Positions 1 through 64,000 of a stretch of 64,000 nt of DNA are shown here, in pieces. Below the pieces are notes generated by a model. It did no database searches. It was given only the letters and a program-made list of their open reading frames with translations, and had not been told where the DNA came from. The first letter of the stretch is position 1, and every line of letters begins with the position of its first letter. Both the position numbers and the translations under genes were made by a program. Source of the stretch: Hemiscyllium ocellatum (Eukaryota); assembly GCF_020745735.1 (NCBI RefSeq), contig NC_083409.1, forward strand, positions 19,178,341 to 19,242,340, given 5' to 3'.

Positions 1-349
1 GGTTTCTGCCATTCACTGTATAATTCCCACCTGTACATCACCTTTCAAAATGCATCACCTCACATTTGTCTGGATTAAACTACCTCTGCCATTTTTCTGT
101 CCAAGCATCCACCTGATCTCTATCCTGCTATATCCTAGATAATCCTTCTCATTATCTGCAATTCTACCAATCTTTGTATCAATTGTAAACTTACTAATTA
201 GACCAGCTACACATTCCTCCAAATCATTTATGTAGACCATATACAGCAGAGTTCCTTGTGGAACCCCACAAGTCACAGCCCTCCATTCTGAAATCCATCC
301 CCCCGTCACTGCCCTCTGTCTCCTCTGACTCAGCCAGTTCTGTATCCAA
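1..349 (-). mobile_element. CR1-clade LINE reverse-transcriptase fragment (decayed)
   Basis: ORF 55-375(-) contains WIQNWLSQRRQR...VTCGVPQG...YINDLEECV...KFTIDTK, the CR1 RT GVPQG/F(Y)INDL/KFADD segment. Confidence 0.85.
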
Positions 350-1130
350 TGCTGGGAACATTTTTGACAAGACACCTTGTTGCCAGCTCATTACAGCAAC
401 TTGATCCAGTTCACTCAGATAGAGACAAAGGACAATATGTAGATTTTTGAACAGGCCCCTACACCTGGTCCTGAGGCAGGAGCCCAATATCCAACACACT
501 GGCCTCACTTCACACCAACCTTCACAAAGTGCGGGGTCATGAACACCGGCCAACGATCCCTCTGGGACCGGGACAGAGTGAGGGAACAGGGACAATTGTA
601 GAAGAATCAATAAGGAGTAAAGCAGGATGGAGAGGGTGTGTTAGGAAGTGTTTAATGGAAGAAACATACTTTGTGATACCCAATACTAACATTGTCTCCG
701 TGTATCACAGAATCAAAAAAAAAGCACTTGTTTTGAAGACATTCAAAAGTCACACCAATGTACTTCTTTTTGATATATCATAGCATGCAGAGCATTTTCA
801 TTGTGGTGCGATAAGTATCCTGGTCCGAAAGCTGTTCTCTCTCTTGCCTTGTTTCTGCAGATGGAGCCAATTAGATCCTCGCAGAACCCCAGTTTATTTG
901 TAGTGTTCAGTAATGTGGGGATACCGATGGTGGACTGGGGAACACCTGATGAAGGAGCAGCACTTCAGAAGCTTGTGATTTCAAATGAACCTGTTGGGCT
1001 AGAACCTGGTGTTGTGTGCCTTCAGACTTTATATTGTTCAGGCACAGTGAAACAGCTGCCTTCTAGTAACTATAGTGAATGTGCACTTCAACTGAGGACG
1101 ATGAGTAATGACTCCTTCCATTATCCGAGA
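345..1130. repeat. Duplicated intronic block, copy A (paralogous to 11556-12165)
   Basis: Colinear similarity by eye, e.g. gaacaggcccctacacctgg, ccaacacactggcctcacttcacaccaaccttcac and cagtgaaacagctgcc are shared with copy B. Copy A has an extra ~165-bp insert (~870-1035). Confidence 0.85.
940..1030 (+). mobile_element. Penelope-type terminal repeat fragment (ctgatgaaggagcagc family)
   Basis: cctgatgaaggagcagcac...aacctgttgggctagaacctggtgttgtgtg; same family as 25170-25450; absent from paralogous block B. Confidence 0.7.
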
Positions 1131-1605
1131 ATAAACCCATTGGCATTCCGGGGGATTCCAGTGCGAATGACCTGTCAGGTGCTTCCCAGATATTTCCCAG
1201 GGAAGGTTAACAAGCAAGGATGGAGACGGGAGCGCGAAGCCTCAAGTGCTGTTCTGTGCAGTTTGGGGGCACACTTTGATAGCCAGTTGTTAGATCTTTT
1301 GAGTGTAATTCATTTTTTGCTGAGCCCAGTGTCAATCTGAAGGACACACCACCTTGCAGTCTGACAAACCAGGGTCACCCGTGTCATGGTTCTGTTTCTG
1401 ACCGAGGCTCCAGTCTTTCAAAGAGATGAATTCAAGCCTCACCAATTTGATAATTTGAATTATAGGTAATTTATTTTGATTTCTCCTGGGATTGGGTGGT
1501 TGTTGCCCTTCCCTAACTGTCCTGGAGAGGGCGGTGGTGAGCCATGAGTTTCTCGAAGAGGATCTGACAGAGGGACAAGGTCATGTCCTCGGCCTGAGCA
1601 CAACT

Positions 1606-1648
1606 GCCTGACCTGCTGTGCTTTTCCAGCGCCACACTTTTCGACTCC
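1606..1648 (+). mobile_element. 43-bp Penelope-tail micro-insertion with 10-bp TSD
   Basis: gcctgacctgctgtgcttttccagcgccacacttttcgactcc flanked by the direct repeat gagcacaact (1596-1605, 1649-1658). Confidence 0.75.
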
Positions 1649-2558
1649 GAGCACAACTATCCATCAGCAGAATGAGCTGTGACACAAGAGGAAACGTGGG
1701 AGTGTTGGAAAGGCGGCCTGGTCAGCCTGCAGAGGGGCAGAAACAGATTTGATGAATGAGCTGATATCCTCCCGAGCTGAGATGCAGACTCAGGCTTTCA
1801 GAGCCACACAGTTTACATTGTTACTGACCGTGGCTCCATGGGCAATGCTCCTGGCCCATAGTCAAAATGGTCATCGGATTGAAAGCCACCTCAGAAATGA
1901 GAGCACAGAATCCAGGCTGAGACCGGGGTGCACTGCTGAAAGTTGCACAGTCTCTGGCACCATCATTTGAGGCTCCACCACCATCACACCTCAACCACCC
2001 CCACCCCAACCTCAGGGGGCTCGACAAGATCCCATTCTGAAGAGATTCCCTCGGGGGCCCTGCTCAAAATTCAACTCGTTCCACCAAAACAGAGTTGTCT
2101 TGTCATTTGTTTCCTGTCTGTGGGACCTTACCATCTTGTCCGTGAACGTGACTGCTCTACGCTGACAGCTTTGAATATCCTGACAAACTAAAAAAAACTG
2201 CATCAACAAGAGTTCTCTCTCCATTATCATGTAAAAGGGGAGCAATGAGCAAGTGATAATGGACATTGAGCACAGACACTGAAGCTTCAGCTGAAAGGCT
2301 TATTGCACCATGTTAACCTGCTCCCTGGGCATTTCCTTCCAATGTCCGAGATGGTTATCAGGCTGGGATGGGCAATAAATGCTGGAGCTGGCAGTGACTC
2401 TTATATCCCAAGATGCAATTTGAACAATACCTGTCCTTTCATCGGGTTTATTCTGTATTGACTACAAATGTTCAATAAGATTGTATTGCCAGTGAATATA
2501 CTGAGAGTCAAAATCCATTTGTTTGGCAGGGATTAAAATTGTTTCTCTTGTCTTTCAG

Positions 2559-2887
2559 GCCGTGAGAACTCTCAGCCCAAGCTGACCCTGCTGCCCCCCT
2601 CCCCGGAGCAGGTCAATGTCAAGGGCACTGCCACCCTGGTGTGCCTTGCAAATCACTTTTATCCCGATGAGCTGGAGGTGCAGTGGAAGAAGGATGGTGC
2701 AGTCATTTTGGACGGGGTTCAGACCAGCAACTACCTGCGAGCTTCGTTCAGCACCTACAGTGTCAGCAGCCTGCTGACCCTCTCTGGGTCTGACTGGGAG
2801 TCCGACGCTCGCTTCTCCTGTGCCCTCACCCACGTGACCCTCCCCTCTCCCCTCAGCAAGAGCATCAGGAGATCAGAATGTGTGTAG
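2559..2887 (+). CDS. IGKC: Immunoglobulin light chain constant exon, kappa (nurse shark NS4 / type III-like)
   Basis: Acceptor ttgtctttcag|gc. Translates (X)RENSQPKLTLLPPSPEQVNVKGTATLVCLANHFYPDELEVQWKKDG...YSVSSLLTLSGSDWESDARFSCALTHVTLPSPLSKSIRRSECV*, with both C1-set cysteines, the Trp and the penultimate Cys. Closely matches my recollection of nurse shark NS4 C. Confidence 0.93.
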
Positions 2888-3758
2888 AGTGTTCAAGACA
2901 GTCCACAGAGGAGACACAACTTTAAATAGAACAGGGCTGAGCTGGCAGGTCAAAGGTCATTGTCAGCACTGAATTTCAACTCTCTTCCTCCTCAGGACTG
3001 CACAGAGATACGCCTGAGGTTTGGATGTTGAAGTAGGTCACTGCGACAGTGTGGAGAGACTTTACGCGATGTCAAACGTCATGCTGTCCTTGTCCAGGGA
3101 GTGTTTGATGGGGAAGTGTTGATTGTATGCCAAGTAAAATCTCTTGAAGTTGCTGAAGACTGTCAGCTGTACAAAATAATGTGAACCTCAGAAGTCTCTG
3201 CTTCAGTAAACCAGATCGTCTTCCTGCTTAGCAGTCAGTTCCAATTTAGGGTTTTGTCACTGTTTAAAGGGACAGAATTTTCATGTTATTGAGCAAATCT
3301 CCACAAGTGTTTTCCTTATGCTCCAATGTGGCTGTGATTTTGAGCAGCTTCCTCTGTCTGGGCTGTTAATTGCAGGTTTTTTTCTGTCAATGTGAATGTG
3401 GAAAAGGGAATAAAGATGAAGATTCAGTCTCTGTCTCTGTGCGCTTTGGAAATAGATGACCTTCCCCACCCCAGTTGATTGGCTGCATTTCATCAGGTCA
3501 TTGTCAAGATTGGCTGGTTGGCCTGTCAATCAATTACAATCATCTATCATTAATCATTTTCAAATGATCCCTTTGGTCAGGAATTTATGCAGATTACAAG
3601 ATTCCAAAAAGAACAGAAACTGAAAGTTGTTAGGACTCAATAAGTACAATCCGACACATTCCCTCCAGGCCCAGCTGATGGGATTGCACTGTGCAATCTT
3701 TGCGGCGTGTTGGGTAGCCCCGAAACAATCTTCAGTCATTCACAGACATTGTTGGCTG

Positions 3759-3897
3759 TGTCTCTCACAGTGTGAATGTTATACTTTATGCTGCCTGTAG
3801 GCGTCTCTCTCAGTGTGAGTGTGTTACTCTATGCTGCCTGTAGGTGTCTCTCTCAGTGTGAGTGTGTTACTCTGTGCTGCCTGTAGGTGTCTCTCTG
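3759..3897. repeat. 43-bp minisatellite, ~3.2 copies
   Basis: Unit tgtctctctcagtgtgagtgtgttactctatgctgcctgtagg; unit ends at 3801, 3844, 3887. Confidence 0.9.
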
Positions 3898-4699
3898 AGG
3901 TCTGTGTCTCCGAGCGATGGATTGAGAATGGGCTTTGTGCTGGGGATTGAAGATGAGACTTTATTCTTCTCAAATCATGAATGAAAAACAGCTCAGCTGA
4001 TTCAGTCTGAGAGGCAGTTCATTCAGATTGCCAAAGTTAAAAAGCACACAATACCAGGTTTGAGTCAAACAGCTTTATTTGGAAGTAGAAGTACTCGGTG
4101 CGCTGTTCCTTCATCAGGTAGCTGGAAGGGCAGTATCACAGGACACAGAGTTTATAGTAAATTCAGATGGCAGCTGAGAGTGTATTCTTGGTAAGGGAGG
4201 GATTTCAGAGGCAGTGGGCACTGTGCTCCCTAATGAGTTGCCCAATTGCAAGGGGATTTTCTGGATACAGGCTCAGAGCAGTAGTGGCTGCCTGCCCAGC
4301 CAATGCTGGCTCACCATAGTTGTATTTCAGTTGTCAATTAGCCCGAAATTAGGAGCAGCAATATTACCTTCCAGGGAGGGGAGCTGTCTGAGGGAGGGAA
4401 GTTGAATTCTTACAGCCCCAAGAGAGGTTGCAGTGGATTAATGACAGGTATGACCACCATGAAGGTGCCAAGTTCTCTCCTCCTGTCCCAGCTGTGATGC
4501 CCCTCAGGTTAAAACATGACTGTGCTCCTTTAGGATGATGACCATGTTCCTGGGTGAGGTAGGGAGGGAAGGTCACCCTCCCCCAAAGGCAGCACAAGCT
4601 GGATCAAAGGGGCATCAAGAGTAAGCATGGGGAGATTGAGGGTGACAGAAGGAGGGGGTTGGTTGTCAGGTTGTTATTCAGAGTCAGATACCAGAGTAT

Positions 4700-5875
4700 C
4701 AGTCCTTCTGACACTCCCCTTTATTTTAGAACCTCTGACACTCCTGTTTATTTTTTTTCTATTACCTCACAGTACCGCCTAACTGCGGTCGTGCTTATTT
4801 TTTCCCCAGCACCCGTGTGTGTGTGTGCAGGTGTGAGACACAGTGAGAGACACAAGGTGTATGAATCTTTATTCAGTTTCCACCACCAGGAAGAAAGGAA
4901 ACACCTAAGTGGCCAGTGACAAGCAGTGGCCTTTGCATCAAAGGGCAATGCTGTGTGATCAAACAGTGCAGGGGAGGGCAGGGATTAAATTAAAATAGAT
5001 TTGAAGGGGGAGATAATACACTCCACTCCCTGCGGTGCCCCCCTCTCCCTGAACAACTCCAGGGTGTTGGTGGAGACCGCATGCTCCTTCTTCAAGGACA
5101 CCCGGGCTCTAACGTAACCACGGAAGAGGGGCAGGCAGTCGGCACAAACGACCCCCTCCATGGCCCACTGCCTGGACCTGTTTATGGCCAGTTTGGCCAG
5201 GCCCAGGAGCAAACCCACGAGGAGGTCTTCAGACCTGCCCTCCCTCCTCCGTACCGGGTGCCCGAAGATCAGGAGTGTGGGACTGAAGTGCAACCAAAAG
5301 CAGAGGAGGAGGTTTTTAAGAAAATCAAAAAGGGAGTGCAAATGCCCGCACCCAATATACACATGGTTCACGGTCTCCACAGCTCCACAGAACAAGCAGT
5401 TGGGCCGGGAGTCCGTGAACCACCGCAATCAGCAGTTGCAGAGGACCGCTGCGTGCAACACCCTCCACCCCAGATCCCCGATAGAAAGGGGAAGGACTCC
5501 TACGTAGAAAGCCCTCCACTGGGGATCTCCACCGCCTGGTGGCAAATGGGCACGCCAAGGCGTGTCCGGACGGTGGATAAGGGAGAAGAGATGGACGGTG
5601 TGCAGCAGCAGTCGATACAGGGTCTGCCTTTTTACTTCCTTAAAAGGGACTAAATTAAAATTCCGGAGGTGGCTCAGGTTGTGGGGCACAAGCTCCCGCG
5701 GAAAGTACGGAACCTTGGGGCCAGTGTGAAATTCCGTCTAGGCTGGGGTGAGCGCGGACGGGATCCCACCGCACACCTGAGCATCCTCCAACTGGTGCAC
5801 TACGTCGGATCCGAGCACAGCCGTTTGACACTCCCCTTCTCATCTGTCAGCCAGGACTCCCTGATTGGACAAGGT
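4700..5875 (-). mobile_element. Tx1/L1-clade LINE, 5'-truncated (ORF2 C-terminus + 3' UTR)
   Basis: ORF 4985-5428(-) has the CCHC knuckle CLFCGAVETVNHVYIGC followed by LLGLAKLAINRSR, typical of the Tx1-like ORF2 C-terminus. The 3' boundary is approximate. Confidence 0.85.
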
Positions 5876-6062
5876 TAACTGTCCCTGTCAGGGAACTCAT
5901 ATTATATATAAAAGAATAAAACATTTATTGAACAAGGATCTCAAGAGCTAAATGGCACTAGACAAAATGAATGGTTTGAAAGGTTTCATTACGAACACCG
6001 CAAATGAGATTTGGTGAAGAACATTTTCACTCAGCGGGTGGTGGGAATCTGGAATGGACTGT

Positions 6063-6362
6063 CATAGAATCCCTGCTGTGAGGAAACAAGTTATTTGGCC
6101 CAACAAGTCCACACTGACCCTTGGAAGAGTAACCCACCCAAGACCCAATCCCCATCCCATTACTCTACTTTTCCCCTGACTAATGAATCTAACCAACCAA
6201 TCCCTGCCCACTATGGGCAATTTAGCACAGCCAATTCACCTAACCTGCACGTCTTTAGATTGTGGGAGGAAACCAGAGCACTCAGAGGAAACCTACGCAG
6301 ACATGGGGAGAATGTGCAAACTCCACACAGACATTTGCCTGAGGCTGGAATCGAACCCGAGT
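6063..6362 (-). mobile_element. HE1-like V-SINE, tRNA head truncated
   Basis: Reverse complement carries the B-box gggttcgattcc, the V-domain gtgtggagtttgcacattctcccc...ggtttcctcccacaatc and a CR1-like tail. Confidence 0.85.
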
Positions 6363-9190
6363 CAAAACATTCGGACCTGCCTTGACTTCGCTCCAGCTTT
6401 TGCAAAAACCCCTGGCCCTACCCACTCTGCAACCAAGACTCCGACTTCATTTCCCGAGTCACTCTGAGTCCAACTGCCTACCTGCAGCCAGCCAGCACAC
6501 TCACTCACCCTCCTCACCCATACACCCCCACATTGCACCCTATCCCTCCACTTCTCCCTCTTCACCTCATCCCCACCTTCCCACTCCCCCACCTCACTCC
6601 ACAACCCACCTCCGCCCCAATCTCCTTTCTCTCCCACACCCATTCCCCAGTGCTACATCACAATTAACCCTCACCCACCACATGCCATCACCTTTCCCCC
6701 CTTCCCTCCTTCAGCCACCTTGGGCCCTACCCAAAAACCTCACCCCCGAGCCTTGCCCCATTTTTACAATCCCTCCCCACACCCCCAACCTCAAACTCTC
6801 TGAGGCCAAAAGGTCCATCCTCAGGAAAGGGCTCACAGTCATTCCTGCCTGACCCCCATCTCAACGAAACCCGCACCCACCATGACATGGAGCTCTTCTT
6901 CCGCCGCCTCTACCTCCGTGTCTTCTTCTTTAACAAAAACTACCAACCTCCCTCTGAGGACCCCTCCTCCCACCTCCAACCTTCCTCCTCCATTTGGCCA
7001 ACCCCCCATCCCCCACCACCAGCTGTGCACAGATCCTCGACCTCTTCAGTGCTGACCACTGACGTGACATCAGCCGCCTCAATTTCTCCACCTCCCCCAC
7101 CCCCGTCACCCTCTCCAACCACCTCCCCCTCTGATTGAGGACTCCATTCTCTCCGCACCAACCCCTGGTTCACTATCAAACCCATAGACAAAGGTGAGGT
7201 GGTGATAGTCTGGAGAACAGACCTAAATGTCACAGAGACTGAACGCCAATTCTCCAACACCATGCCTTACTTCTCCCCTGCCCATAACCCCGCGGTGACC
7301 CATCAGGCCAAAATCACTTGCCTCATTGTCTCCAGTGACCTCCCCTCCATTGCCTCCAATCTCATATACCCCCAGCCCCACAATGCCCAGTTCTATCTGC
7401 TCCTCAAGATCCACAAGTCCAACTACCCTGCCTGACCCATTGTCTCAGCATGCTCCTGCTCCACCGAACTCCTCTCATCCTACCTCAACTCTCCTCCTTG
7501 GTTCAGGCACTTACTTCACACCTACATCCATTACACCAACCACACCCTCCATCTCTTCAGTAATGTCCAGATCCCCAGCCCTGAGCACTTTATCTCCACT
7601 ATGGATGTGCAGACCTTATATATATCCATACCCGATAAGGATGGCCTCCAGACCATCCACCTTTTCCTCTGCAACAGACCTATCCAGTCCCCCTCCGCCA
7701 ATGCCCTCCTCCGCCTTGCTGAACTAGTCCTCACCCCCAACAATGTTTACTTTAACTCCTCCCATTTCCTCCAAATCCAGGGGTTGGCCATGGGCACCCA
7801 GATAGGCCCCAGCTACGCCTGCTTCTTTATCGACTATGTTGTACAGTCCCTCTTCAGTATCTACACAGGCACTGTGCACCAACTCTTTTGCCATTACATC
7901 AATGACTGCATCAGTGCAGTGACCTGCACCCAGGCTGAACTGGAGCAGTTCATCGACTTTGCCCACAACTTCCACCCCGTCCTCAAATTCCCTTGGTCCA
8001 TCTCGGACATCTCCCTCCCCTTTTTTGACCTCTCTATTTCCAATTCTGGTGATAATCTACAGACAGAAGTTTACTACATACCCACAGACTCCCATATTTT
8101 ACTAGACTACACCTCCTCCCACCCAGTATCCTGTAAGAACTCCATCTCATTCTCCAAATTCCTCTGCCTCTGCCCCATCTGCTCGGATGAGGAGATATTC
8201 CACTGATCACAGATGTCCAACTGTTACAAACAATGTGTTTTTCCTCCTTCTGCCATCCACTGCACCACATCTATTTCCTGTTCCGCTGCTCTAAACCCAC
8301 CCCCCTCTAAATACAATAAAGGCAGAATCCCTATTGTCGTCACCTATCACCCACCAATCTCTGAATCCAATGCATCATTCTTAAACACTTCCATCAACTT
8401 TAACTAGACCACACCACCAAATACCTCTTCCTCTCCCCACCCCTGGCTGCCTTCCACAAGGACCATTTCCTTCGATAATTCTTGATCTGTGCCACTCGCA
8501 CTGCAACCATCTCCAACCCCTCGGTACCTTCCCCTGAAACCTGAAAACATGCAAAGCCTGCTGGTACACCAATCCGTCCCCTCCATCCAGGGGTGACAGA
8601 GGTTCACCTGCTTCTCCTCCAACCTAGATTACTGCATCAGGTGATCCCCATGTGGTCTTCTCTACATCGGGAAGAGCAAACGTAAACTGAGGAACATTTC
8701 ACCAAACATCTCAGCCGGACCCACAGTGGCCGAGCAGTCCTACCAGTCATCACACATTTTGATTCCCCTTCCCACTCCATTTTTGACATGACCATCATTG
8801 GCGTCCTCCATTGCCACAATGAACCAAACCACATATTGGAGCAACAACATCTCATCTTCCTTCTGGCAGCATATAGACCAGATGACTCAACACTGAGTTC
8901 TCCAATTTCAAATAACCTCCCTTCCCATCCCCTGACTCCCTTGCCAGCACCTCTCCCTCCCTTCCACTACTCCCTTACACCTACCAGATTCATTCCTCTC
9001 ACTGACCAACCAGATCATACCCTCCACCTGTCATCACCTATTCCCACTTCATCATCCTGTCCCCCGCCACCTCTTTATCTGCAGCTCCCCCTAAACCCAC
9101 CCCATTCCTGAAGAAGGGTTACACCCGAAACATCAGCTTCTCCACCGCCTGATGCTGCCTGACCTGCTGTATTCTTCCAGCCTCCTGCCT
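6363..9190 (+). mobile_element. Penelope-like retroelement (RT + GIY-YIG), decayed, near full length
   Basis: RT motifs MDVQTLYISIP, GLAMGTQIGPSYAC and HYINDC (YIDD). The GIY-YIG region YCIR*SPCGLLYIG lies near 8625-8680. The terminal repeat starts cctgaagaagggttacacccgaaac. Confidence 0.9.
9104..9134 (+). ncRNA. Degenerate minimal hammerhead ribozyme motif at the Penelope 3' terminus
   Basis: CUGAAGA-A-GGGU-UAC-ACCC-GAAAC-AUC. Core and helix II are intact, but the cleavage triplet reads AUC (G16.2 lost) and helix I does not pair well. Confidence 0.5.
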
Positions 9191-9229
9191 GTCATTGAAT
9201 GCAACCAGCAGGAAAGGGTTAGACAATCA

Positions 9230-9640
9230 AGGGTGAGGCTCACAAACAAATGGGAATGGTACGTGCTACAGACAGATGCATTCAGACAGTCAATCACAAA
9301 AAGAAGACCAAACTGGAAATGAAACACTAATCCACAGTGGATGGAATTTAATATCAGAAAGTGTGAGACCATGAACATGGGTCAGAATAATCTAAAGGCC
9401 GACTATTATTTAAATAGTGAGAGATTCCAACAAAATGCAGTACAGAGTGATCGGGGTAGTAATGTGCATGAAACACTGAAAGTTAGTGCAGGTACAGCGA
9501 GTAATTGAGAAGGCGAATGGAATTTTCAACTTTATTGCTGGGGGTTGCAATTTAAAAGTAGAGAAGTCTTGTTAAAACTGTACGGGATGTTAGTGAGGCT
9601 GCATCTGGGGTATTGTGTGAAATTTTGCTCTCTGCATTTA
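9230..9640 (+). mobile_element. CR1-clade LINE 3' fragment
   Basis: ...FKSREVLLKLYGMLVRLHLGYCVKF..., matching the CR1 ORF2 C-terminal LVRPHLEYCVQFW motif. Confidence 0.8.
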
Positions 9641-11555
9641 AGAAAGAATGGACAGCCGTTGGAGTCGTCCTCCAACTCCTATTTCCCATATCCTTATGTG
9701 CTCCAATGTCCTTCCCTCACAGCGGAGCTGGTTTGTCTCTGCCTTCAGTAGCAGCCTCCAGTCTCTGGGTGGTGCTACCAAAAGATCTGCATTGCCCAGG
9801 CTGTCACAGTTCCCACATCACAATAATGTCTGGTTTTTGGAAGGATTCCATTGGCTGTAAAATATTTTCGAACATCCTAAGTTCAAGGGTGGTATAACAA
9901 AAATATAATTCTCTCTCCTTTTATATTTTATTTCTATGCCTTCCCACCTGTCTCCTGACAACATCACAGACTTGTGTAAAATCTAGAATGAATCATGAAT
10001 CTCTGGGAGAACTTACTCTGTGACAACACGAGGATTAATGACCACCTCCTCAGTGGGCTTTGAGGGTGAAGGTCAATAGCACTCTCACTGGGACTTGATC
10101 TGAGTTGTCTCCAGTTAGTCAGTGTTATTGTTCTGGGTCCAGACAGTACTGACCAACCCTGTGTTCTGATTGAGATGAAGGGTGAGCTGTACTGGGATTT
10201 CACACGTGGCTTACACACACGTAGTGAAGCAGGGATTACCCATTTCATGAGAGTAAATGGAACTATCAAAATGGGTGGATGTGACACCCCCAAACTCTCG
10301 CTAAGATAGTGGGGACAGAAATAGTAATATTCTCAGACAGAAAGGATGATAGAAATGGTACCCCACAGACAGACGTGGGACAGGAAAAGGGACGTTCCCA
10401 AAAGACAGGGGACAGAAACTGTCTGTTCCCTACTTTCTTGTTGTAACATATGTCTTTGGGAAATTGGTTTGGTTTATACTTTCGCAGTGTATTTAGGTTT
10501 GATGAGGTGATTGGGAACAATGATTCCAATTCTATATTTCCTGTCACAGCAGATCCACTGAAGATCATCCTTTCATTTGGAGGTTGCCCAGGTTTCTGTC
10601 CAGGCTGATACAGCATGATCTACCAGTGCTGCTCCTACTGGGCTAAACGATCACACACCAGGGAATCTGACAGCACTTTCTCTTTGTGCTGGCAAAGGGA
10701 GACATTTGCTTTTACTGCAATGGTGGCCAGAGAAATGAGTCAGTGGATGTATTTCTAGCTGAGCACAATGTTCTGATGTTCATGATGGGATTAACCTCGA
10801 CAGTTCCCATTTGCCTTTACATCAACAGTGGAACAGGAAGTCACCACGCAGTGGTCTCCTGGCTCACACTGAGAAACCAAGTTGATGGTATAACTGCAGA
10901 GAGAAAGGCAATGGCTTGGACTCACCAAACAACCAGAGGCTTCAGCCAACAACTAGATTACAGACAAATGGCGTGTTGTGTAATCTCTCAGTATCTCAGG
11001 GAACAAACACAACTACTGAGCTACAAAACCGAACAGGATATTTTTATGAAAATCAGCATTCTAAAAATGAACCCCAAACACAATATGTATAAAACCTGGG
11101 TACAATCTAATTTCAGAGACTACAGCATTTTCTTTGAATTTTCTGGACAATAATGAGATGGGAATTCAGCCACCCACTCCATCACACGGTGTTGAAGTTG
11201 CACTGTCCTCAGCATAACACGGTTCAAAGCCTTTTAATAACACGAAAGGGGAGAGGAACATTACAAACTGTATTACCACAAGTGAGGATCCATTAACAAC
11301 TAAGGCCATGATGTTGAATGCTCCCAACCATAAACAACACTGATGCATTCCCATCATTAGTTTGTTCAGTGATGTTAAAAGTCTGCCTAACACTTTCATG
11401 AAGACAGAGTATTTTAAATCTCAAGAGGCATCGATTTATTTTTCAGTACCATAGCAAGGAAGCAGCAGTTGACATATAAACTCTAACACGCTAATGATAA
11501 CAGGCATTTTGTACAGAGCTGGCTCCTGAGAGAAAACAATCAACAGCAGAGATCT

Positions 11556-12165
11556 GTCCAGTGCTGGGAACACTTTAGACAAGACAGTTTGTTGCTTGCA
11601 AGTTACTGCAGCTTGAAAATTCCAGTACAGTCAGAAAGAGAAAAAGGACAATGTGCAGATTGTTGAACAGGCCCCTACACCTGGGCCTGAGGCAGGAGCC
11701 CAAGCTCCAACACACTGGCCTCACTTCACACCAACCTTCACACACTGCGGGGTCATGAACTCTGGCCATCAATCCCTCTGGGACAGGAATGGAGTGAGGG
11801 AACAAGGACAATTGTAGAAGAGTCAATAAAGAGTAAAGCAAAATGGAGAGGGTGTGTTGGAAAGGGGTTTGAGGAGGAAATATACTTTGTGCCTCTCGAT
11901 ACTGATATTGTCCATTTGTATCACAGAAAGAACAAAACAGCACACTGTGAAGACAATCACAAGTTACACCAAAGTACTTTTCTTATCACAGGGGACATTT
12001 TCATTGTGGTATGATAAGTACCCTGCTTCTGAAGCTGTACACACTCTCTGCATCTTTGCAGTTTATTTTTTACTGATCAGGGACAGTGAAGCAGCTGCCC
12101 TCTAGTGGCAAGAGAGCGCTTGCCCTGCTGCTGAGGATTATGGGTAAAGTCCCGTTCCATTTGCG
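11556..12165. repeat. Duplicated block, copy B (paralog of 345-1130)
   Basis: See copy A. Same orientation, ~11.2 kb downstream, and not followed by a C exon. Confidence 0.85.
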
Positions 12166-13299
12166 CCCACACAAACCAGCAGCCACTTCAGCTGCTTTAT
12201 TGAAAATCACAAGCTTTCAAGGGGCTGTTCTTTCAACAGTGGAACTAGACTTAATACATCAGTTGAGGCCAAACCAACTTGTCATATAGCTGAGCACATC
12301 TTCCTGGCTTTTAGAGACACACAATTATGCGAATTAGGGACAGATGAAGGAGATTCATCCTCTTGATCCTGTTCCACATGGCGGATCTGATTATTCCACA
12401 TTCTTGCCTAACTCGGATAGATTACTGATAAGCAAGGGATGAAAGGCTGTCTAATTCTTCATTACAAGTATTCAGAGATTTCTGTAGACCTTTTGAACAA
12501 GAGTTTCAAAGACCTATGACTGTACGCAAGACAAAGAATTCTGCTTTTCTCACTCTTAAATGAGGGAATTTATTTTAGTTTTGTATTACCCCCGAAAACG
12601 TAACATTTTTTTCACATCCAGACTGTATTCTATGCTAATGTTGATATGGCATCTGCTTTATCAGCTGCTCTCACATGAAAACTGCTTCCTGTGCTGACAC
12701 CTTCAGTGACTAATGCACATAAGCATCCAGGCCCTACTGCCCCTACAGCTACCCATATTTGTATCCTTTAGTTTGATTTGTCTCACCACATTTTCCTTCC
12801 AAAATAAATCACTGACATCTCTTTCCATTAAATTGTATCTGCAATCATCTGCTCATTCCATTATCTTACCTACATCCTTTTTGAAGTTCGACACTATCTT
12901 CTTCATAAGCCGCAATACTTCAAAGTTTTATATCATCAGAAAACTTTGAAATTATGCCTTGTACACTCAGGTTAACATAGATTTATTGTTAACATTTATT
13001 TTAAATAAATTATCATCTGTTTTGACCAAATTCCCCAGTCAGTTCGGCCGTGGCTAACCAGGAACACATTCCCCCTTAGTTCTGTAAACCTTACTGTCCT
13101 GAGCAAACGAACATCGAACCCCGGCCTTGACAGCTTTTCCAATTGCGAGTACCAGATTTTCACACTTTTTCAGAAGGGGTTCTTCCTGAAATCATCCTAA
13201 TTTTAATTTTAACAACCCTCTTGTTCTGAACTCTGGCACTGGAGAAAACAGTTTACATCAACATTGTTAATCATTTCCAGAGGAAAAGCCTCACTTAGT

Positions 13300-13561
13300 G
13301 GGCGGCACGGTGGCACAGTGGTTGTTCAATTCCCGCCTCAGGCGACTGACTGTGTGGAGTTTGCACGTTCTCCCCGTGTCTGCGTGGGTTTCCTCCGGGT
13401 ACTCCGGTTTCCTCCCACAATCCAAAGATGTGCAGGTCTGGTGAATTGGCCATGGTAAGGGGCAAATGTAAGGGTAGGGGTATGGGTGGGTTTCACTTCG
13501 GCGGGTCGGTGTGGACTTGTTGGGCCGAAGCCTGTTTCCACACTGTAAGTAATCTAATCTA
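13300..13561 (+). mobile_element. HE1-like V-SINE
   Basis: gggcggcacggtggcacagtgg A-box head (internal deletion before gttcaattccc), intact V-domain, tail ending taatctaatct. Confidence 0.9.
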
Positions 13562-13609
13562 AAAAAAATTATGCGACCTGTTTGTTCTCATTAACAGTTT
13601 CAGGTCTTA

Positions 13610-13925
13610 AGGAAACATGACAGGCTGGATACTGAGAGGATGGTTCCTGTTGTAGGGCAGACAAGAACTAGAGGGTCAATTTAACACAAAGCAGTCTCCC
13701 TTTTAAAACCAGGAAGTTTTGTTTTGACGGCTGAGAGTTGACAGTCTGTGGAATTCTCTTCTCTACATGGGAATGGAGCTTGGGTTTACTCAAGGTTGAG
13801 GTAGACAGATTTTTGATGAACATGGCAGTTAAGTGTAATGGGAAAATTGGGGGAAGCAGAAAGTGCAGCTGAGACCACACCCAGATGAGCAATGATCTTC
13901 TTTCATTGGCACAGCAGCTCCCAAA
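13610..13925 (+). mobile_element. CR1-group LINE 3' end
   Basis: gagaggatggttcctgttgtagggcagacaagaactagagg...gtctgtggaattctct...gagaccacacccagat...gcctgctcctgctcct, a typical shark CR1 tail. Confidence 0.7.
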
Positions 13926-14299
13926 AGGCCTGCTCCTGCTCCTGGGCGCTATGTTCTGGCAGTGGCTGCAGCAATCCTGGACCCCCATCTTTCCTTTGTC
14001 ACTCACTGACAGAAATATAATTTCAAAACAAACATTATTTTCTTTAACAAACTCAACTCAACTCTCGTTACATTATTTTTCTCAGCTGTCTTCTTATCGC
14101 CACAGGGTTTGGGAAACATACGTTTTGTCTTCAGTTGGAAGGGAGGCAGACAGAGACAGAGCGAGGCCTCAGAGAACACAGAGAGCTCTCACTCTGCACA
14201 GCAAAGCTTTTTTGGGTGGGGGTGAAGAGGAGAGAATCACGGGGAAAAGAGAACTTAGAGTTCAAAATAAAAGCTCTTCGCATATTGCTATCACTTAAT

Positions 14300-14570
14300 G
14301 AATTAATGTGAGAGGATTAGAGACCCAGAATAATGAGAGTGTGGTGCCTCAGAGGCTAAAAGGCAGACATTATTCCTTCTCAGGGCATGAATGCCAGTGA
14401 TAAGCCTCAAATGTATTGCCCATCTCCAGCTGCTCAGACTGCGTTCTTTGCTGAACCAGATCATGGAGCCGTTAAGAATTAATTGAGTCAGTGTGAGACT
14501 GGAGTCACAAGTCCGGGTGATGATTGGGTTCCCTTGCCCAAAGAACATTCATGAACATGACATTAAGTTT
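14300..14570 (-). mobile_element. Deu-domain SINE (SacSINE-like), decayed
   Basis: Reverse complement contains ...gtgactccag...cttaac...gatgggcaata..., the same family as 55941-56254. Confidence 0.6.
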
Positions 14571-14602
14571 CATGGGTTTTTTTGTTCAGATCCCAATGAT
14601 GA

Positions 14603-15277
14603 TGTAGACCCCCTTGCAGGACCCCTCGGTCTCATGATCGGTCAAAAGAATCACTAGGAGTACGGTCTGGTTAAAGCAAGGTTATCAGTTTAATAAATTA
14701 AGGCAGCCTGGCGCAGATTTGTCCAGCAACACGGAGGTTGAAAGCTTCTGTGTTCCATGGACAAATGGTGCAATTATATTCAAAATTACACATTATTTAT
14801 ATGTTTTTAAAGCGATAGGACAGCCTTAATTACAAGAAAAGACCAAGCACATATAATAAGTTGACATGATTTACAGCAGGTTAATCCAATGATATTTCCT
14901 AGGAAAGGGTTCTTAATTACAAGAAAAGTTCGATCAACCATAATAAAGTGATATGATTGCCAACAGGCCAGTCCAATGATATTCCCTGGGAAACAGATTG
15001 TTATATGCACAGAATCACCCCAGGTTTGCTAGTTCAGGATTAGTTCAAATACCAAATCACTGTCTTATAATTCCTATTCTGAAAAATCCATTGTATTCTC
15101 TTAACTTGTATTTAGCTTAACCCAGCAAAGCAGCAGCACAAGTTCACAAGAGTCAAATCATTACTTTCAGCCATGTTGTTGTGTTATTATAAATTGAAAA
15201 TCCATTTTGTTGTTAGTATAAATCTACATATACTTGTTGCTTCTGACAACAACCTAAATTCAAATTTTAGATCCTCA
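14603..15277 (-). mobile_element. 3' LTR of a second ERV
   Basis: On the - strand it starts TGAGGATC directly after the polypurine tract aaaggggggaa (15278-15288) and ends GGGGGTCTACA. Internal ~105-bp tandem duplication at ~14825-15000. Confidence 0.7.
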
Positions 15278-15294
15278 TTCCCCCCTTTGTCACT

Positions 15295-17230
15295 CTATGA
15301 CCACACCATAAAGGCATGGATCAAATTAACCCAATCCAATGGCAGCGAAAGACTGCAGTATTTTCTCTTCCTCCGAAGATGAATCAGGGGCAGGCGATGA
15401 TGCTTCTCATCATCATCTAAGTGGAGAAGAAACATTCTCTGGGTGGAGCCAATGTTGTCAATAAAAATTAATATTTTAGCAATAATACTCTTAACAATAG
15501 CAATACCAACAAAAAGACCAACTAAACCAATAGCAGCATACATAGCCATATTGATTAGCCAGTTGTACCATGAGCCAAAACCCCAATCTCCCAATCCTGC
15601 ACCTTCATTCATTTGGTTGACAAAAGTGTGGATACTATCTATATGCCTAGTAATGTATTCGATGAAATTAGTGACCCCCATGATACACTTTCTTTTGACT
15701 ATGGTGCAAACTCCACCTTCCTCCACAAGTATGTAATCAAAAGCATAGCAATTTTGTTGGGTACAGAGGCACAATTCTGAAATCATGTCCCTAATTTCTA
15801 TCAGGGCAGCAGTTGTCTCATTTCATGAAATCATGAGTCCACAAATGAGATAATTATGGTTTTGATGACTAATAACTCCTGAAGACCCTCCTACAGAAAG
15901 AACACTAAGAGCTGCATATGCCAATGAGTGAGTTTTATTTTTTGATAGAACCCTTGCATTCTTCCATTCTGCACAAAAGTCAGGAGAAACTGAATGTTTA
16001 ATCAGGGAATTTGAGTCTTGTTGCCAGGTAATTGGACAGGGAACAGTAGTTGGAAATAGTGTTCCTACAGCTACATCATGATGTGTACCTGCTCTATTCT
16101 GGACAAGGTAGGTATACGCCTTATTGTAACTGAAAAAAATACTATCCAGGTTTAGTATAGATAATGAAGGGACCTTCCCAATAAGAAGTAGGCCTATCTT
16201 TTTAACTTCCTGGAGTACCTGTGTAATTCATGATTACATAATTTGGCCCCAAACGTAAAGGCTGTAAACGATTTAGTCGAATGAGGGGGGTTTCTTGATA
16301 AGGGACGTGGTCGACATCCCAGAAAAGTTCTACCCATCCAATAATTGGGAAAACATTGGTGCCATTAAGGGTATCATAACGAAAGTGGGCGTTGTTACCC
16401 ACCTTACAAAGGGTTTGAATACCAGTGGTAATAGAGACACATTTCTCCTTAAGGCATACACATGAGATGCAAGGTCCTTCAAGGAAGCAGTGATGACTGA
16501 TACATTTAATCATAGTACAGGGGATAATTTTAGGCACTTTTACATAAGTGCATCCTCCTTATCCCTTACCATTGCAGCAATTTGGACAGGATATTGCGGA
16601 TTTATTGGAGGAAGTCCATAATCCTGTAAATGCTTTAGAACTATTCTATACCCCCATGTTAGGGGTGGGAAGGATAAAAGGGGTCAGGGAGTCTCTTGCT
16701 GAAGTAAGGGCATAACAAAGTTCTTCATGCTCTCCAAATATTTTATTATGGGTTTTTAGAAAAATATTGCTAGTGAAGGATAACATCCCCCCTTTGTCTA
16801 TTTTAACATGATCTATCTGAAAGGGGACAAGGCTTACCAGGGATGCCCATTGTACAAATGTAATCAATTAGCACACAACTCCTTTACAGGGTCAAGACCA
16901 ATTAGACTTGTTCTGTAAATTAACTGTTCAATCTTTTTGATGCAGTTGATCACTGCAATGGTCATTCTTGGTAACATTCAGCTTCTCGGCACACAAGGAC
17001 ACCTTCCTGGCGTAGTTGGTACACAGTCTCTGTTTGCTCAGGATCACACAGGTAAACTGTCCCTTCTTATGCACCAATGCTGCCAATGGCAAGTCCACAC
17101 AGCAGGTCAAGTTCAATCTTTATCATCTCCCCCTTGCAAGGTAGGAGGCCGCGGAGTGTCCATTGTAATAAAATATAAACCGTTTCCTCCTTGTATATAC
17201 AATATACACATAATCAAATTAAAATAGGCA
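15295..17230 (-). pseudogene. env: Retroviral env remnant (SU + TM)
   Basis: TM ORF 15295-15786 has the ISD-like ELCLCTQQNCYAFDYILVEEGGVC, CX6C (CTIVKRKC) and a hydrophobic anchor (YAAIGLVGLFVGIAIV). In-frame TGA at 15823-15825. Cys-rich SU-like pieces upstream (e.g. 16202-16537). The 5' limit is uncertain. Confidence 0.8.
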
Positions 17231-19822
17231 GCAAAGAAGGAACACAAACTCATCTCGTAAGAGTCACCCATATTCTGGTTTGAGTATTGAGGGAGTTCCC
17301 TATTTGAGGCTGTAATTTGTGCTCTTCAGCAGGCTAAGAGCAATTTTGAAATAAATAATTCTCAAATTAATCAAGTTCAAATAGCCCACTTGAGTAAATA
17401 TATTGCCCACACTGGCAAAAGGCTCATTCATTTTAAACTCTGCACTCGAGATTCCTTTCCTACCCATTATTTTCTTACTTTATACGGGGGAGCCCAGGCA
17501 TGGGTGAATTAAGCAAACCTATTTTTTATAAATCCAGCTTTGCTAAGATGTAATACTCCTTGAAGTTTTACTACTAAAAACCTCAATATTACCTGAAATT
17601 TGGTTTAGTACTGCAATATGTTGTATTCTCTAAAAAAAATCATACATTAACCTTTAGCCCAATCAAATGGCCTGAGCTACAGCTGTAGTTGACCGTATTT
17701 AGAATTCAGTGTAGAAACCAGATGGTGATTTTGAGCAGAGAAGTTGGTGATGAATATTGCATGGAGGGCAATGCTGCCCCCAAATTATGGTAACATGACA
17801 CAAAGCTTTCAATCCAATCTGAAATTTTCTAATATTGAGCTAACCCTAGAATTTAGACATTGGTACGGTCTTAAAATTATAAACCATCACTGTTCAGGAT
17901 CAAATATTTAAGTGAAGATAATAGCTCAGGCAGACACTCCTTCTTCGGTCTAACAGCCCAATCCAAAGATAAATCAAAATAATCAGTGTGCATTCTTATA
18001 AGCTCCATACACAAAGCAAAGACATTTAGGCTTAGCGTCTACGTATGAAACTAAATCACTTGATAATTCAGTCAGTAGTACCTTGTAATATAAAGTACCT
18101 GTAATTATTGCAGAAATGGACATTTGTAAATTACTTCCAAATTTCTAAACAATATGGAAAGCAATCCAAACATTGGGAGTTCCATCTGCTATATCTCTAC
18201 ACCCCAATCACATGCAGAATTTCTTCAACTAGCCAGGAAGGTAGCTTTCCATTCTTTAATTAACAATGAATTAATGCAGCCATGTTTTAAATTAACCATG
18301 AGGCAATGGGACAGGTCACTGACAATGTGTAAAGGGATAAAAACAAGCGACCCCACCAAATAATTTTGATTTGGGCTAATATAATTGATTATTATAAATA
18401 TTATAACATATTATTATAAAATAATAAATAAAATAACCATTATCTGTAATTCATGGTGGGAACCCAACAAGTGACTCAGACATTTTAAAAACTGTACTCT
18501 GCTGCTTTATTCTTCTTATTGCATCATTCTCTTCCCTTCTGTACTTGATCTCCTTGCCTCTAGTTTCATTTTAACCTTATTTAACCAATTTATGTTTGTC
18601 TAACTTTAAAGACTGTTTCTAACAATGTATTTTGGAATCTTGATTGTCATAATCTGAAAGCTAGTTTTAGGATTTGAATTTTCAGCTAATCAAAAATTGC
18701 AACAGGAGAATAATTAAATAGGTGATTTGTCTCATTCACTTGTCCTGGTCACTGTATCATATGGCTGTGAATTGTGGAGCCCGCTAACACCAATGGGGCA
18801 ATGATGCTACAAAAGAAACAGTGATTGATTTACCACCCTGTTGCTCGATATGTTTGGCTATCCCTATTGTCCAAAGGGTGCAATGCTGGGTGTCAGCAGT
18901 GCCTGCTTAAGTCAGCAGGCGTCCTTTTTCATTTGTTAGGGACACCTAATGATATGGATAGAATTCAGTTTGGATTTTGTTTTTGGCGAGAGCACTGAGT
19001 GGAGTGGTACCAAGCATACTTTACGCATTACTGAGTGGGGATCCAGCTGAAGAAGAGTCCAGAAAAGAAGTTTTCATTTATTTTGTGGACATTGGAGGAT
19101 CAACAGAGCTTAGTTCTCTTTGTCTTGTTTTGAGAGCAGATCTCCTCTGTGTTGATGGTCATTATTTTTTACAATATATATCTGAATAACATGCAACATT
19201 TTATTTTGGAAATTCATTTATTCAGTATTTAATATTGAAAATGCAAAATGTATACGGTTCCCAACTTTGAAATCCACTATTATTATCTGGTTTTAGTCCC
19301 TTAATCTAAATCCAAAATGAGGATTCTTAAGTGGTCCTGACCAGTCATTGCCCATTTACAATGCAAAGGTCATGAAATAACTGGAGCACCCTTAATAGGT
19401 CTAGTATATTCAAATGAAAAAAAACCTCCTAATGCACGAATAATGGCCAAATCCAAAGTCACAGATATTAACCATAGGGTATTAATTTTGTTAGATGATT
19501 TATCACAAGCTAATGTTGAACTGAAACTTCAATTGTTATTGAGGAAGGGGACTCCCTGAATAAGCCTACAACTGTCCTTACCAGTAATCACCATTAAAAC
19601 ACAGCAGTCTTAAAATTAAGTGGAAACAAACGAGTCCAAAACAAAAAAAACTTATAATGTTGTTTTCCTCCATATTAAACTGATTTGAAATTGAATAAGA
19701 TTGGCTTTCATGTAAGGTTAAAAGACATTGGTTAGAAACTGACAGTAGGGCAGTCATGACCTGTTAACATTTTATTTCATAACAACTGAAGGGTCCTTAA
19801 CCTTTAAAGAAATCATGTTAAA

Positions 19823-20515
19823 TTTTTTTTTATTTCAAAAATATACTTTATTCATGAAATAATTTGATGGTCTGTACAGTTGGTCATGCCATACATATGT
19901 AAACATTTACATTCAAAGATCAGAATTTATCATTTTTATACAGGTCTGGTACACTTTTCAATCATATGCCCATATATTTAGCGGAGTCGTCAGCAGAGCC
20001 TAAATGACTGCATGGACCCCCCTGTTCTTCATTAGGCAGGCAGATGTTACACGGTGGTCTTTCCCCACTGCGCCTTGGTGGCAGTTGCCCCAAGCTTCAG
20101 CACGTCCCTCAACACGTAGTCCTGGACCTTGGAATGTGCCAGTCTGCAACACTCAGTCAGGGGCAACTCCTTCAGCTGGAAGATCAACAGGTTTCAGACC
20201 GCCCAGAGAGCGTCCTTCACCAAGTTGATGATCTTCCAGGCACAGTTGATGTTCGTCTCAGTGTGCGTCCCGGGGAACAGTCCATAGAGCACGGAGTCCC
20301 GCGTCACGGCGCTGCTCAGGACGAACCTCAACAAACCCCACTGTATTCCTCTCCAGACTTCCTCTGCATAGGCACATTCCAGAAGGAGGTGTGTGACGGT
20401 CTCTTCCCCCCGCAGCCGCTTAGAGGGCAGCGTGTGGTGCGGCTGAGAGTCCGGGCGTGCATAAAGGATCTCACAGGCAGAGACCTTCTCACCACCAGCC
20501 AAGCTAGCTCCTCCA
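19823..20515 (-). mobile_element. Tx1/L1-clade LINE 3' end with poly(A)
   Basis: EELAWLVVRRSLPVRSFMHARTL...CP...EETVTHLLLECAYAEEVW (frameshifted CCHC knuckle); T-run at 19823-19831. Confidence 0.88.
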
Positions 20516-20899
20516 AACAAACGATTGTGCAGGCATATGCATTGTTGCAACAAATAGTTTATTCATGTCTTTAATGAATGGAAACCTGATGTTCTCACCT
20601 ACTCTGACTTACAGTGGTTCAGATTCCTTTCTACATAGGTCATCCTTGATTCTGTCAGCATTATCTGATTTGCTAGATTTCCACCCCACCCCCCTCCAAA
20701 AAAAAGCCAAATTCTTTGTTTCCGAACAAGAAGGAAACATACAGATCTACGATGGAAAGGTGCTTCATGTTTGATGCTGTTCGGGAACCTGCTTTGTGAT
20801 GAGTTCATGGTTTTTGCATTTGCTAACCTATTTCTACTGTTATTCAGATGGAATTATTCTTCTGGTGGCTGATTCATTTAAAATGAATTCATATAAATG

Positions 20900-21526
20900 G
20901 GGAGGCTGAGCTCAGCAGGTAATAGTGAAGGCAAAGTGCACTTGGTCTTTATTTCAAAGGGAGCAGTGTGTAAAAATAGAGAGGTCTTGCTAAAATTACA
21001 CCTAAAATCAAACCTAAAGTACCATGAAGAGTTTGATCCCCTTATCTGAGGAAAAATATACTGGTATTTGAGATAATCCAGTAAAAGTTCACTGTTAATT
21101 CTGTGGATGGAGGGATTTTCTTATGACAGGTTGAATAAGTTAGTCTCGTATTGATTGGAGTTTAAAAGAATGAGAGGGAACCTCATTGAAACATAAGGAA
21201 TTTTTAAAACTCTTGACAGTGTAGATGCTGAGAGAGAGTTTCACCTTTGTGATAAAGTCTAGGGCCAGAGGGCATAAACTCAGAGTAAGGGGTCGCTCAT
21301 TTGAAACCAGTTAGGAGGAGTTCCTTCTCAGGATAGTGAATCTGTGGAATTCTTTACCACAAGATTGTCAGGGCTGGGAAGCTAAACATATTCAAAGCTA
21401 AAATTAATTTTGTTCAGTCAGAAAATAGAAGGTTATGTGAACAGGCAGGAAAGTGGAGTTGCAGATTATCAGATAACCCATAGGCTTACTGAAAGGTGAA
21501 GTGAACTTGGGCTGAATGGTCTGTTT
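20900..21526 (+). mobile_element. CR1-clade LINE 3' fragment
   Basis: gagggaacctcattgaaacata...gtagatgctgagagagag...gtgaatctgtggaattcttt...ggctgaatggtc; interrupted by the hAT element. Confidence 0.75.
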
Positions 21527-22059
21527 CAGAGGTGGGGAATCTTTTCATGTTGGAAGGCCACATTATGTTAGTTGTAATCTAATAAGGCTCATCCAAGAGA
21601 CTTCCATTGTATAAATGGTGATACAGTTAAACTGTGTGACTATTCTCAAATTTCACTTCAAATGGAAAGCCACGTGCACTGTTGTCATCAGTTGATTAAA
21701 CTGGTGTACTGGATACACACATGCTCTCGCCAACCAGCCTCAGGCAGAAGTGGCTCCAGTCAGGCAGGGAAAATAACGTACATTCTAGAGTCGCATTATA
21801 ACTAAATCATGAGCATAGCAGGTGTCGAAATAGCCCATATAACTTACCAATTTTTTTATTGTGGCGGTCAGTCTGTGAGGATTATTTTGCTGATTTTTTT
21901 TACTCTCTGGTATTTTAAATACATTCATGTTAAGATTAAAATAAAATAATAAAGGATGAAAAAAATTAATAAAAAAATAAGAGATTTGTTCTGCAAAATT
22001 TGGATTCATTCAAAAGGCCCCACACAATGGCCTGGAAGGCCGCAGGTTTCCCACCCCTG
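21527..22059. mobile_element. Non-autonomous hAT (Charlie-like) DNA transposon
   Basis: TIRs cagaggtggggaatct / aggtttcccacccctg (13/16 match) and a perfect 8-bp TSD gtctgttt (21519-21526, 22060-22067). Confidence 0.88.
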
Positions 22060-22169
22060 GTCTGTTTATGTCTTATTACCTTTTGATCATTCATGACACA
22101 AGTATCGCAAGCGTAGCAGCATTTATTACTCTTCATTGGTTGTGTTTCATAATGCGATGAGTTTTGAAT

Positions 22170-24420
22170 TGCAGTCAGAGTGAACTTTGCAGATGTTTGA
22201 CCCAGTGACAGCGAAGGAATGTCTTTATAATTCCAAGTTTCGGTGGTACATGGTTTGGAGGGGAGCTCCAATGTACTTGTTATCTTTGCTTTCATAGGTG
22301 GAGGTCAGGAGTTTGGATAGTGTTGAGACACAAGCCTTGATAGGTTCCTGAACTGCTGGCATTATGCAACAGTGACTGAGGAATATTAAAGGCTGTATAT
22401 TGGGTGCCATTCACCCTGGCTACATTGTCCTTGATTTCAATTTCTTGAAATGTTCTTTTGTAATAATTCCTGTTTTTCTGCAGGCAATACATCTAAAAAA
22501 CAATCACATTTGTTTCAACAAAATGTAGCAGACAATATATTTTGGTCGAGGGAAGGACTGGACTTCTTGGCAATGATCTGAATTTGTATCTGGAATTTTA
22601 ATGGATCTGTCAACATGAAAATAATGAATTTGTTTTTTAAGAATATTGTGTGTTTTACTTTTGTTGTGGAAGTTTTCAGCAACTGGGTTGCACATTATCA
22701 AAATGTGAGCAGAGTTTTCAGAGCAGATTGTGGATGTGGGTTGGACTGAAGCTTTCTCAGTGAGAGGAAAGTATTAATAGAAAAACTATATTTTTCTGTT
22801 TTCAACCAAACAGGGGAAAACCTCAAAGAAGGGCTATGTAATTGGAAGAGGATTGAGTTGTCAGTGTGGCAGAGGGATTTACTGTACTCAATGCCTTCTT
22901 CCCCAAGCTGCATTCATCCAGACATCCTGATGTGTAAACAAAACAGAAATTTCTTAAACTCTAGCAGGTCTGGCAGCATCTGTGGTGAGAAAGCAGAGTT
23001 GATCCCTTCTGAAGCATTCTGACCTGTACTTTTTGCATCAGACTTTGCCGAGTCAGGAGGTAAATTACTTCGCAGAGAGTTCCAAGCCTCTGATGTTATC
23101 CTGTAAACCTTGTTTATTTGGCTAATCCAGTTCCATTTCTGGTAAATGGTGACATCCTCCAGGATACTGTTAGTGGGATTCAATGATGGTAATGTCGTGA
23201 ATGATGAGGGGAGATGACTATGTTTTGGCCATTGTCTGGCACTGTTTGTCACCAATGTTATTTCCAACCTATCAGTCCAAGACTTCTTGAATGTTGTTCA
23301 GGTTTTATTGATAGTGACTCAGAATACAGCTGAGGAATTATGAATGGGATTCAACAGTGTGCAGTCATGAAGCATCCCCATTTCTGACCTTACGGAGAAA
23401 AGGACTCTGAAGATGATTGGATCTTGGACAATGCCCTGGGACAGAGGTGTTTGAACCTGCAACAGGCACAGCTATCTCCTGATTCCATTGGTTTCAATTT
23501 TTCTAACACTCCTTGATACCATACTTCACCAAAAGCTCCCTTAATGTCAGCCCAATTATTGGATGTCATGAGAATTGGAGCTGAATGGTCCTGACAGAAG
23601 CCAAAGTGAGCATCAGAACAGCGTTTTATTGGGGAATGTATTTCTTCATTGCATTGTTAATGATGATCAACCATTTTGCTGAAGATTAAGCAGACACAGA
23701 TGGAGCAACATTTGAATAGTTTGGACATTCCTTCATTTTGAGGGCAGGATTTACCTGGGTAAATTTACACATTGTTAGTAGTTGTCAGTGTTGTTGCTGC
23801 ATTTAAACAGATTGCCAAGAGATATGACTCATTCTGGAGCACAAACCACCAATCGTATAGTTAATATGTTTTCAAGCCATATTGCTATTGCAGTGTCCTC
23901 TTATCCCTTCATAAGAATCAGAGAAGGATGGAGTTAAGTTGGTTATTTTCCCCATTGGTTTTGTTACTACCTGCTGCAGACCAAGTCTACCAAATTTACC
24001 CTTTAGGATTGCACCAACCTGGCCATTAGTGCTGCTATGAATGTATATTTGGTGATGAAAACTGAAGTCATGCACTTAGAGTACATTCTGAGCCCTTGCC
24101 ACCCTCACTACTTCCTCAAAGTGGCGTTCAACATGGAATACTGATTCACCAGTTAGGGGGTGGCGGGAATCAGCAGGAAGTTGTCCATGGTTGACCAGAT
24201 GCCCTCAGACTTTATGGAATCTGAAGTCAATATTGAAGTCTCCCAGAGCAACTCACTCCCCATTATATGATACTGCCACTACCTCTGCTGAGTCTGTCCT
24301 GCTAAGGAGGAGTGTGCAACATTGGCTGTAAATTGGGTGTGACTATGTCAGGCTGAATCTTGAGTGTTCTGTGGGGCCATTAGACACAATCCCGGAATAT
24401 GAGTAAGGAGAACTTTGCAG
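22170..24420 (-). mobile_element. CR1/L2-group LINE, fragmented
   Basis: Same family as 40860-41390, 57060-57700 and 61500-62360 (cagtgacagcgaaggaatg...ccaagt...tggtgtgtg...). Exact clade not resolved. Confidence 0.6.
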
Positions 24421-25169
24421 AGTCGTCTGGGCTGGATATATTGCAGTTATTTCTGGTTCCTTGATTGTTATCACATGGTGTGTTTGGTTTTATTATTTAC
24501 CTTCCCCAGCAGTTTATGGAAGAACTAGGTGGCTTACTTGGCTACTTCAGACTGAAGAGCTAACCATGTTGCTGTGGGCTTGGAGACATATGGAGACCAG
24601 AACGGGTGGGGAAGACAGATGTTTGTACATAAGGGACGGTAGAGTTTTCAAAGTGGTGACCCTGGGAAAGTGTTTGGTATTGCCAGGGGCATATGGGTGT
24701 TTTTAGTATTCATGGGATACCTTTTGGGAAGTTTATTATTTCCTATCTGTTTTCTGGAATGTTTTCACTGTTGCTGAGGTGTCAGCATTTTAAAAATGTC
24801 CCTGAGAATGTGTTGGTATTTGGTATTTACATGGACTCTCATGGAGGGTTTCAGCATTTATTGAAGCTCCCTGGCAGTGTGCTTGGTCTTTTAGAATCTT
24901 CATCCATGTGTTTGAATGTTTATTCAAATAGATGGGAATAACTATTTGTAAAAATGGAACCATAGCAGATGAAAGAAATTTAAAATTCTCTGTGATGTTT
25001 TTCATTTTCCCAAATTGGATTTGTCAACTTTGCATTGAATCAACACTCTTGTGTAAATTAGGGCAAGATTCTTTTAAGCGATGTTTCTTTCTGGAAGTTT
25101 CCAAAGATGTCATCTTTGTTCTGAGACTTAAGTAAGGATTATGGTTTTTGTCCTAGCATCGAATGAAAT

Positions 25170-25450
25170 TTATAATGTGGAGGTGCTGGTATTGGACTGG
25201 GGTAGACAAAGTTAAAAATCACACAACACCAGGTTGTAGTTCAGCAGGTTTACTTGCAAGTACTTTACTAGCTTTCAGAGTGCTTCTCCTTCATCAGGTC
25301 ATTGTCAAGCAGGATTGTAAGACACAGGATGTTATGATCCTTGTCCGCAGCTAGCTGATGAAGGAGCAGCACTCTGAAAGCTAGTACAGTACTTCCAAGG
25401 AAACCTGGTGGACTACAACCTGGTGTCGTATGTTTTTTAACTCTGTAGAA
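25170..25450. repeat. Head-to-head inverted pair of Penelope-type terminal repeats (ctgatgaaggagcagc family)
   Basis: The - strand copy starts at the CTGATGA at 25291-25297 and the + strand copy at the CTGATGA at 25355-25361; both continue ...gaaagctagt...aacctggtgt. Confidence 0.8.
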
Positions 25451-25720
25451 ATTTGGCAATGTTTGGAGAGGAGTATCTTTTGATTGTAATGTACTGATGG
25501 TGTTTCGCCTCTGGTTTTCTTCAGTTTCTTCCTGTCAACTGATGTGAATTTCAGTCTCAGCAGTCTACTAGTTTCCTCATTCAATTGCAGTATTTAGAGT
25601 TCTCAGACATGTGCAGTTTTGGCAGGGTTTCACTTAACAGGCAATCATCCCGATAAGATGGGCCATCTTTTTGAACAGCAGTGGCCCTTGTGATGGTAGT
25701 AGGTGATTTGGGATTAAATA

Positions 25721-26356
25721 GAGCTAAAAATGTGTTGCTGGTGAAAGCGCAGCAGGTCAGGCAGCATCCAAGGAACAGGAAATTCGACGTTTCGGGCATA
25801 AGCCCTTCATCAGGAATGAGGAAAGTGTGTCCAGCAGGCTAAGATAAAAGGTTGGGAGGAGGGACTTGGGGGAGGGGCGATGGAGATGCGATAGGTGGAA
25901 GGAGGTCAAGATGAGGGTGATAGGCCGGAGTGGGGTGGGGGCGGAGAGGTCAGGAAGAAGATTGCAGGTTAGGAGGGGGGTGCTGAGTTCATTGGAATCG
26001 ACTGAGACAAGATGGGGGGAGGGGAAATGAGGAAACTGGAGAAATCTGAGTTCATCCCTTGTGGTTGGAGGGTTCCCAGGCAGAAGATGAGGCGCTCTTC
26101 CTCCAACCGTCGTGTTCTTATGTTCTGGCGATGGAGGAGTCCAAGGACCTGCATGTCCTTGGTGGAGTGGGAGGGAGAGTTAAAGTGTTGAGCCACGGGG
26201 TGGTTGGGTTGGTTGGTCCAGGCGTCCCAGAGGTGTTCCCTGAAGCATTCTGAAAGTAGGTGGCCCGTCTCCCCAATATAGAGGAGGCCACATCGGGTGC
26301 AGCGGATGCAATAGATGATGTGTGTGGAGGTGCAGATGAATTTGTGGCGGATATGA
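25721..26356 (-). mobile_element. 5'-truncated Penelope-like element (GIY-YIG C-terminus + terminal repeat)
   Basis: Open frame IIYCIRCTRCGLLYIGETGHLLSECFREHLW...VAQHFNSPSH...RRLEEERLIFCLGTLQPQGMN. Confidence 0.9.
25782..25817 (-). ncRNA. Minimal type I hammerhead ribozyme (Penelope-associated)
   Basis: Minus strand reads AUUC-CUGAUGA-A-GGGC-UUAU-GCCC-GAAAC-GUC-GAAU: 4-bp helix I, full core, 4-bp helix II, loopless palindromic helix III (ACGU), GUC cleavage triplet. Confidence 0.8.
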
Positions 26357-29164
26357 ATCTGGATAGCTCTTCACTCATTAAATAGAAGGAGCAAGACAGA
26401 GAGTGTGTGTGGAGGTGATGTGCTTGAGGTGCTGACTCATTTGTAGTGTCAGAAATATCTTTGAAGTTTTCAAGTTGGCAGGGTTAGTGTTTGAAAATGT
26501 CAGACTGTATCTGAACCCAGAAGTGTCTAGAAAATGAAATGTGCCATCATAACCTTTTTAATGTAGAAAGATGATTATTCCTGTAAGGTGTTGACCCTGA
26601 CCTCAATTTCTTTCTCTTGGAATGGAAATTTAATTTCTCAATTTTCTTCCCTGTTCTCCCTATTCTGACTGAGAATTTGGCCAAGTAATCACTTTTTGTT
26701 TCTGAGCCTTTATCATGTGTTGCCAGGCAAATTAGAGAAGGAATCACAGGGTTGATCCATTCCACATGAGTGCACTTGGCCAATTGGATGGATTTTCTTA
26801 CCTTTTCTGTCTAAGTTGAACCTGTTCCCTACAGCTTGGAAATTGATCAGTTGCAGAACACTTCAGCTCGGTGGTGTGCAACAATATCACAGTGTTGTGT
26901 GTAATCGTACAACAGGGCCTAAGACTGTTGTCTGGTCTTGATCTGTGCAACTTCAGAAAAGAAAAGAAAACTTGTTTTAAAGGCACCTTTAACAATCATG
27001 GGACATTCTTTATGTGGCTTACAGCCAGTGAAATACTTTGTAGTTTGTGAAATACCAAATGCAAAATACAATTGGAGAATATTAGGTTTATCAAAATAGC
27101 AAATTGTTGAATAGAATAATCTGTTGAAATAAACATTGACCAGAATGCTGAGGTCTTCTGCATCTGTCTCATCTGAAGGACACCATCTGAAAAATAGTGC
27201 AGTACTCCCTTAGTACTGTACAGATCATTCTGCTATAATGTGCATTTCATTAACGCAAATTTGCTATAATATGATTGACAAATTGGGAACACTGTTTCTA
27301 AAGCACGAACTTTGAAAACATGTGGTGGCCGATTACATCACGAAGACTTTAAGTGCTGTTTCTAAAATGTGATCTTTTTCTATATCATGGGGTTTGGACA
27401 GCAATGCAACCATTGTGTTACGAAGAACTACCTGGAGTGAAATGTCTGCCTGGATTATCTGCTCAAATGTCTGGTGGGATTATGAACCCACAATCTACTG
27501 TCTCAGGCTACACAACTGCTATCTGGTCAGTGACTGCACTTTCCTGCTCTTAAAATAAGTGGCACAGTCGTGATGAAATACCCTTTGGGTGTAGTGTGCA
27601 CATTATATTATATCATATTGCTTCCATTCTGATCCTCTTTATTTGTCTAAATCAATTCAGAACCAACTAATTTCCTGAATTATCAACCCTTCCACACATT
27701 CTCATGTTAATAAATTTTATTCATTGCCCTGAAGGCCTCAATTGACAGAGAACAGCAAAAGACCAAGTGGAATATCAGATCTAATTGTTTAAAATATTAA
27801 ACTTCTTTGATTTATACAATATTGGATTAACCTACATGCAGAGGAGCTTCGATTAACTGGCATTCGATTATCTGAATTTCGGATCATCCGAACTACATTG
27901 TAAGATCCCGATGCTTGGCTAAACTGTATTTCCCCGAATTCAATTATCCAAACAAAACACTCCTTCCCCATGTCGCTCGGGTAATCGAGGTTCCTCTGTA
28001 AGTTGTTCCATTGTTTTGATATTGTGCTTCCTTATGAATCTACATTATTACCTGAAAAGCACATGGCTGTTCTGGGTTGTGTTTAATTGTTTGCAGTGAA
28101 CAGGACATTCACAACAACATCAAGTGTCCCAAACTAATCGTCATCCAAGTGATTTACCTTTCTCCTCCTGTTATTTTTAAAATATTGGAACTATCATTAA
28201 ACCTTCAGAGGAGTCACAGCATATAACCGTGTGTCAGCTCTTTTCCAGTTCCTGATGAGAAATATTTCTGCCATGACACTAGCCAACCTCTAACTTTACA
28301 GTCACTTTCAAATAAATGTTTGTTCAAACCATTCTTTGTTTCTGTATCAAAGGCATTTGCTGGAACAGGCAATAATATTTGAAGAGCTCATTTATCCACC
28401 ATTTTCCAAGGGTGGGTGGTGGAGGCTTTCCTTGGCTAATTCTCTTTATTTTCACCATATAAGGGAAGTTGACCTGCCAGACACAAATTGGGCATTTGTG
28501 TCTGAGCATAAGTTGGACTTTCGCTGCAGATTGCAGCTGCAGTAACATATCCCTATTGTGACCTTTTACCACCTGCTGTAGTTGCTTTATCAAACTCCCT
28601 GTTTGGTTATGTATATCTCATGTTCTGAAAAGATTTCTGTGCTGTGGCTGTCTGTGACTATTGGACTCTTTGTGACACTCTGCGACAAACTATTTCTCTC
28701 TGTGACTCTCTGTGACTCTGTCTCAATCAGAATGACAAATGTCACAATGTGTTTATTGCACATTTCTGATAAATAATTTGTCTTGTGGAAAGGGAACATG
28801 CATTTAATGTGAGGTGAACTGATAGAGTTGTGAAAAGAGGTCTGTAATGTAAGAAAAAAATGTCAATCATGGTTTAACTTTGCTAACATCAGTAAATGAG
28901 TATTAACCATTAATTTACAAAAATGGAACATTTACATTGTAAGAAGGAAGAGAGACGAGATAATGTAGGGACCAGGAAATGGGACTTGGCCAGATTAGCA
29001 GTTGTTTAATGAATGGTAGAGTCTCAGAAAAACCACCAAATATTTGCAGGGGGCAAATATTTGGCCAAAGGACTGTTATAAAGAAAGAAATACTTACATC
29101 TAAATAGTGAGTTTTGTGGTTATGGGGAATCTCAAAATGGCTCTCTGCCAATGAAGTACTTTTT

Positions 29165-30311
29165 TGTTATAAGTGTTTTCTGTCTAGGCTTTCTGAATCT
29201 CCGGAGAATAGTTCCTGACACTTGGCTAACTATTCTAACTCTAGGGATCTGATTCAGAACAACCGGGTCCTGCCTCCGAACTCTGCCAACCGCGGACTGT
29301 CCTTTAACCCTTGTGTCAAGGGAGACTGTCCGCAAGGTTAAGTTCAAAAAGGCGAACTCCAAGTTGACTGGTATCAGCCCTTATCCCCACCGGCTATCAC
29401 TTCTCCCGTGGCAAATCGAAATACTGCGAGACACACACAAACGGAGCAACAGATGTTTATTCAATCTTCGAAGATTGGGCGAGTTTCCAAAAAGGACTTC
29501 GGAAATCGCAACGGGAGATTTTACAGCACTAATACTTATACATTATTTTTCCATTCAAATACATTGGTGATAATTTCATTGGTTTAAACATCTCACACTA
29601 TGGATTTTTCTTACATTAAAAATCATTAATGACAATTCCATTGGTTAAAGCATTTCACGCTTTTCTCTGCCAATTTCTTTAATTAAAATGTTATATTATT
29701 TTACAATTTCTGCTATTTGGTATCTTCATGTTCTACTAGTTATAACATTTATTGATTTTTGTGTATGTCATGAAAAGAGCTTTCATTGTATTTTGCCCTC
29801 TGTGTCTAATCGAAGCATTCCTTGGTTTCTTGCCCAAGGTTACCATGTTCCTGGCTTTACAGAGGTAACTTCTAGTTCATGCTTCATTATGGCCTAGTCA
29901 ATCTTTAGTTTCATAATTTAGCTTCTATTCATTAAACCTCAGTTTTAGTACAGAAATTACCCCACTCATACCAAGAGAGTGTGTGTGTGAGTGTGAGTGA
30001 GTGTGTGTGTAGGTGTGTGTATGTGTGTGGGTTTATGTGTGAGGTGTGTGTAGGTGTGTGTATGTGTGTGGNNNNNNNNNNNNNNNNNNNNNNNNNNNNN
30101 NNNNNNNNNNNNNNNNNNNNNNNNNNNNNNNNNNNNNNNNNNNNNNNNNNNNNNNNNNNNNNNNNNNNNNNNNNNNNNNNNNNNNNNNNNNNNNNNNNNN
30201 NNNNNNNNNNNNNNNNNNNNNNNNNNNNNNNNNNNNNNNNNNNNNNNNNNNNNNNNNNNNNNNNNNNNNNNNNNNNNNNNNNNNNNNNATTACATTAACC
30301 ATATTATATCA
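29165..30311 (-). repeat. 3' LTR (contains TG-rich simple repeat and an N gap)
   Basis: TG...CA ends; on the - strand CCAAT boxes (~29562-29645), TATAA (~29536) and AATAAA (29457-29462); PPT (aaaaagacagggggaat) at 30312-30328. Confidence 0.92.
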
Positions 30312-30326
30312 ATTCCCCCTGTCTTT

Positions 30327-32210
30327 TTATGCAGTCTGTAATTTCTGCAACATAATCATGGCCTGTCTATTCCAATCAGCCTCAGGATCATTTGCATCAG
30401 CTTGAAGGTGAATGCCCACAACTGTATGCGGGTCACTCTTAATCAAAGTAGTCTCAATAAGGCGGGTAATTAGACCACGCAGACATGGAATTATACAACA
30501 GCCCAAAGCAACTAAAATCCCGATTACCAACAGAAGTGTAATCACCACTGAGACCATCACCCCCTTCCATTTATCGAACCACCGCTCTAGCCAGCCAGTC
30601 CAATTAGTATTTACACATGAATTCTCAGCTATCTCATCAGCCAGTGCCTGGAGACCTTCCAGGGCACGGGTCACCGAGCCATCAGGGGCCGTATTGTTGG
30701 GAATAAAAGTACAACATTGAGAGCCTATCATGACACAAACGCCCTCCTTTTCAGCTAAGAGCATGTCCAAGGCCAGTCTATTTTCCCAAGCCATACGACT
30801 GGTGGCATCCAGTTATTCGGTCAAACCCTTTACTGCATCTCTAGTATAGTTAATAAACCGTGCTTGGTTGTAATAAATGTAGTTTATCCAATCCATATTC
30901 TTATTAATAGTAACCCACCAGAATAGGGATGATTCAAAGCCTGCTGAAGTCTGGTTACGAGCTTTAAACTCATCAGGCACTCCCCTAGGGACCCCTATTG
31001 AATCAAGATAAATCCCTTTATCAAAAGAAGTGGATAGCAGTGATCTCTTATCTCTTCCTTTTTTCCCAACTAAATGTTCTCTTTCAAATGCCAGGGTGAA
31101 TGGTATTGCCAATTGTACAATTGCACATATCCCCTTCCAATCAGGGGGCAGGGTGGGTCTCAGTATTTTCCCTCCACAATACCACCACAGATCCGCTCGG
31201 GGAACGTTTAAAGATGAGTAATTTCTTCCTTCTACTGCTTCAGTAACATTTTTAATCACCGAACACAATCTCAGCTCCCCCAAATCAATAGATCCACCCT
31301 GTCTATAAACACACGATGTGTGATTCCCAACAGCGGCAGAAAACACAGGGGGAGCTTGCCTCTTATGTCCTTTTAAGGAAGAGAACATCAAAGACAAAGA
31401 GGCACAATTCGGATTTTTCCATGCAGTCTCATCTTGATATAGGGCTATCATGCATTCCATGCCCTGTTTGTTTCGCTCCCACCCGAGCGGAAAGGGAACT
31501 ACCTGAGACACTGTCCCACTGGAGGCACATGCATAGCAATTGCTTTTGTTCAGACTTTTTACAGTATATTTAACCCATTCAATTCAGGCATTTGTTTATC
31601 CATATCCTGTTTCTATTTCAAGAGTCTGTCTCAGGTCTTTAACCTCTATAACCTGCAGTGACTTTGGATCAGTGTAAGGGGTTAAAGGTTGCAGTTTAGA
31701 ATCAAGGAATCCCAAAGGCTGTCCCCGTCCGACGCCAATTCAAAAATAGCAGCCCACAAAACGCTTCCCATACACTGTCATCTCTATCTTTAAATCTTTA
31801 CTAAGGAGTTGGGACCCATTCTTATGGGGAAATGAGTCTTCAGAGGAAGCATTTTTAATGGTGAGATATATATAGGATGACACTTCCTGTCAAAACAGTG
31901 ATGCTAGGCGGTGGCTTTTGCGGTTCGGTAGGGTGTGAAGAAATATCTTGGAGGAAAGATATTCCCTTTGAAACTCTACATCTGGGCATTCTACTTAGGC
32001 TGCAAGCATCAATTTTTATAACTTGTGGAAATTCCGAAACAGAAATCATTAACACAACATCTGAAAAAGATATATGAGCAAAACTCAGAAGTAACAGGAA
32101 TAGCAGCATAATTCTGATGAGTGCTAAGAACTTAAACAATATATCAAAGCACAAAACAAGATTAACATACAATTCTGAAGAAACAGTCCCCGCACTCACG
32201 TCGCCATAGT
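30327..32210 (-). pseudogene. env: env (gamma-type) with several stops
   Basis: CYAC (CXXC), RDKR furin site, GVPRGVPDEFKARNQ...WINYIYYNQ, ISD ENRLALDMLLAEKEGVC, CX6CC and TM anchor. TAA at 30813-30815; further stops in ETGYG*TNA*IEW. Confidence 0.92.
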
Positions 32211-32229
32211 ATAGTCAGTTAATCAAAGT

Positions 32230-34040
32230 CTGTTCAGTCTGAGTTATAGTGGGTCACGTGTTGATTCGGCTGTCCAGTCTCCTTTCTTAACTGGAGAGGT
32301 GACTGGCCATTTGCCAGCTTTTCTCCGCCGTTCAATGGTGAGGAGTACTAGGAACGGGCCGTCCCACACAAGTTCGAGAGTTAACTGTTGTCAATGTTTG
32401 ATCAAAACCCCTTCACCGGGTTCAATAGTGTGCACAGTGAAATCCAGAGGTGGTGTCTGAGTCAGGAATCCCTGGTGGAGTAAACGAGAAACAGCGAAGC
32501 CCAGAGTCTCAACATATTTACAGATACACATATCTCGTGACTCAAGCTCTAGGTGATAAACACTCAAACATTCATGCACTAACGAACAGATGACTTTCAG
32601 CCAGAAACTCAACAAAATGTAATAGCTTCCGTTCTCTCTCTCTCTCTCATACGGTGTTGGTCTCTCTGTCTATGTCTGCCTGTCACTGTATTCTGTGTCT
32701 GGGAACTGTTCAGCGTCGGTTGTCAGTAACATCAATGCAGCCCTGCGCGCCGTATAGCCCCCACGAAGCGCAATACAGTCTACTTACTGTCTCAACGTCC
32801 TGAAACTCACTCTCAAGTTACCCATGTTAATTCGCATCTACCCTCAGAGTTTCTGTTCCCCCCTGCCTTATCAGCAGCCTATTTCTTTGTACATCTGTTC
32901 CGGAGCCACTGCTCCCCTGCCTCACTGGCAGCCTATCTCTCTGTGTAACTGGGTACATTTGCCCCTGGAGCCCCTGCTCCCCTGCCTCATTTTCCTGAAG
33001 GTGGATACCACCCCTCATGTCGTGTGAATTTGGAATTGTTCTAACTTATTACTACCTTGCACTCAATCTCATGAATGGTCCTCCTTTCCATAAGAAGTCA
33101 GCCGGATTTGAACATGCATCCACCTCTATCTTAAGGTCCTCTCTATCTAAGAGCACTGCCTCATATTTCAGGATTCGGGAGTCTGTGAGCCATCGTCCCG
33201 CTTTTTGATTCAGAATATGCGGACTTGGTGAGGAGTAACCACAGTCAGTGGTGCTCCAAACGTCAGTTTCTGGCTTTCTTCCACTAGCTTAGCAGTGGCT
33301 GCTACTGCTTGTACACATTCGGGCCAACCCCGTGAAACGGGGTCTAGGATTCTGGAGAGGAAAGCTACAGGTTTTCTATGTCCACCCCATTCCTGAGTCA
33401 AGGCCCCAAAAGCCGTCCCGTGCTTGGCGTTAACAAAGAGTCGAAAATCTTTATTAAAATCTGGCAAGCTCAAAACCGGTGCTGTAACTAATTTTTTTTA
33501 AAGTTTCAATCAGCATTTTTCCTTCTGGGTCCCATTTAACCCTGTCCGGAGCCTCCTCTGTTAGCTGCAGGTATAGCCTTTTTGTAAGAGTAGCATAATT
33601 ATATATCCAGAGTCTGCAATAACCTAGCAAACCCAGGAACTTTCGGAGTTCCCTCTTAATTCGGGGTAGTCCTAATTCTACAATTCCCTTTACTCTTTCA
33701 GGGCTTATTCTCTTCTGCCCTTGACTAATCAAATGCTCTAAATATCTTACTTCCCATTCCACATACTGTAGTTTGTTCTGACTAACTCGCAATCCCTTCA
33801 CTGCAAGGTAGTTTAATAAATCATTGGTTCCCTGCTGTGTGTCAGTTTGGGTGGGACCGGACAACAGGAGGTCGTCCACATACTGAATTAACTTTAAAGT
33901 TGGTCTTAAAGTCAAGCCCTCAAGAACTTGTTCTAGGATCTATCCAAACAAGTTTGGTGTCTCGGTAAAACCTTCAGCTAAGACAGTCCACCTATACTGC
34001 TGTTTTCTCCCAGTATCAGGGTCCTCCTTAAGTTCTAATA
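32230..34040 (-). pseudogene. pol: pol remnants (RT core/connection and integrase C-terminus)
   Basis: QYRWTVLAEGFTETP, IQYVDDLLLSG, LRKFLGLLGYCRLWI, GHRKPVAFLSRILDPV, IN C-terminal WDGPFLVLLT. No recognisable RNase H or IN core. Confidence 0.9.
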
Positions 34041-34399
34041 AAATCATATCATGAGAGAAAAAAAAAATAACGTTGAGCATTCATAAAATTACAATCAAAA
34101 ATAGCACACTGAATCAAATGACAAACAACAAGTTTCACACATAAAACCATTAACAAACAGATGAATTCAAGCCAGAGCACACAGTGTTAAACTGCTTGTT
34201 AGCTAAGAAGCCTTTTAAAAAAAAATCCATACACAAACACAAATTCTCACATCCACAGAGACTTTTTTTTACAATCAAATTTACACACACAAAGACACAC
34301 ATAAATCTTCACCAACACAAAATTCCTATCGGGGGCCGGCCCACAAAGACATAAATATTCAGATTTAGATAACCACCTTATTTATCTGACTCCTTTTGT

Positions 34400-36449
34400 C
34401 TTTCATACAGTCTTCCCTTACTACTGCTACCATTATCTTACAAATACTTTCTGAACCTCCTGTAACAACTCCGACTCATTTCTACTGTTCCTGTCCTCTA
34501 TCTTCTGTAACTTCTTCTGGATATCAGGCCATGCCTTTGTCACGAAGTGAACCTTTACCATCCGTCATCCTATTTCCCCATCTGGGTCTATACCCGAACA
34601 TTTCCTAACCGACTCCCTTAATCTGTGTAAGAATGCACAGGGAGACTCGTCCTTTCCCTGCCTCAGGTCGAAAACCTTGGCTAAATTTTGTTGTTTGGGG
34701 ATGCAGGTTTGTATCCCTTGGATTATCAAATTTTGCATGTCTAACATATTATTCCACCCTTCTATATTGTGGTGGTCCCAGTTAGGGTTCTGAAGGGGAT
34801 ATTTGTCTTCACCCCTAACCATCCCCATCTCATGCCAAATTGTCCGGCAAGCTTAATACCGGCACTGCTATTAGTTTTTTTTAATCTCAATTAACACTTT
34901 CCCTATCCAGTATCCCCCAGTAAATAGTATATTCAAAAATAGACATTAACTCAGCCCACATATACAGACTGGGCCTCAAAAATTAATTTGTTCTGACAAT
35001 CCTATCGGATTCTCATCCAGGACCGTCATTTCCTTTTAAATGTTCCGACCTCCGCACTGGTGAGGGGGTCACACACAATCTCCTTGTCCCCTATCGGCAC
35101 TTTAGTCGATACGTTCTTCCTTTTTTTAAGAAGTATTGCAATGTTCCTAGCTTCTCATATCCTCAAACACCAATTTATTAATTCATGCTTGACTAACTTT
35201 AAAGCCTGTTCCTAACTTGTAAACATATTTATATATTTACGTCCATTTATTCAGTATTTAATATTTAAAATGTAAAATGCATACAGTTCCCAATTTTAAA
35301 ATCCACTGTATTCACCCAGATTTAGTACCCTAATTTAGATCCAAAATTAGTTTTCTTATGTACTCCTGACCAATTATTTCTCAATTACAATACTTTAGGT
35401 CATAAAATAATCAGAGCTGTCTTACAATAATTTGTCAATTCAAGTTTAAAAAAAAATTCTAATGCCCGAATCCAAGGTCTCAGATAATAACCATGGAAGT
35501 TATCGTCTTTTTTTCCCGACAGTCTACTGTTGAACTGAAACTACAACTGTCCTTCACATATTGAAAATAAATCATGTTAAGTTTACATAAAGATCACATT
35601 TAAAACAATCCTGGAACTCAAGCTCCAGTGAATAAAACTTCCTCATTCAATCACCAACAAACCAATGTGCATTCAAACCGAATCACAGAGGGTTAAATGT
35701 TTTGCGAGCAGTTCTCGCACTCTCTCTCTCTCTGTCGGTTTTACTGCTAGCTGCTGGTAAAAAAATAAACTTCAGTTGTCTTATATAATTTGAGTTTAAT
35801 GGGGCTACAACAAATCCTGTGGTCCTTTCCCCAAACGGGACCTCCCGTAGGGGACACAGTCTCACTACTTCTTTATCACCTTTTCCCCTCATCTCTCTCT
35901 CCTTTAGTCGTGCAGATCTCCTTACCCCCTCAGCCCCTGCTGCAGTGGCTTCCACGTCCCCTTCGCCAGATCCCCTGAATCCCGCTCCCGATTCTCCAAC
36001 GGCCGCTGCCGTTGTTCCTCCTGAAGAGCATATGGCGGGGGTGCCACAGGCGGGGGTAAGTTCTCTAACACTTCCCACTTACTCTCATTCAGTGGGGTTA
36101 AAGGATATAAGGGTACTGGGGTTGGAGCAGTTGCTGTCAGGTTCCCTACCCAACATGCAGCATACTCGCTCTCCTTTAAACCTGGATAATGTTTATTCTT
36201 TACATAGTCATTTAAAATTTGACAAACCCAATCCTCGTCCGATCCAAATTTTGGCCAGATCACTGATGGCGGACGGATGGGTTCTTTTACCCAAACAAAA
36301 CAACAGTATTTTATCATTTCCTTTTTCTTTAAGCCCCGACTTTCGTAGGGACTCCAATTCCCCAATTTTCGTCCCAGCGGACTATTAAGGGGAATCTTTG
36401 GGGTTTCGTCTTCCCGTTCCTTTTTAGACCTGGAACCTCGACCACCCAT
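34400..36449 (-). pseudogene. gag: gag remnants (MA, PPPY late domain, split capsid)
   Basis: MGGRGSR...IPLNSPLG...MIKYCCFVW; PPVAPPPY; LCPLREVP...GFVVAPL; MHR-like DLRQGKDESPCAFLHRL. Frameshifts and a non-coding insert at ~34850-35770. Confidence 0.88.
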
Positions 36450-36769
36450 GGTTGATCTTCAGGCTAACCTACACTCTGGTTACTCAATTAACCCTTGTAT
36501 CCCGGTTACCTGTCACAACCACCGAGTCGACAAGGCAGTGTACCCTTCTCAATTCCGCGAAAACCCCAAAATACCAGAGAAGGTTCGTATCTTGATCCTG
36601 TGCACGGAGTTGTCCGACTCAAAGTAAAAAATCACCTTTTTACTTTTTCGAAGATTCAACCTTTTTACTTTATTGCGAGCGCCACCTATTCACATCGTTT
36701 GCTCAAACATCTGTGTGTGTCACAGTGTCCCAGAATCATTCAGAGCCTCCCGTGGGAGTTCTGTTTAGG

Positions 36770-36789
36770 ATCCCGGACACGAGCCCCCA
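36770..36789 (-). promoter_or_regulatory. Primer-binding site, tRNA-Pro type
   Basis: Minus strand TGGGGGCTCGTGTCCGGGAT versus canonical PBS-Pro TGGGGGCTCGTCCGGGAT (2-nt insertion), 4 nt from the LTR end. Confidence 0.85.
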
Positions 36790-36793
36790 AATT

Positions 36794-37905
36794 TATTATA
36801 AGTGTTTTCTGTCTAGGCTTTCTGAATCTCCGGAGAATAGTTCCTGACACTTGGCTAACTATTCTAACTCTAGGGATCTGATTCAGAACAACCGGGTCCT
36901 GCCTCCGAACTCTGCCAACCGCGGACTGTCCTTTAACCCTTGTGTCAAGGGAGACTGTCCGCAAGGTTAAGTTCAAAAAGGCGAACTCCAAGTTGACTGG
37001 TATCAGCCCTTATCCCCACCGGCTATCACTTCTCCCGTGGCAAATCGAAATACTGCGAGACACACACAAACGGAGCAACAGATGTTTATTCAATCTTCGA
37101 AGATTGGGCGAGTTTCCAAAAAGGACTTCAGAAATCGCAACGGGAGATTTTACAGCACTAATACTTATACATTATTTTTCCATTCAAATACATTGGTGAT
37201 AATTTCATTGGTTTAAACATCTCACGCTATGGATTTTTCTTACATTAAAAATCATTAATGACAATTCCATTGGTTAAAGCATTTCACGCTTTTCTCTGCC
37301 AATTTCTTTAATTAAAATGTTATATTATTTTACAATTTCTGCTATTTGGTATCTTCATGTTCTACTAGTTATAACATTTATTGATTTTTGTGTATGTCAT
37401 GAAAAGAGCTTTCATTGTATTTTGCCCTCTGTGTCTAATCGAAGCATTCCTTGGTTTCTTGCCCAAGGTTACCATGTTCCTGGCTTTACAGAGGTAACTT
37501 CTAGTTCATGCTTCATTATGGCCTAGTCAATCTTTAGTTTCATAATTTAGCTTCTATTCATTAAACCTCAGTTTTAGTACAGAAATTACCCCACTCATAC
37601 CAAGAGAGAGTGTGTGTGTGTGTGTGTGAGTGAGTGTGTGTGTAGGTGTGTTTATGTGTGTGGGTTTATGTGTGAGGTGTGTGTAGGTGTGTGTATGTGT
37701 GTGGNNNNNNNNNNNNNNNNNNNNNNNNNNNNNNNNNNNNNNNNNNNNNNNNNNNNNNNNNNNNNNNNNNNNNNNNNNNNNNNNNNNNNNNNNNNNNNNN
37801 NNNNNNNNNNNNNNNNNNNNNNNNNNNNNNNNNNNNNNNNNNNNNNNNNNNNNNNNNNNNNNNNNNNNNNNNNNNNNNNNNNATTACATTAACCATATTA
37901 TATCA
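36794..37905 (-). repeat. 5' LTR
   Basis: Near-identical to 29165-30311; terminal CA reads TA here; contains the same simple repeat and an N gap. Confidence 0.92.
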
Positions 37906-40859
37906 ATTTTTGAATTCTGGTCATTGGTTCAAGGGAGGTATTATGATGTCATAGTTCCAATTGTTCTGGCATAATAGCCACTTGATGATCATGATAATCT
38001 GGATAATCAGATTCCGAGCAAAAACTTGGTTGAATATACAGCACAAACACCAAAAGAGCTGCTGGAAATCTGAAACAAAAACAGAAATTGCTAGAAAAGG
38101 TCAGCAGGTCTGGCAGCATCTTTGGACAGAAATCAGTTAAGATTTCTGATTCAGTGACCTTTGTGGTTATGGGACATCTCAAAATGGCTCTCTGTGAATG
38201 AGGTATTTTTTAAATTCTGGTCATTATTCCAAGGTAAGTATTCCAATGTTGTGGCTCAAATTGTTTTAGCAAAATATCCAGGGGAACAAGAACTTGTGCT
38301 TCTGTTGATGGTTACTGACATTATTTGATTTTGGATCTGGTGTGTACACACACAGATGCTCCTAGTTTGAACCTTCTACTTACTACTTGCACATTCTTCA
38401 CTGAAGCTACATTATCTCTCAGGACTGGAGAACGTCCCACACTGGTGAAGGATTTGATTGTGCTGTAAGGCTCAATGTTGGTATATCAAGCAGAATTCAA
38501 TTGTTCATACACAATGTTGTATTTCATTATCATAAAATAATGTCTACTTAATTTTACTTTTTTGACCAAATGTCATAATGCAAATAAACATTGAAAATCC
38601 AAATCCAAAATAACTATTTAAGTTTCTGATTGCAAGCTTGTAATGTAATCTAAGCTGAATCTGAAAATCTGTGTTGTTGATTATCTTTGCTTTGCTTTTG
38701 TTTTAGGTGAGCTGACAAGTTGTGGAGTAGAACATCTAACAAGTCAGCCCTCCTAAATCAGAGACTGATAAAGAGTCAAAGTATGAGGCAAGGTACAGTG
38801 GTGCTGATTTGTAAACTACTCCAGTTAGTTGCAGTGCCTTCAATCACTGTTGTGGTGACTATTGGGTCGAGTCATCAATACTGTGTGGTAGATTAGAGAT
38901 CATTTGATCCTATGGCCAAAGGACTGTCATAAAGAAAGAGATATTTACATTTAAATCGGGAGTTTTGTGGTTATGGGACATCTCAAAATGGCTCTCTACC
39001 AATGAAGTATTTTTTGAATTCTGGTCATTGTTACAAGGAAGGTATTATGATGTCGTGGCTCCGATTGTTATGACATAATAACCAGTTGGTGTTAGTACGG
39101 GATAATCAGATCCCCAGCAAAACCTTGATTGAATATACAGCACAAAAACCAAAAGAACTGCTGGAAATCTGAAACAAAAAAAAATTGCTGGAAAGGCTCA
39201 GTAGGTCTGGCAGCATCTGTGGAGAGAAATCCTTTAACATTTCTGGTTCAGTGATCTTTGTTATTATGGGACAACTCAAAATGGCTCTCTGCGAATGAGG
39301 TATTTTTTAAATTCTGGTCATTGTTCCAAGGAAGTATTATGATGTTGCGTGTTGTGACTCCAATTGTTATGTAATAAAAGCCAGGAGAACACGGGCTTGG
39401 GCTTCTGTTGATGCTTACTGACATTATTTGATTGTGGTTCTGGTGTATACACACACAGATGCTCTAGTTTGAACTTACTACTTAATTCTTTTACATTCCT
39501 CACTGAAGCTAATTTATCGCTCAGGACTGGAGAACGTCCCACACTGGTGAAGGATTTGATTGTGCTGTAAGGCTCAACATTGGTATACAAACCAGATTTC
39601 AATTGTTTATACAAAATGTTGTATTTCATTATCATTAAATAATGTCAACTTAATATTGCTGTTTTAGACCAAATTGGAAATCCAAATCCAAAATAAGTAT
39701 TCGAGTTTCTGATTGCAAGCTTGTAATGTAATCTAATCTGAATTGGAAAATCTGTGTTGTTGATTATCTTTGCTTTGCTTTTGTTTTAGGTGAGCTGACA
39801 AGTTGTGGAGTCAAACATCTAACAAGTCAGCCCTCCTAAATCAGAGACTGATAAAGATTCAAAATACGAGGCAAGGTATAGTGGTGCTGATTTGCAAACC
39901 ATTCCAGTTAGTTGTAGTGCCTTCAATCACTGTTGTGGTGACTATTGGGTTGAGTCATCAATACTGTGTGGCAGATTAGAGATCATTTGATCCTATGGCC
40001 AAAGGACTGTCATAAAGAAAGAAATATTTACATTTAAATCAGGAGTTTTGTGGTTATGGGACATCTCAGAAAGGCTCTCTGCCAATGAAGTATTTTTTGA
40101 ATTCTGGTCATTGTTACAAGGAAGGTATTATGATGTCGGGCTCCGATTGTTATGACATAATAACCAGTTGGTGTTAGTACTGGATAATCAGATCCCCAGC
40201 AAAACCTTGATTGAATATACAGCACAAAAACCAAAAAAACTGCTGGAAATCTGAAACAAAAAACAGAAATTGCTGGAAAGGCTCAGAAGGTCTGGCAGCA
40301 TCTGTGGAGAGAAATCCGTAATCATTTCTGGTTCAGCGATCCTTCCTCTGAACACTGCAACATTAACTCTCATTTCTCTCCATGTTGTGAGGAAGAGTCA
40401 CTGCACCTGAAATGTTAACTGATTTCTCTCTACAGATGCTGCCAGACCGACTAAGTCTTTCCCGCCATGTCTGTTTTGAAGATACAGCAAATGTTTTATT
40501 AACTGTCACCAATGGGGCCAGGAGTGCTGGTTGATCAAATATTCCAGTTGCAAACAGACTGACATAATCAATGCTTAGTAATAGAAACCTAATGCAGGGG
40601 TATACACATCACTTTATTTGTCGTATAACTCACTGAATCAAGCATGCACATTTGCCTTAAATAAAACTTAATGGCAAAGTGCCTTCTCACTTGCAGCCTC
40701 AACTGACTGCTCTGACACCTTGAAAATGCAGTGACCTTCGAGTATTTCAGGTATATAATTTTTGTTGGTTTATTAAGAGCAACAGTTCATAAAGTGCCAG
40801 TTAAAATAAAGTTTGCTGTCCCATGATTGGTTTTGGCTGCCTGGTTGAATTACTAGCGC

Positions 40860-41390
40860 ATATTGCAGTTCACCATCTACATTGCACAATTCAGTAGTGT
40901 GATGGAATACTTTCAACTTGCCTGGATGAGTGTAGATCTAGTAATACCGAAGAAGCTTGACACTATTTGGGACAAAATAGCTGAGGGCTAACACCACATG
41001 CACAAACCTTCACTTCCTCCACCTTCAACACTCAGCACCAATCTGTACCATTTGCTTAATACACTTACAGAAGCTCTCTAAGACTGACAGGGTGGCACCT
41101 TCCAAAACCATTGGCACCTTGAAGGACAAAGGCAGCAGATATATAAGAGCACCAACACCAGCAAGTTGCTATCCAAGCTGCATCCTGTTCGTTATCAGAA
41201 ATATATCGCCACTTCTTCAGTTTTGTTGGTTGGAAATCCTGCAACTCTCTCCCTAATGGCATTGTGGGGTGACCTGCAAGAAGTGGACTGCAGGGCTTCA
41301 AATATGTGGTTCACCATGTCTTCTCCAGGGCATCCAGGGATGGGCAATAAATGCTGGCTCAACCAGAGAGACACTCATCGTGAATAAATA
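40860..41390 (+). mobile_element. CR1/L2-group LINE 3' end
   Basis: ...gttggaaatcctgcaactctctccct...gggatgggcaataaatgctggc...; same family as 22170-24420. Confidence 0.65.
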
Positions 41391-43023
41391 AGTTTATTGT
41401 TATTGTCAGGAAAATTCCAAAGCTGGACCCATGGTAGAGTGATAGAGGTGTACAGCGCATGAAAGGACTCTTTGGCTCAGGTCTTCGCTGGTCAAAAGCA
41501 GCCACCTGACTATTTTGATCCAATTTTCCAGCACCTGGTCCATTGCCTTGTGCACTTTGACATCTCAGTTGTACATCTAATTCAATGTCACAAGGGTTTT
41601 TGCTTCTAACACTCTTACACCACTCCCTGCTTGAAAACACTGCTCCTCCTATTCCTTTTGCAATTAAATCCATGCCTTCGGATATTGATCACTCCTCCCA
41701 AGGGGGAAGGTTTTTTGCCCCATCTCCCCTGATAATGCCCCTCATAATTTTATACATCTTGATCATGTTCTCACTCCATCTCCTCTGCTGCGAGGAATCT
41801 GTTAATGAAAGCAATTGGGGAAATTAATATCAGAAGTTAATATCAGACTTGAGGTTATTGTGCAAAGATGAGTGGCAGGTCAGATGATTGGTCAGAATAT
41901 GAAGATAGCAGATAATAACTAAAATGTTAATCAGGGGAAAGAAATGAATATGGGTAACTTGCTTTCAAAAGGTTCAGCACTCCTTGGTTTTTAGACAGTT
42001 TTCTCACTTCAATCCACAATCAAAAATACAGAAAATTGAAAAGATCTGGTCTTTACATAGTTTATTTACCAGTATATCCAGGGAAAAAGTGAGGACTGCA
42101 GATGCTGGAGACCTGAGTCGAGTATGTGGTGCTGGAAAAGCACAGCAGGTTATGATGAAGGGCTTATGCCCAAAATGTCGATTCTCCTGCTTCTCGGATG
42201 CTGCCTGACCTAAGAATGTCCCTTTTTTATTTGATAAAAGGCCAAATTAAAGGTTATTACTGAAAGTAATAACTCATGTTACAAGAGTTTAACATGTTAC
42301 CATAAATAGGAGATTGGCTGGGAAACAGGAAGAGAGTCGGCATAAGTGGGTCTTTTTCAGGATGGCAGAATACAATAAGTGGTGTGCCAAAGGGCTTGGT
42401 GCTGCATCTCAACTGCTTACCATTTATAAAATTACTTGGATGAAGGGATGGAAGATGAGTTCCCAAATTTCCTAACAACACAAGAAGAAAAGTAGGCTAT
42501 GAAGCAAACATGAGGTTGAAAACAGTTTCCAGTAGTTTAAGTGTGTGGGCAAGGATCTGATTTAGTTGAAATGTTGTGTGGAGTTTCCACATGCTGACTT
42601 CTTTAATTCCATGCTGTACATTTCTACACATTCTATCTTCTGTATCATAGCCCTGCTCGCTGATCACCCTCTTGTTACTTATCTTCATTCTCTGCCTTAA
42701 CCCAGTCCTTCAGTTTCAAAGTTCCTATGTACAGATTTGTTTGTGGCTCCCGTATACTTTTCCAACTCTTTTCTGCCCTGCACCCCCTCCATATCTCAGG
42801 TCATTCTGTCTGCTGAACATTTTAGCTCCATACTTCCCAGTCTCACCCTGACATTTCCTGCTTCTTAGCTTCCAGTTTCCCTCAAAATATATGTTTGACA
42901 CCCTGCATGTTTTCTAGTTCCCCTTTGATTCCTGCCTGGGTCTATCCTAAGAGTTTTTACTGCAGGAAACATGCTATTTTAACTTGCATTGTGTTTGATT
43001 CATTATTTTTCTTTCATCCCAAG

Positions 43024-43138
43024 TTGCGGCACATAGAAAACAGGCTTGAAGCTGTACCCACCACTACTGCAGTGACAGACACGGTGATGGATACTAAGAA
43101 AGCTTTGAGCAGTGCTACACGAAAAATTAGCAGACTGG
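43024..43138 (+). CDS. CEP350: CEP350-like coding exon (LRHIENRLEAVPTTTAVTDTVMDTKKALSSATRKISRL)
   Basis: ag|...|gtaagt, phase 0 to 1; matches human LRHIENKLEVAPTSTAVCDSVMDTKKSSTSATRKISRK as recalled. Confidence 0.92.
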
Positions 43139-43664
43139 GTAAGTGAAAGGAATACAAAATGAATTGTTCATGTTAATTAGATCAACAGTTACTCTTGACC
43201 TCATGCTGGCCATTCTTAATCAGATAAAAGTAATAACCCTAGTGAAATTAAGTTAAGTGGTCGAGGGTCATGCACTGCCATTTTGCAGTGTTTTGAAAGC
43301 ATTTGCAACAGAGACTGAGGCTATGGAATCTTTTCCTTCTCTCTAATTTATGGAGCTTCATTGGTAAGGCTTAGCAGGCAAAGTCAACCCTCCATTCCCT
43401 TCCTGAAGTGGTCATCTCCCCCTTCCATCTGTGTCAACACCTGTTGCCCTTTGCAGATTCCCCCCAAATGTCTGGTTTATCACTTTGTGCTGGTCCACAG
43501 AATTTGAGGAGGTGGGCGAGAAGAATTAACTTAGCATCTATCTCTTCTATATTCTGACAGCAACAGTTTAAGAGAAACTTGTGCTTACTAACCAAAGCCA
43601 TTGATTGTGGTAATGGAATGCATGCTCCTTTTTTACTTCTTAACTTTGTTTCTATTTCTATCAG

Positions 43665-43836
43665 ATGGAAGGTATCTGGAGGATTCTGTAGCCAGTGCTA
43701 CATCTGTCAAATCTAGTAGTCACAGCAAATCACGGAAGGTCAACACCTCCCGCAGTCCCTTGCGATCTGCCACCCTGGAAAGTAACATTATGAAGAGCAG
43801 TCGAGATGAATTCAGAGATCCATTAACTGCATATAG
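43665..43836 (+). CDS. CEP350: CEP350-like coding exon (DGRYLEDS...RSPLRSATLESN...EFRDPLTAYR)
   Basis: tcag|...|gtatga, phase 1 to 2; matches DGRYLDD...RSPLRATTLESN...EFREPLVSYR. Confidence 0.92.
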
Positions 43837-44843
43837 GTATGACCAGACGTATGTACCTTCTGTCGATCACTTTCTGTTATCAATTCCTGAAGCTGTGCAT
43901 ATATTAGAAACAACCAATACCTGCTTGACAGCTTATAGTTGCACTCTTCTGACACTCAAATCACAACAGAGTCAACAGTGGCAGGATAGATACATAGAGG
44001 ATCCCAGGCTTCAGAATGCTTGTTCTTTCACACGTAATCTCATCCGAGGGTGTAATTTTAAAGCTCTTGCGCGCAAACATTTTCTGTGCTTATGACTTTT
44101 TACAGTGTGTTCCAACTTGTGTACTAATTGACTTGCAGATGCACTCTAGAACAGAAACCATTTGTAAACTGGGGTCTGCCAGTAGCCTGAAACATGGGCA
44201 CAATTTCAAATATGGAATAATAATAATAGAACGTGGTTACAAGAATCCTTTGCTGTATAGCCCACCTTAGTTGATTCTGTTTGGTTTTTGTTCAATGCTC
44301 ACTGTTCTGTGAAACCAACTATTAATGGAGATACGTTAGTGAAGCTCAGTCTTGTGCAGTATTTAGATCATCATCAGTTCATCAGAGCCATTAAGCTTTT
44401 ATAAATTGGGACTGGAGTACAAAAATGAATGATGTTAAACCATCACAAATCACTGGTTAAGCTACAGTTAGAATGTTGTCCCCAGTATTGGGAACCCTAA
44501 TTCAGGAAGGACTTCAAGGCTGTGCACAGCAACCAGAAAGTGTTAACTTGACATTCGTTGATTATAGTAATCAAGAGAGTTTCGATAAGTTGCTGATCAT
44601 TTTGATTGAACAGTGGTTCAGAGGAGACCTCAAACCTGGTCAGGATGTTGGAAGAACTGCTTCTACTGGTGGAAGAGACAGTAAGTAGATGGAAAATACA
44701 AGGTGAAGTTATGGAAGTCACCAAATTAATAAAGTTACAGACTGTCATCGGTATCATGTTTCATTTCAAGGGGAGGCGATGGCCGAGTGGTATTAGTAAT
44801 AATCCAGATACTCAGTACATTTTAGTAAGCCTACACTGGATAG

Positions 44844-45019
44844 GTCAGGCAGCATCAAAGGAGCAGGAGAATTGACGTTTCCAGCATAAGCCCTTCTTCA
44901 GGCTTATGCCTGAAACGTCAATTCTCCTGCTCCTTTGATGCTGCCTGACCTGCTGCGCTTTTCCAGCAACACATTTTGCAGCTCTGATCTCCAGCATCTG
45001 CAGTCCTCACTTTCTCCTG
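44844..45019. mobile_element. Fold-back Penelope-tail insertion with 10-bp TSD
   Basis: Perfect 40-bp inverted repeat (44842-44881 / 44912-44951); TSD cactggatag (44834-44843, 45020-45029). Confidence 0.85.
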
Positions 45020-45781
45020 CACTGGATAGTCCAACATATGTTGAGCTGGGGTGAATTCTCCTTGCTGCTCATAGAAATTGGATTCTTGTCATTTTTTGGA
45101 CTTCATCAAGGGGAAATTGTCATCAGTGAGCATTTGCTTTATGTAGTGCATGTGATTTTGGAAACTCTTCAGCTCTTGTATAATTGTATGCTGTCTGCTG
45201 ATGTGCATGTGATGTCGTTGTCCTTTATTTTTCCTCTGGCATCCCAGAGAGCTACCAACCGTACGGTGGCTAGTGTGATGGTAGTCACTGATGAATCCTC
45301 TTGATGACTCATATGGATTGGTAAACCCAAAGGGCCTTTTAGGCCTTGGCAAGTATGTTGCGAAGCTGTTGTCTGGGTTGTCAGGTTTGGCAGGTTCATC
45401 AGCCTTTAGGCTGCTGTGTCCAGTCAGTACATTGTTGTTTAAATTTAAGAGTGGGAATGGTATTGTAGAAGATTGGCTTTTGAGAATAGTAGAGGGAACA
45501 TGGGCCCATCCAGTAAGGATGGCTGTTTATCCTCATGAAGGGCTTGTGCCGGAATCATGGAGTGTCCTCTTTGGATGCTGCCTGACATGCTGTGCTTTTC
45601 CAGTGCCACAATGTTTGACTCTGTTTATCCCTAATGCAGACTAAATCCTACAGATTGTTTAAAGCAGAGCTTCAGCAAACAGGTACTTGATGGCATGAAA
45701 TCTGCAGTGTTAAATGGTTTAAGTGATGTCTCATTTTGGCAGTTGTCAACATTTGTGATTGTGTAAATTTTGTGCTTTCAG

Positions 45782-45990
45782 TGCTCACGGGAAGTCATCA
45801 AAGAAAAGCACAAGCTCTTCATCATTCCATTCCACTGTGAGTTCCATGTCTCAGAGCACTTTTCAGAATGACGCAGTGATAACATCCAGAGAGGGGACAA
45901 GGCAGCTGCGTGCTACTACCTCCACACCTTCACCTTCTCTAGTCGACATCAGTGTTACTGCAGCCAGGCCCTCCACATCCTCTGCTGCAG
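45782..45990 (+). CDS. CEP350: Probable CEP350-like Ser/Thr-rich coding exon (SAHGKSSKKST...STSSAA)
   Basis: tttcag|...|gttgga, open frame, phase 2 to 1 fits both neighbours. Low complexity, so the homology is weaker than for the other exons. Confidence 0.65.
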
Positions 45991-46888
45991 GTTGGAACTC
46001 TTGGAATCATGTTTTCTGTAACTGTCATTGGTTTGTCCCAACCGTCTCCATGGGAGTAGTTTTTAAAAAAAATAAAACCCTGAGTAAGTAGACAACCCAT
46101 GTGAAGTGACAGGCATAGTGATGACTGGATGAAATGGTGAGGTGCCACGCGACGTGGAAGCAGGTGCTTTTCCATTCAAGTGGTCGGATCCTGTCTGAGG
46201 AACATTAAGCAGAAGTAGGCTATTCGGCCTGTTGAGCCATCCCCTGTCATTCAGTATAATCATGGCTGATCAGTGCTTCAGTATCGTTTTAGCCACCCTG
46301 TTCCCATCACCCCGTACACTGTTGGAAATCAAATCCGTCAATTTTTACATAAAACATAATTGATGACTATGCTTTCACAACTCTCTGTGGCAGTGAACTC
46401 CAAAGGTTCATGACCCTGAAGTAACAACAGAATTATCATCAGCTCAGCCTTATGACATGGTCTCACTTATCAGTTGTCCCACCAGTCCTAGACTCCCCAA
46501 CAGGGGAAACGTTACCTACATCTACCCTTTAAGTATCTCATAGATTTCAATGAAATCAATTCAAAATGCTGGAGAATGCAGGTCCAGTTTTCCCAATCTC
46601 TCTCCATGAGAATGTCCTAGAAACAAGTTTGGTGAACCTTTGTTGCATTCCTGATCATTCACCAGGACCCAAATACAATGATTGGGTTTGGATCTTCTGC
46701 ACGCTTTGCTATTTGTTGTATCCTGTGAATCTCATGAAAATTTCAATGTCTTGTCCCTTGTCATTTCTTACGCAATTCCCGAACTTGTTTTGAATCCTGG
46801 AGAGGTGTGCAGTTAACCCCATGTTCCCAATGCATTATTTAACTCATTGTAAAAGTTGGAATTACACTTTTCATTTTGGTTATTGCAG

Positions 46889-47052
46889 CCTCGATGCTCA
46901 GCTCCCCACCAAGTATCCAACACCACATGACTGCTCAACACACTTACTTGGATGCTATGGAAGAGTCCATCCGTCAGCTATCAGAGATAGACATGACCCG
47001 GGGAATAGCCTTTGCTCAACAAGAGACTGTGTCATTGGCTCAGATCCTAAAG
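46889..47052 (+). CDS. CEP350: CEP350-like coding exon (...YLDAMEESIRQLSEIDMTRGIAFAQQETVSLAQILK)
   Basis: tgcag|...|gtacgg, phase 1 to 0; matches YLNAIEESVRQLSDVERVRGISLAQQESVSLAQIIK. Confidence 0.93.
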
Positions 47053-47592
47053 GTACGGGTCTATGCCTTGTGCTCTTTCAGAAATGGTTTTGTGAAATTG
47101 TCTTAAGTGATCATGGCTGCGCTCGTTTTCCAAACCAGGCAACATTCTGAGCAACGTTCTTCAGTTAAATCAGGCAAAACAAAGATTATTCCAAAACTAG
47201 AGATTAAACTTACTTAACCTTGGGTTGTGATTTAGGACAATGCCTAATCTTAAATGTGCAGATATTAGCATCGAACCTGCGCATGACTGCACTTTCCAAG
47301 TTGACTGATAGAAGCAGGGCAAACTTGCCAAGTTTTCAAGTAATTTCAGCTTTCTAAAATTTGAGCCATTATGATGAGATTTATGAGAAAATGTTTTTTT
47401 ATTTATAAAGTTGCAATATTAAAATTAATTGATTAAAATCTTGTCATTTGTTACTCTTAAGATTTTGATGCCTTTGCATTTCAATTGTTACTCTCTCTCT
47501 CTGGACACTGCAAATTTAAATACCAGTTTTTCACAGAGCAGAGCAATGGAATGTAGGGTGATGCTTCCTATTTAATCTTTGTTTGTGTCCAG

Positions 47593-47703
47593 GCCCAACA
47601 GCTGAGACATGAGCACGACATAGCCCTGCTGAAGCTGAAGGCCGAGCAGGAAGCTGCTGCAAGTCAGAGGCAGCTAGAGGAGGCCAGACAGAAAACTGTA
47701 CAG
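47593..47703 (+). CDS. CEP350: CEP350-like coding exon (AQQLRHEHDIALLKLKAEQEAAASQRQLEEARQKTVQ)
   Basis: ccag|...|gtactt, 37 codons; matches AQQQRHERDLALLKLKAEQEALESQRQLEETRNKAAQ. Too short for the ORF track. Confidence 0.93.
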
Positions 47704-49849
47704 GTACTTGAACATGTAACAGGTGTCTGGAAATGCAAATAATTCAGTGTTGACTGCTTCTCACCGTGCAATCAGAATAAACAAATTATAATTATAAAGT
47801 GCCTTTAACATTGAAGCCAAATCTCTCCCCACCCCTGCCCTGTTGTGCTCCACTGGTAAACTGCCCCACTCAACATCATGAAGATGTCATCATGAAAATC
47901 AATGACAGGCCCAGACCATGGGGACAGTAGAAGGTACAGTTTTAGAAGCAAAAACATAGTTTGCTGGTGACACTCAGCAGCATCTGTGAGAAAAAAGAAG
48001 AGTTAACATTTCGGAGATTCTTTAGAAAACCTGGACAGATTGTAAGACCTTAAGGAGTGAATTCTAAAGACTGAGACACACAACTTGATGGAGTGGGGTT
48101 GAACAAGATGACATCAGGAATGTAGATGATGAGGGAGGTTATAGGGCTGGAGCAGGTTACAGGGAATGGGACAAAGGGAGGTCATGCTGACTTTGATTTG
48201 GGCGAGTAAGTTTGGAAGGTTGCAAGGTTCCTGTGTTTTTACCTCTTGGAATTCTGTATCTTAAGAGTCAGAAATCTTAATCAAAATAATCCTTGCTATT
48301 GTTCTTAGTTACTTGTGCAAGCTTGCTCCTGTGTTTTAATGCCTTAATGACAAGTCGTGAATTTGCATTCTGTAATTCTGGTGATCTCGAGGTGGGCCAT
48401 AAAGGCCGGCTTGCTGGCATAGTCCTCAACCCAAGAACAATTCAAAAAAAGGCTGCAGTCTATTTTAGTGTCTGATTGACAGTGGGTCCTTCAACTATTG
48501 ACCATTCAGGCACTGACATTTGTTTACTGAACCTGAATGTGTCTCTGTCTTTCTTCAAGAAGCTCCTTAAAAACTATGTTTTATCTGAGCACTTCTTATG
48601 TGGCTACTTGTCATATTCTGTAATCATGTTCCTGTCAACGTCCATGGGATGTTATAGTATAAAGGTGTGATACAAATGTCAGTTTATCTCATTGTGAATG
48701 CAACTGCCTCTGAATGAAAACATTTTTGTTTCAAGCCCCATGCTTTGACTTGAATGTAAGCCACTCAATCTAGAGCAGGACTGCTGCATTCTTAGAGATG
48801 ACACCTTTCAGGCAAGACATTAAAGCAAGTTCCCATCTTCTATTCCAGTGGATAGAGAAGATCCGTTTTAATACTTGAAGAAGTCTAAGGGAGTTCTCCT
48901 GTTATCCTGCTCAATATGAATCCCTCACTATTGTTGATGCTGTCTTTTTAGGAGCTTGTCAAAAGGCCCTTCTTGGACAGCGTGACTACATTTTGAAAGA
49001 ACTCCATTAGCTGAGAAGGACTTTGCAATGACCTGAAGATGTCAATGACACCGTGAAAACTTTAGCTTCTTTAAACGGCAGTTTTTGCTTCAGATTGTCC
49101 CCATCTGAGGAACACAGCGCAGAACTGCCTCTGATGCCATATTTGTGATTTCTTTGGTAGAACCCACACAGAGAGAGTAGAACCATGAGGATAAGGAGTA
49201 TCCACTTGACCAATAAAGATCATGGCAATAAAAATAGACTGCAACTTTTTTTGAATTGTTCTTCAGTTGAGGACTATGCTAGCAAGCAATGGCCTACCGA
49301 GAGATCACCAGAATTGTGGAACGCATATTCACAACTTGTCATTGGGATATAGGAACAAGAGTAGAACAATCAGCCTCTTCATTCTCTTATGCAACTGAGT
49401 TTAAATTTGTTTATACCGAAATGCCCTTTCGCTTTTCATCAGCCTTATCCCTCAAAACACATGAAAAAGCATCAAATGGAAAAGTTTATGTCATGCAAGA
49501 TATTCAAAATTTTAGAGGATTTTAAGAAGTGTTTAAAGGAGGAAATGGAGCTGAGAGATGAACAGGTCTAGGAAAACATTATGATGGAATACTCCCCACT
49601 TTCCTGGAGGAGTGCAGTTCCAGCGATACTTAGGAAGCTCAACATCATCCATTACAAAACATCAGCATGATTTGAATCATGTCCACCACCTTAAGTGCCT
49701 ATTCCCTCTGTCATCAGTATACGGTAGCAACAAGGTGCACCATCTATAAGATGCTCTGCAATACCTCATTGAAGGCTCCCTTGACAGACCTGGACTCATG
49801 ACCTATTCTGTCTGGAAGAACAGGGCAGCAAATATAGAACATAGAACAT

Positions 49850-50280
49850 AGAAAGGTACAGCACAGAACAGGCCCTTTGGCCCATGATGTTGTGCCGAGA
49901 TCGAATCCTAATGTAAAATACAGTAACTTAACTTGCGCACCCCCTCAACTCACTGCTATCCATGTGCATGGCCAGCAGTCGCTTAAGTGTCTCCAATGAC
50001 TTTGCTTCCACCACCACAGCTGGCAACGCATTCCATGCATTTAAAACTCTCTGCATAAAGAACTCACCTCTGACATTTCCTTTGTACTTTCCTCCTAATA
50101 TCTTCAAACTATGGCTTCTCGCACCAGTCAATCCTGCCCTGGGAAAAGTCTCTGGCTATTACTCTATCTACTCCTCTCATTATTTTGTATGCCTCGATCA
50201 GGTATTCTCTCTTCCTCCTTCTCTCCAGAGAGAAACATACAAGCTTATTCAAGATTTCTTCATAAAGCAAGCCCTCCAAT
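49850..50280 (-). mobile_element. CR1 (HER1-like) LINE 3' end
   Basis: Tail microsatellite atagaacatagaacatag; ORF ...QRVLNAWNALP.... Confidence 0.8.
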
Positions 50281-50891
50281 CCAGTGCCCGGGAATGCCAG
50301 TGTAGTTATGACATTAAATTATGTTGCTCTTCCTTTGCTGCCTACAATGGTCTGACATACATTGGGAGTACCTTGCAGCCACATGGATTGCCATGGTTGA
50401 AGAAGACCACTAACTTTCACCTTTTAATGCCAGTTGTGGTTGGACAGTCAGTGTCAGGGACATTTACATCCTGAGAATGAATTAAATAATTATTTCCTGA
50501 TTTTTCAGTTCTGAATGGTCTGGTTTTTAGTTTTAAGGTTGAATACATCTCCCCATCATGGAAACAATCTCGCAATACCATGACCAGGTTAAATAAAAAA
50601 AACCAAAGAAGTGCACATACTGGAAATCAAAAAAACAAAATCACACGATGACTAGGTTACTGTGCTTATATGTGACATTGGAGGAGAGGGAAAGGCTTAA
50701 AAGCTTGATTGTAAAACAGAAGCCATATCAGTGAGCTTATGTTGCATGATGAAACGTGATGCAAGTTGAATGCAGTGTGCTTCCTGGATCATAAGTCAAT
50801 TTCACATTGCATTTTAATAGTGCTTTGTCTCTTGATTAAAGTATCTGAATTATCAATTGCTGGATGTGAAAACCTCTCTTTGTGTTCCCAG

Positions 50892-51023
50892 GCATGTGCA
50901 GAAAGTCTGCAGCAGTTTGTACAGGTTCGCCAAGAGATGCTGCAAGAGTCCACAACTAAAATGATCACTCAGCAGGTGGAACTTGCAAGGCTGATGGCTG
51001 ATACAGCACGTCAGGTTACAGAG
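50892..51023 (+). CDS. CEP350: CEP350-like coding exon (ACAESLQQFVQ...ARLMADTARQVTE)
   Basis: ccag|...|gtactt, 44 codons; matches VHAESLQQVVQ...ARLTTDAARQICE. Confidence 0.9.
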
Positions 51024-52269
51024 GTACTTTCTTCTAGTGTACTTGGCAAGATGGCCCTTTCCCCCAGTCATGCTGAAGAGCCAGTACTTTCTAGAGTTTT
51101 GAAGGAATTTCTCTCATACAGTTGCTGCATTGAGTTAATTGTCACTGCAGTTTGAAATTATTTCATTCCTCTAATGTAGTAAACTGTCAAGGAAGAGCAG
51201 GGCAAAGCTTAACAGCATACCATATGATATTATGAAAGATGACCAACTGCTTGGTCAAAGAAATAGGTGAGATAGAATGTTGGAAAGGAAGAAAATGTTA
51301 CTATTTGAGCTGCGTTAGGACAGAGTTGCATAGCTGATGACCATGCAGCTGAAAGCTTCAGTGCTGAGCTGGGGTGGTGAAAATGAAAATGCTAAAATGG
51401 AGAACATAGACACTTTAAAAGTTTCGAGGATTGAAGGAAATTGCAGAGATAGAAAGGAAAAATATGTGCGGAAGGACAGGACTTCTTATACTGAAGCTGT
51501 TGGCAAGTCATGAATCAGCAAGCACAAGGATCGTGGGTAAAAGGGGCTTGGAAAGAGGGTGCAGTAAGTGGAGCTTTTGAATATGTTGAAGTTGATGAAA
51601 GTTCAGTCAAGAGAACATTGGGATAGTCATGTCTGGAAGTGAACAAAAAAGTAAACAGCTGAGGGTGCAATTTTGGGTCATGTGATGGAAGAGTTTATTG
51701 AAGATAAGAATTCCCGTTGGATGAGCTCTGTAGTAGGTTTCCATTATTCATGGAGGGAATTGCCTTCGTATTCATGACTGCATAGCTGTGATTGATTGAT
51801 AAATGCCATCGGAATCAATACATCAACACCCCATTTTCACTCCTTTTCACAACGTCTGAGATCTTTTAACACATTGTCTCATGCTCCCCTTTGGAGAAAA
51901 GAAAGCATGAAATGGAGCCTCAAGGAATCGGAGCATGAGTAGGGTATTCGTTCCCTTGAGCTTGCTCCCCCATTCTATCAGATCATGGCTGGGCCAAACC
52001 AGGCCACAACTCATCTTTTATGCTTGATCCTCATAGCCCTCAACTGCTTAATATTTCAAAACTCTATCTACCCTCTTTTAAAATAATTTGATATAGCATC
52101 ATAGCATCATTGCTTCGGCTGAGCAATTCCACACCCACCCTCCGAAGAGTAACCCACCAGAACCATTCCCCTACCCCATTTAGTTGTCACAATTTTTTGG
52201 GCGATAGAATCCCAGCCATTCACTGAGAGAGAAAAAAAATCTTTATTTTTTTTAAAAAATGAATGTTCC

Positions 52270-53520
52270 CTTCTGTAATGTTCCCTGGGTTGAGACTTCA
52301 CTGGTACTCGAACATCTAGTCAACACCAACCCCTGTCAAGCTCCTCAGAACACTGTTTCCATAAGATCACCCATTATTTGTCCAGACTCTATTGAATCAT
52401 GACCTAACCTATTCTTGACAGACCAACCTTTTCATCCTTGAAGCAACTAAATGAATCTTTTTTTGAGTGGCCTCCAATGCTAGTTTATCCTTTCTTAAAT
52501 ATGAGAGCAAACATTGTATACAGTACTCCAAGTGAGGTCTCAGCAACAGCCATTGTGGTTAACCAATCCTCAGTCCATGCTAATAAATGACCCCCGGTGC
52601 CGTGAGCTCCTATCTTGTGCAATTAACTTTTATATAGCACCTTATCAAATGCATTTTTAAAATACAAATACAGAACATCATCAGATTCTCCTTTATCAGC
52701 CCTACATCTTATCTCCTTAATGAACTCTAGCAAATTTGTCAAATTATAGTTCCCTTTCACAAAATCCAATCTGCTATGTTTAATGATAAGCTTTTCCAAA
52801 TGTCCTGCTATTTCTTCCTTTAATAATCAACTCTGCTGTTCTGCCAAAACAGATATTAAACTAACTTTCCTGATTTCTGTCTCCCTCCCTTCTTGAACAG
52901 CGCATCAATCCACTGGAAGCTCCCTGTATCCACTGATTCGGGAATAATTCAATTGATGCCTTGAATATCTCTGCAGCCAGTTTCCTTCAAAAATGTTTGA
53001 TACAGGCCATTAGGTCCTGTCTGCCTTTAATCCTATTAGTTTGTCATTACTTTGTCCCTTGTGACAAAGACTGTTGTAGCATTTTTCCTCCCACGAATAC
53101 CTTGCTTTTTGCTATCTTTGGGATGATAACGGTATTCTCCTCCATGAAGACCAAAGTAAAATATTGGTTTAAATTATCTGCTGTTTTCCCTGTACACATG
53201 ATCAATTCCCGAATCAGAACCTCCAAGGGTTCGATGCTCACTTTAGCTACTCACTTTTTACATACCTGTAGAAACTTTTGCCTTTCGTTTTGGTTTCTTG
53301 TCAATTTAATTTCATGCTCAATTTTTTTTTCCTTTTTCGTCCTCCGCTGCTGTGTCGATCTTTTCCTTGTGGGTACTGTCCTTGACTGCCTTTGTTACCC
53401 ACGGGTGATTCACCTTTCTCTTAGAGTTCTCCTTTCTGCCTCAAATAAGATTTTGCTCAGCATTATGAGAAAAGCCCATCATATCCCAGTGACGGAGCAT
53501 GTGATTTTTTTAACACTGGA
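52270..53520 (-). mobile_element. CR1-clade LINE fragments
   Basis: CR1 ORF2 remnants, e.g. KADNLNQYFTLVFMEE and gtatacagtactccaagtgaggtctc. Confidence 0.7.
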
Positions 53521-53804
53521 TGCTTCAATTTTAATGATGTTCTCATTGGTTTTTGCTGTTTCACCGAAGAGCTGAGATCACCTGGAAAGGAGGTGGCAGC
53601 TGATTCAGGTTTAGTTCCAGAATTAATTTGAATACTTGCAAAAATAAATTACTTGCAACATTGTGAGAGCAGGGGTCTAGCCAAATAGCTATTCCAAAGG
53701 GGCGGCACACATGTGATGGGTTGAGTAGGGGCCTCTGATTTCAAAAGCAAGATGTGATCCAAGTTGTCTTCTAACCTGTGCTGTGCTAATTCTTGCTGGT
53801 TTAG

Positions 53805-53965
53805 ATGACTGAGTTGGCATGTGCGCAGGTTGCAGCAGGATCTCTGACTGCCACAAACCCACCTCATGGAACAGCTCCTGTGCCAGTGACAGTGCTGCTG
53901 GACCAACAGAGGCAGCAACATTCAGACTTCATGAACCAACTTCAAACCAGAACTGAACCTGACAG
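53805..53965 (+). CDS. CEP350: CEP350-like coding exon (MTELACAQ...LDQQRQQHSDFMNQLQTRTEPDR)
   Basis: ttag|...|gtaagg, phase 0 to 2; matches MAELTRTH...YDHQRQHLPDFVKQLRTRTETDR. Confidence 0.9.
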
Positions 53966-54126
53966 GTAAGGTTTTCACACTGTCCCAAACCTGATCAATA
54001 ATATTAAGCTTCATGGCTTCATAACCTAAGGCTTGTTGCTTGATGCGATGCACAGTTTTTGATGTTTTCGCTATTATCTGTGATCAGGAGAGGCAGGATC
54101 AATGCACTCAGTCTTTTAGGAAAAAG

Positions 54127-54476
54127 GAGGTGGCTCAGTTGTTAACACTGCTGCCTCACAGCGCCAGGCACCCAGGTGACTCCAGCCTCAGATGACTGTC
54201 CGTGTGGAGTTTGCACATTCTCCCGTGTCTGCAGGGGTTTCCTCTGAGTGCTCCGGTTTTCTCCCATAATCCAAAGATGTGCAGTTGAGGTGAATTGGCC
54301 ATGCTAAATTGCCCACAGTGTTCAGGTATGTGCAGGTTTGGTGCATTAGTCAGGGGTAAATGTTGAGTAATAGTGTTAAGGGATAGGTTTGGTTGGGATA
54401 CTCTTCAGAGGGTTGACGTGGATTTGTTGGGCCAAAGGGCCTGTTTCCACACTGTAGGAATTCTATTCTATTCTAT
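54127..54476 (+). mobile_element. HE1-like V-SINE
   Basis: tRNA-like head, V-domain gtgtggagtttgcacattctcccg..., tail attctattctattct. Confidence 0.9.
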
Positions 54477-55718
54477 GATCAGAGTAATTTTGGGGGTCTA
54501 ACAGAATCCTAGTATTCAGAGGACACTCTGTTAGTTAAAATAGTATTGTGCACTCTTACCTTCTGCAGCAATTTGAGGTAGACTGCTCTGTACAGTTTCT
54601 TCAAATATTTTGTTCTTGAACCAGTCAGGGACTTGGTAATATGATCGATTAATGAGTTCAAAATTAAAGACCCTTTTGGTAAGATTCAATGCAGCACAAT
54701 AGAATTTAGCTTTAGGCGAAGGAATTTGGTTCTTGAACTAGTATCTAAAGTTAAAGGCAGTCACAAGGTTATAAAGTAATAGTGAGCTAAATGGGAATGG
54801 GACAAGAGGTTAGAATGTTAAAGCAGAAGAACCTATTCACTTATTTCATAATTCTCAACAATGTACATTTATTTATAAAAGAAATGCACGATGAAAAGGT
54901 GCCAACAGCGGGGCATAGCTAAAGGAATTGTGGGTGACATCAAATTGAAAGAAAAGATATACAAAACTGCAAAGGTGGTGGTAGGCCAGAAAATTTGAGA
55001 ATTTCAAACTATCGAAGGATGAGCAAAAAACTGCTGAAAGATACTTTGTCCCTTGTGATAGAGACTGTTATAACATCTTACCTCCCATTATATACCTTGC
55101 TTTTTTCCCACCTTTGGAATGGTAACAATATCTTGTAGATTAGTAAGATAATTGGGCAAATTATCCCACGAGTTACTCAGTCTAAAACAAAGTGCTCTTG
55201 TGATGCTGTGGTCATTTCTCCAACTTTGAGCCAGAGGCCTGGATAAATCCTACCTGCTCCAGAAGTGTTGATTAGGAAAGAAACATGAGACAAACTTCAC
55301 TGATTTATTGTACAATCTTGATGGTCTCTGGAAATTCCAAACTTGACTATTTTGTATCCTCACCTGAGGCCTGATCTCAATTAACCCATCTCATTTAAAC
55401 TGAATTGCCTTTGCTTGTGTTGAATATAATTGAAGTTTGTCCTGTCTGCACGCTCCCTTGTGCAAAACCTGTTGCAATCTGTCAAAGAACAAGATTGTAA
55501 ACTCAGATTAGCTGGTAGTCTGTTTAAGGGACAGTAGGTGTTGCAGTATTGATCCCATTTTCCATTGAACTGAGACATGAGATGGTGAGCTTGCTGACAT
55601 GTCCTTCACTGAAAACATTGTTTGAATTAAAAAAAAACTGCTATGGCTGTGGTGGAATTGAATCTAGAGACTTAGCTAGAAGTAGCTGTTCGTTGTTTCT
55701 TTTTTTGTTTCATCGTAG

Positions 55719-55841
55719 AAAGAACGAGTGCAGCCCAACACCAGCTGGATCTGCAGAGAAACTGCCAGACACTAAAATGCGTAACTCCACTTTATTAGAC
55801 AGTCTGACTGAGTCATCCAGACTCAAACATCATGATCGGAG
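55719..55841 (+). CDS. CEP350: CEP350-like coding exon (KNECSPTP...LDSLTESSRLKHHDR)
   Basis: gtag|...|gtgggc, phase 2 to 2; the end matches YDSYSESSGYKNHDR. Confidence 0.82.
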
Positions 55842-55940
55842 GTGGGCTATTTATGTTCGCTGTGGATGCTTTTACAGAGTACAATATTAATCCAAAACAT
55901 ATCTCTTGAGTACTGAAAACAACAAATACTGGAGATCACA

Positions 55941-56254
55941 GTGGGGAGGTGATGGCCCAGTGGTATTATTGCTGGACTGTTAATCCAGAGATCCAGATAA
56001 CATCCCGGAGAACCGGGTTCGAATTGAATTCAATAAATATCTGGAATTAAGAATCAAATGACTATGAATCCTTGGTCGATTGTTGGGAAAAACCCATCTG
56101 GTTCACTAAAATCATTTAGGTAGGAAACTACCATCCTTGCCTAGTTTGGCCTACTCTAGACACACAGCAATGAGGTTGACTCTGAACTGCCCTCTGGGCA
56201 GTTAGGGATGGTCAATAAATGCTGCCTATTCAGTGACACCCTCATCCCATAAAC
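55941..56254 (+). mobile_element. Deu-domain SINE (SacSINE1-like)
   Basis: A-box tggcccagtgg, B-box gggttcgaat, Deu-like core cacagcaatgaggttgactctgaactgccctctg...gggatggtcaataaatgct. Confidence 0.8.
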
Positions 56255-56269
56255 ATATTATTTTTAAAA

Positions 56270-56420
56270 ATCCATGGAGAGAGCAAGCTAACATTTGGAG
56301 TCGAAATGACTCCTTATCAGAGCCCTGATAGAGTCATCTCGACTCGATGTTAGCTTGCTCAGTCTCCATGGATGCTGCCTCATTTGCTGTGAGCTCCAGC
56401 ATTGTTGTTTTCAGTACAGA
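56270..56420. repeat. Fold-back Penelope-tail pair (gagtc...gactc family)
   Basis: Inverted arms 56270-56320 / 56325-56373, both starting at a decayed CTGAT(G)A core. Confidence 0.75.
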
Positions 56421-57059
56421 TTCCACCATCTGCAGTAATTTCCTTATATATTTCTTCTGTATTTTGTTTATTAAATGTCCACTAAATTGCAACTCCTACT
56501 CAACACCTTCCCGACAGAGTACTGTGGTCCTAGTGCCAAAAACCTCCATTGACTTGTTCAATTACACCATACGTTGGGGAAATTGCAAAATGCCACTGTG
56601 GCTGAAAGGAATGGAATCAGAGTCATACGACATGGAAACAGACCCTTCGGTCCAACTCGTCCATGCCAACCAAATTTCCCAAACTAAACTAGTCCAATTA
56701 GCCTGCATTTGACCCATATTCCTCAACCTTTCCTATTCGTGTCCCTCTCCAAATGCCTTTTGAATATTGTAACTGTACTTGCATCTACCACTTCCGCTGG
56801 CCGTTCATTCTGTGTCCGACTCAACCTCTTTGTGAAAAAGTTGGCAACTGATAGTTTCACTGTTGCCTACGGTGAGTGAATCGCTGGGGATTATTGTTCA
56901 TTAAGGACCACCCCTTGCTGAGCATGGCTCAGGGCCTCAAGAGATTCCTAAATGTGGCTTCGGCCTCCTTGTGGGTTACCACATGCTACACAAGGCCTTG
57001 TGTTTGAGAAGCGCAGGGATATATGGATGGGGGTGCTGTGGAAGGAAGGAGGCAATGTT

Positions 57060-57700
57060 AATTAATGAATTAATTTATGGAATGTGGATGTCACTGGCTG
57101 TGCGAACATTTATTGGCTAATTCTAATGCGCTTCAGAAGGTGGCTGTGAGCTCCCTTTTTGAATCACTGCAGTCCATGTAGGCCGACTGGTCGTGCTGTT
57201 GGGAGGGAGTTCCAGAATTTTGGCCCAATGACACTTAAGGACAGCTGAAAGATTTTCAACTCAAGATGGTAGTAGCTCGGAAGGGAACCTGTAGGTGGCG
57301 GTGTTCCCATGAATCTGCTTCCATTGACTTCAAGATGGTACTGGTCATGGGTTTGTAAGATCCATATTGAAGTGTTATGAATTTATGCAGTGTATCTTGT
57401 CGATAGTACACACTACTTCCCTGGGCATTAGTGGTGGAGGGAGTGAATGCAGTCTGCATTTTCCAGCTGACGTCAAGCTTCTTGAGTGTTCTTGGAGCTG
57501 CACCCAAACCAAGCCAAGTCACGAATAGTCTATTGCACTTCTGACTTGAGGATTGTAGATGGTGGACAGGCTTCAGGGATTCGGGAGGTGGTTTATTTTT
57601 GCAGGATTCATTGCCTCTGACCTTCTCTTGTAGCCACAGTAGTCAGATGGCAAGTCCAGTTCAATTTCTAGTCAATAGTAACCCCCAGAATGTTGATGGT
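57060..57700 (-). mobile_element. CR1/L2-group LINE fragment
   Basis: ORF ...ADSWEHRHLQVPFR...; same family as 22170-24420. Confidence 0.65.
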
Positions 57701-58388
57701 GAGGAATTTGGTTATAAAAATGAGTCACTAGCAGTAAATGATACCGGTTCATCAGGTTACAAAGAAAAGTTGAGCATGGGTTTATTTCTGGGGCTACAGA
57801 ATGGAGATGTGTTAGATATGTGTAGAACCGTGAACAGATCACCCTTGGAGCACTGCAAACAGTTCTGATCCATTGTAATATGGATGTAGAGGCAGTAGGG
57901 AATATATTAAAATATTTTCTGGAATTATATCAAAACTGAATTTGAATCCATCAAGCAAGATTGGACAGTCTTGTCTTGTTGAAAAAGAGTATCATGGTCG
58001 AGGCCATTAAGTTATGTCAGGGTTTGATAGGGTTGACATAGAAAAGATACTTCTGCTTGGGAATGACACTATCCACTGGAGCTGTGGATACAATTGTAGT
58101 CACTATTACATCCAACAGGGAATTTGCTGGGGAGGAGGTGTTGGGTAGTGGGGAAGGTCTTTACCCAGAAAGAGGTTTGAGGTCACAATTACACCACCAG
58201 GAATAATTGAAGCAAACAACAGATGAATTCAAGAAGAAGCTGGGAATACAAGTGATCGAAAAAAAATATGTTGATGGGTTTAGGTGGAGAGATACAGAAG
58301 GAGGCCTATGTAAATCTCAAATACCGAGACTCTGTTTTTGCGTTCTAAATCTGTGCATGTGTGTTGATCTGTGACATTTCTATGGCAG

Positions 58389-58549
58389 CAGTGGCAGCAG
58401 TAAACAAGACAGCCCGTCCGTACCATTCTTGGAGAAAAGCAGAACCTCCCACCATACAAAGGGAAACAGCTCTATTGAAGAGGTGGTTCAAACAGCAGCT
58501 GACAACTCGATCCACAGTGACAGTCTGCCTTCATTACCTGGTGAGAAAG
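58389..58549 (+). CDS. CEP350: CEP350-like coding exon (SSGSSKQDSPSVP...SSIEEVVQTAADNSIHSDSLPSLPGEK)
   Basis: Open frame, phase 2 to 1; matches SSGSSRQESPSVP...SSIDEQVQTAADDSLRSDSVPSLPDEK. The donor is GC (ag|gcgaat); an in-frame GT donor exists at 58540/58541. Confidence 0.88.
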
Positions 58550-59008
58550 GCGAATTCTTTAACCAGAAATGGTGTTTTGTCCTTTCACTGATCTCATGAC
58601 TTAAATGGGGATTTGTGTCTCTTCAATTAGATGATTCAAATCAACTGTCACGTAAGCACTCCTTCTATACCCAAAGGATATGTGTGTCAAATAGTAACAT
58701 GATGTGCACTAATTTATTTCAAGATTCCTTTATTCAGTCATGTGCTCAAGCTATTCAATCCAACTTCCTTGTGTTCCCCTTGGATCTGTGGTTGTGCAGA
58801 TGGAAACTTCCACATGTCCCCTTAAACAATGTGTGATTCAACATAACAGTTGTGTTGAATCAATAATTGTAACCCAGCTCTGCTCCTTGGGCAGAAAACT
58901 AATCCAAGGATTCTAGCTCAGCCTTTAACTTCATGTTCAAGTTCTAAATCTTTCAGTGAACAATGGAAAATAACAAAGAACAATGTAAATCATTTATTGT
59001 CTCTCCAG

Positions 59009-59193
59009 ACTCTGCTTCTGTTGCCACTGAGTTCGATGAGTCAATGACTGAGGATGAAATTGAAGAGCAATCCTTCCGTCCCCTTCTGCCATCAAAGAGC
59101 CATTGCTGCTTTAACATGGGGAAGAAACACAGGCAGCAGGATGATTCCGATGAGGACATACTGCAGGCTCAGTCAGCTTCAATAGCTGTCAAA
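59009..59193 (+). CDS. CEP350: CEP350-like coding exon (DSASVATEFDESMTEDEIEEQSFRPLLPS...DDSDED...K)
   Basis: ctccag|...|gtgagt, phase 1 to 0; matches DSTSIATEYSLKFDESMTEDEIEEQSFRSLLPSESHRRF, with YSLK missing. Confidence 0.95.
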
Positions 59194-60113
59194 GTGAGTT
59201 CTCCCATGGGTTAGCCAAGGGTGAGTGATGGTGCCAGTTTGTGGGATCTCAGTGCTTGGAATAGTTGCTCCTCTCCATGTTCTAGGTATCTTGCTATGAG
59301 ACTCAGATGTAGAGGATGAGGAGGAGATGGGTCAATGAGTATAAGGGAAGTGTTGGGCAGGGGCTGTTTTTTACAAATGATAATTACCACTCACTAACAA
59401 TGTTCCCAGAGTTTATAAATATTGAAGAGGAATTAATCTTTTACATTGTTAATCTTTGTGATCGAGTTACTGTGCAGTGAAGACAAAGATTAATATTTAC
59501 TAGGATTCCTTGCTCACCTCGTCCTGTAAACACAAGCTAAATTTGACTGCTAAGGATGTCCCTGAATTTACAACTTTCTACTGTCCATTAAAGGTGATAA
59601 TAAGATGCAAAAGACAAGCGGCGCTTGCAGAGGAATTTGATTTGAACAAGAGACATTTGTGCAGATAATAAGAGATATTCTAATTGGAAGGATATGGTTA
59701 GTGATATCTTGCATGGATCTATGTTGGAGCCCTAACTACTCGCTATTCATGATGAAAGGAAAGCCACATTCAAAACTTGGGGCCTCTCTCCAGATTAGCA
59801 GCGATCTCGAGTGGAGGTAGATGAAAGCATAAAATAAGAAAACAACCTTGACAGATGAAGTAAATGAAAAATCTACAGATGAGTTTGTGTCGGCAAGTGA
59901 GAGGTTGGATCAAGATAGGATATTTCTTGATTGTGAAAATCAAGAGACAGTGGAGTTCAAAGAAACTTGATGGGGGTGATCCAGCTGTATGTAGTTCATG
60001 AAAATGTCACAAACAGGCTCAAAAAAGTGAACAAGGATCAGTGGAATGTTGACATTTATATCCAAAGAAGTTGCAAAAGCAAAGGATTAGAAGTCATGCT
60101 TCAGCAATTCAAA

Positions 60114-60300
60114 GCTGTAAATGTGTTGCTGGAAAAGCGCAGCAGGTCAGGCAGCATCCAAGGAACAGGAAATTCGACGTTTCGGGCATAAGCCCTTCAT
60201 CAGAATTTCCTGTTCCTTGGATGCTGCCTGACCTGCTGCACTTTTCCAGCAACACATTTTCAGCTCTGATCTCCAGCATCTGCAGACCTCACTTTCTCCT
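60114..60300. mobile_element. 187-bp fold-back Penelope-tail insertion with 15-bp TSD
   Basis: 62-bp inverted arms (60114-60175 / 60203-60264, 2 mismatches); TSD cttcagcaattcaaa (60099-60113, 60301-60315); inserted into a CR1 remnant. Confidence 0.9.
60176..60203 (-). ncRNA. Hammerhead catalytic core forming the loop of the fold-back
   Basis: CUGAUGA-A-GGGC-UUAU-GCCC-GAAAC-GUC, identical to the 25782 motif. The helix I register is shifted by 1 nt relative to the native element. Confidence 0.7.
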
Positions 60301-61105
60301 CTTCAGCAATTCAAAACCGAGTCAGACCAATCCGTCAGGGCTGGGCACCATGGCTTAAGAAGAGTATCACTCTTCGTGGAAGTGCAATGTAGACTTACTG
60401 AAGTGATACTTGGGCTCCGAGGCTTAATTTAAGAAGAGAGATTAAATAGATAACATGTTAGAGTCAGAACATTGAGGTGTGATATTGTGGAACACTTTTA
60501 CACACAGAAATGGATGAAGTTTGAAACTCCCTTCCACAAACAGTGATTGATTTGAAATCAGTTACAAATTTTAAATCTGAGATTGTAGATTTTTAACCAA
60601 AATGCTGAAGGATTATGGGACAAAGACAGGGATTTGTCATGATGTTGAAGATTACCATGATTTGGGTGAATGGTAGAATAGGCTCAAGAAGCTAAGTAGC
60701 CACCTCCTGGCTAATGTTGATGTAACCATGACACCCTTATTCTCTGTATGTGCAACTCCTATTCTGTTTTTGGTTATTTATCAGAACCTGGCAGCAAATT
60801 AGTAACTGGAGTCCTGACCAGAAAATTATCAGTATGAGGGACTTTGCCAGTCTTAATGTGTTTCACAGATGATGAAATGAGACAGTCAGCATTTACTCAT
60901 CCTGATAAATATTGGGATAGTTTGATGGGATCACTTGTGATGCAGCATGATTGGCATATCTGATGATGCTCCAACTACTTTTATTGTTGTTGTTGTCTGC
61001 ACTCAGTCCTGAGGTTTTGTGGATTACAGGACAAGTTTTGCTTGGGTCAGGGGAAGCAGATCACCTCACTCTGTACTGTTTGTCCTCCTGTCTTTCACTG
61101 TTCAG

Positions 61106-61293
61106 CATGATTTGAGCATGTCCTACTCTGGAGGTCAAGACAGTTTCTGTAAATTCACCATGGAGATGGTGCAACAATACGTGGAGGAGGAGGAGACGCG
61201 TGCACAGCACCAGGTGTCCCTCCTCAAACTGAGAGAACAAGCCATGCAGGAAAAGACCAAAGCAGAGCTGGCCTGGTTGGAACACCAGAAAAA
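61106..61293 (+). CDS. CEP350: CEP350-like coding exon (...SGGQDSFCKFTMEMVQQY...EKTKAELAWLEHQKK)
   Basis: ttcag|...|gtgagt, phase 0 to 2; matches SGGQDSFSKFTMEMVRQY...EKTKAELAWLEHQKK. Confidence 0.96.
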
Positions 61294-61499
61294 GTGAGTA
61301 GCTGACCTATGCAGTGATGGTAAGCTGAATAGCCTTTCAAAAATGCAATGTAAGAATGTGCAGATCCTTCCAGTAATCCTTTCCGGAGAAGGGGGAAAGC
61401 TGGTGTCTATTCTCATTGCAGTGAGGCTGTTGTGCAGAAGCTAGGTATTCACGTCATCTTTCCCCTTATCACTGTTGAATTGAGTAGAATGAAGCCAAT

Positions 61500-62360
61500 T
61501 TTGATTTTTGTTTCAAATTTTTAAGTTTGTTCTTTGAACTTGGGATGTTTGCGGTAATGCTGGTATTTATTTGCTATCCCTCATTCTCGAAATGGTCATG
61601 GTGTTGAGCTGCCTTGAGCCACTGCAGTCTACTTAGTCAATATAAATGTATCAACTCGCAAGTGCTGTTAGGTTTGGAGTTCAAGGCTCTGGAATAGATT
61701 GTTGCAAGACTGTTGTCCTCACCCACAGGTCAGGATTTTAAACAAATAATTTCATTAGACTTCTTCGCTGCTGTTAAGGCCAGTATTGTTGTCCATCCTT
61801 CATTGCACTTGGGAAGGTGATAGTGAGCCATTTCCTCAAACATCTGCAGTTCACCTGCTACAGGTACAACCACAATGCTGACAGGAAAGGAGTACCTGGG
61901 ATTTTGATCCTATAGCAGTGAAGGAATGATGTATTCCTAAGTCAGGACGGTGTGTGGCTTGCAGAGGAGCTTACAAGTAATGGTGTTACCATGTTATCTA
62001 CTATCTGTGTCCTTTTAGATGGTAGAGGTCACAGGCTTTGAAGATGCTATTGAAGGAATTGAGTGAGTTTCTGCAGTGCATCATATGGTGCACAAAGCTC
62101 TCACTGTAGCGGGTTGCTACATCCTATTTGGTGTTATGCATCTTGGGCATGTATTGGGGAGACAGAAAGTAAGTTACTTAGTGAAGAATTTTCAGCTTCT
62201 GACCTGGTTTTGTTGACCCAGTAGTGTATAGCTGATCCACTTCAGTTTCAGGTTGAGGGTAACTCTAATGTGATAATTGTGAGGGAAGCAGTGATGATAA
62301 TACCACTTCATATCAAAACGATTGCAAGAGATGGTCAATGCTTGGTCAGTATGGTGTGCA
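61500..62360 (-). mobile_element. CR1/L2-group LINE fragment
   Basis: Same family as 22170-24420 and 57060-57700. Confidence 0.6.
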
Positions 62361-62829
62361 TGCATCCATGCTTCCGTAATACTGTAGTCACGTATGCCAT
62401 ATTAGTTGTGGGCAAAAGATTTCTTTCAAAGTCCGTCAGTGAATTATTTGGGTTTTTACAAAGCTCAACATCTTTGTGGACAATTTTACTGACACTAACC
62501 TTTTATTTCCAGATTTTCTTTCAAAATATCCTTTTTAATTTTGTGAGCATAAACACTGTCTTGTTGAAATAAAATTTCTTCAAATTGAGTATGACAAGCA
62601 TGGAAGGGCATTACAGTTATAAAATATTAAGAAGACTTTGCTGTTTAACAAAATCTTAAACCCTGATCATTCTCTTTCTGGTTTAGTTGCTAATTCAGCA
62701 GTGGTGACACTGTGTGATCTACTTGGGCAGATTTACCCAAGTTTGTCTGTAAATTCCAGTATCATTATATCATGTGGAGTGAACTGTGGTTTACTAAAGA
62801 AGTTGAATCTCTTGTCAAGAGGATGAAGA

Positions 62830-64000
62830 AAACTTATGTTAGGATAAGATGTGAAGCTCAGTCAGAGTGCTTGAGAGTTACGGGTTAGCCAGGAAAGACC
62901 AAAAGAGAGAGCTAAAAAGGGACATGAGAAATCACTGACAGATAGGATCAAGGAAAACCATCAAGTTTTCTATAAGTATATCAGGAAGAAAAGAATGATA
63001 AGGAAGTTTAGGGCCAATCAAGGATAATTGTGGGATGTTGGACATGGAATCCGAGGAGATGGGGAAGCACTTAAAGAATATTTTTTGTCCATTTTTACAC
63101 TGGAAAAAGACAGTGTTGTCAAGGAGAATACTGCGATGCAGGCTATTAGACTAGATGGGATTGAGGTTAACGAGGAGGTGTTAGCAATTCGAGAAAGTGT
63201 GAAAATAGATAAGTCCCCTGGGCCAGATGGGATTAATCCGAGGATTTTCTGAGAAGCCAGGGAGGAGATTGCAGAACCTTGACCTTTGATCTATATGTCG
63301 TCATTGTCTACAGGAACAGTGCTAGAAGACTGGAGGATAACAAATGTTGTCCCCTTGTTTGAGAAGGGGAGTAAAAACAACCCTGGTATTATAGACGAGT
63401 GAGCCTCATTCGGTTCTGGGTAAGATGTTGGAAAAGGTTATAAGAGGTAGGATTTATAATCATCAAGAAGGGAATATGTTGATTAGGGATAGTCAACACA
63501 GTTTTGTGAAGGGTAGGTCGTGTCTCACAAACCCTATTGAGTTCTTTTGAGAAAGTGACCAAACAGATGGATGAGGGTAAAGCAGTTGATGTGGTGTATA
63601 TGGATTTCAGTAAGGCATTTGATAAATTTCCCACTGTAGGCTATTGCACAAAATACAGAGGCATGGGAGTGAGGATGATTTAACTGTTTGGATCAGAAAT
63701 TGGCTCGCTGAAAGAAGACAGAGTGTAGTAGCTAATGAGAAATGTTTATCCTGGAGTTCAATAACGGGTGATGTAACACAAGGATCTATTTTGGGTGCAC
63801 TGCTGTTTGTTATTTTTGACTCAGATGAGGGCATAGAATGATGGGTGAGTAAATTTGCAGATGACAAGAAGGTCAGTGGAGTTGTGTATAATGCTGAAGG
63901 GTGTTGCAGGTTACAGAGGGATACAGATAAGCTGCAGAGCTGGGCTGAGAAGTGGCAAATGGAGTTTAATGCAGAAAAGTATAAGGTGATTCAGTTAGGA
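62830..64000 (+). mobile_element. CR1-clade LINE ORF2 (RT), decayed, runs off the window
   Basis: KSPGPDGI, DFSKAFDK, WIRNWLAERRQ, VTQGSILGALLFVIF, KFADD; several stops and frameshifts. Confidence 0.92.

Follow-up and report, generated by a model that had tools for sequence, protein, structure and literature searches.

The window analysed here is a 64-kb stretch of Hemiscyllium ocellatum DNA, and the CEP350-like exons within it raise the question of what they are: part of the working CEP350 gene, or a shortened copy (mini-CEP350) that is either expressed or carried along without a CEP350 function.

Exon organization and splice sites

The exons were mapped by tblastn using full-length CEP350 queries from six sharks and rays. 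The region 43024-61293 on the plus strand contained eleven exons (Table 1) that covered residues 40-134 of full-length shark CEP350 and resumed at about 1229-1722, with a single frame per exon, and they had boundaries at ancestral intron positions with the introns kept. The spliced frame was uninterrupted over 570-573 codons with matching phases: 1,721 nt when exon 9 was ended at 58549, which reproduced the original prediction exactly, and 1,712 nt when it was ended at 58540, both being in frame. An AG acceptor was present in all eleven exons, and 21 of the 22 splice dinucleotides were canonical; the single lost one was the ancestral exon 9 donor after 58549 (GC, formerly GT), and a strong cryptic GT donor was located in frame at 58541, 9 nt upstream of the decayed site. 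The missing YSLK and the SHRRF->SHCCF changes reported previously were real, and both R->C replacements were inferred CGC->TGC CpG transitions.

The Callorhinchus counterpart of exon 61106-61293 ended at the identical residue. A tblastn extension beyond 61293 through a TGA, which would make a read-through exon with a stop, was rejected because the elephant-shark exon stops right there, followed by a GT donor. The remaining 2.7 kb of the window 3' of this exon (residue 1722) gave no further CEP350 match; the CEP350 CAP-Gly domain (PF01302) and C-terminal parts, if present at all in mini-CEP350, would lie beyond the window.

Table 1. Coordinates of the features identified in the window
Feature	Position	Strand	Evidence and remarks
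Immunoglobulin light-chain-type constant exon, intact	2537..2884	+	Pfam C1-set E = 4e-20; best solved-structure match a light chain
CEP350 coding exon 1 remnant, tandem copy 1	38720..38792	+	tblastn to shark parent residues 1-24; ATG -> TTG
CEP350 coding exon 1 remnant, tandem copy 2	39803..39875	+	tblastn to shark parents; ATG -> TTG
Exon, parent residues 40-78	43024..43138	+	tblastn, 89% identity to Hemiscyllium parent; AG/GTAAGT sites
Exon, parent residues 79-134	43665..43836	+	tblastn; ends in phase 2; final exon 5' of deletion
Fusion intron in place of ten ancestral exons and their introns	43837..45781		No N; no parent-like coding remnant
Exon, parent residues 1229-1307	45782..45990	+	Starts in phase 2; two in-frame deletions (2 + 6 residues)
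Exon (LDAMEESIRQL), parent residues about 1308-1362	46889..47052	+	tblastn, splice sites
Exon, parent residues about 1362-1398	47593..47703	+	tblastn, splice sites
Exon, parent residues about 1399-1442	50892..51023	+	tblastn, splice sites
Exon, parent residues about 1443-1496	53805..53965	+	96% identity to Hemiscyllium; splice sites
Exon, parent residues about 1496-1537	55719..55841	+	tblastn, splice sites
Exon, parent residues about 1540-1593	58389..58549 (or 58540)	+	Ancestral donor now GC; cryptic GT in frame
Exon with 12-nt YSLK deletion and SHRRF->SHCCF	59009..59193	+	tblastn, alignment to parents
Last visible CEP350-like exon	61106..61293	+	Donor GTGAGT at ancestral exon boundary

Internal deletion and fusion intron

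The sequence confirmed that the phase-2 exon ending at 43836 is followed, with no N gap, by the phase-2 exon at 45782; N runs occurred in the window only at 30072-30288 and 37705-37882. The Callorhinchus locus held ten exons between the equivalents of these two flanking exons, all of which were missing in mini-CEP350, matching the about ten lost exons proposed originally; exon 45782-45990 was a separate ancestral exon in Callorhinchus (about 32.0-32.24 kb of its locus sequence). The large internal skip, originally given as roughly aa 133-1270 of human CEP350, was confirmed and by tblastn covered residues 135-1228 of the shark parents. These residues, most of the N-terminal microtubule-binding part of CEP350, had no tblastn match anywhere in the 64-kb window. 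The fusion intron carried two dispersed hairpin repeat copies (44841-45028 and 45529-45635), and the junction codon AG/T (43836/45782) restored the Ser that opens the downstream exon in the parent. This arrangement is consistent with one internal deletion, with both breakpoints intronic, that would have taken out the ten exons and joined the intron that follows the fourth coding exon to the one preceding the LDAIEE-region block; the summed length of the removed exons would by chance have been a multiple of three, so that the frame was retained.

5' end of mini-CEP350

Coding exon 1 was represented by two remnants in a tandem duplication whose period was about 1083-1103 nt and whose units were 84-98% identical, and the remnant together with its conserved 5' flank GAGCTGACAAG could be aligned directly to Callorhinchus; TRF detected no tandem array in 37-43 kb. 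Since the two copies were 2-16% diverged and both had TTG, the loss of the ATG is old. Peptide and blastn-short scans for the 44-nt microexon gave chance matches only (the best peptide match lay within a dispersed repeat), and with this microexon missing exon 1 is unable to join the next exon in frame. No CpG island was found around the 5' end of mini-CEP350, the CpG observed/expected ratio being 0.06-0.4.

Comparison with working CEP350

Complete CEP350 genes of 3,286-3,289 residues were annotated in each of the three sequenced genomes of hemiscylliids (Hemiscyllium ocellatum, Chiloscyllium punctatum, and C. plagiosum). On a 116-Mb chromosome, CEP350 of Hemiscyllium occupied 130 kb, and the working gene spanned 120-137 kb in Hemiscyllium, Rhincodon, and Stegostoma. 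In the shared region, the hemiscylliid parents were 97.2% identical to each other, while mini-CEP350 was 85.8% identical to them. The tree placed mini-CEP350 as sister to the hemiscylliid parents (support 100/99) on a branch of 0.14 changes per site, 5.4 times longer than the 0.026 of the parents, and trees in which mini-CEP350 arose outside the orectolobiform parents were rejected by AU tests (p = 0.002). These comparisons support the view, already taken in the original prediction, of mini-CEP350 as a paralog with its frame kept, a separate and fast-evolving lineage distinct from working CEP350; it is not especially young, its origin lying on the hemiscylliid stem or in the Hemiscyllium lineage.

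CEP350 (CAP350) is a vertebrate centrosome and microtubule-anchoring protein, and mini-CEP350 shared with it the exon boundaries, the phases, and residues 40-134 and 1229-1722; its intron positions were the same as those of elephant-shark CEP350. Unlike CEP350, mini-CEP350 had no residues 135-1228, no start codon, and no microexon, was 14% diverged, and displayed no sign of purifying selection.

A related protein, either an ortholog or a paralog of mini-CEP350, was XP_043540234.1 of C. plagiosum ("centrosome-associated protein 350-like"; 124 residues, two known exons, on a 1.5-kb contig), which had 90% identity to mini-CEP350 over 91 residues, shared with it the derived SPPS.QHHMTAQH in place of SPLSLQHRMTAEL, and ran after its second exon into the same intron sequence as in mini-CEP350. 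A search with this 124-residue fragment returned only itself, and none of the annotated hemiscylliid proteins of 530-1,675 residues (957-residue query) had the mini-CEP350 architecture.

Substitutions and reading frame

Sites identical in 18 vertebrates were defined as invariant. Mini-CEP350 had changes at 28 of 203 invariant sites (13.8%) and at 40 of 278 variable sites (14.4%; Fisher p = 0.53), while real orthologs had changed at 0.4-1.8% of invariant versus 4.5-10% of variable sites, a 5- to 25-fold depletion. With its substitutions uniform over the site classes, mini-CEP350 has lost the CEP350-type constraint, and the relaxed selection that had been suspected from a few residues is strongly supported. 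CpG transitions accounted for 13 of the 55 resolvable changes (24%).

The reading frame of mini-CEP350 was preserved better than chance predicts: (i) its 570 codons were free of stops and frameshifts despite about 110 inferred substitutions; (ii) no stop was seen versus about 4 expected neutrally given 73-81 missense changes (P about 0.012-0.023, conditioned on the copy having been flagged for its open frame); (iii) all four deletions in the mini-CEP350 lineage were multiples of three (P about 0.002-0.008, assuming that roughly one neutral indel in five has such a length); and (iv) three inferred CGA codons had gone to CAA, not TGA.

Genomic setting and origin

The intact immunoglobulin (Ig) constant exon was located 36 kb upstream of mini-CEP350 on the same strand, with transposon-rich DNA between them. 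No V- or J-like segment accompanying it was found in the window, Rfam gave no match in the window, and no paper linking CEP350 to shark Ig loci was found in the literature.

On balance we favour, with some reserve, the explanation that mini-CEP350 is a non-processed Hemiscylliidae duplicate of CEP350, most likely a passenger of antibody light-chain amplification, that does not function as CEP350. An intron-containing CEP350 duplicate would have arisen within the bamboo and epaulette shark family (Hemiscylliidae), and mini-CEP350 would most likely be a single member of a family whose copy number rose along with the amplification of the light-chain clusters. The exon anatomy, the long separate branch, and the lost constraint are observed directly, whereas we infer the passenger mechanism and the absence of a protein function. 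The copy does not act as CEP350: it had no ancestral start, no microexon, and no CpG-island promoter, and its changes ignored CEP350 conservation. Against the passenger explanation, a purely dead gene of such divergence is usually broken, while mini-CEP350 had no stops, only in-frame deletions, nearly all of its canonical splice dinucleotides, and an in-frame replacement donor; moreover, within the window the Ig exon, 36 kb away, provides no more than a circumstantial link. Because the passenger explanation leaves the absence of stops and frameshifts unaccounted for, selection on the frame, at present or in the progenitor of the family, is possible.

This preserved frame is an argument for a rival explanation that we consider less likely, namely that mini-CEP350 is a working, or recently working, gene family whose transcription would begin at a new 5' end and whose translation would begin internally or at a novel start, and in which the frame and not the ancestral residues is selected; the open frame would then be kept for a downstream domain or to escape nonsense-mediated decay. 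The missing stops, the four in-frame deletions, the in-frame replacement donor, and the kept splice sites all agree with it, but the substitutions wholly ignored conservation, and the amino-acid rate was about 5 times that of the parents, which would be approximately neutral if the parental dN/dS is near 0.2. Nor does a working gene fit well with the old loss of the ancestral ATG from both exon-1 copies, an exon 1 that cannot be joined in frame without the absent microexon, the lack of a CpG island, the lack of a match among annotated hemiscylliid proteins of 530-1,675 residues, and a 124-residue fragment without relatives in the search. An assembly artefact, in which collapsed repeats or misjoined copies made the jump from residue 134 to 1229, is very improbable: a transposon-rich region and a multi-copy family do invite misassembly, but the sequence was continuous between both exons with no N, the phases matched and the junction codon gave the parental Ser, and the flanking exons were equally diverged from the parent. 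As for a genuine CEP350 locus with the missing residues too diverged or alternatively spliced, the earlier reading took the human protein as its guide, and the low-complexity exon at 45782 is hard to recognise, both of which leave room for it; it was nevertheless already refuted by the tblastn gap over residues 135-1228, by the 120-137 kb span of the true gene in related sharks, and by exons 14% off parents that differ mutually by under 3%, and its probability is close to nil.

Implications and related systems

If mini-CEP350 is only a passenger, as favoured above, its copies would be long neutral tags on antibody clusters and could serve as markers of the multiplication of shark light chains. 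If the frame is selected, mini-CEP350 would be an unusual example of an essential centrosome gene giving rise, through the in-frame loss of exons, to a new gene family, and this within about one shark family's lifetime. We regard as improbable, though not negligible, a hemiscylliid-specific translated mini-CEP350 family co-amplified with the light-chain clusters, in which the frame and splice sites are selected and the ancestral residues drift; such a gene family would be new, descended from a centrosome gene and born within an immune locus. On either reading, annotators of these genomes should note that the working gene is not what a "CEP350-like" model represents.

Two kinds of known systems were compared with mini-CEP350. 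The human truncated duplicates SRGAP2C and ARHGAP11B, which gained function, resemble it as partial segmental duplicates with an open frame; unlike these 3' truncations, mini-CEP350 has an internal in-frame deletion. Non-processed pseudogenes and passengers in amplified antigen-receptor loci share with it the presence of introns, probably an intact parent elsewhere, neutral-looking substitutions, a decayed 5' end, and a nearby Ig exon, and mini-CEP350 is unusual among them in having no stop or frameshift in 570 codons; in the human IGL locus, non-Ig gene fragments are likewise interspersed.

Exon structure and homology of mini-CEP350

The original prediction of an internally deleted, in-frame CEP350 copy, here called mini-CEP350, was confirmed. 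All eleven of its exon-like blocks had an AG acceptor immediately upstream and a GT donor immediately downstream, except for a GC donor at 58549, and their splicing yielded the predicted single open frame with consistent phases. The predicted length of 1,721 nt held only if the ninth block ended at 58549 with the GC donor; use of a strong GT donor (G|GTGAGA) 9 nt upstream gave 1,712 nt instead, and both versions stayed in frame. At 58541-58550, the ancestral donor of this block had mutated to GC, and a D-to-G change (GAT to GGT) 9 nt upstream of it gave rise to the consensus GT donor there, which keeps the phase.

In a whole-library protein search, the LDAMEESIRQL exon matched full-length CEP350 proteins at about residue 1240-1390, named in the source as centrosome-associated protein 350 of ray, lungfish, and gar. 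Tblastn with full-length CEP350 of six sharks and rays aligned every block in one frame, the first two at residues 40-134 and the other nine at about 1229-1722 (shark CEP350 numbering), and gave no match to residues 135-1228 anywhere in the 64 kb. For an ancestral exon map, the elephant-shark (Callorhinchus milii) CEP350 protein was placed on its 70-kb locus L001: the counterparts of the second block (end, 43836) and the third (start, 45782) were separated by ten exons, and the third was itself a distinct ancestral exon. Mapping and exon map thus bore out the predicted loss of about ten exons, covering roughly residues 133-1270. The junction codon AG|T encoded Ser, the same Ser as the first of the downstream exon in the parent. 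A continuation of the last block past the TGA at 61295 was rejected as a chance extension, the ancestral exon ending at exactly that residue.

In L001, the annotated C. milii protein apparently used a 24-residue exon at 31951-32022 (frame 1), and the homologue of residues about 1229-1307 of other sharks lay at about 32067-32237 in a different frame (frame 3); this mismatch at 31951-32240 may stem from a faulty gene model or a misassembly in the C. milii record.

Paralog status and substitution pattern

Annotated CEP350 of 3,286-3,289 residues was present in Hemiscyllium ocellatum, Chiloscyllium punctatum, and C. plagiosum (the hemiscylliid parents), the Hemiscyllium gene spanning 130 kb on a 116-Mb chromosome (whale shark, 120 kb; zebra shark, 136 kb). 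Across 570 shared columns, the three parents displayed 97.2-97.5% mutual identity, versus 85-86% between mini-CEP350 and the parents; in the maximum-likelihood tree, mini-CEP350 was sister to all three (support 100/99), with a terminal branch of 0.14, where the corresponding stretch leading to a parent measured 0.015 + 0.011. The full-length genes, the lower identity, and the long separate branch supported the predicted paralog rather than the CEP350 gene itself, and it was very unlikely that mini-CEP350 is the true CEP350 locus. AU tests rejected its placement outside the orectolobiform parents (p = 0.002) and with Chiloscyllium (p = 0.014), and placement with Hemiscyllium was compatible (p = 0.15, not rejected); together with the tree, these results placed the duplication either on the stem of the hemiscylliids or within the lineage of Hemiscyllium.

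Mini-CEP350 differed at 73 of the 547 columns where the three parents agreed. It had changed at 28/203 (13.8%) sites at which all 18 full-length vertebrate sequences agreed (invariant sites), 7.6% of sites invariant only in cartilaginous fishes, and 40/278 (14.4%) variable sites (invariant versus variable, Fisher p = 0.53); the same count in real orthologs (Stegostoma, Rhincodon, Scyliorhinus, and Heterodontus) gave lineage-specific changes at 0.4-1.8% of invariant and 4.5-10% of variable sites. Mini-CEP350 has lost CEP350-type constraint. Transitions made up 36 of the 55 changes that could be traced to a single nucleotide; 13 of these fell at inferred CpG sites, both R-to-C changes of SHRRF to SHCCF among them, in support of the CpG-type decay originally proposed.

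5' end and genomic surroundings

Coding exon 1 of CEP350 was found as two remnants with a conserved flank GAGCTGACAAG, at 38720 and 39803, in a tandem duplication (37958-40263; period about 1083-1103 nt; 84-98% identity). The ancestral ATG was TTG in both remnants, so the start codon was lost before their duplication. The elephant-shark 44-nt microexon (residues 25-39), which bridges a phase-1 junction upstream and a phase-0 junction downstream, had no counterpart between the remnants and 43024, the best peptide matches lying in a dispersed repeat; without it, exon 1 would be unable to join the next exon in frame. Low GC content (0.35-0.45) and CpG observed/expected (0.06-0.4) over 37.9-43.9 kb indicated no CpG-island promoter. 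Mini-CEP350 has a decayed 5' end.

Features of the window around mini-CEP350
Feature	Position	Strand	Remarks
Immunoglobulin C1-set exon, light-chain type	2537-2884	+	Intact; ends ...RRSECV, then stop; same strand as mini-CEP350
ERV-like element	29163-37704	-	env (TLV_coat), reverse-transcriptase, and gag-like open stretches
ERV-like terminal repeats	29163-30071; 36792-37704		99.0% identical, 913 nt; each adjoins an N run
N runs	30072-30288; 37705-37882		The only two in the window
Mini-CEP350	43024-61293	+	Eleven exon-like blocks
Dispersed hairpin-forming repeat	44841-45028; 45529-45635; 60109-60300; 25706-25815; 42075-42212		Copies 77-90% alike; first two in the fusion intron (43837-45781)
Retroelement fragment	58-640	-	Reverse transcriptase
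Retroelement fragment	7436-8203	+	Reverse transcriptase
Retroelement fragment	62875-64000	+	Reverse transcriptase

The 36 kb between the immunoglobulin constant exon and mini-CEP350 was for the most part mobile-element sequence, the minus-strand ERV-like element included, and no V- or J-like segment accompanied this exon anywhere in the window. The dispersed repeat had no Rfam match at gathering score. The retroelement fragment at 62.9-64 kb fell within the intron that follows the final visible CEP350-like exon. In the literature, no paper was found tying CEP350 to shark immunoglobulin loci.

Preserved frame and origin of mini-CEP350

Several mutation models run on the mini-CEP350 coding sequence gave a nonsense-to-missense ratio of 0.052-0.055; at that ratio, 73-81 missense changes would be accompanied by about 3.8-4.5 nonsense changes, and none was present (P(none) 0.012-0.023, for a copy chosen for its open frame). 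All four deletions on this lineage (2, 6, about 4, and 4 residues) were in frame, the one in a poly-Ser tract being less informative; three inferred CGA codons had become CAA, not TGA; and the sole lost donor had an in-frame substitute. A dead gene at this divergence would usually be broken, and the kept frame may reflect (i) selection on the frame, (ii) history in a once-functional progenitor, or (iii) ascertainment, the copy having been flagged for its open frame. Selection of the frame for a new function was weighed as a live rival of lesser probability. An assembly artefact was improbable: both N runs lie elsewhere, so the 1.9 kb from the second block to the third (43836 to 45782) holds no N, in line with the original prediction. 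The most likely reading, of moderate confidence, was that mini-CEP350 does not function as CEP350 and was duplicated as a passenger when light-chain clusters were amplified.

In C. plagiosum, a 'CEP350-like' protein of 124 residues had derived residues in common with mini-CEP350 and also matched the translated start of the intron following them, so the mini-CEP350 lineage has at least one further member.
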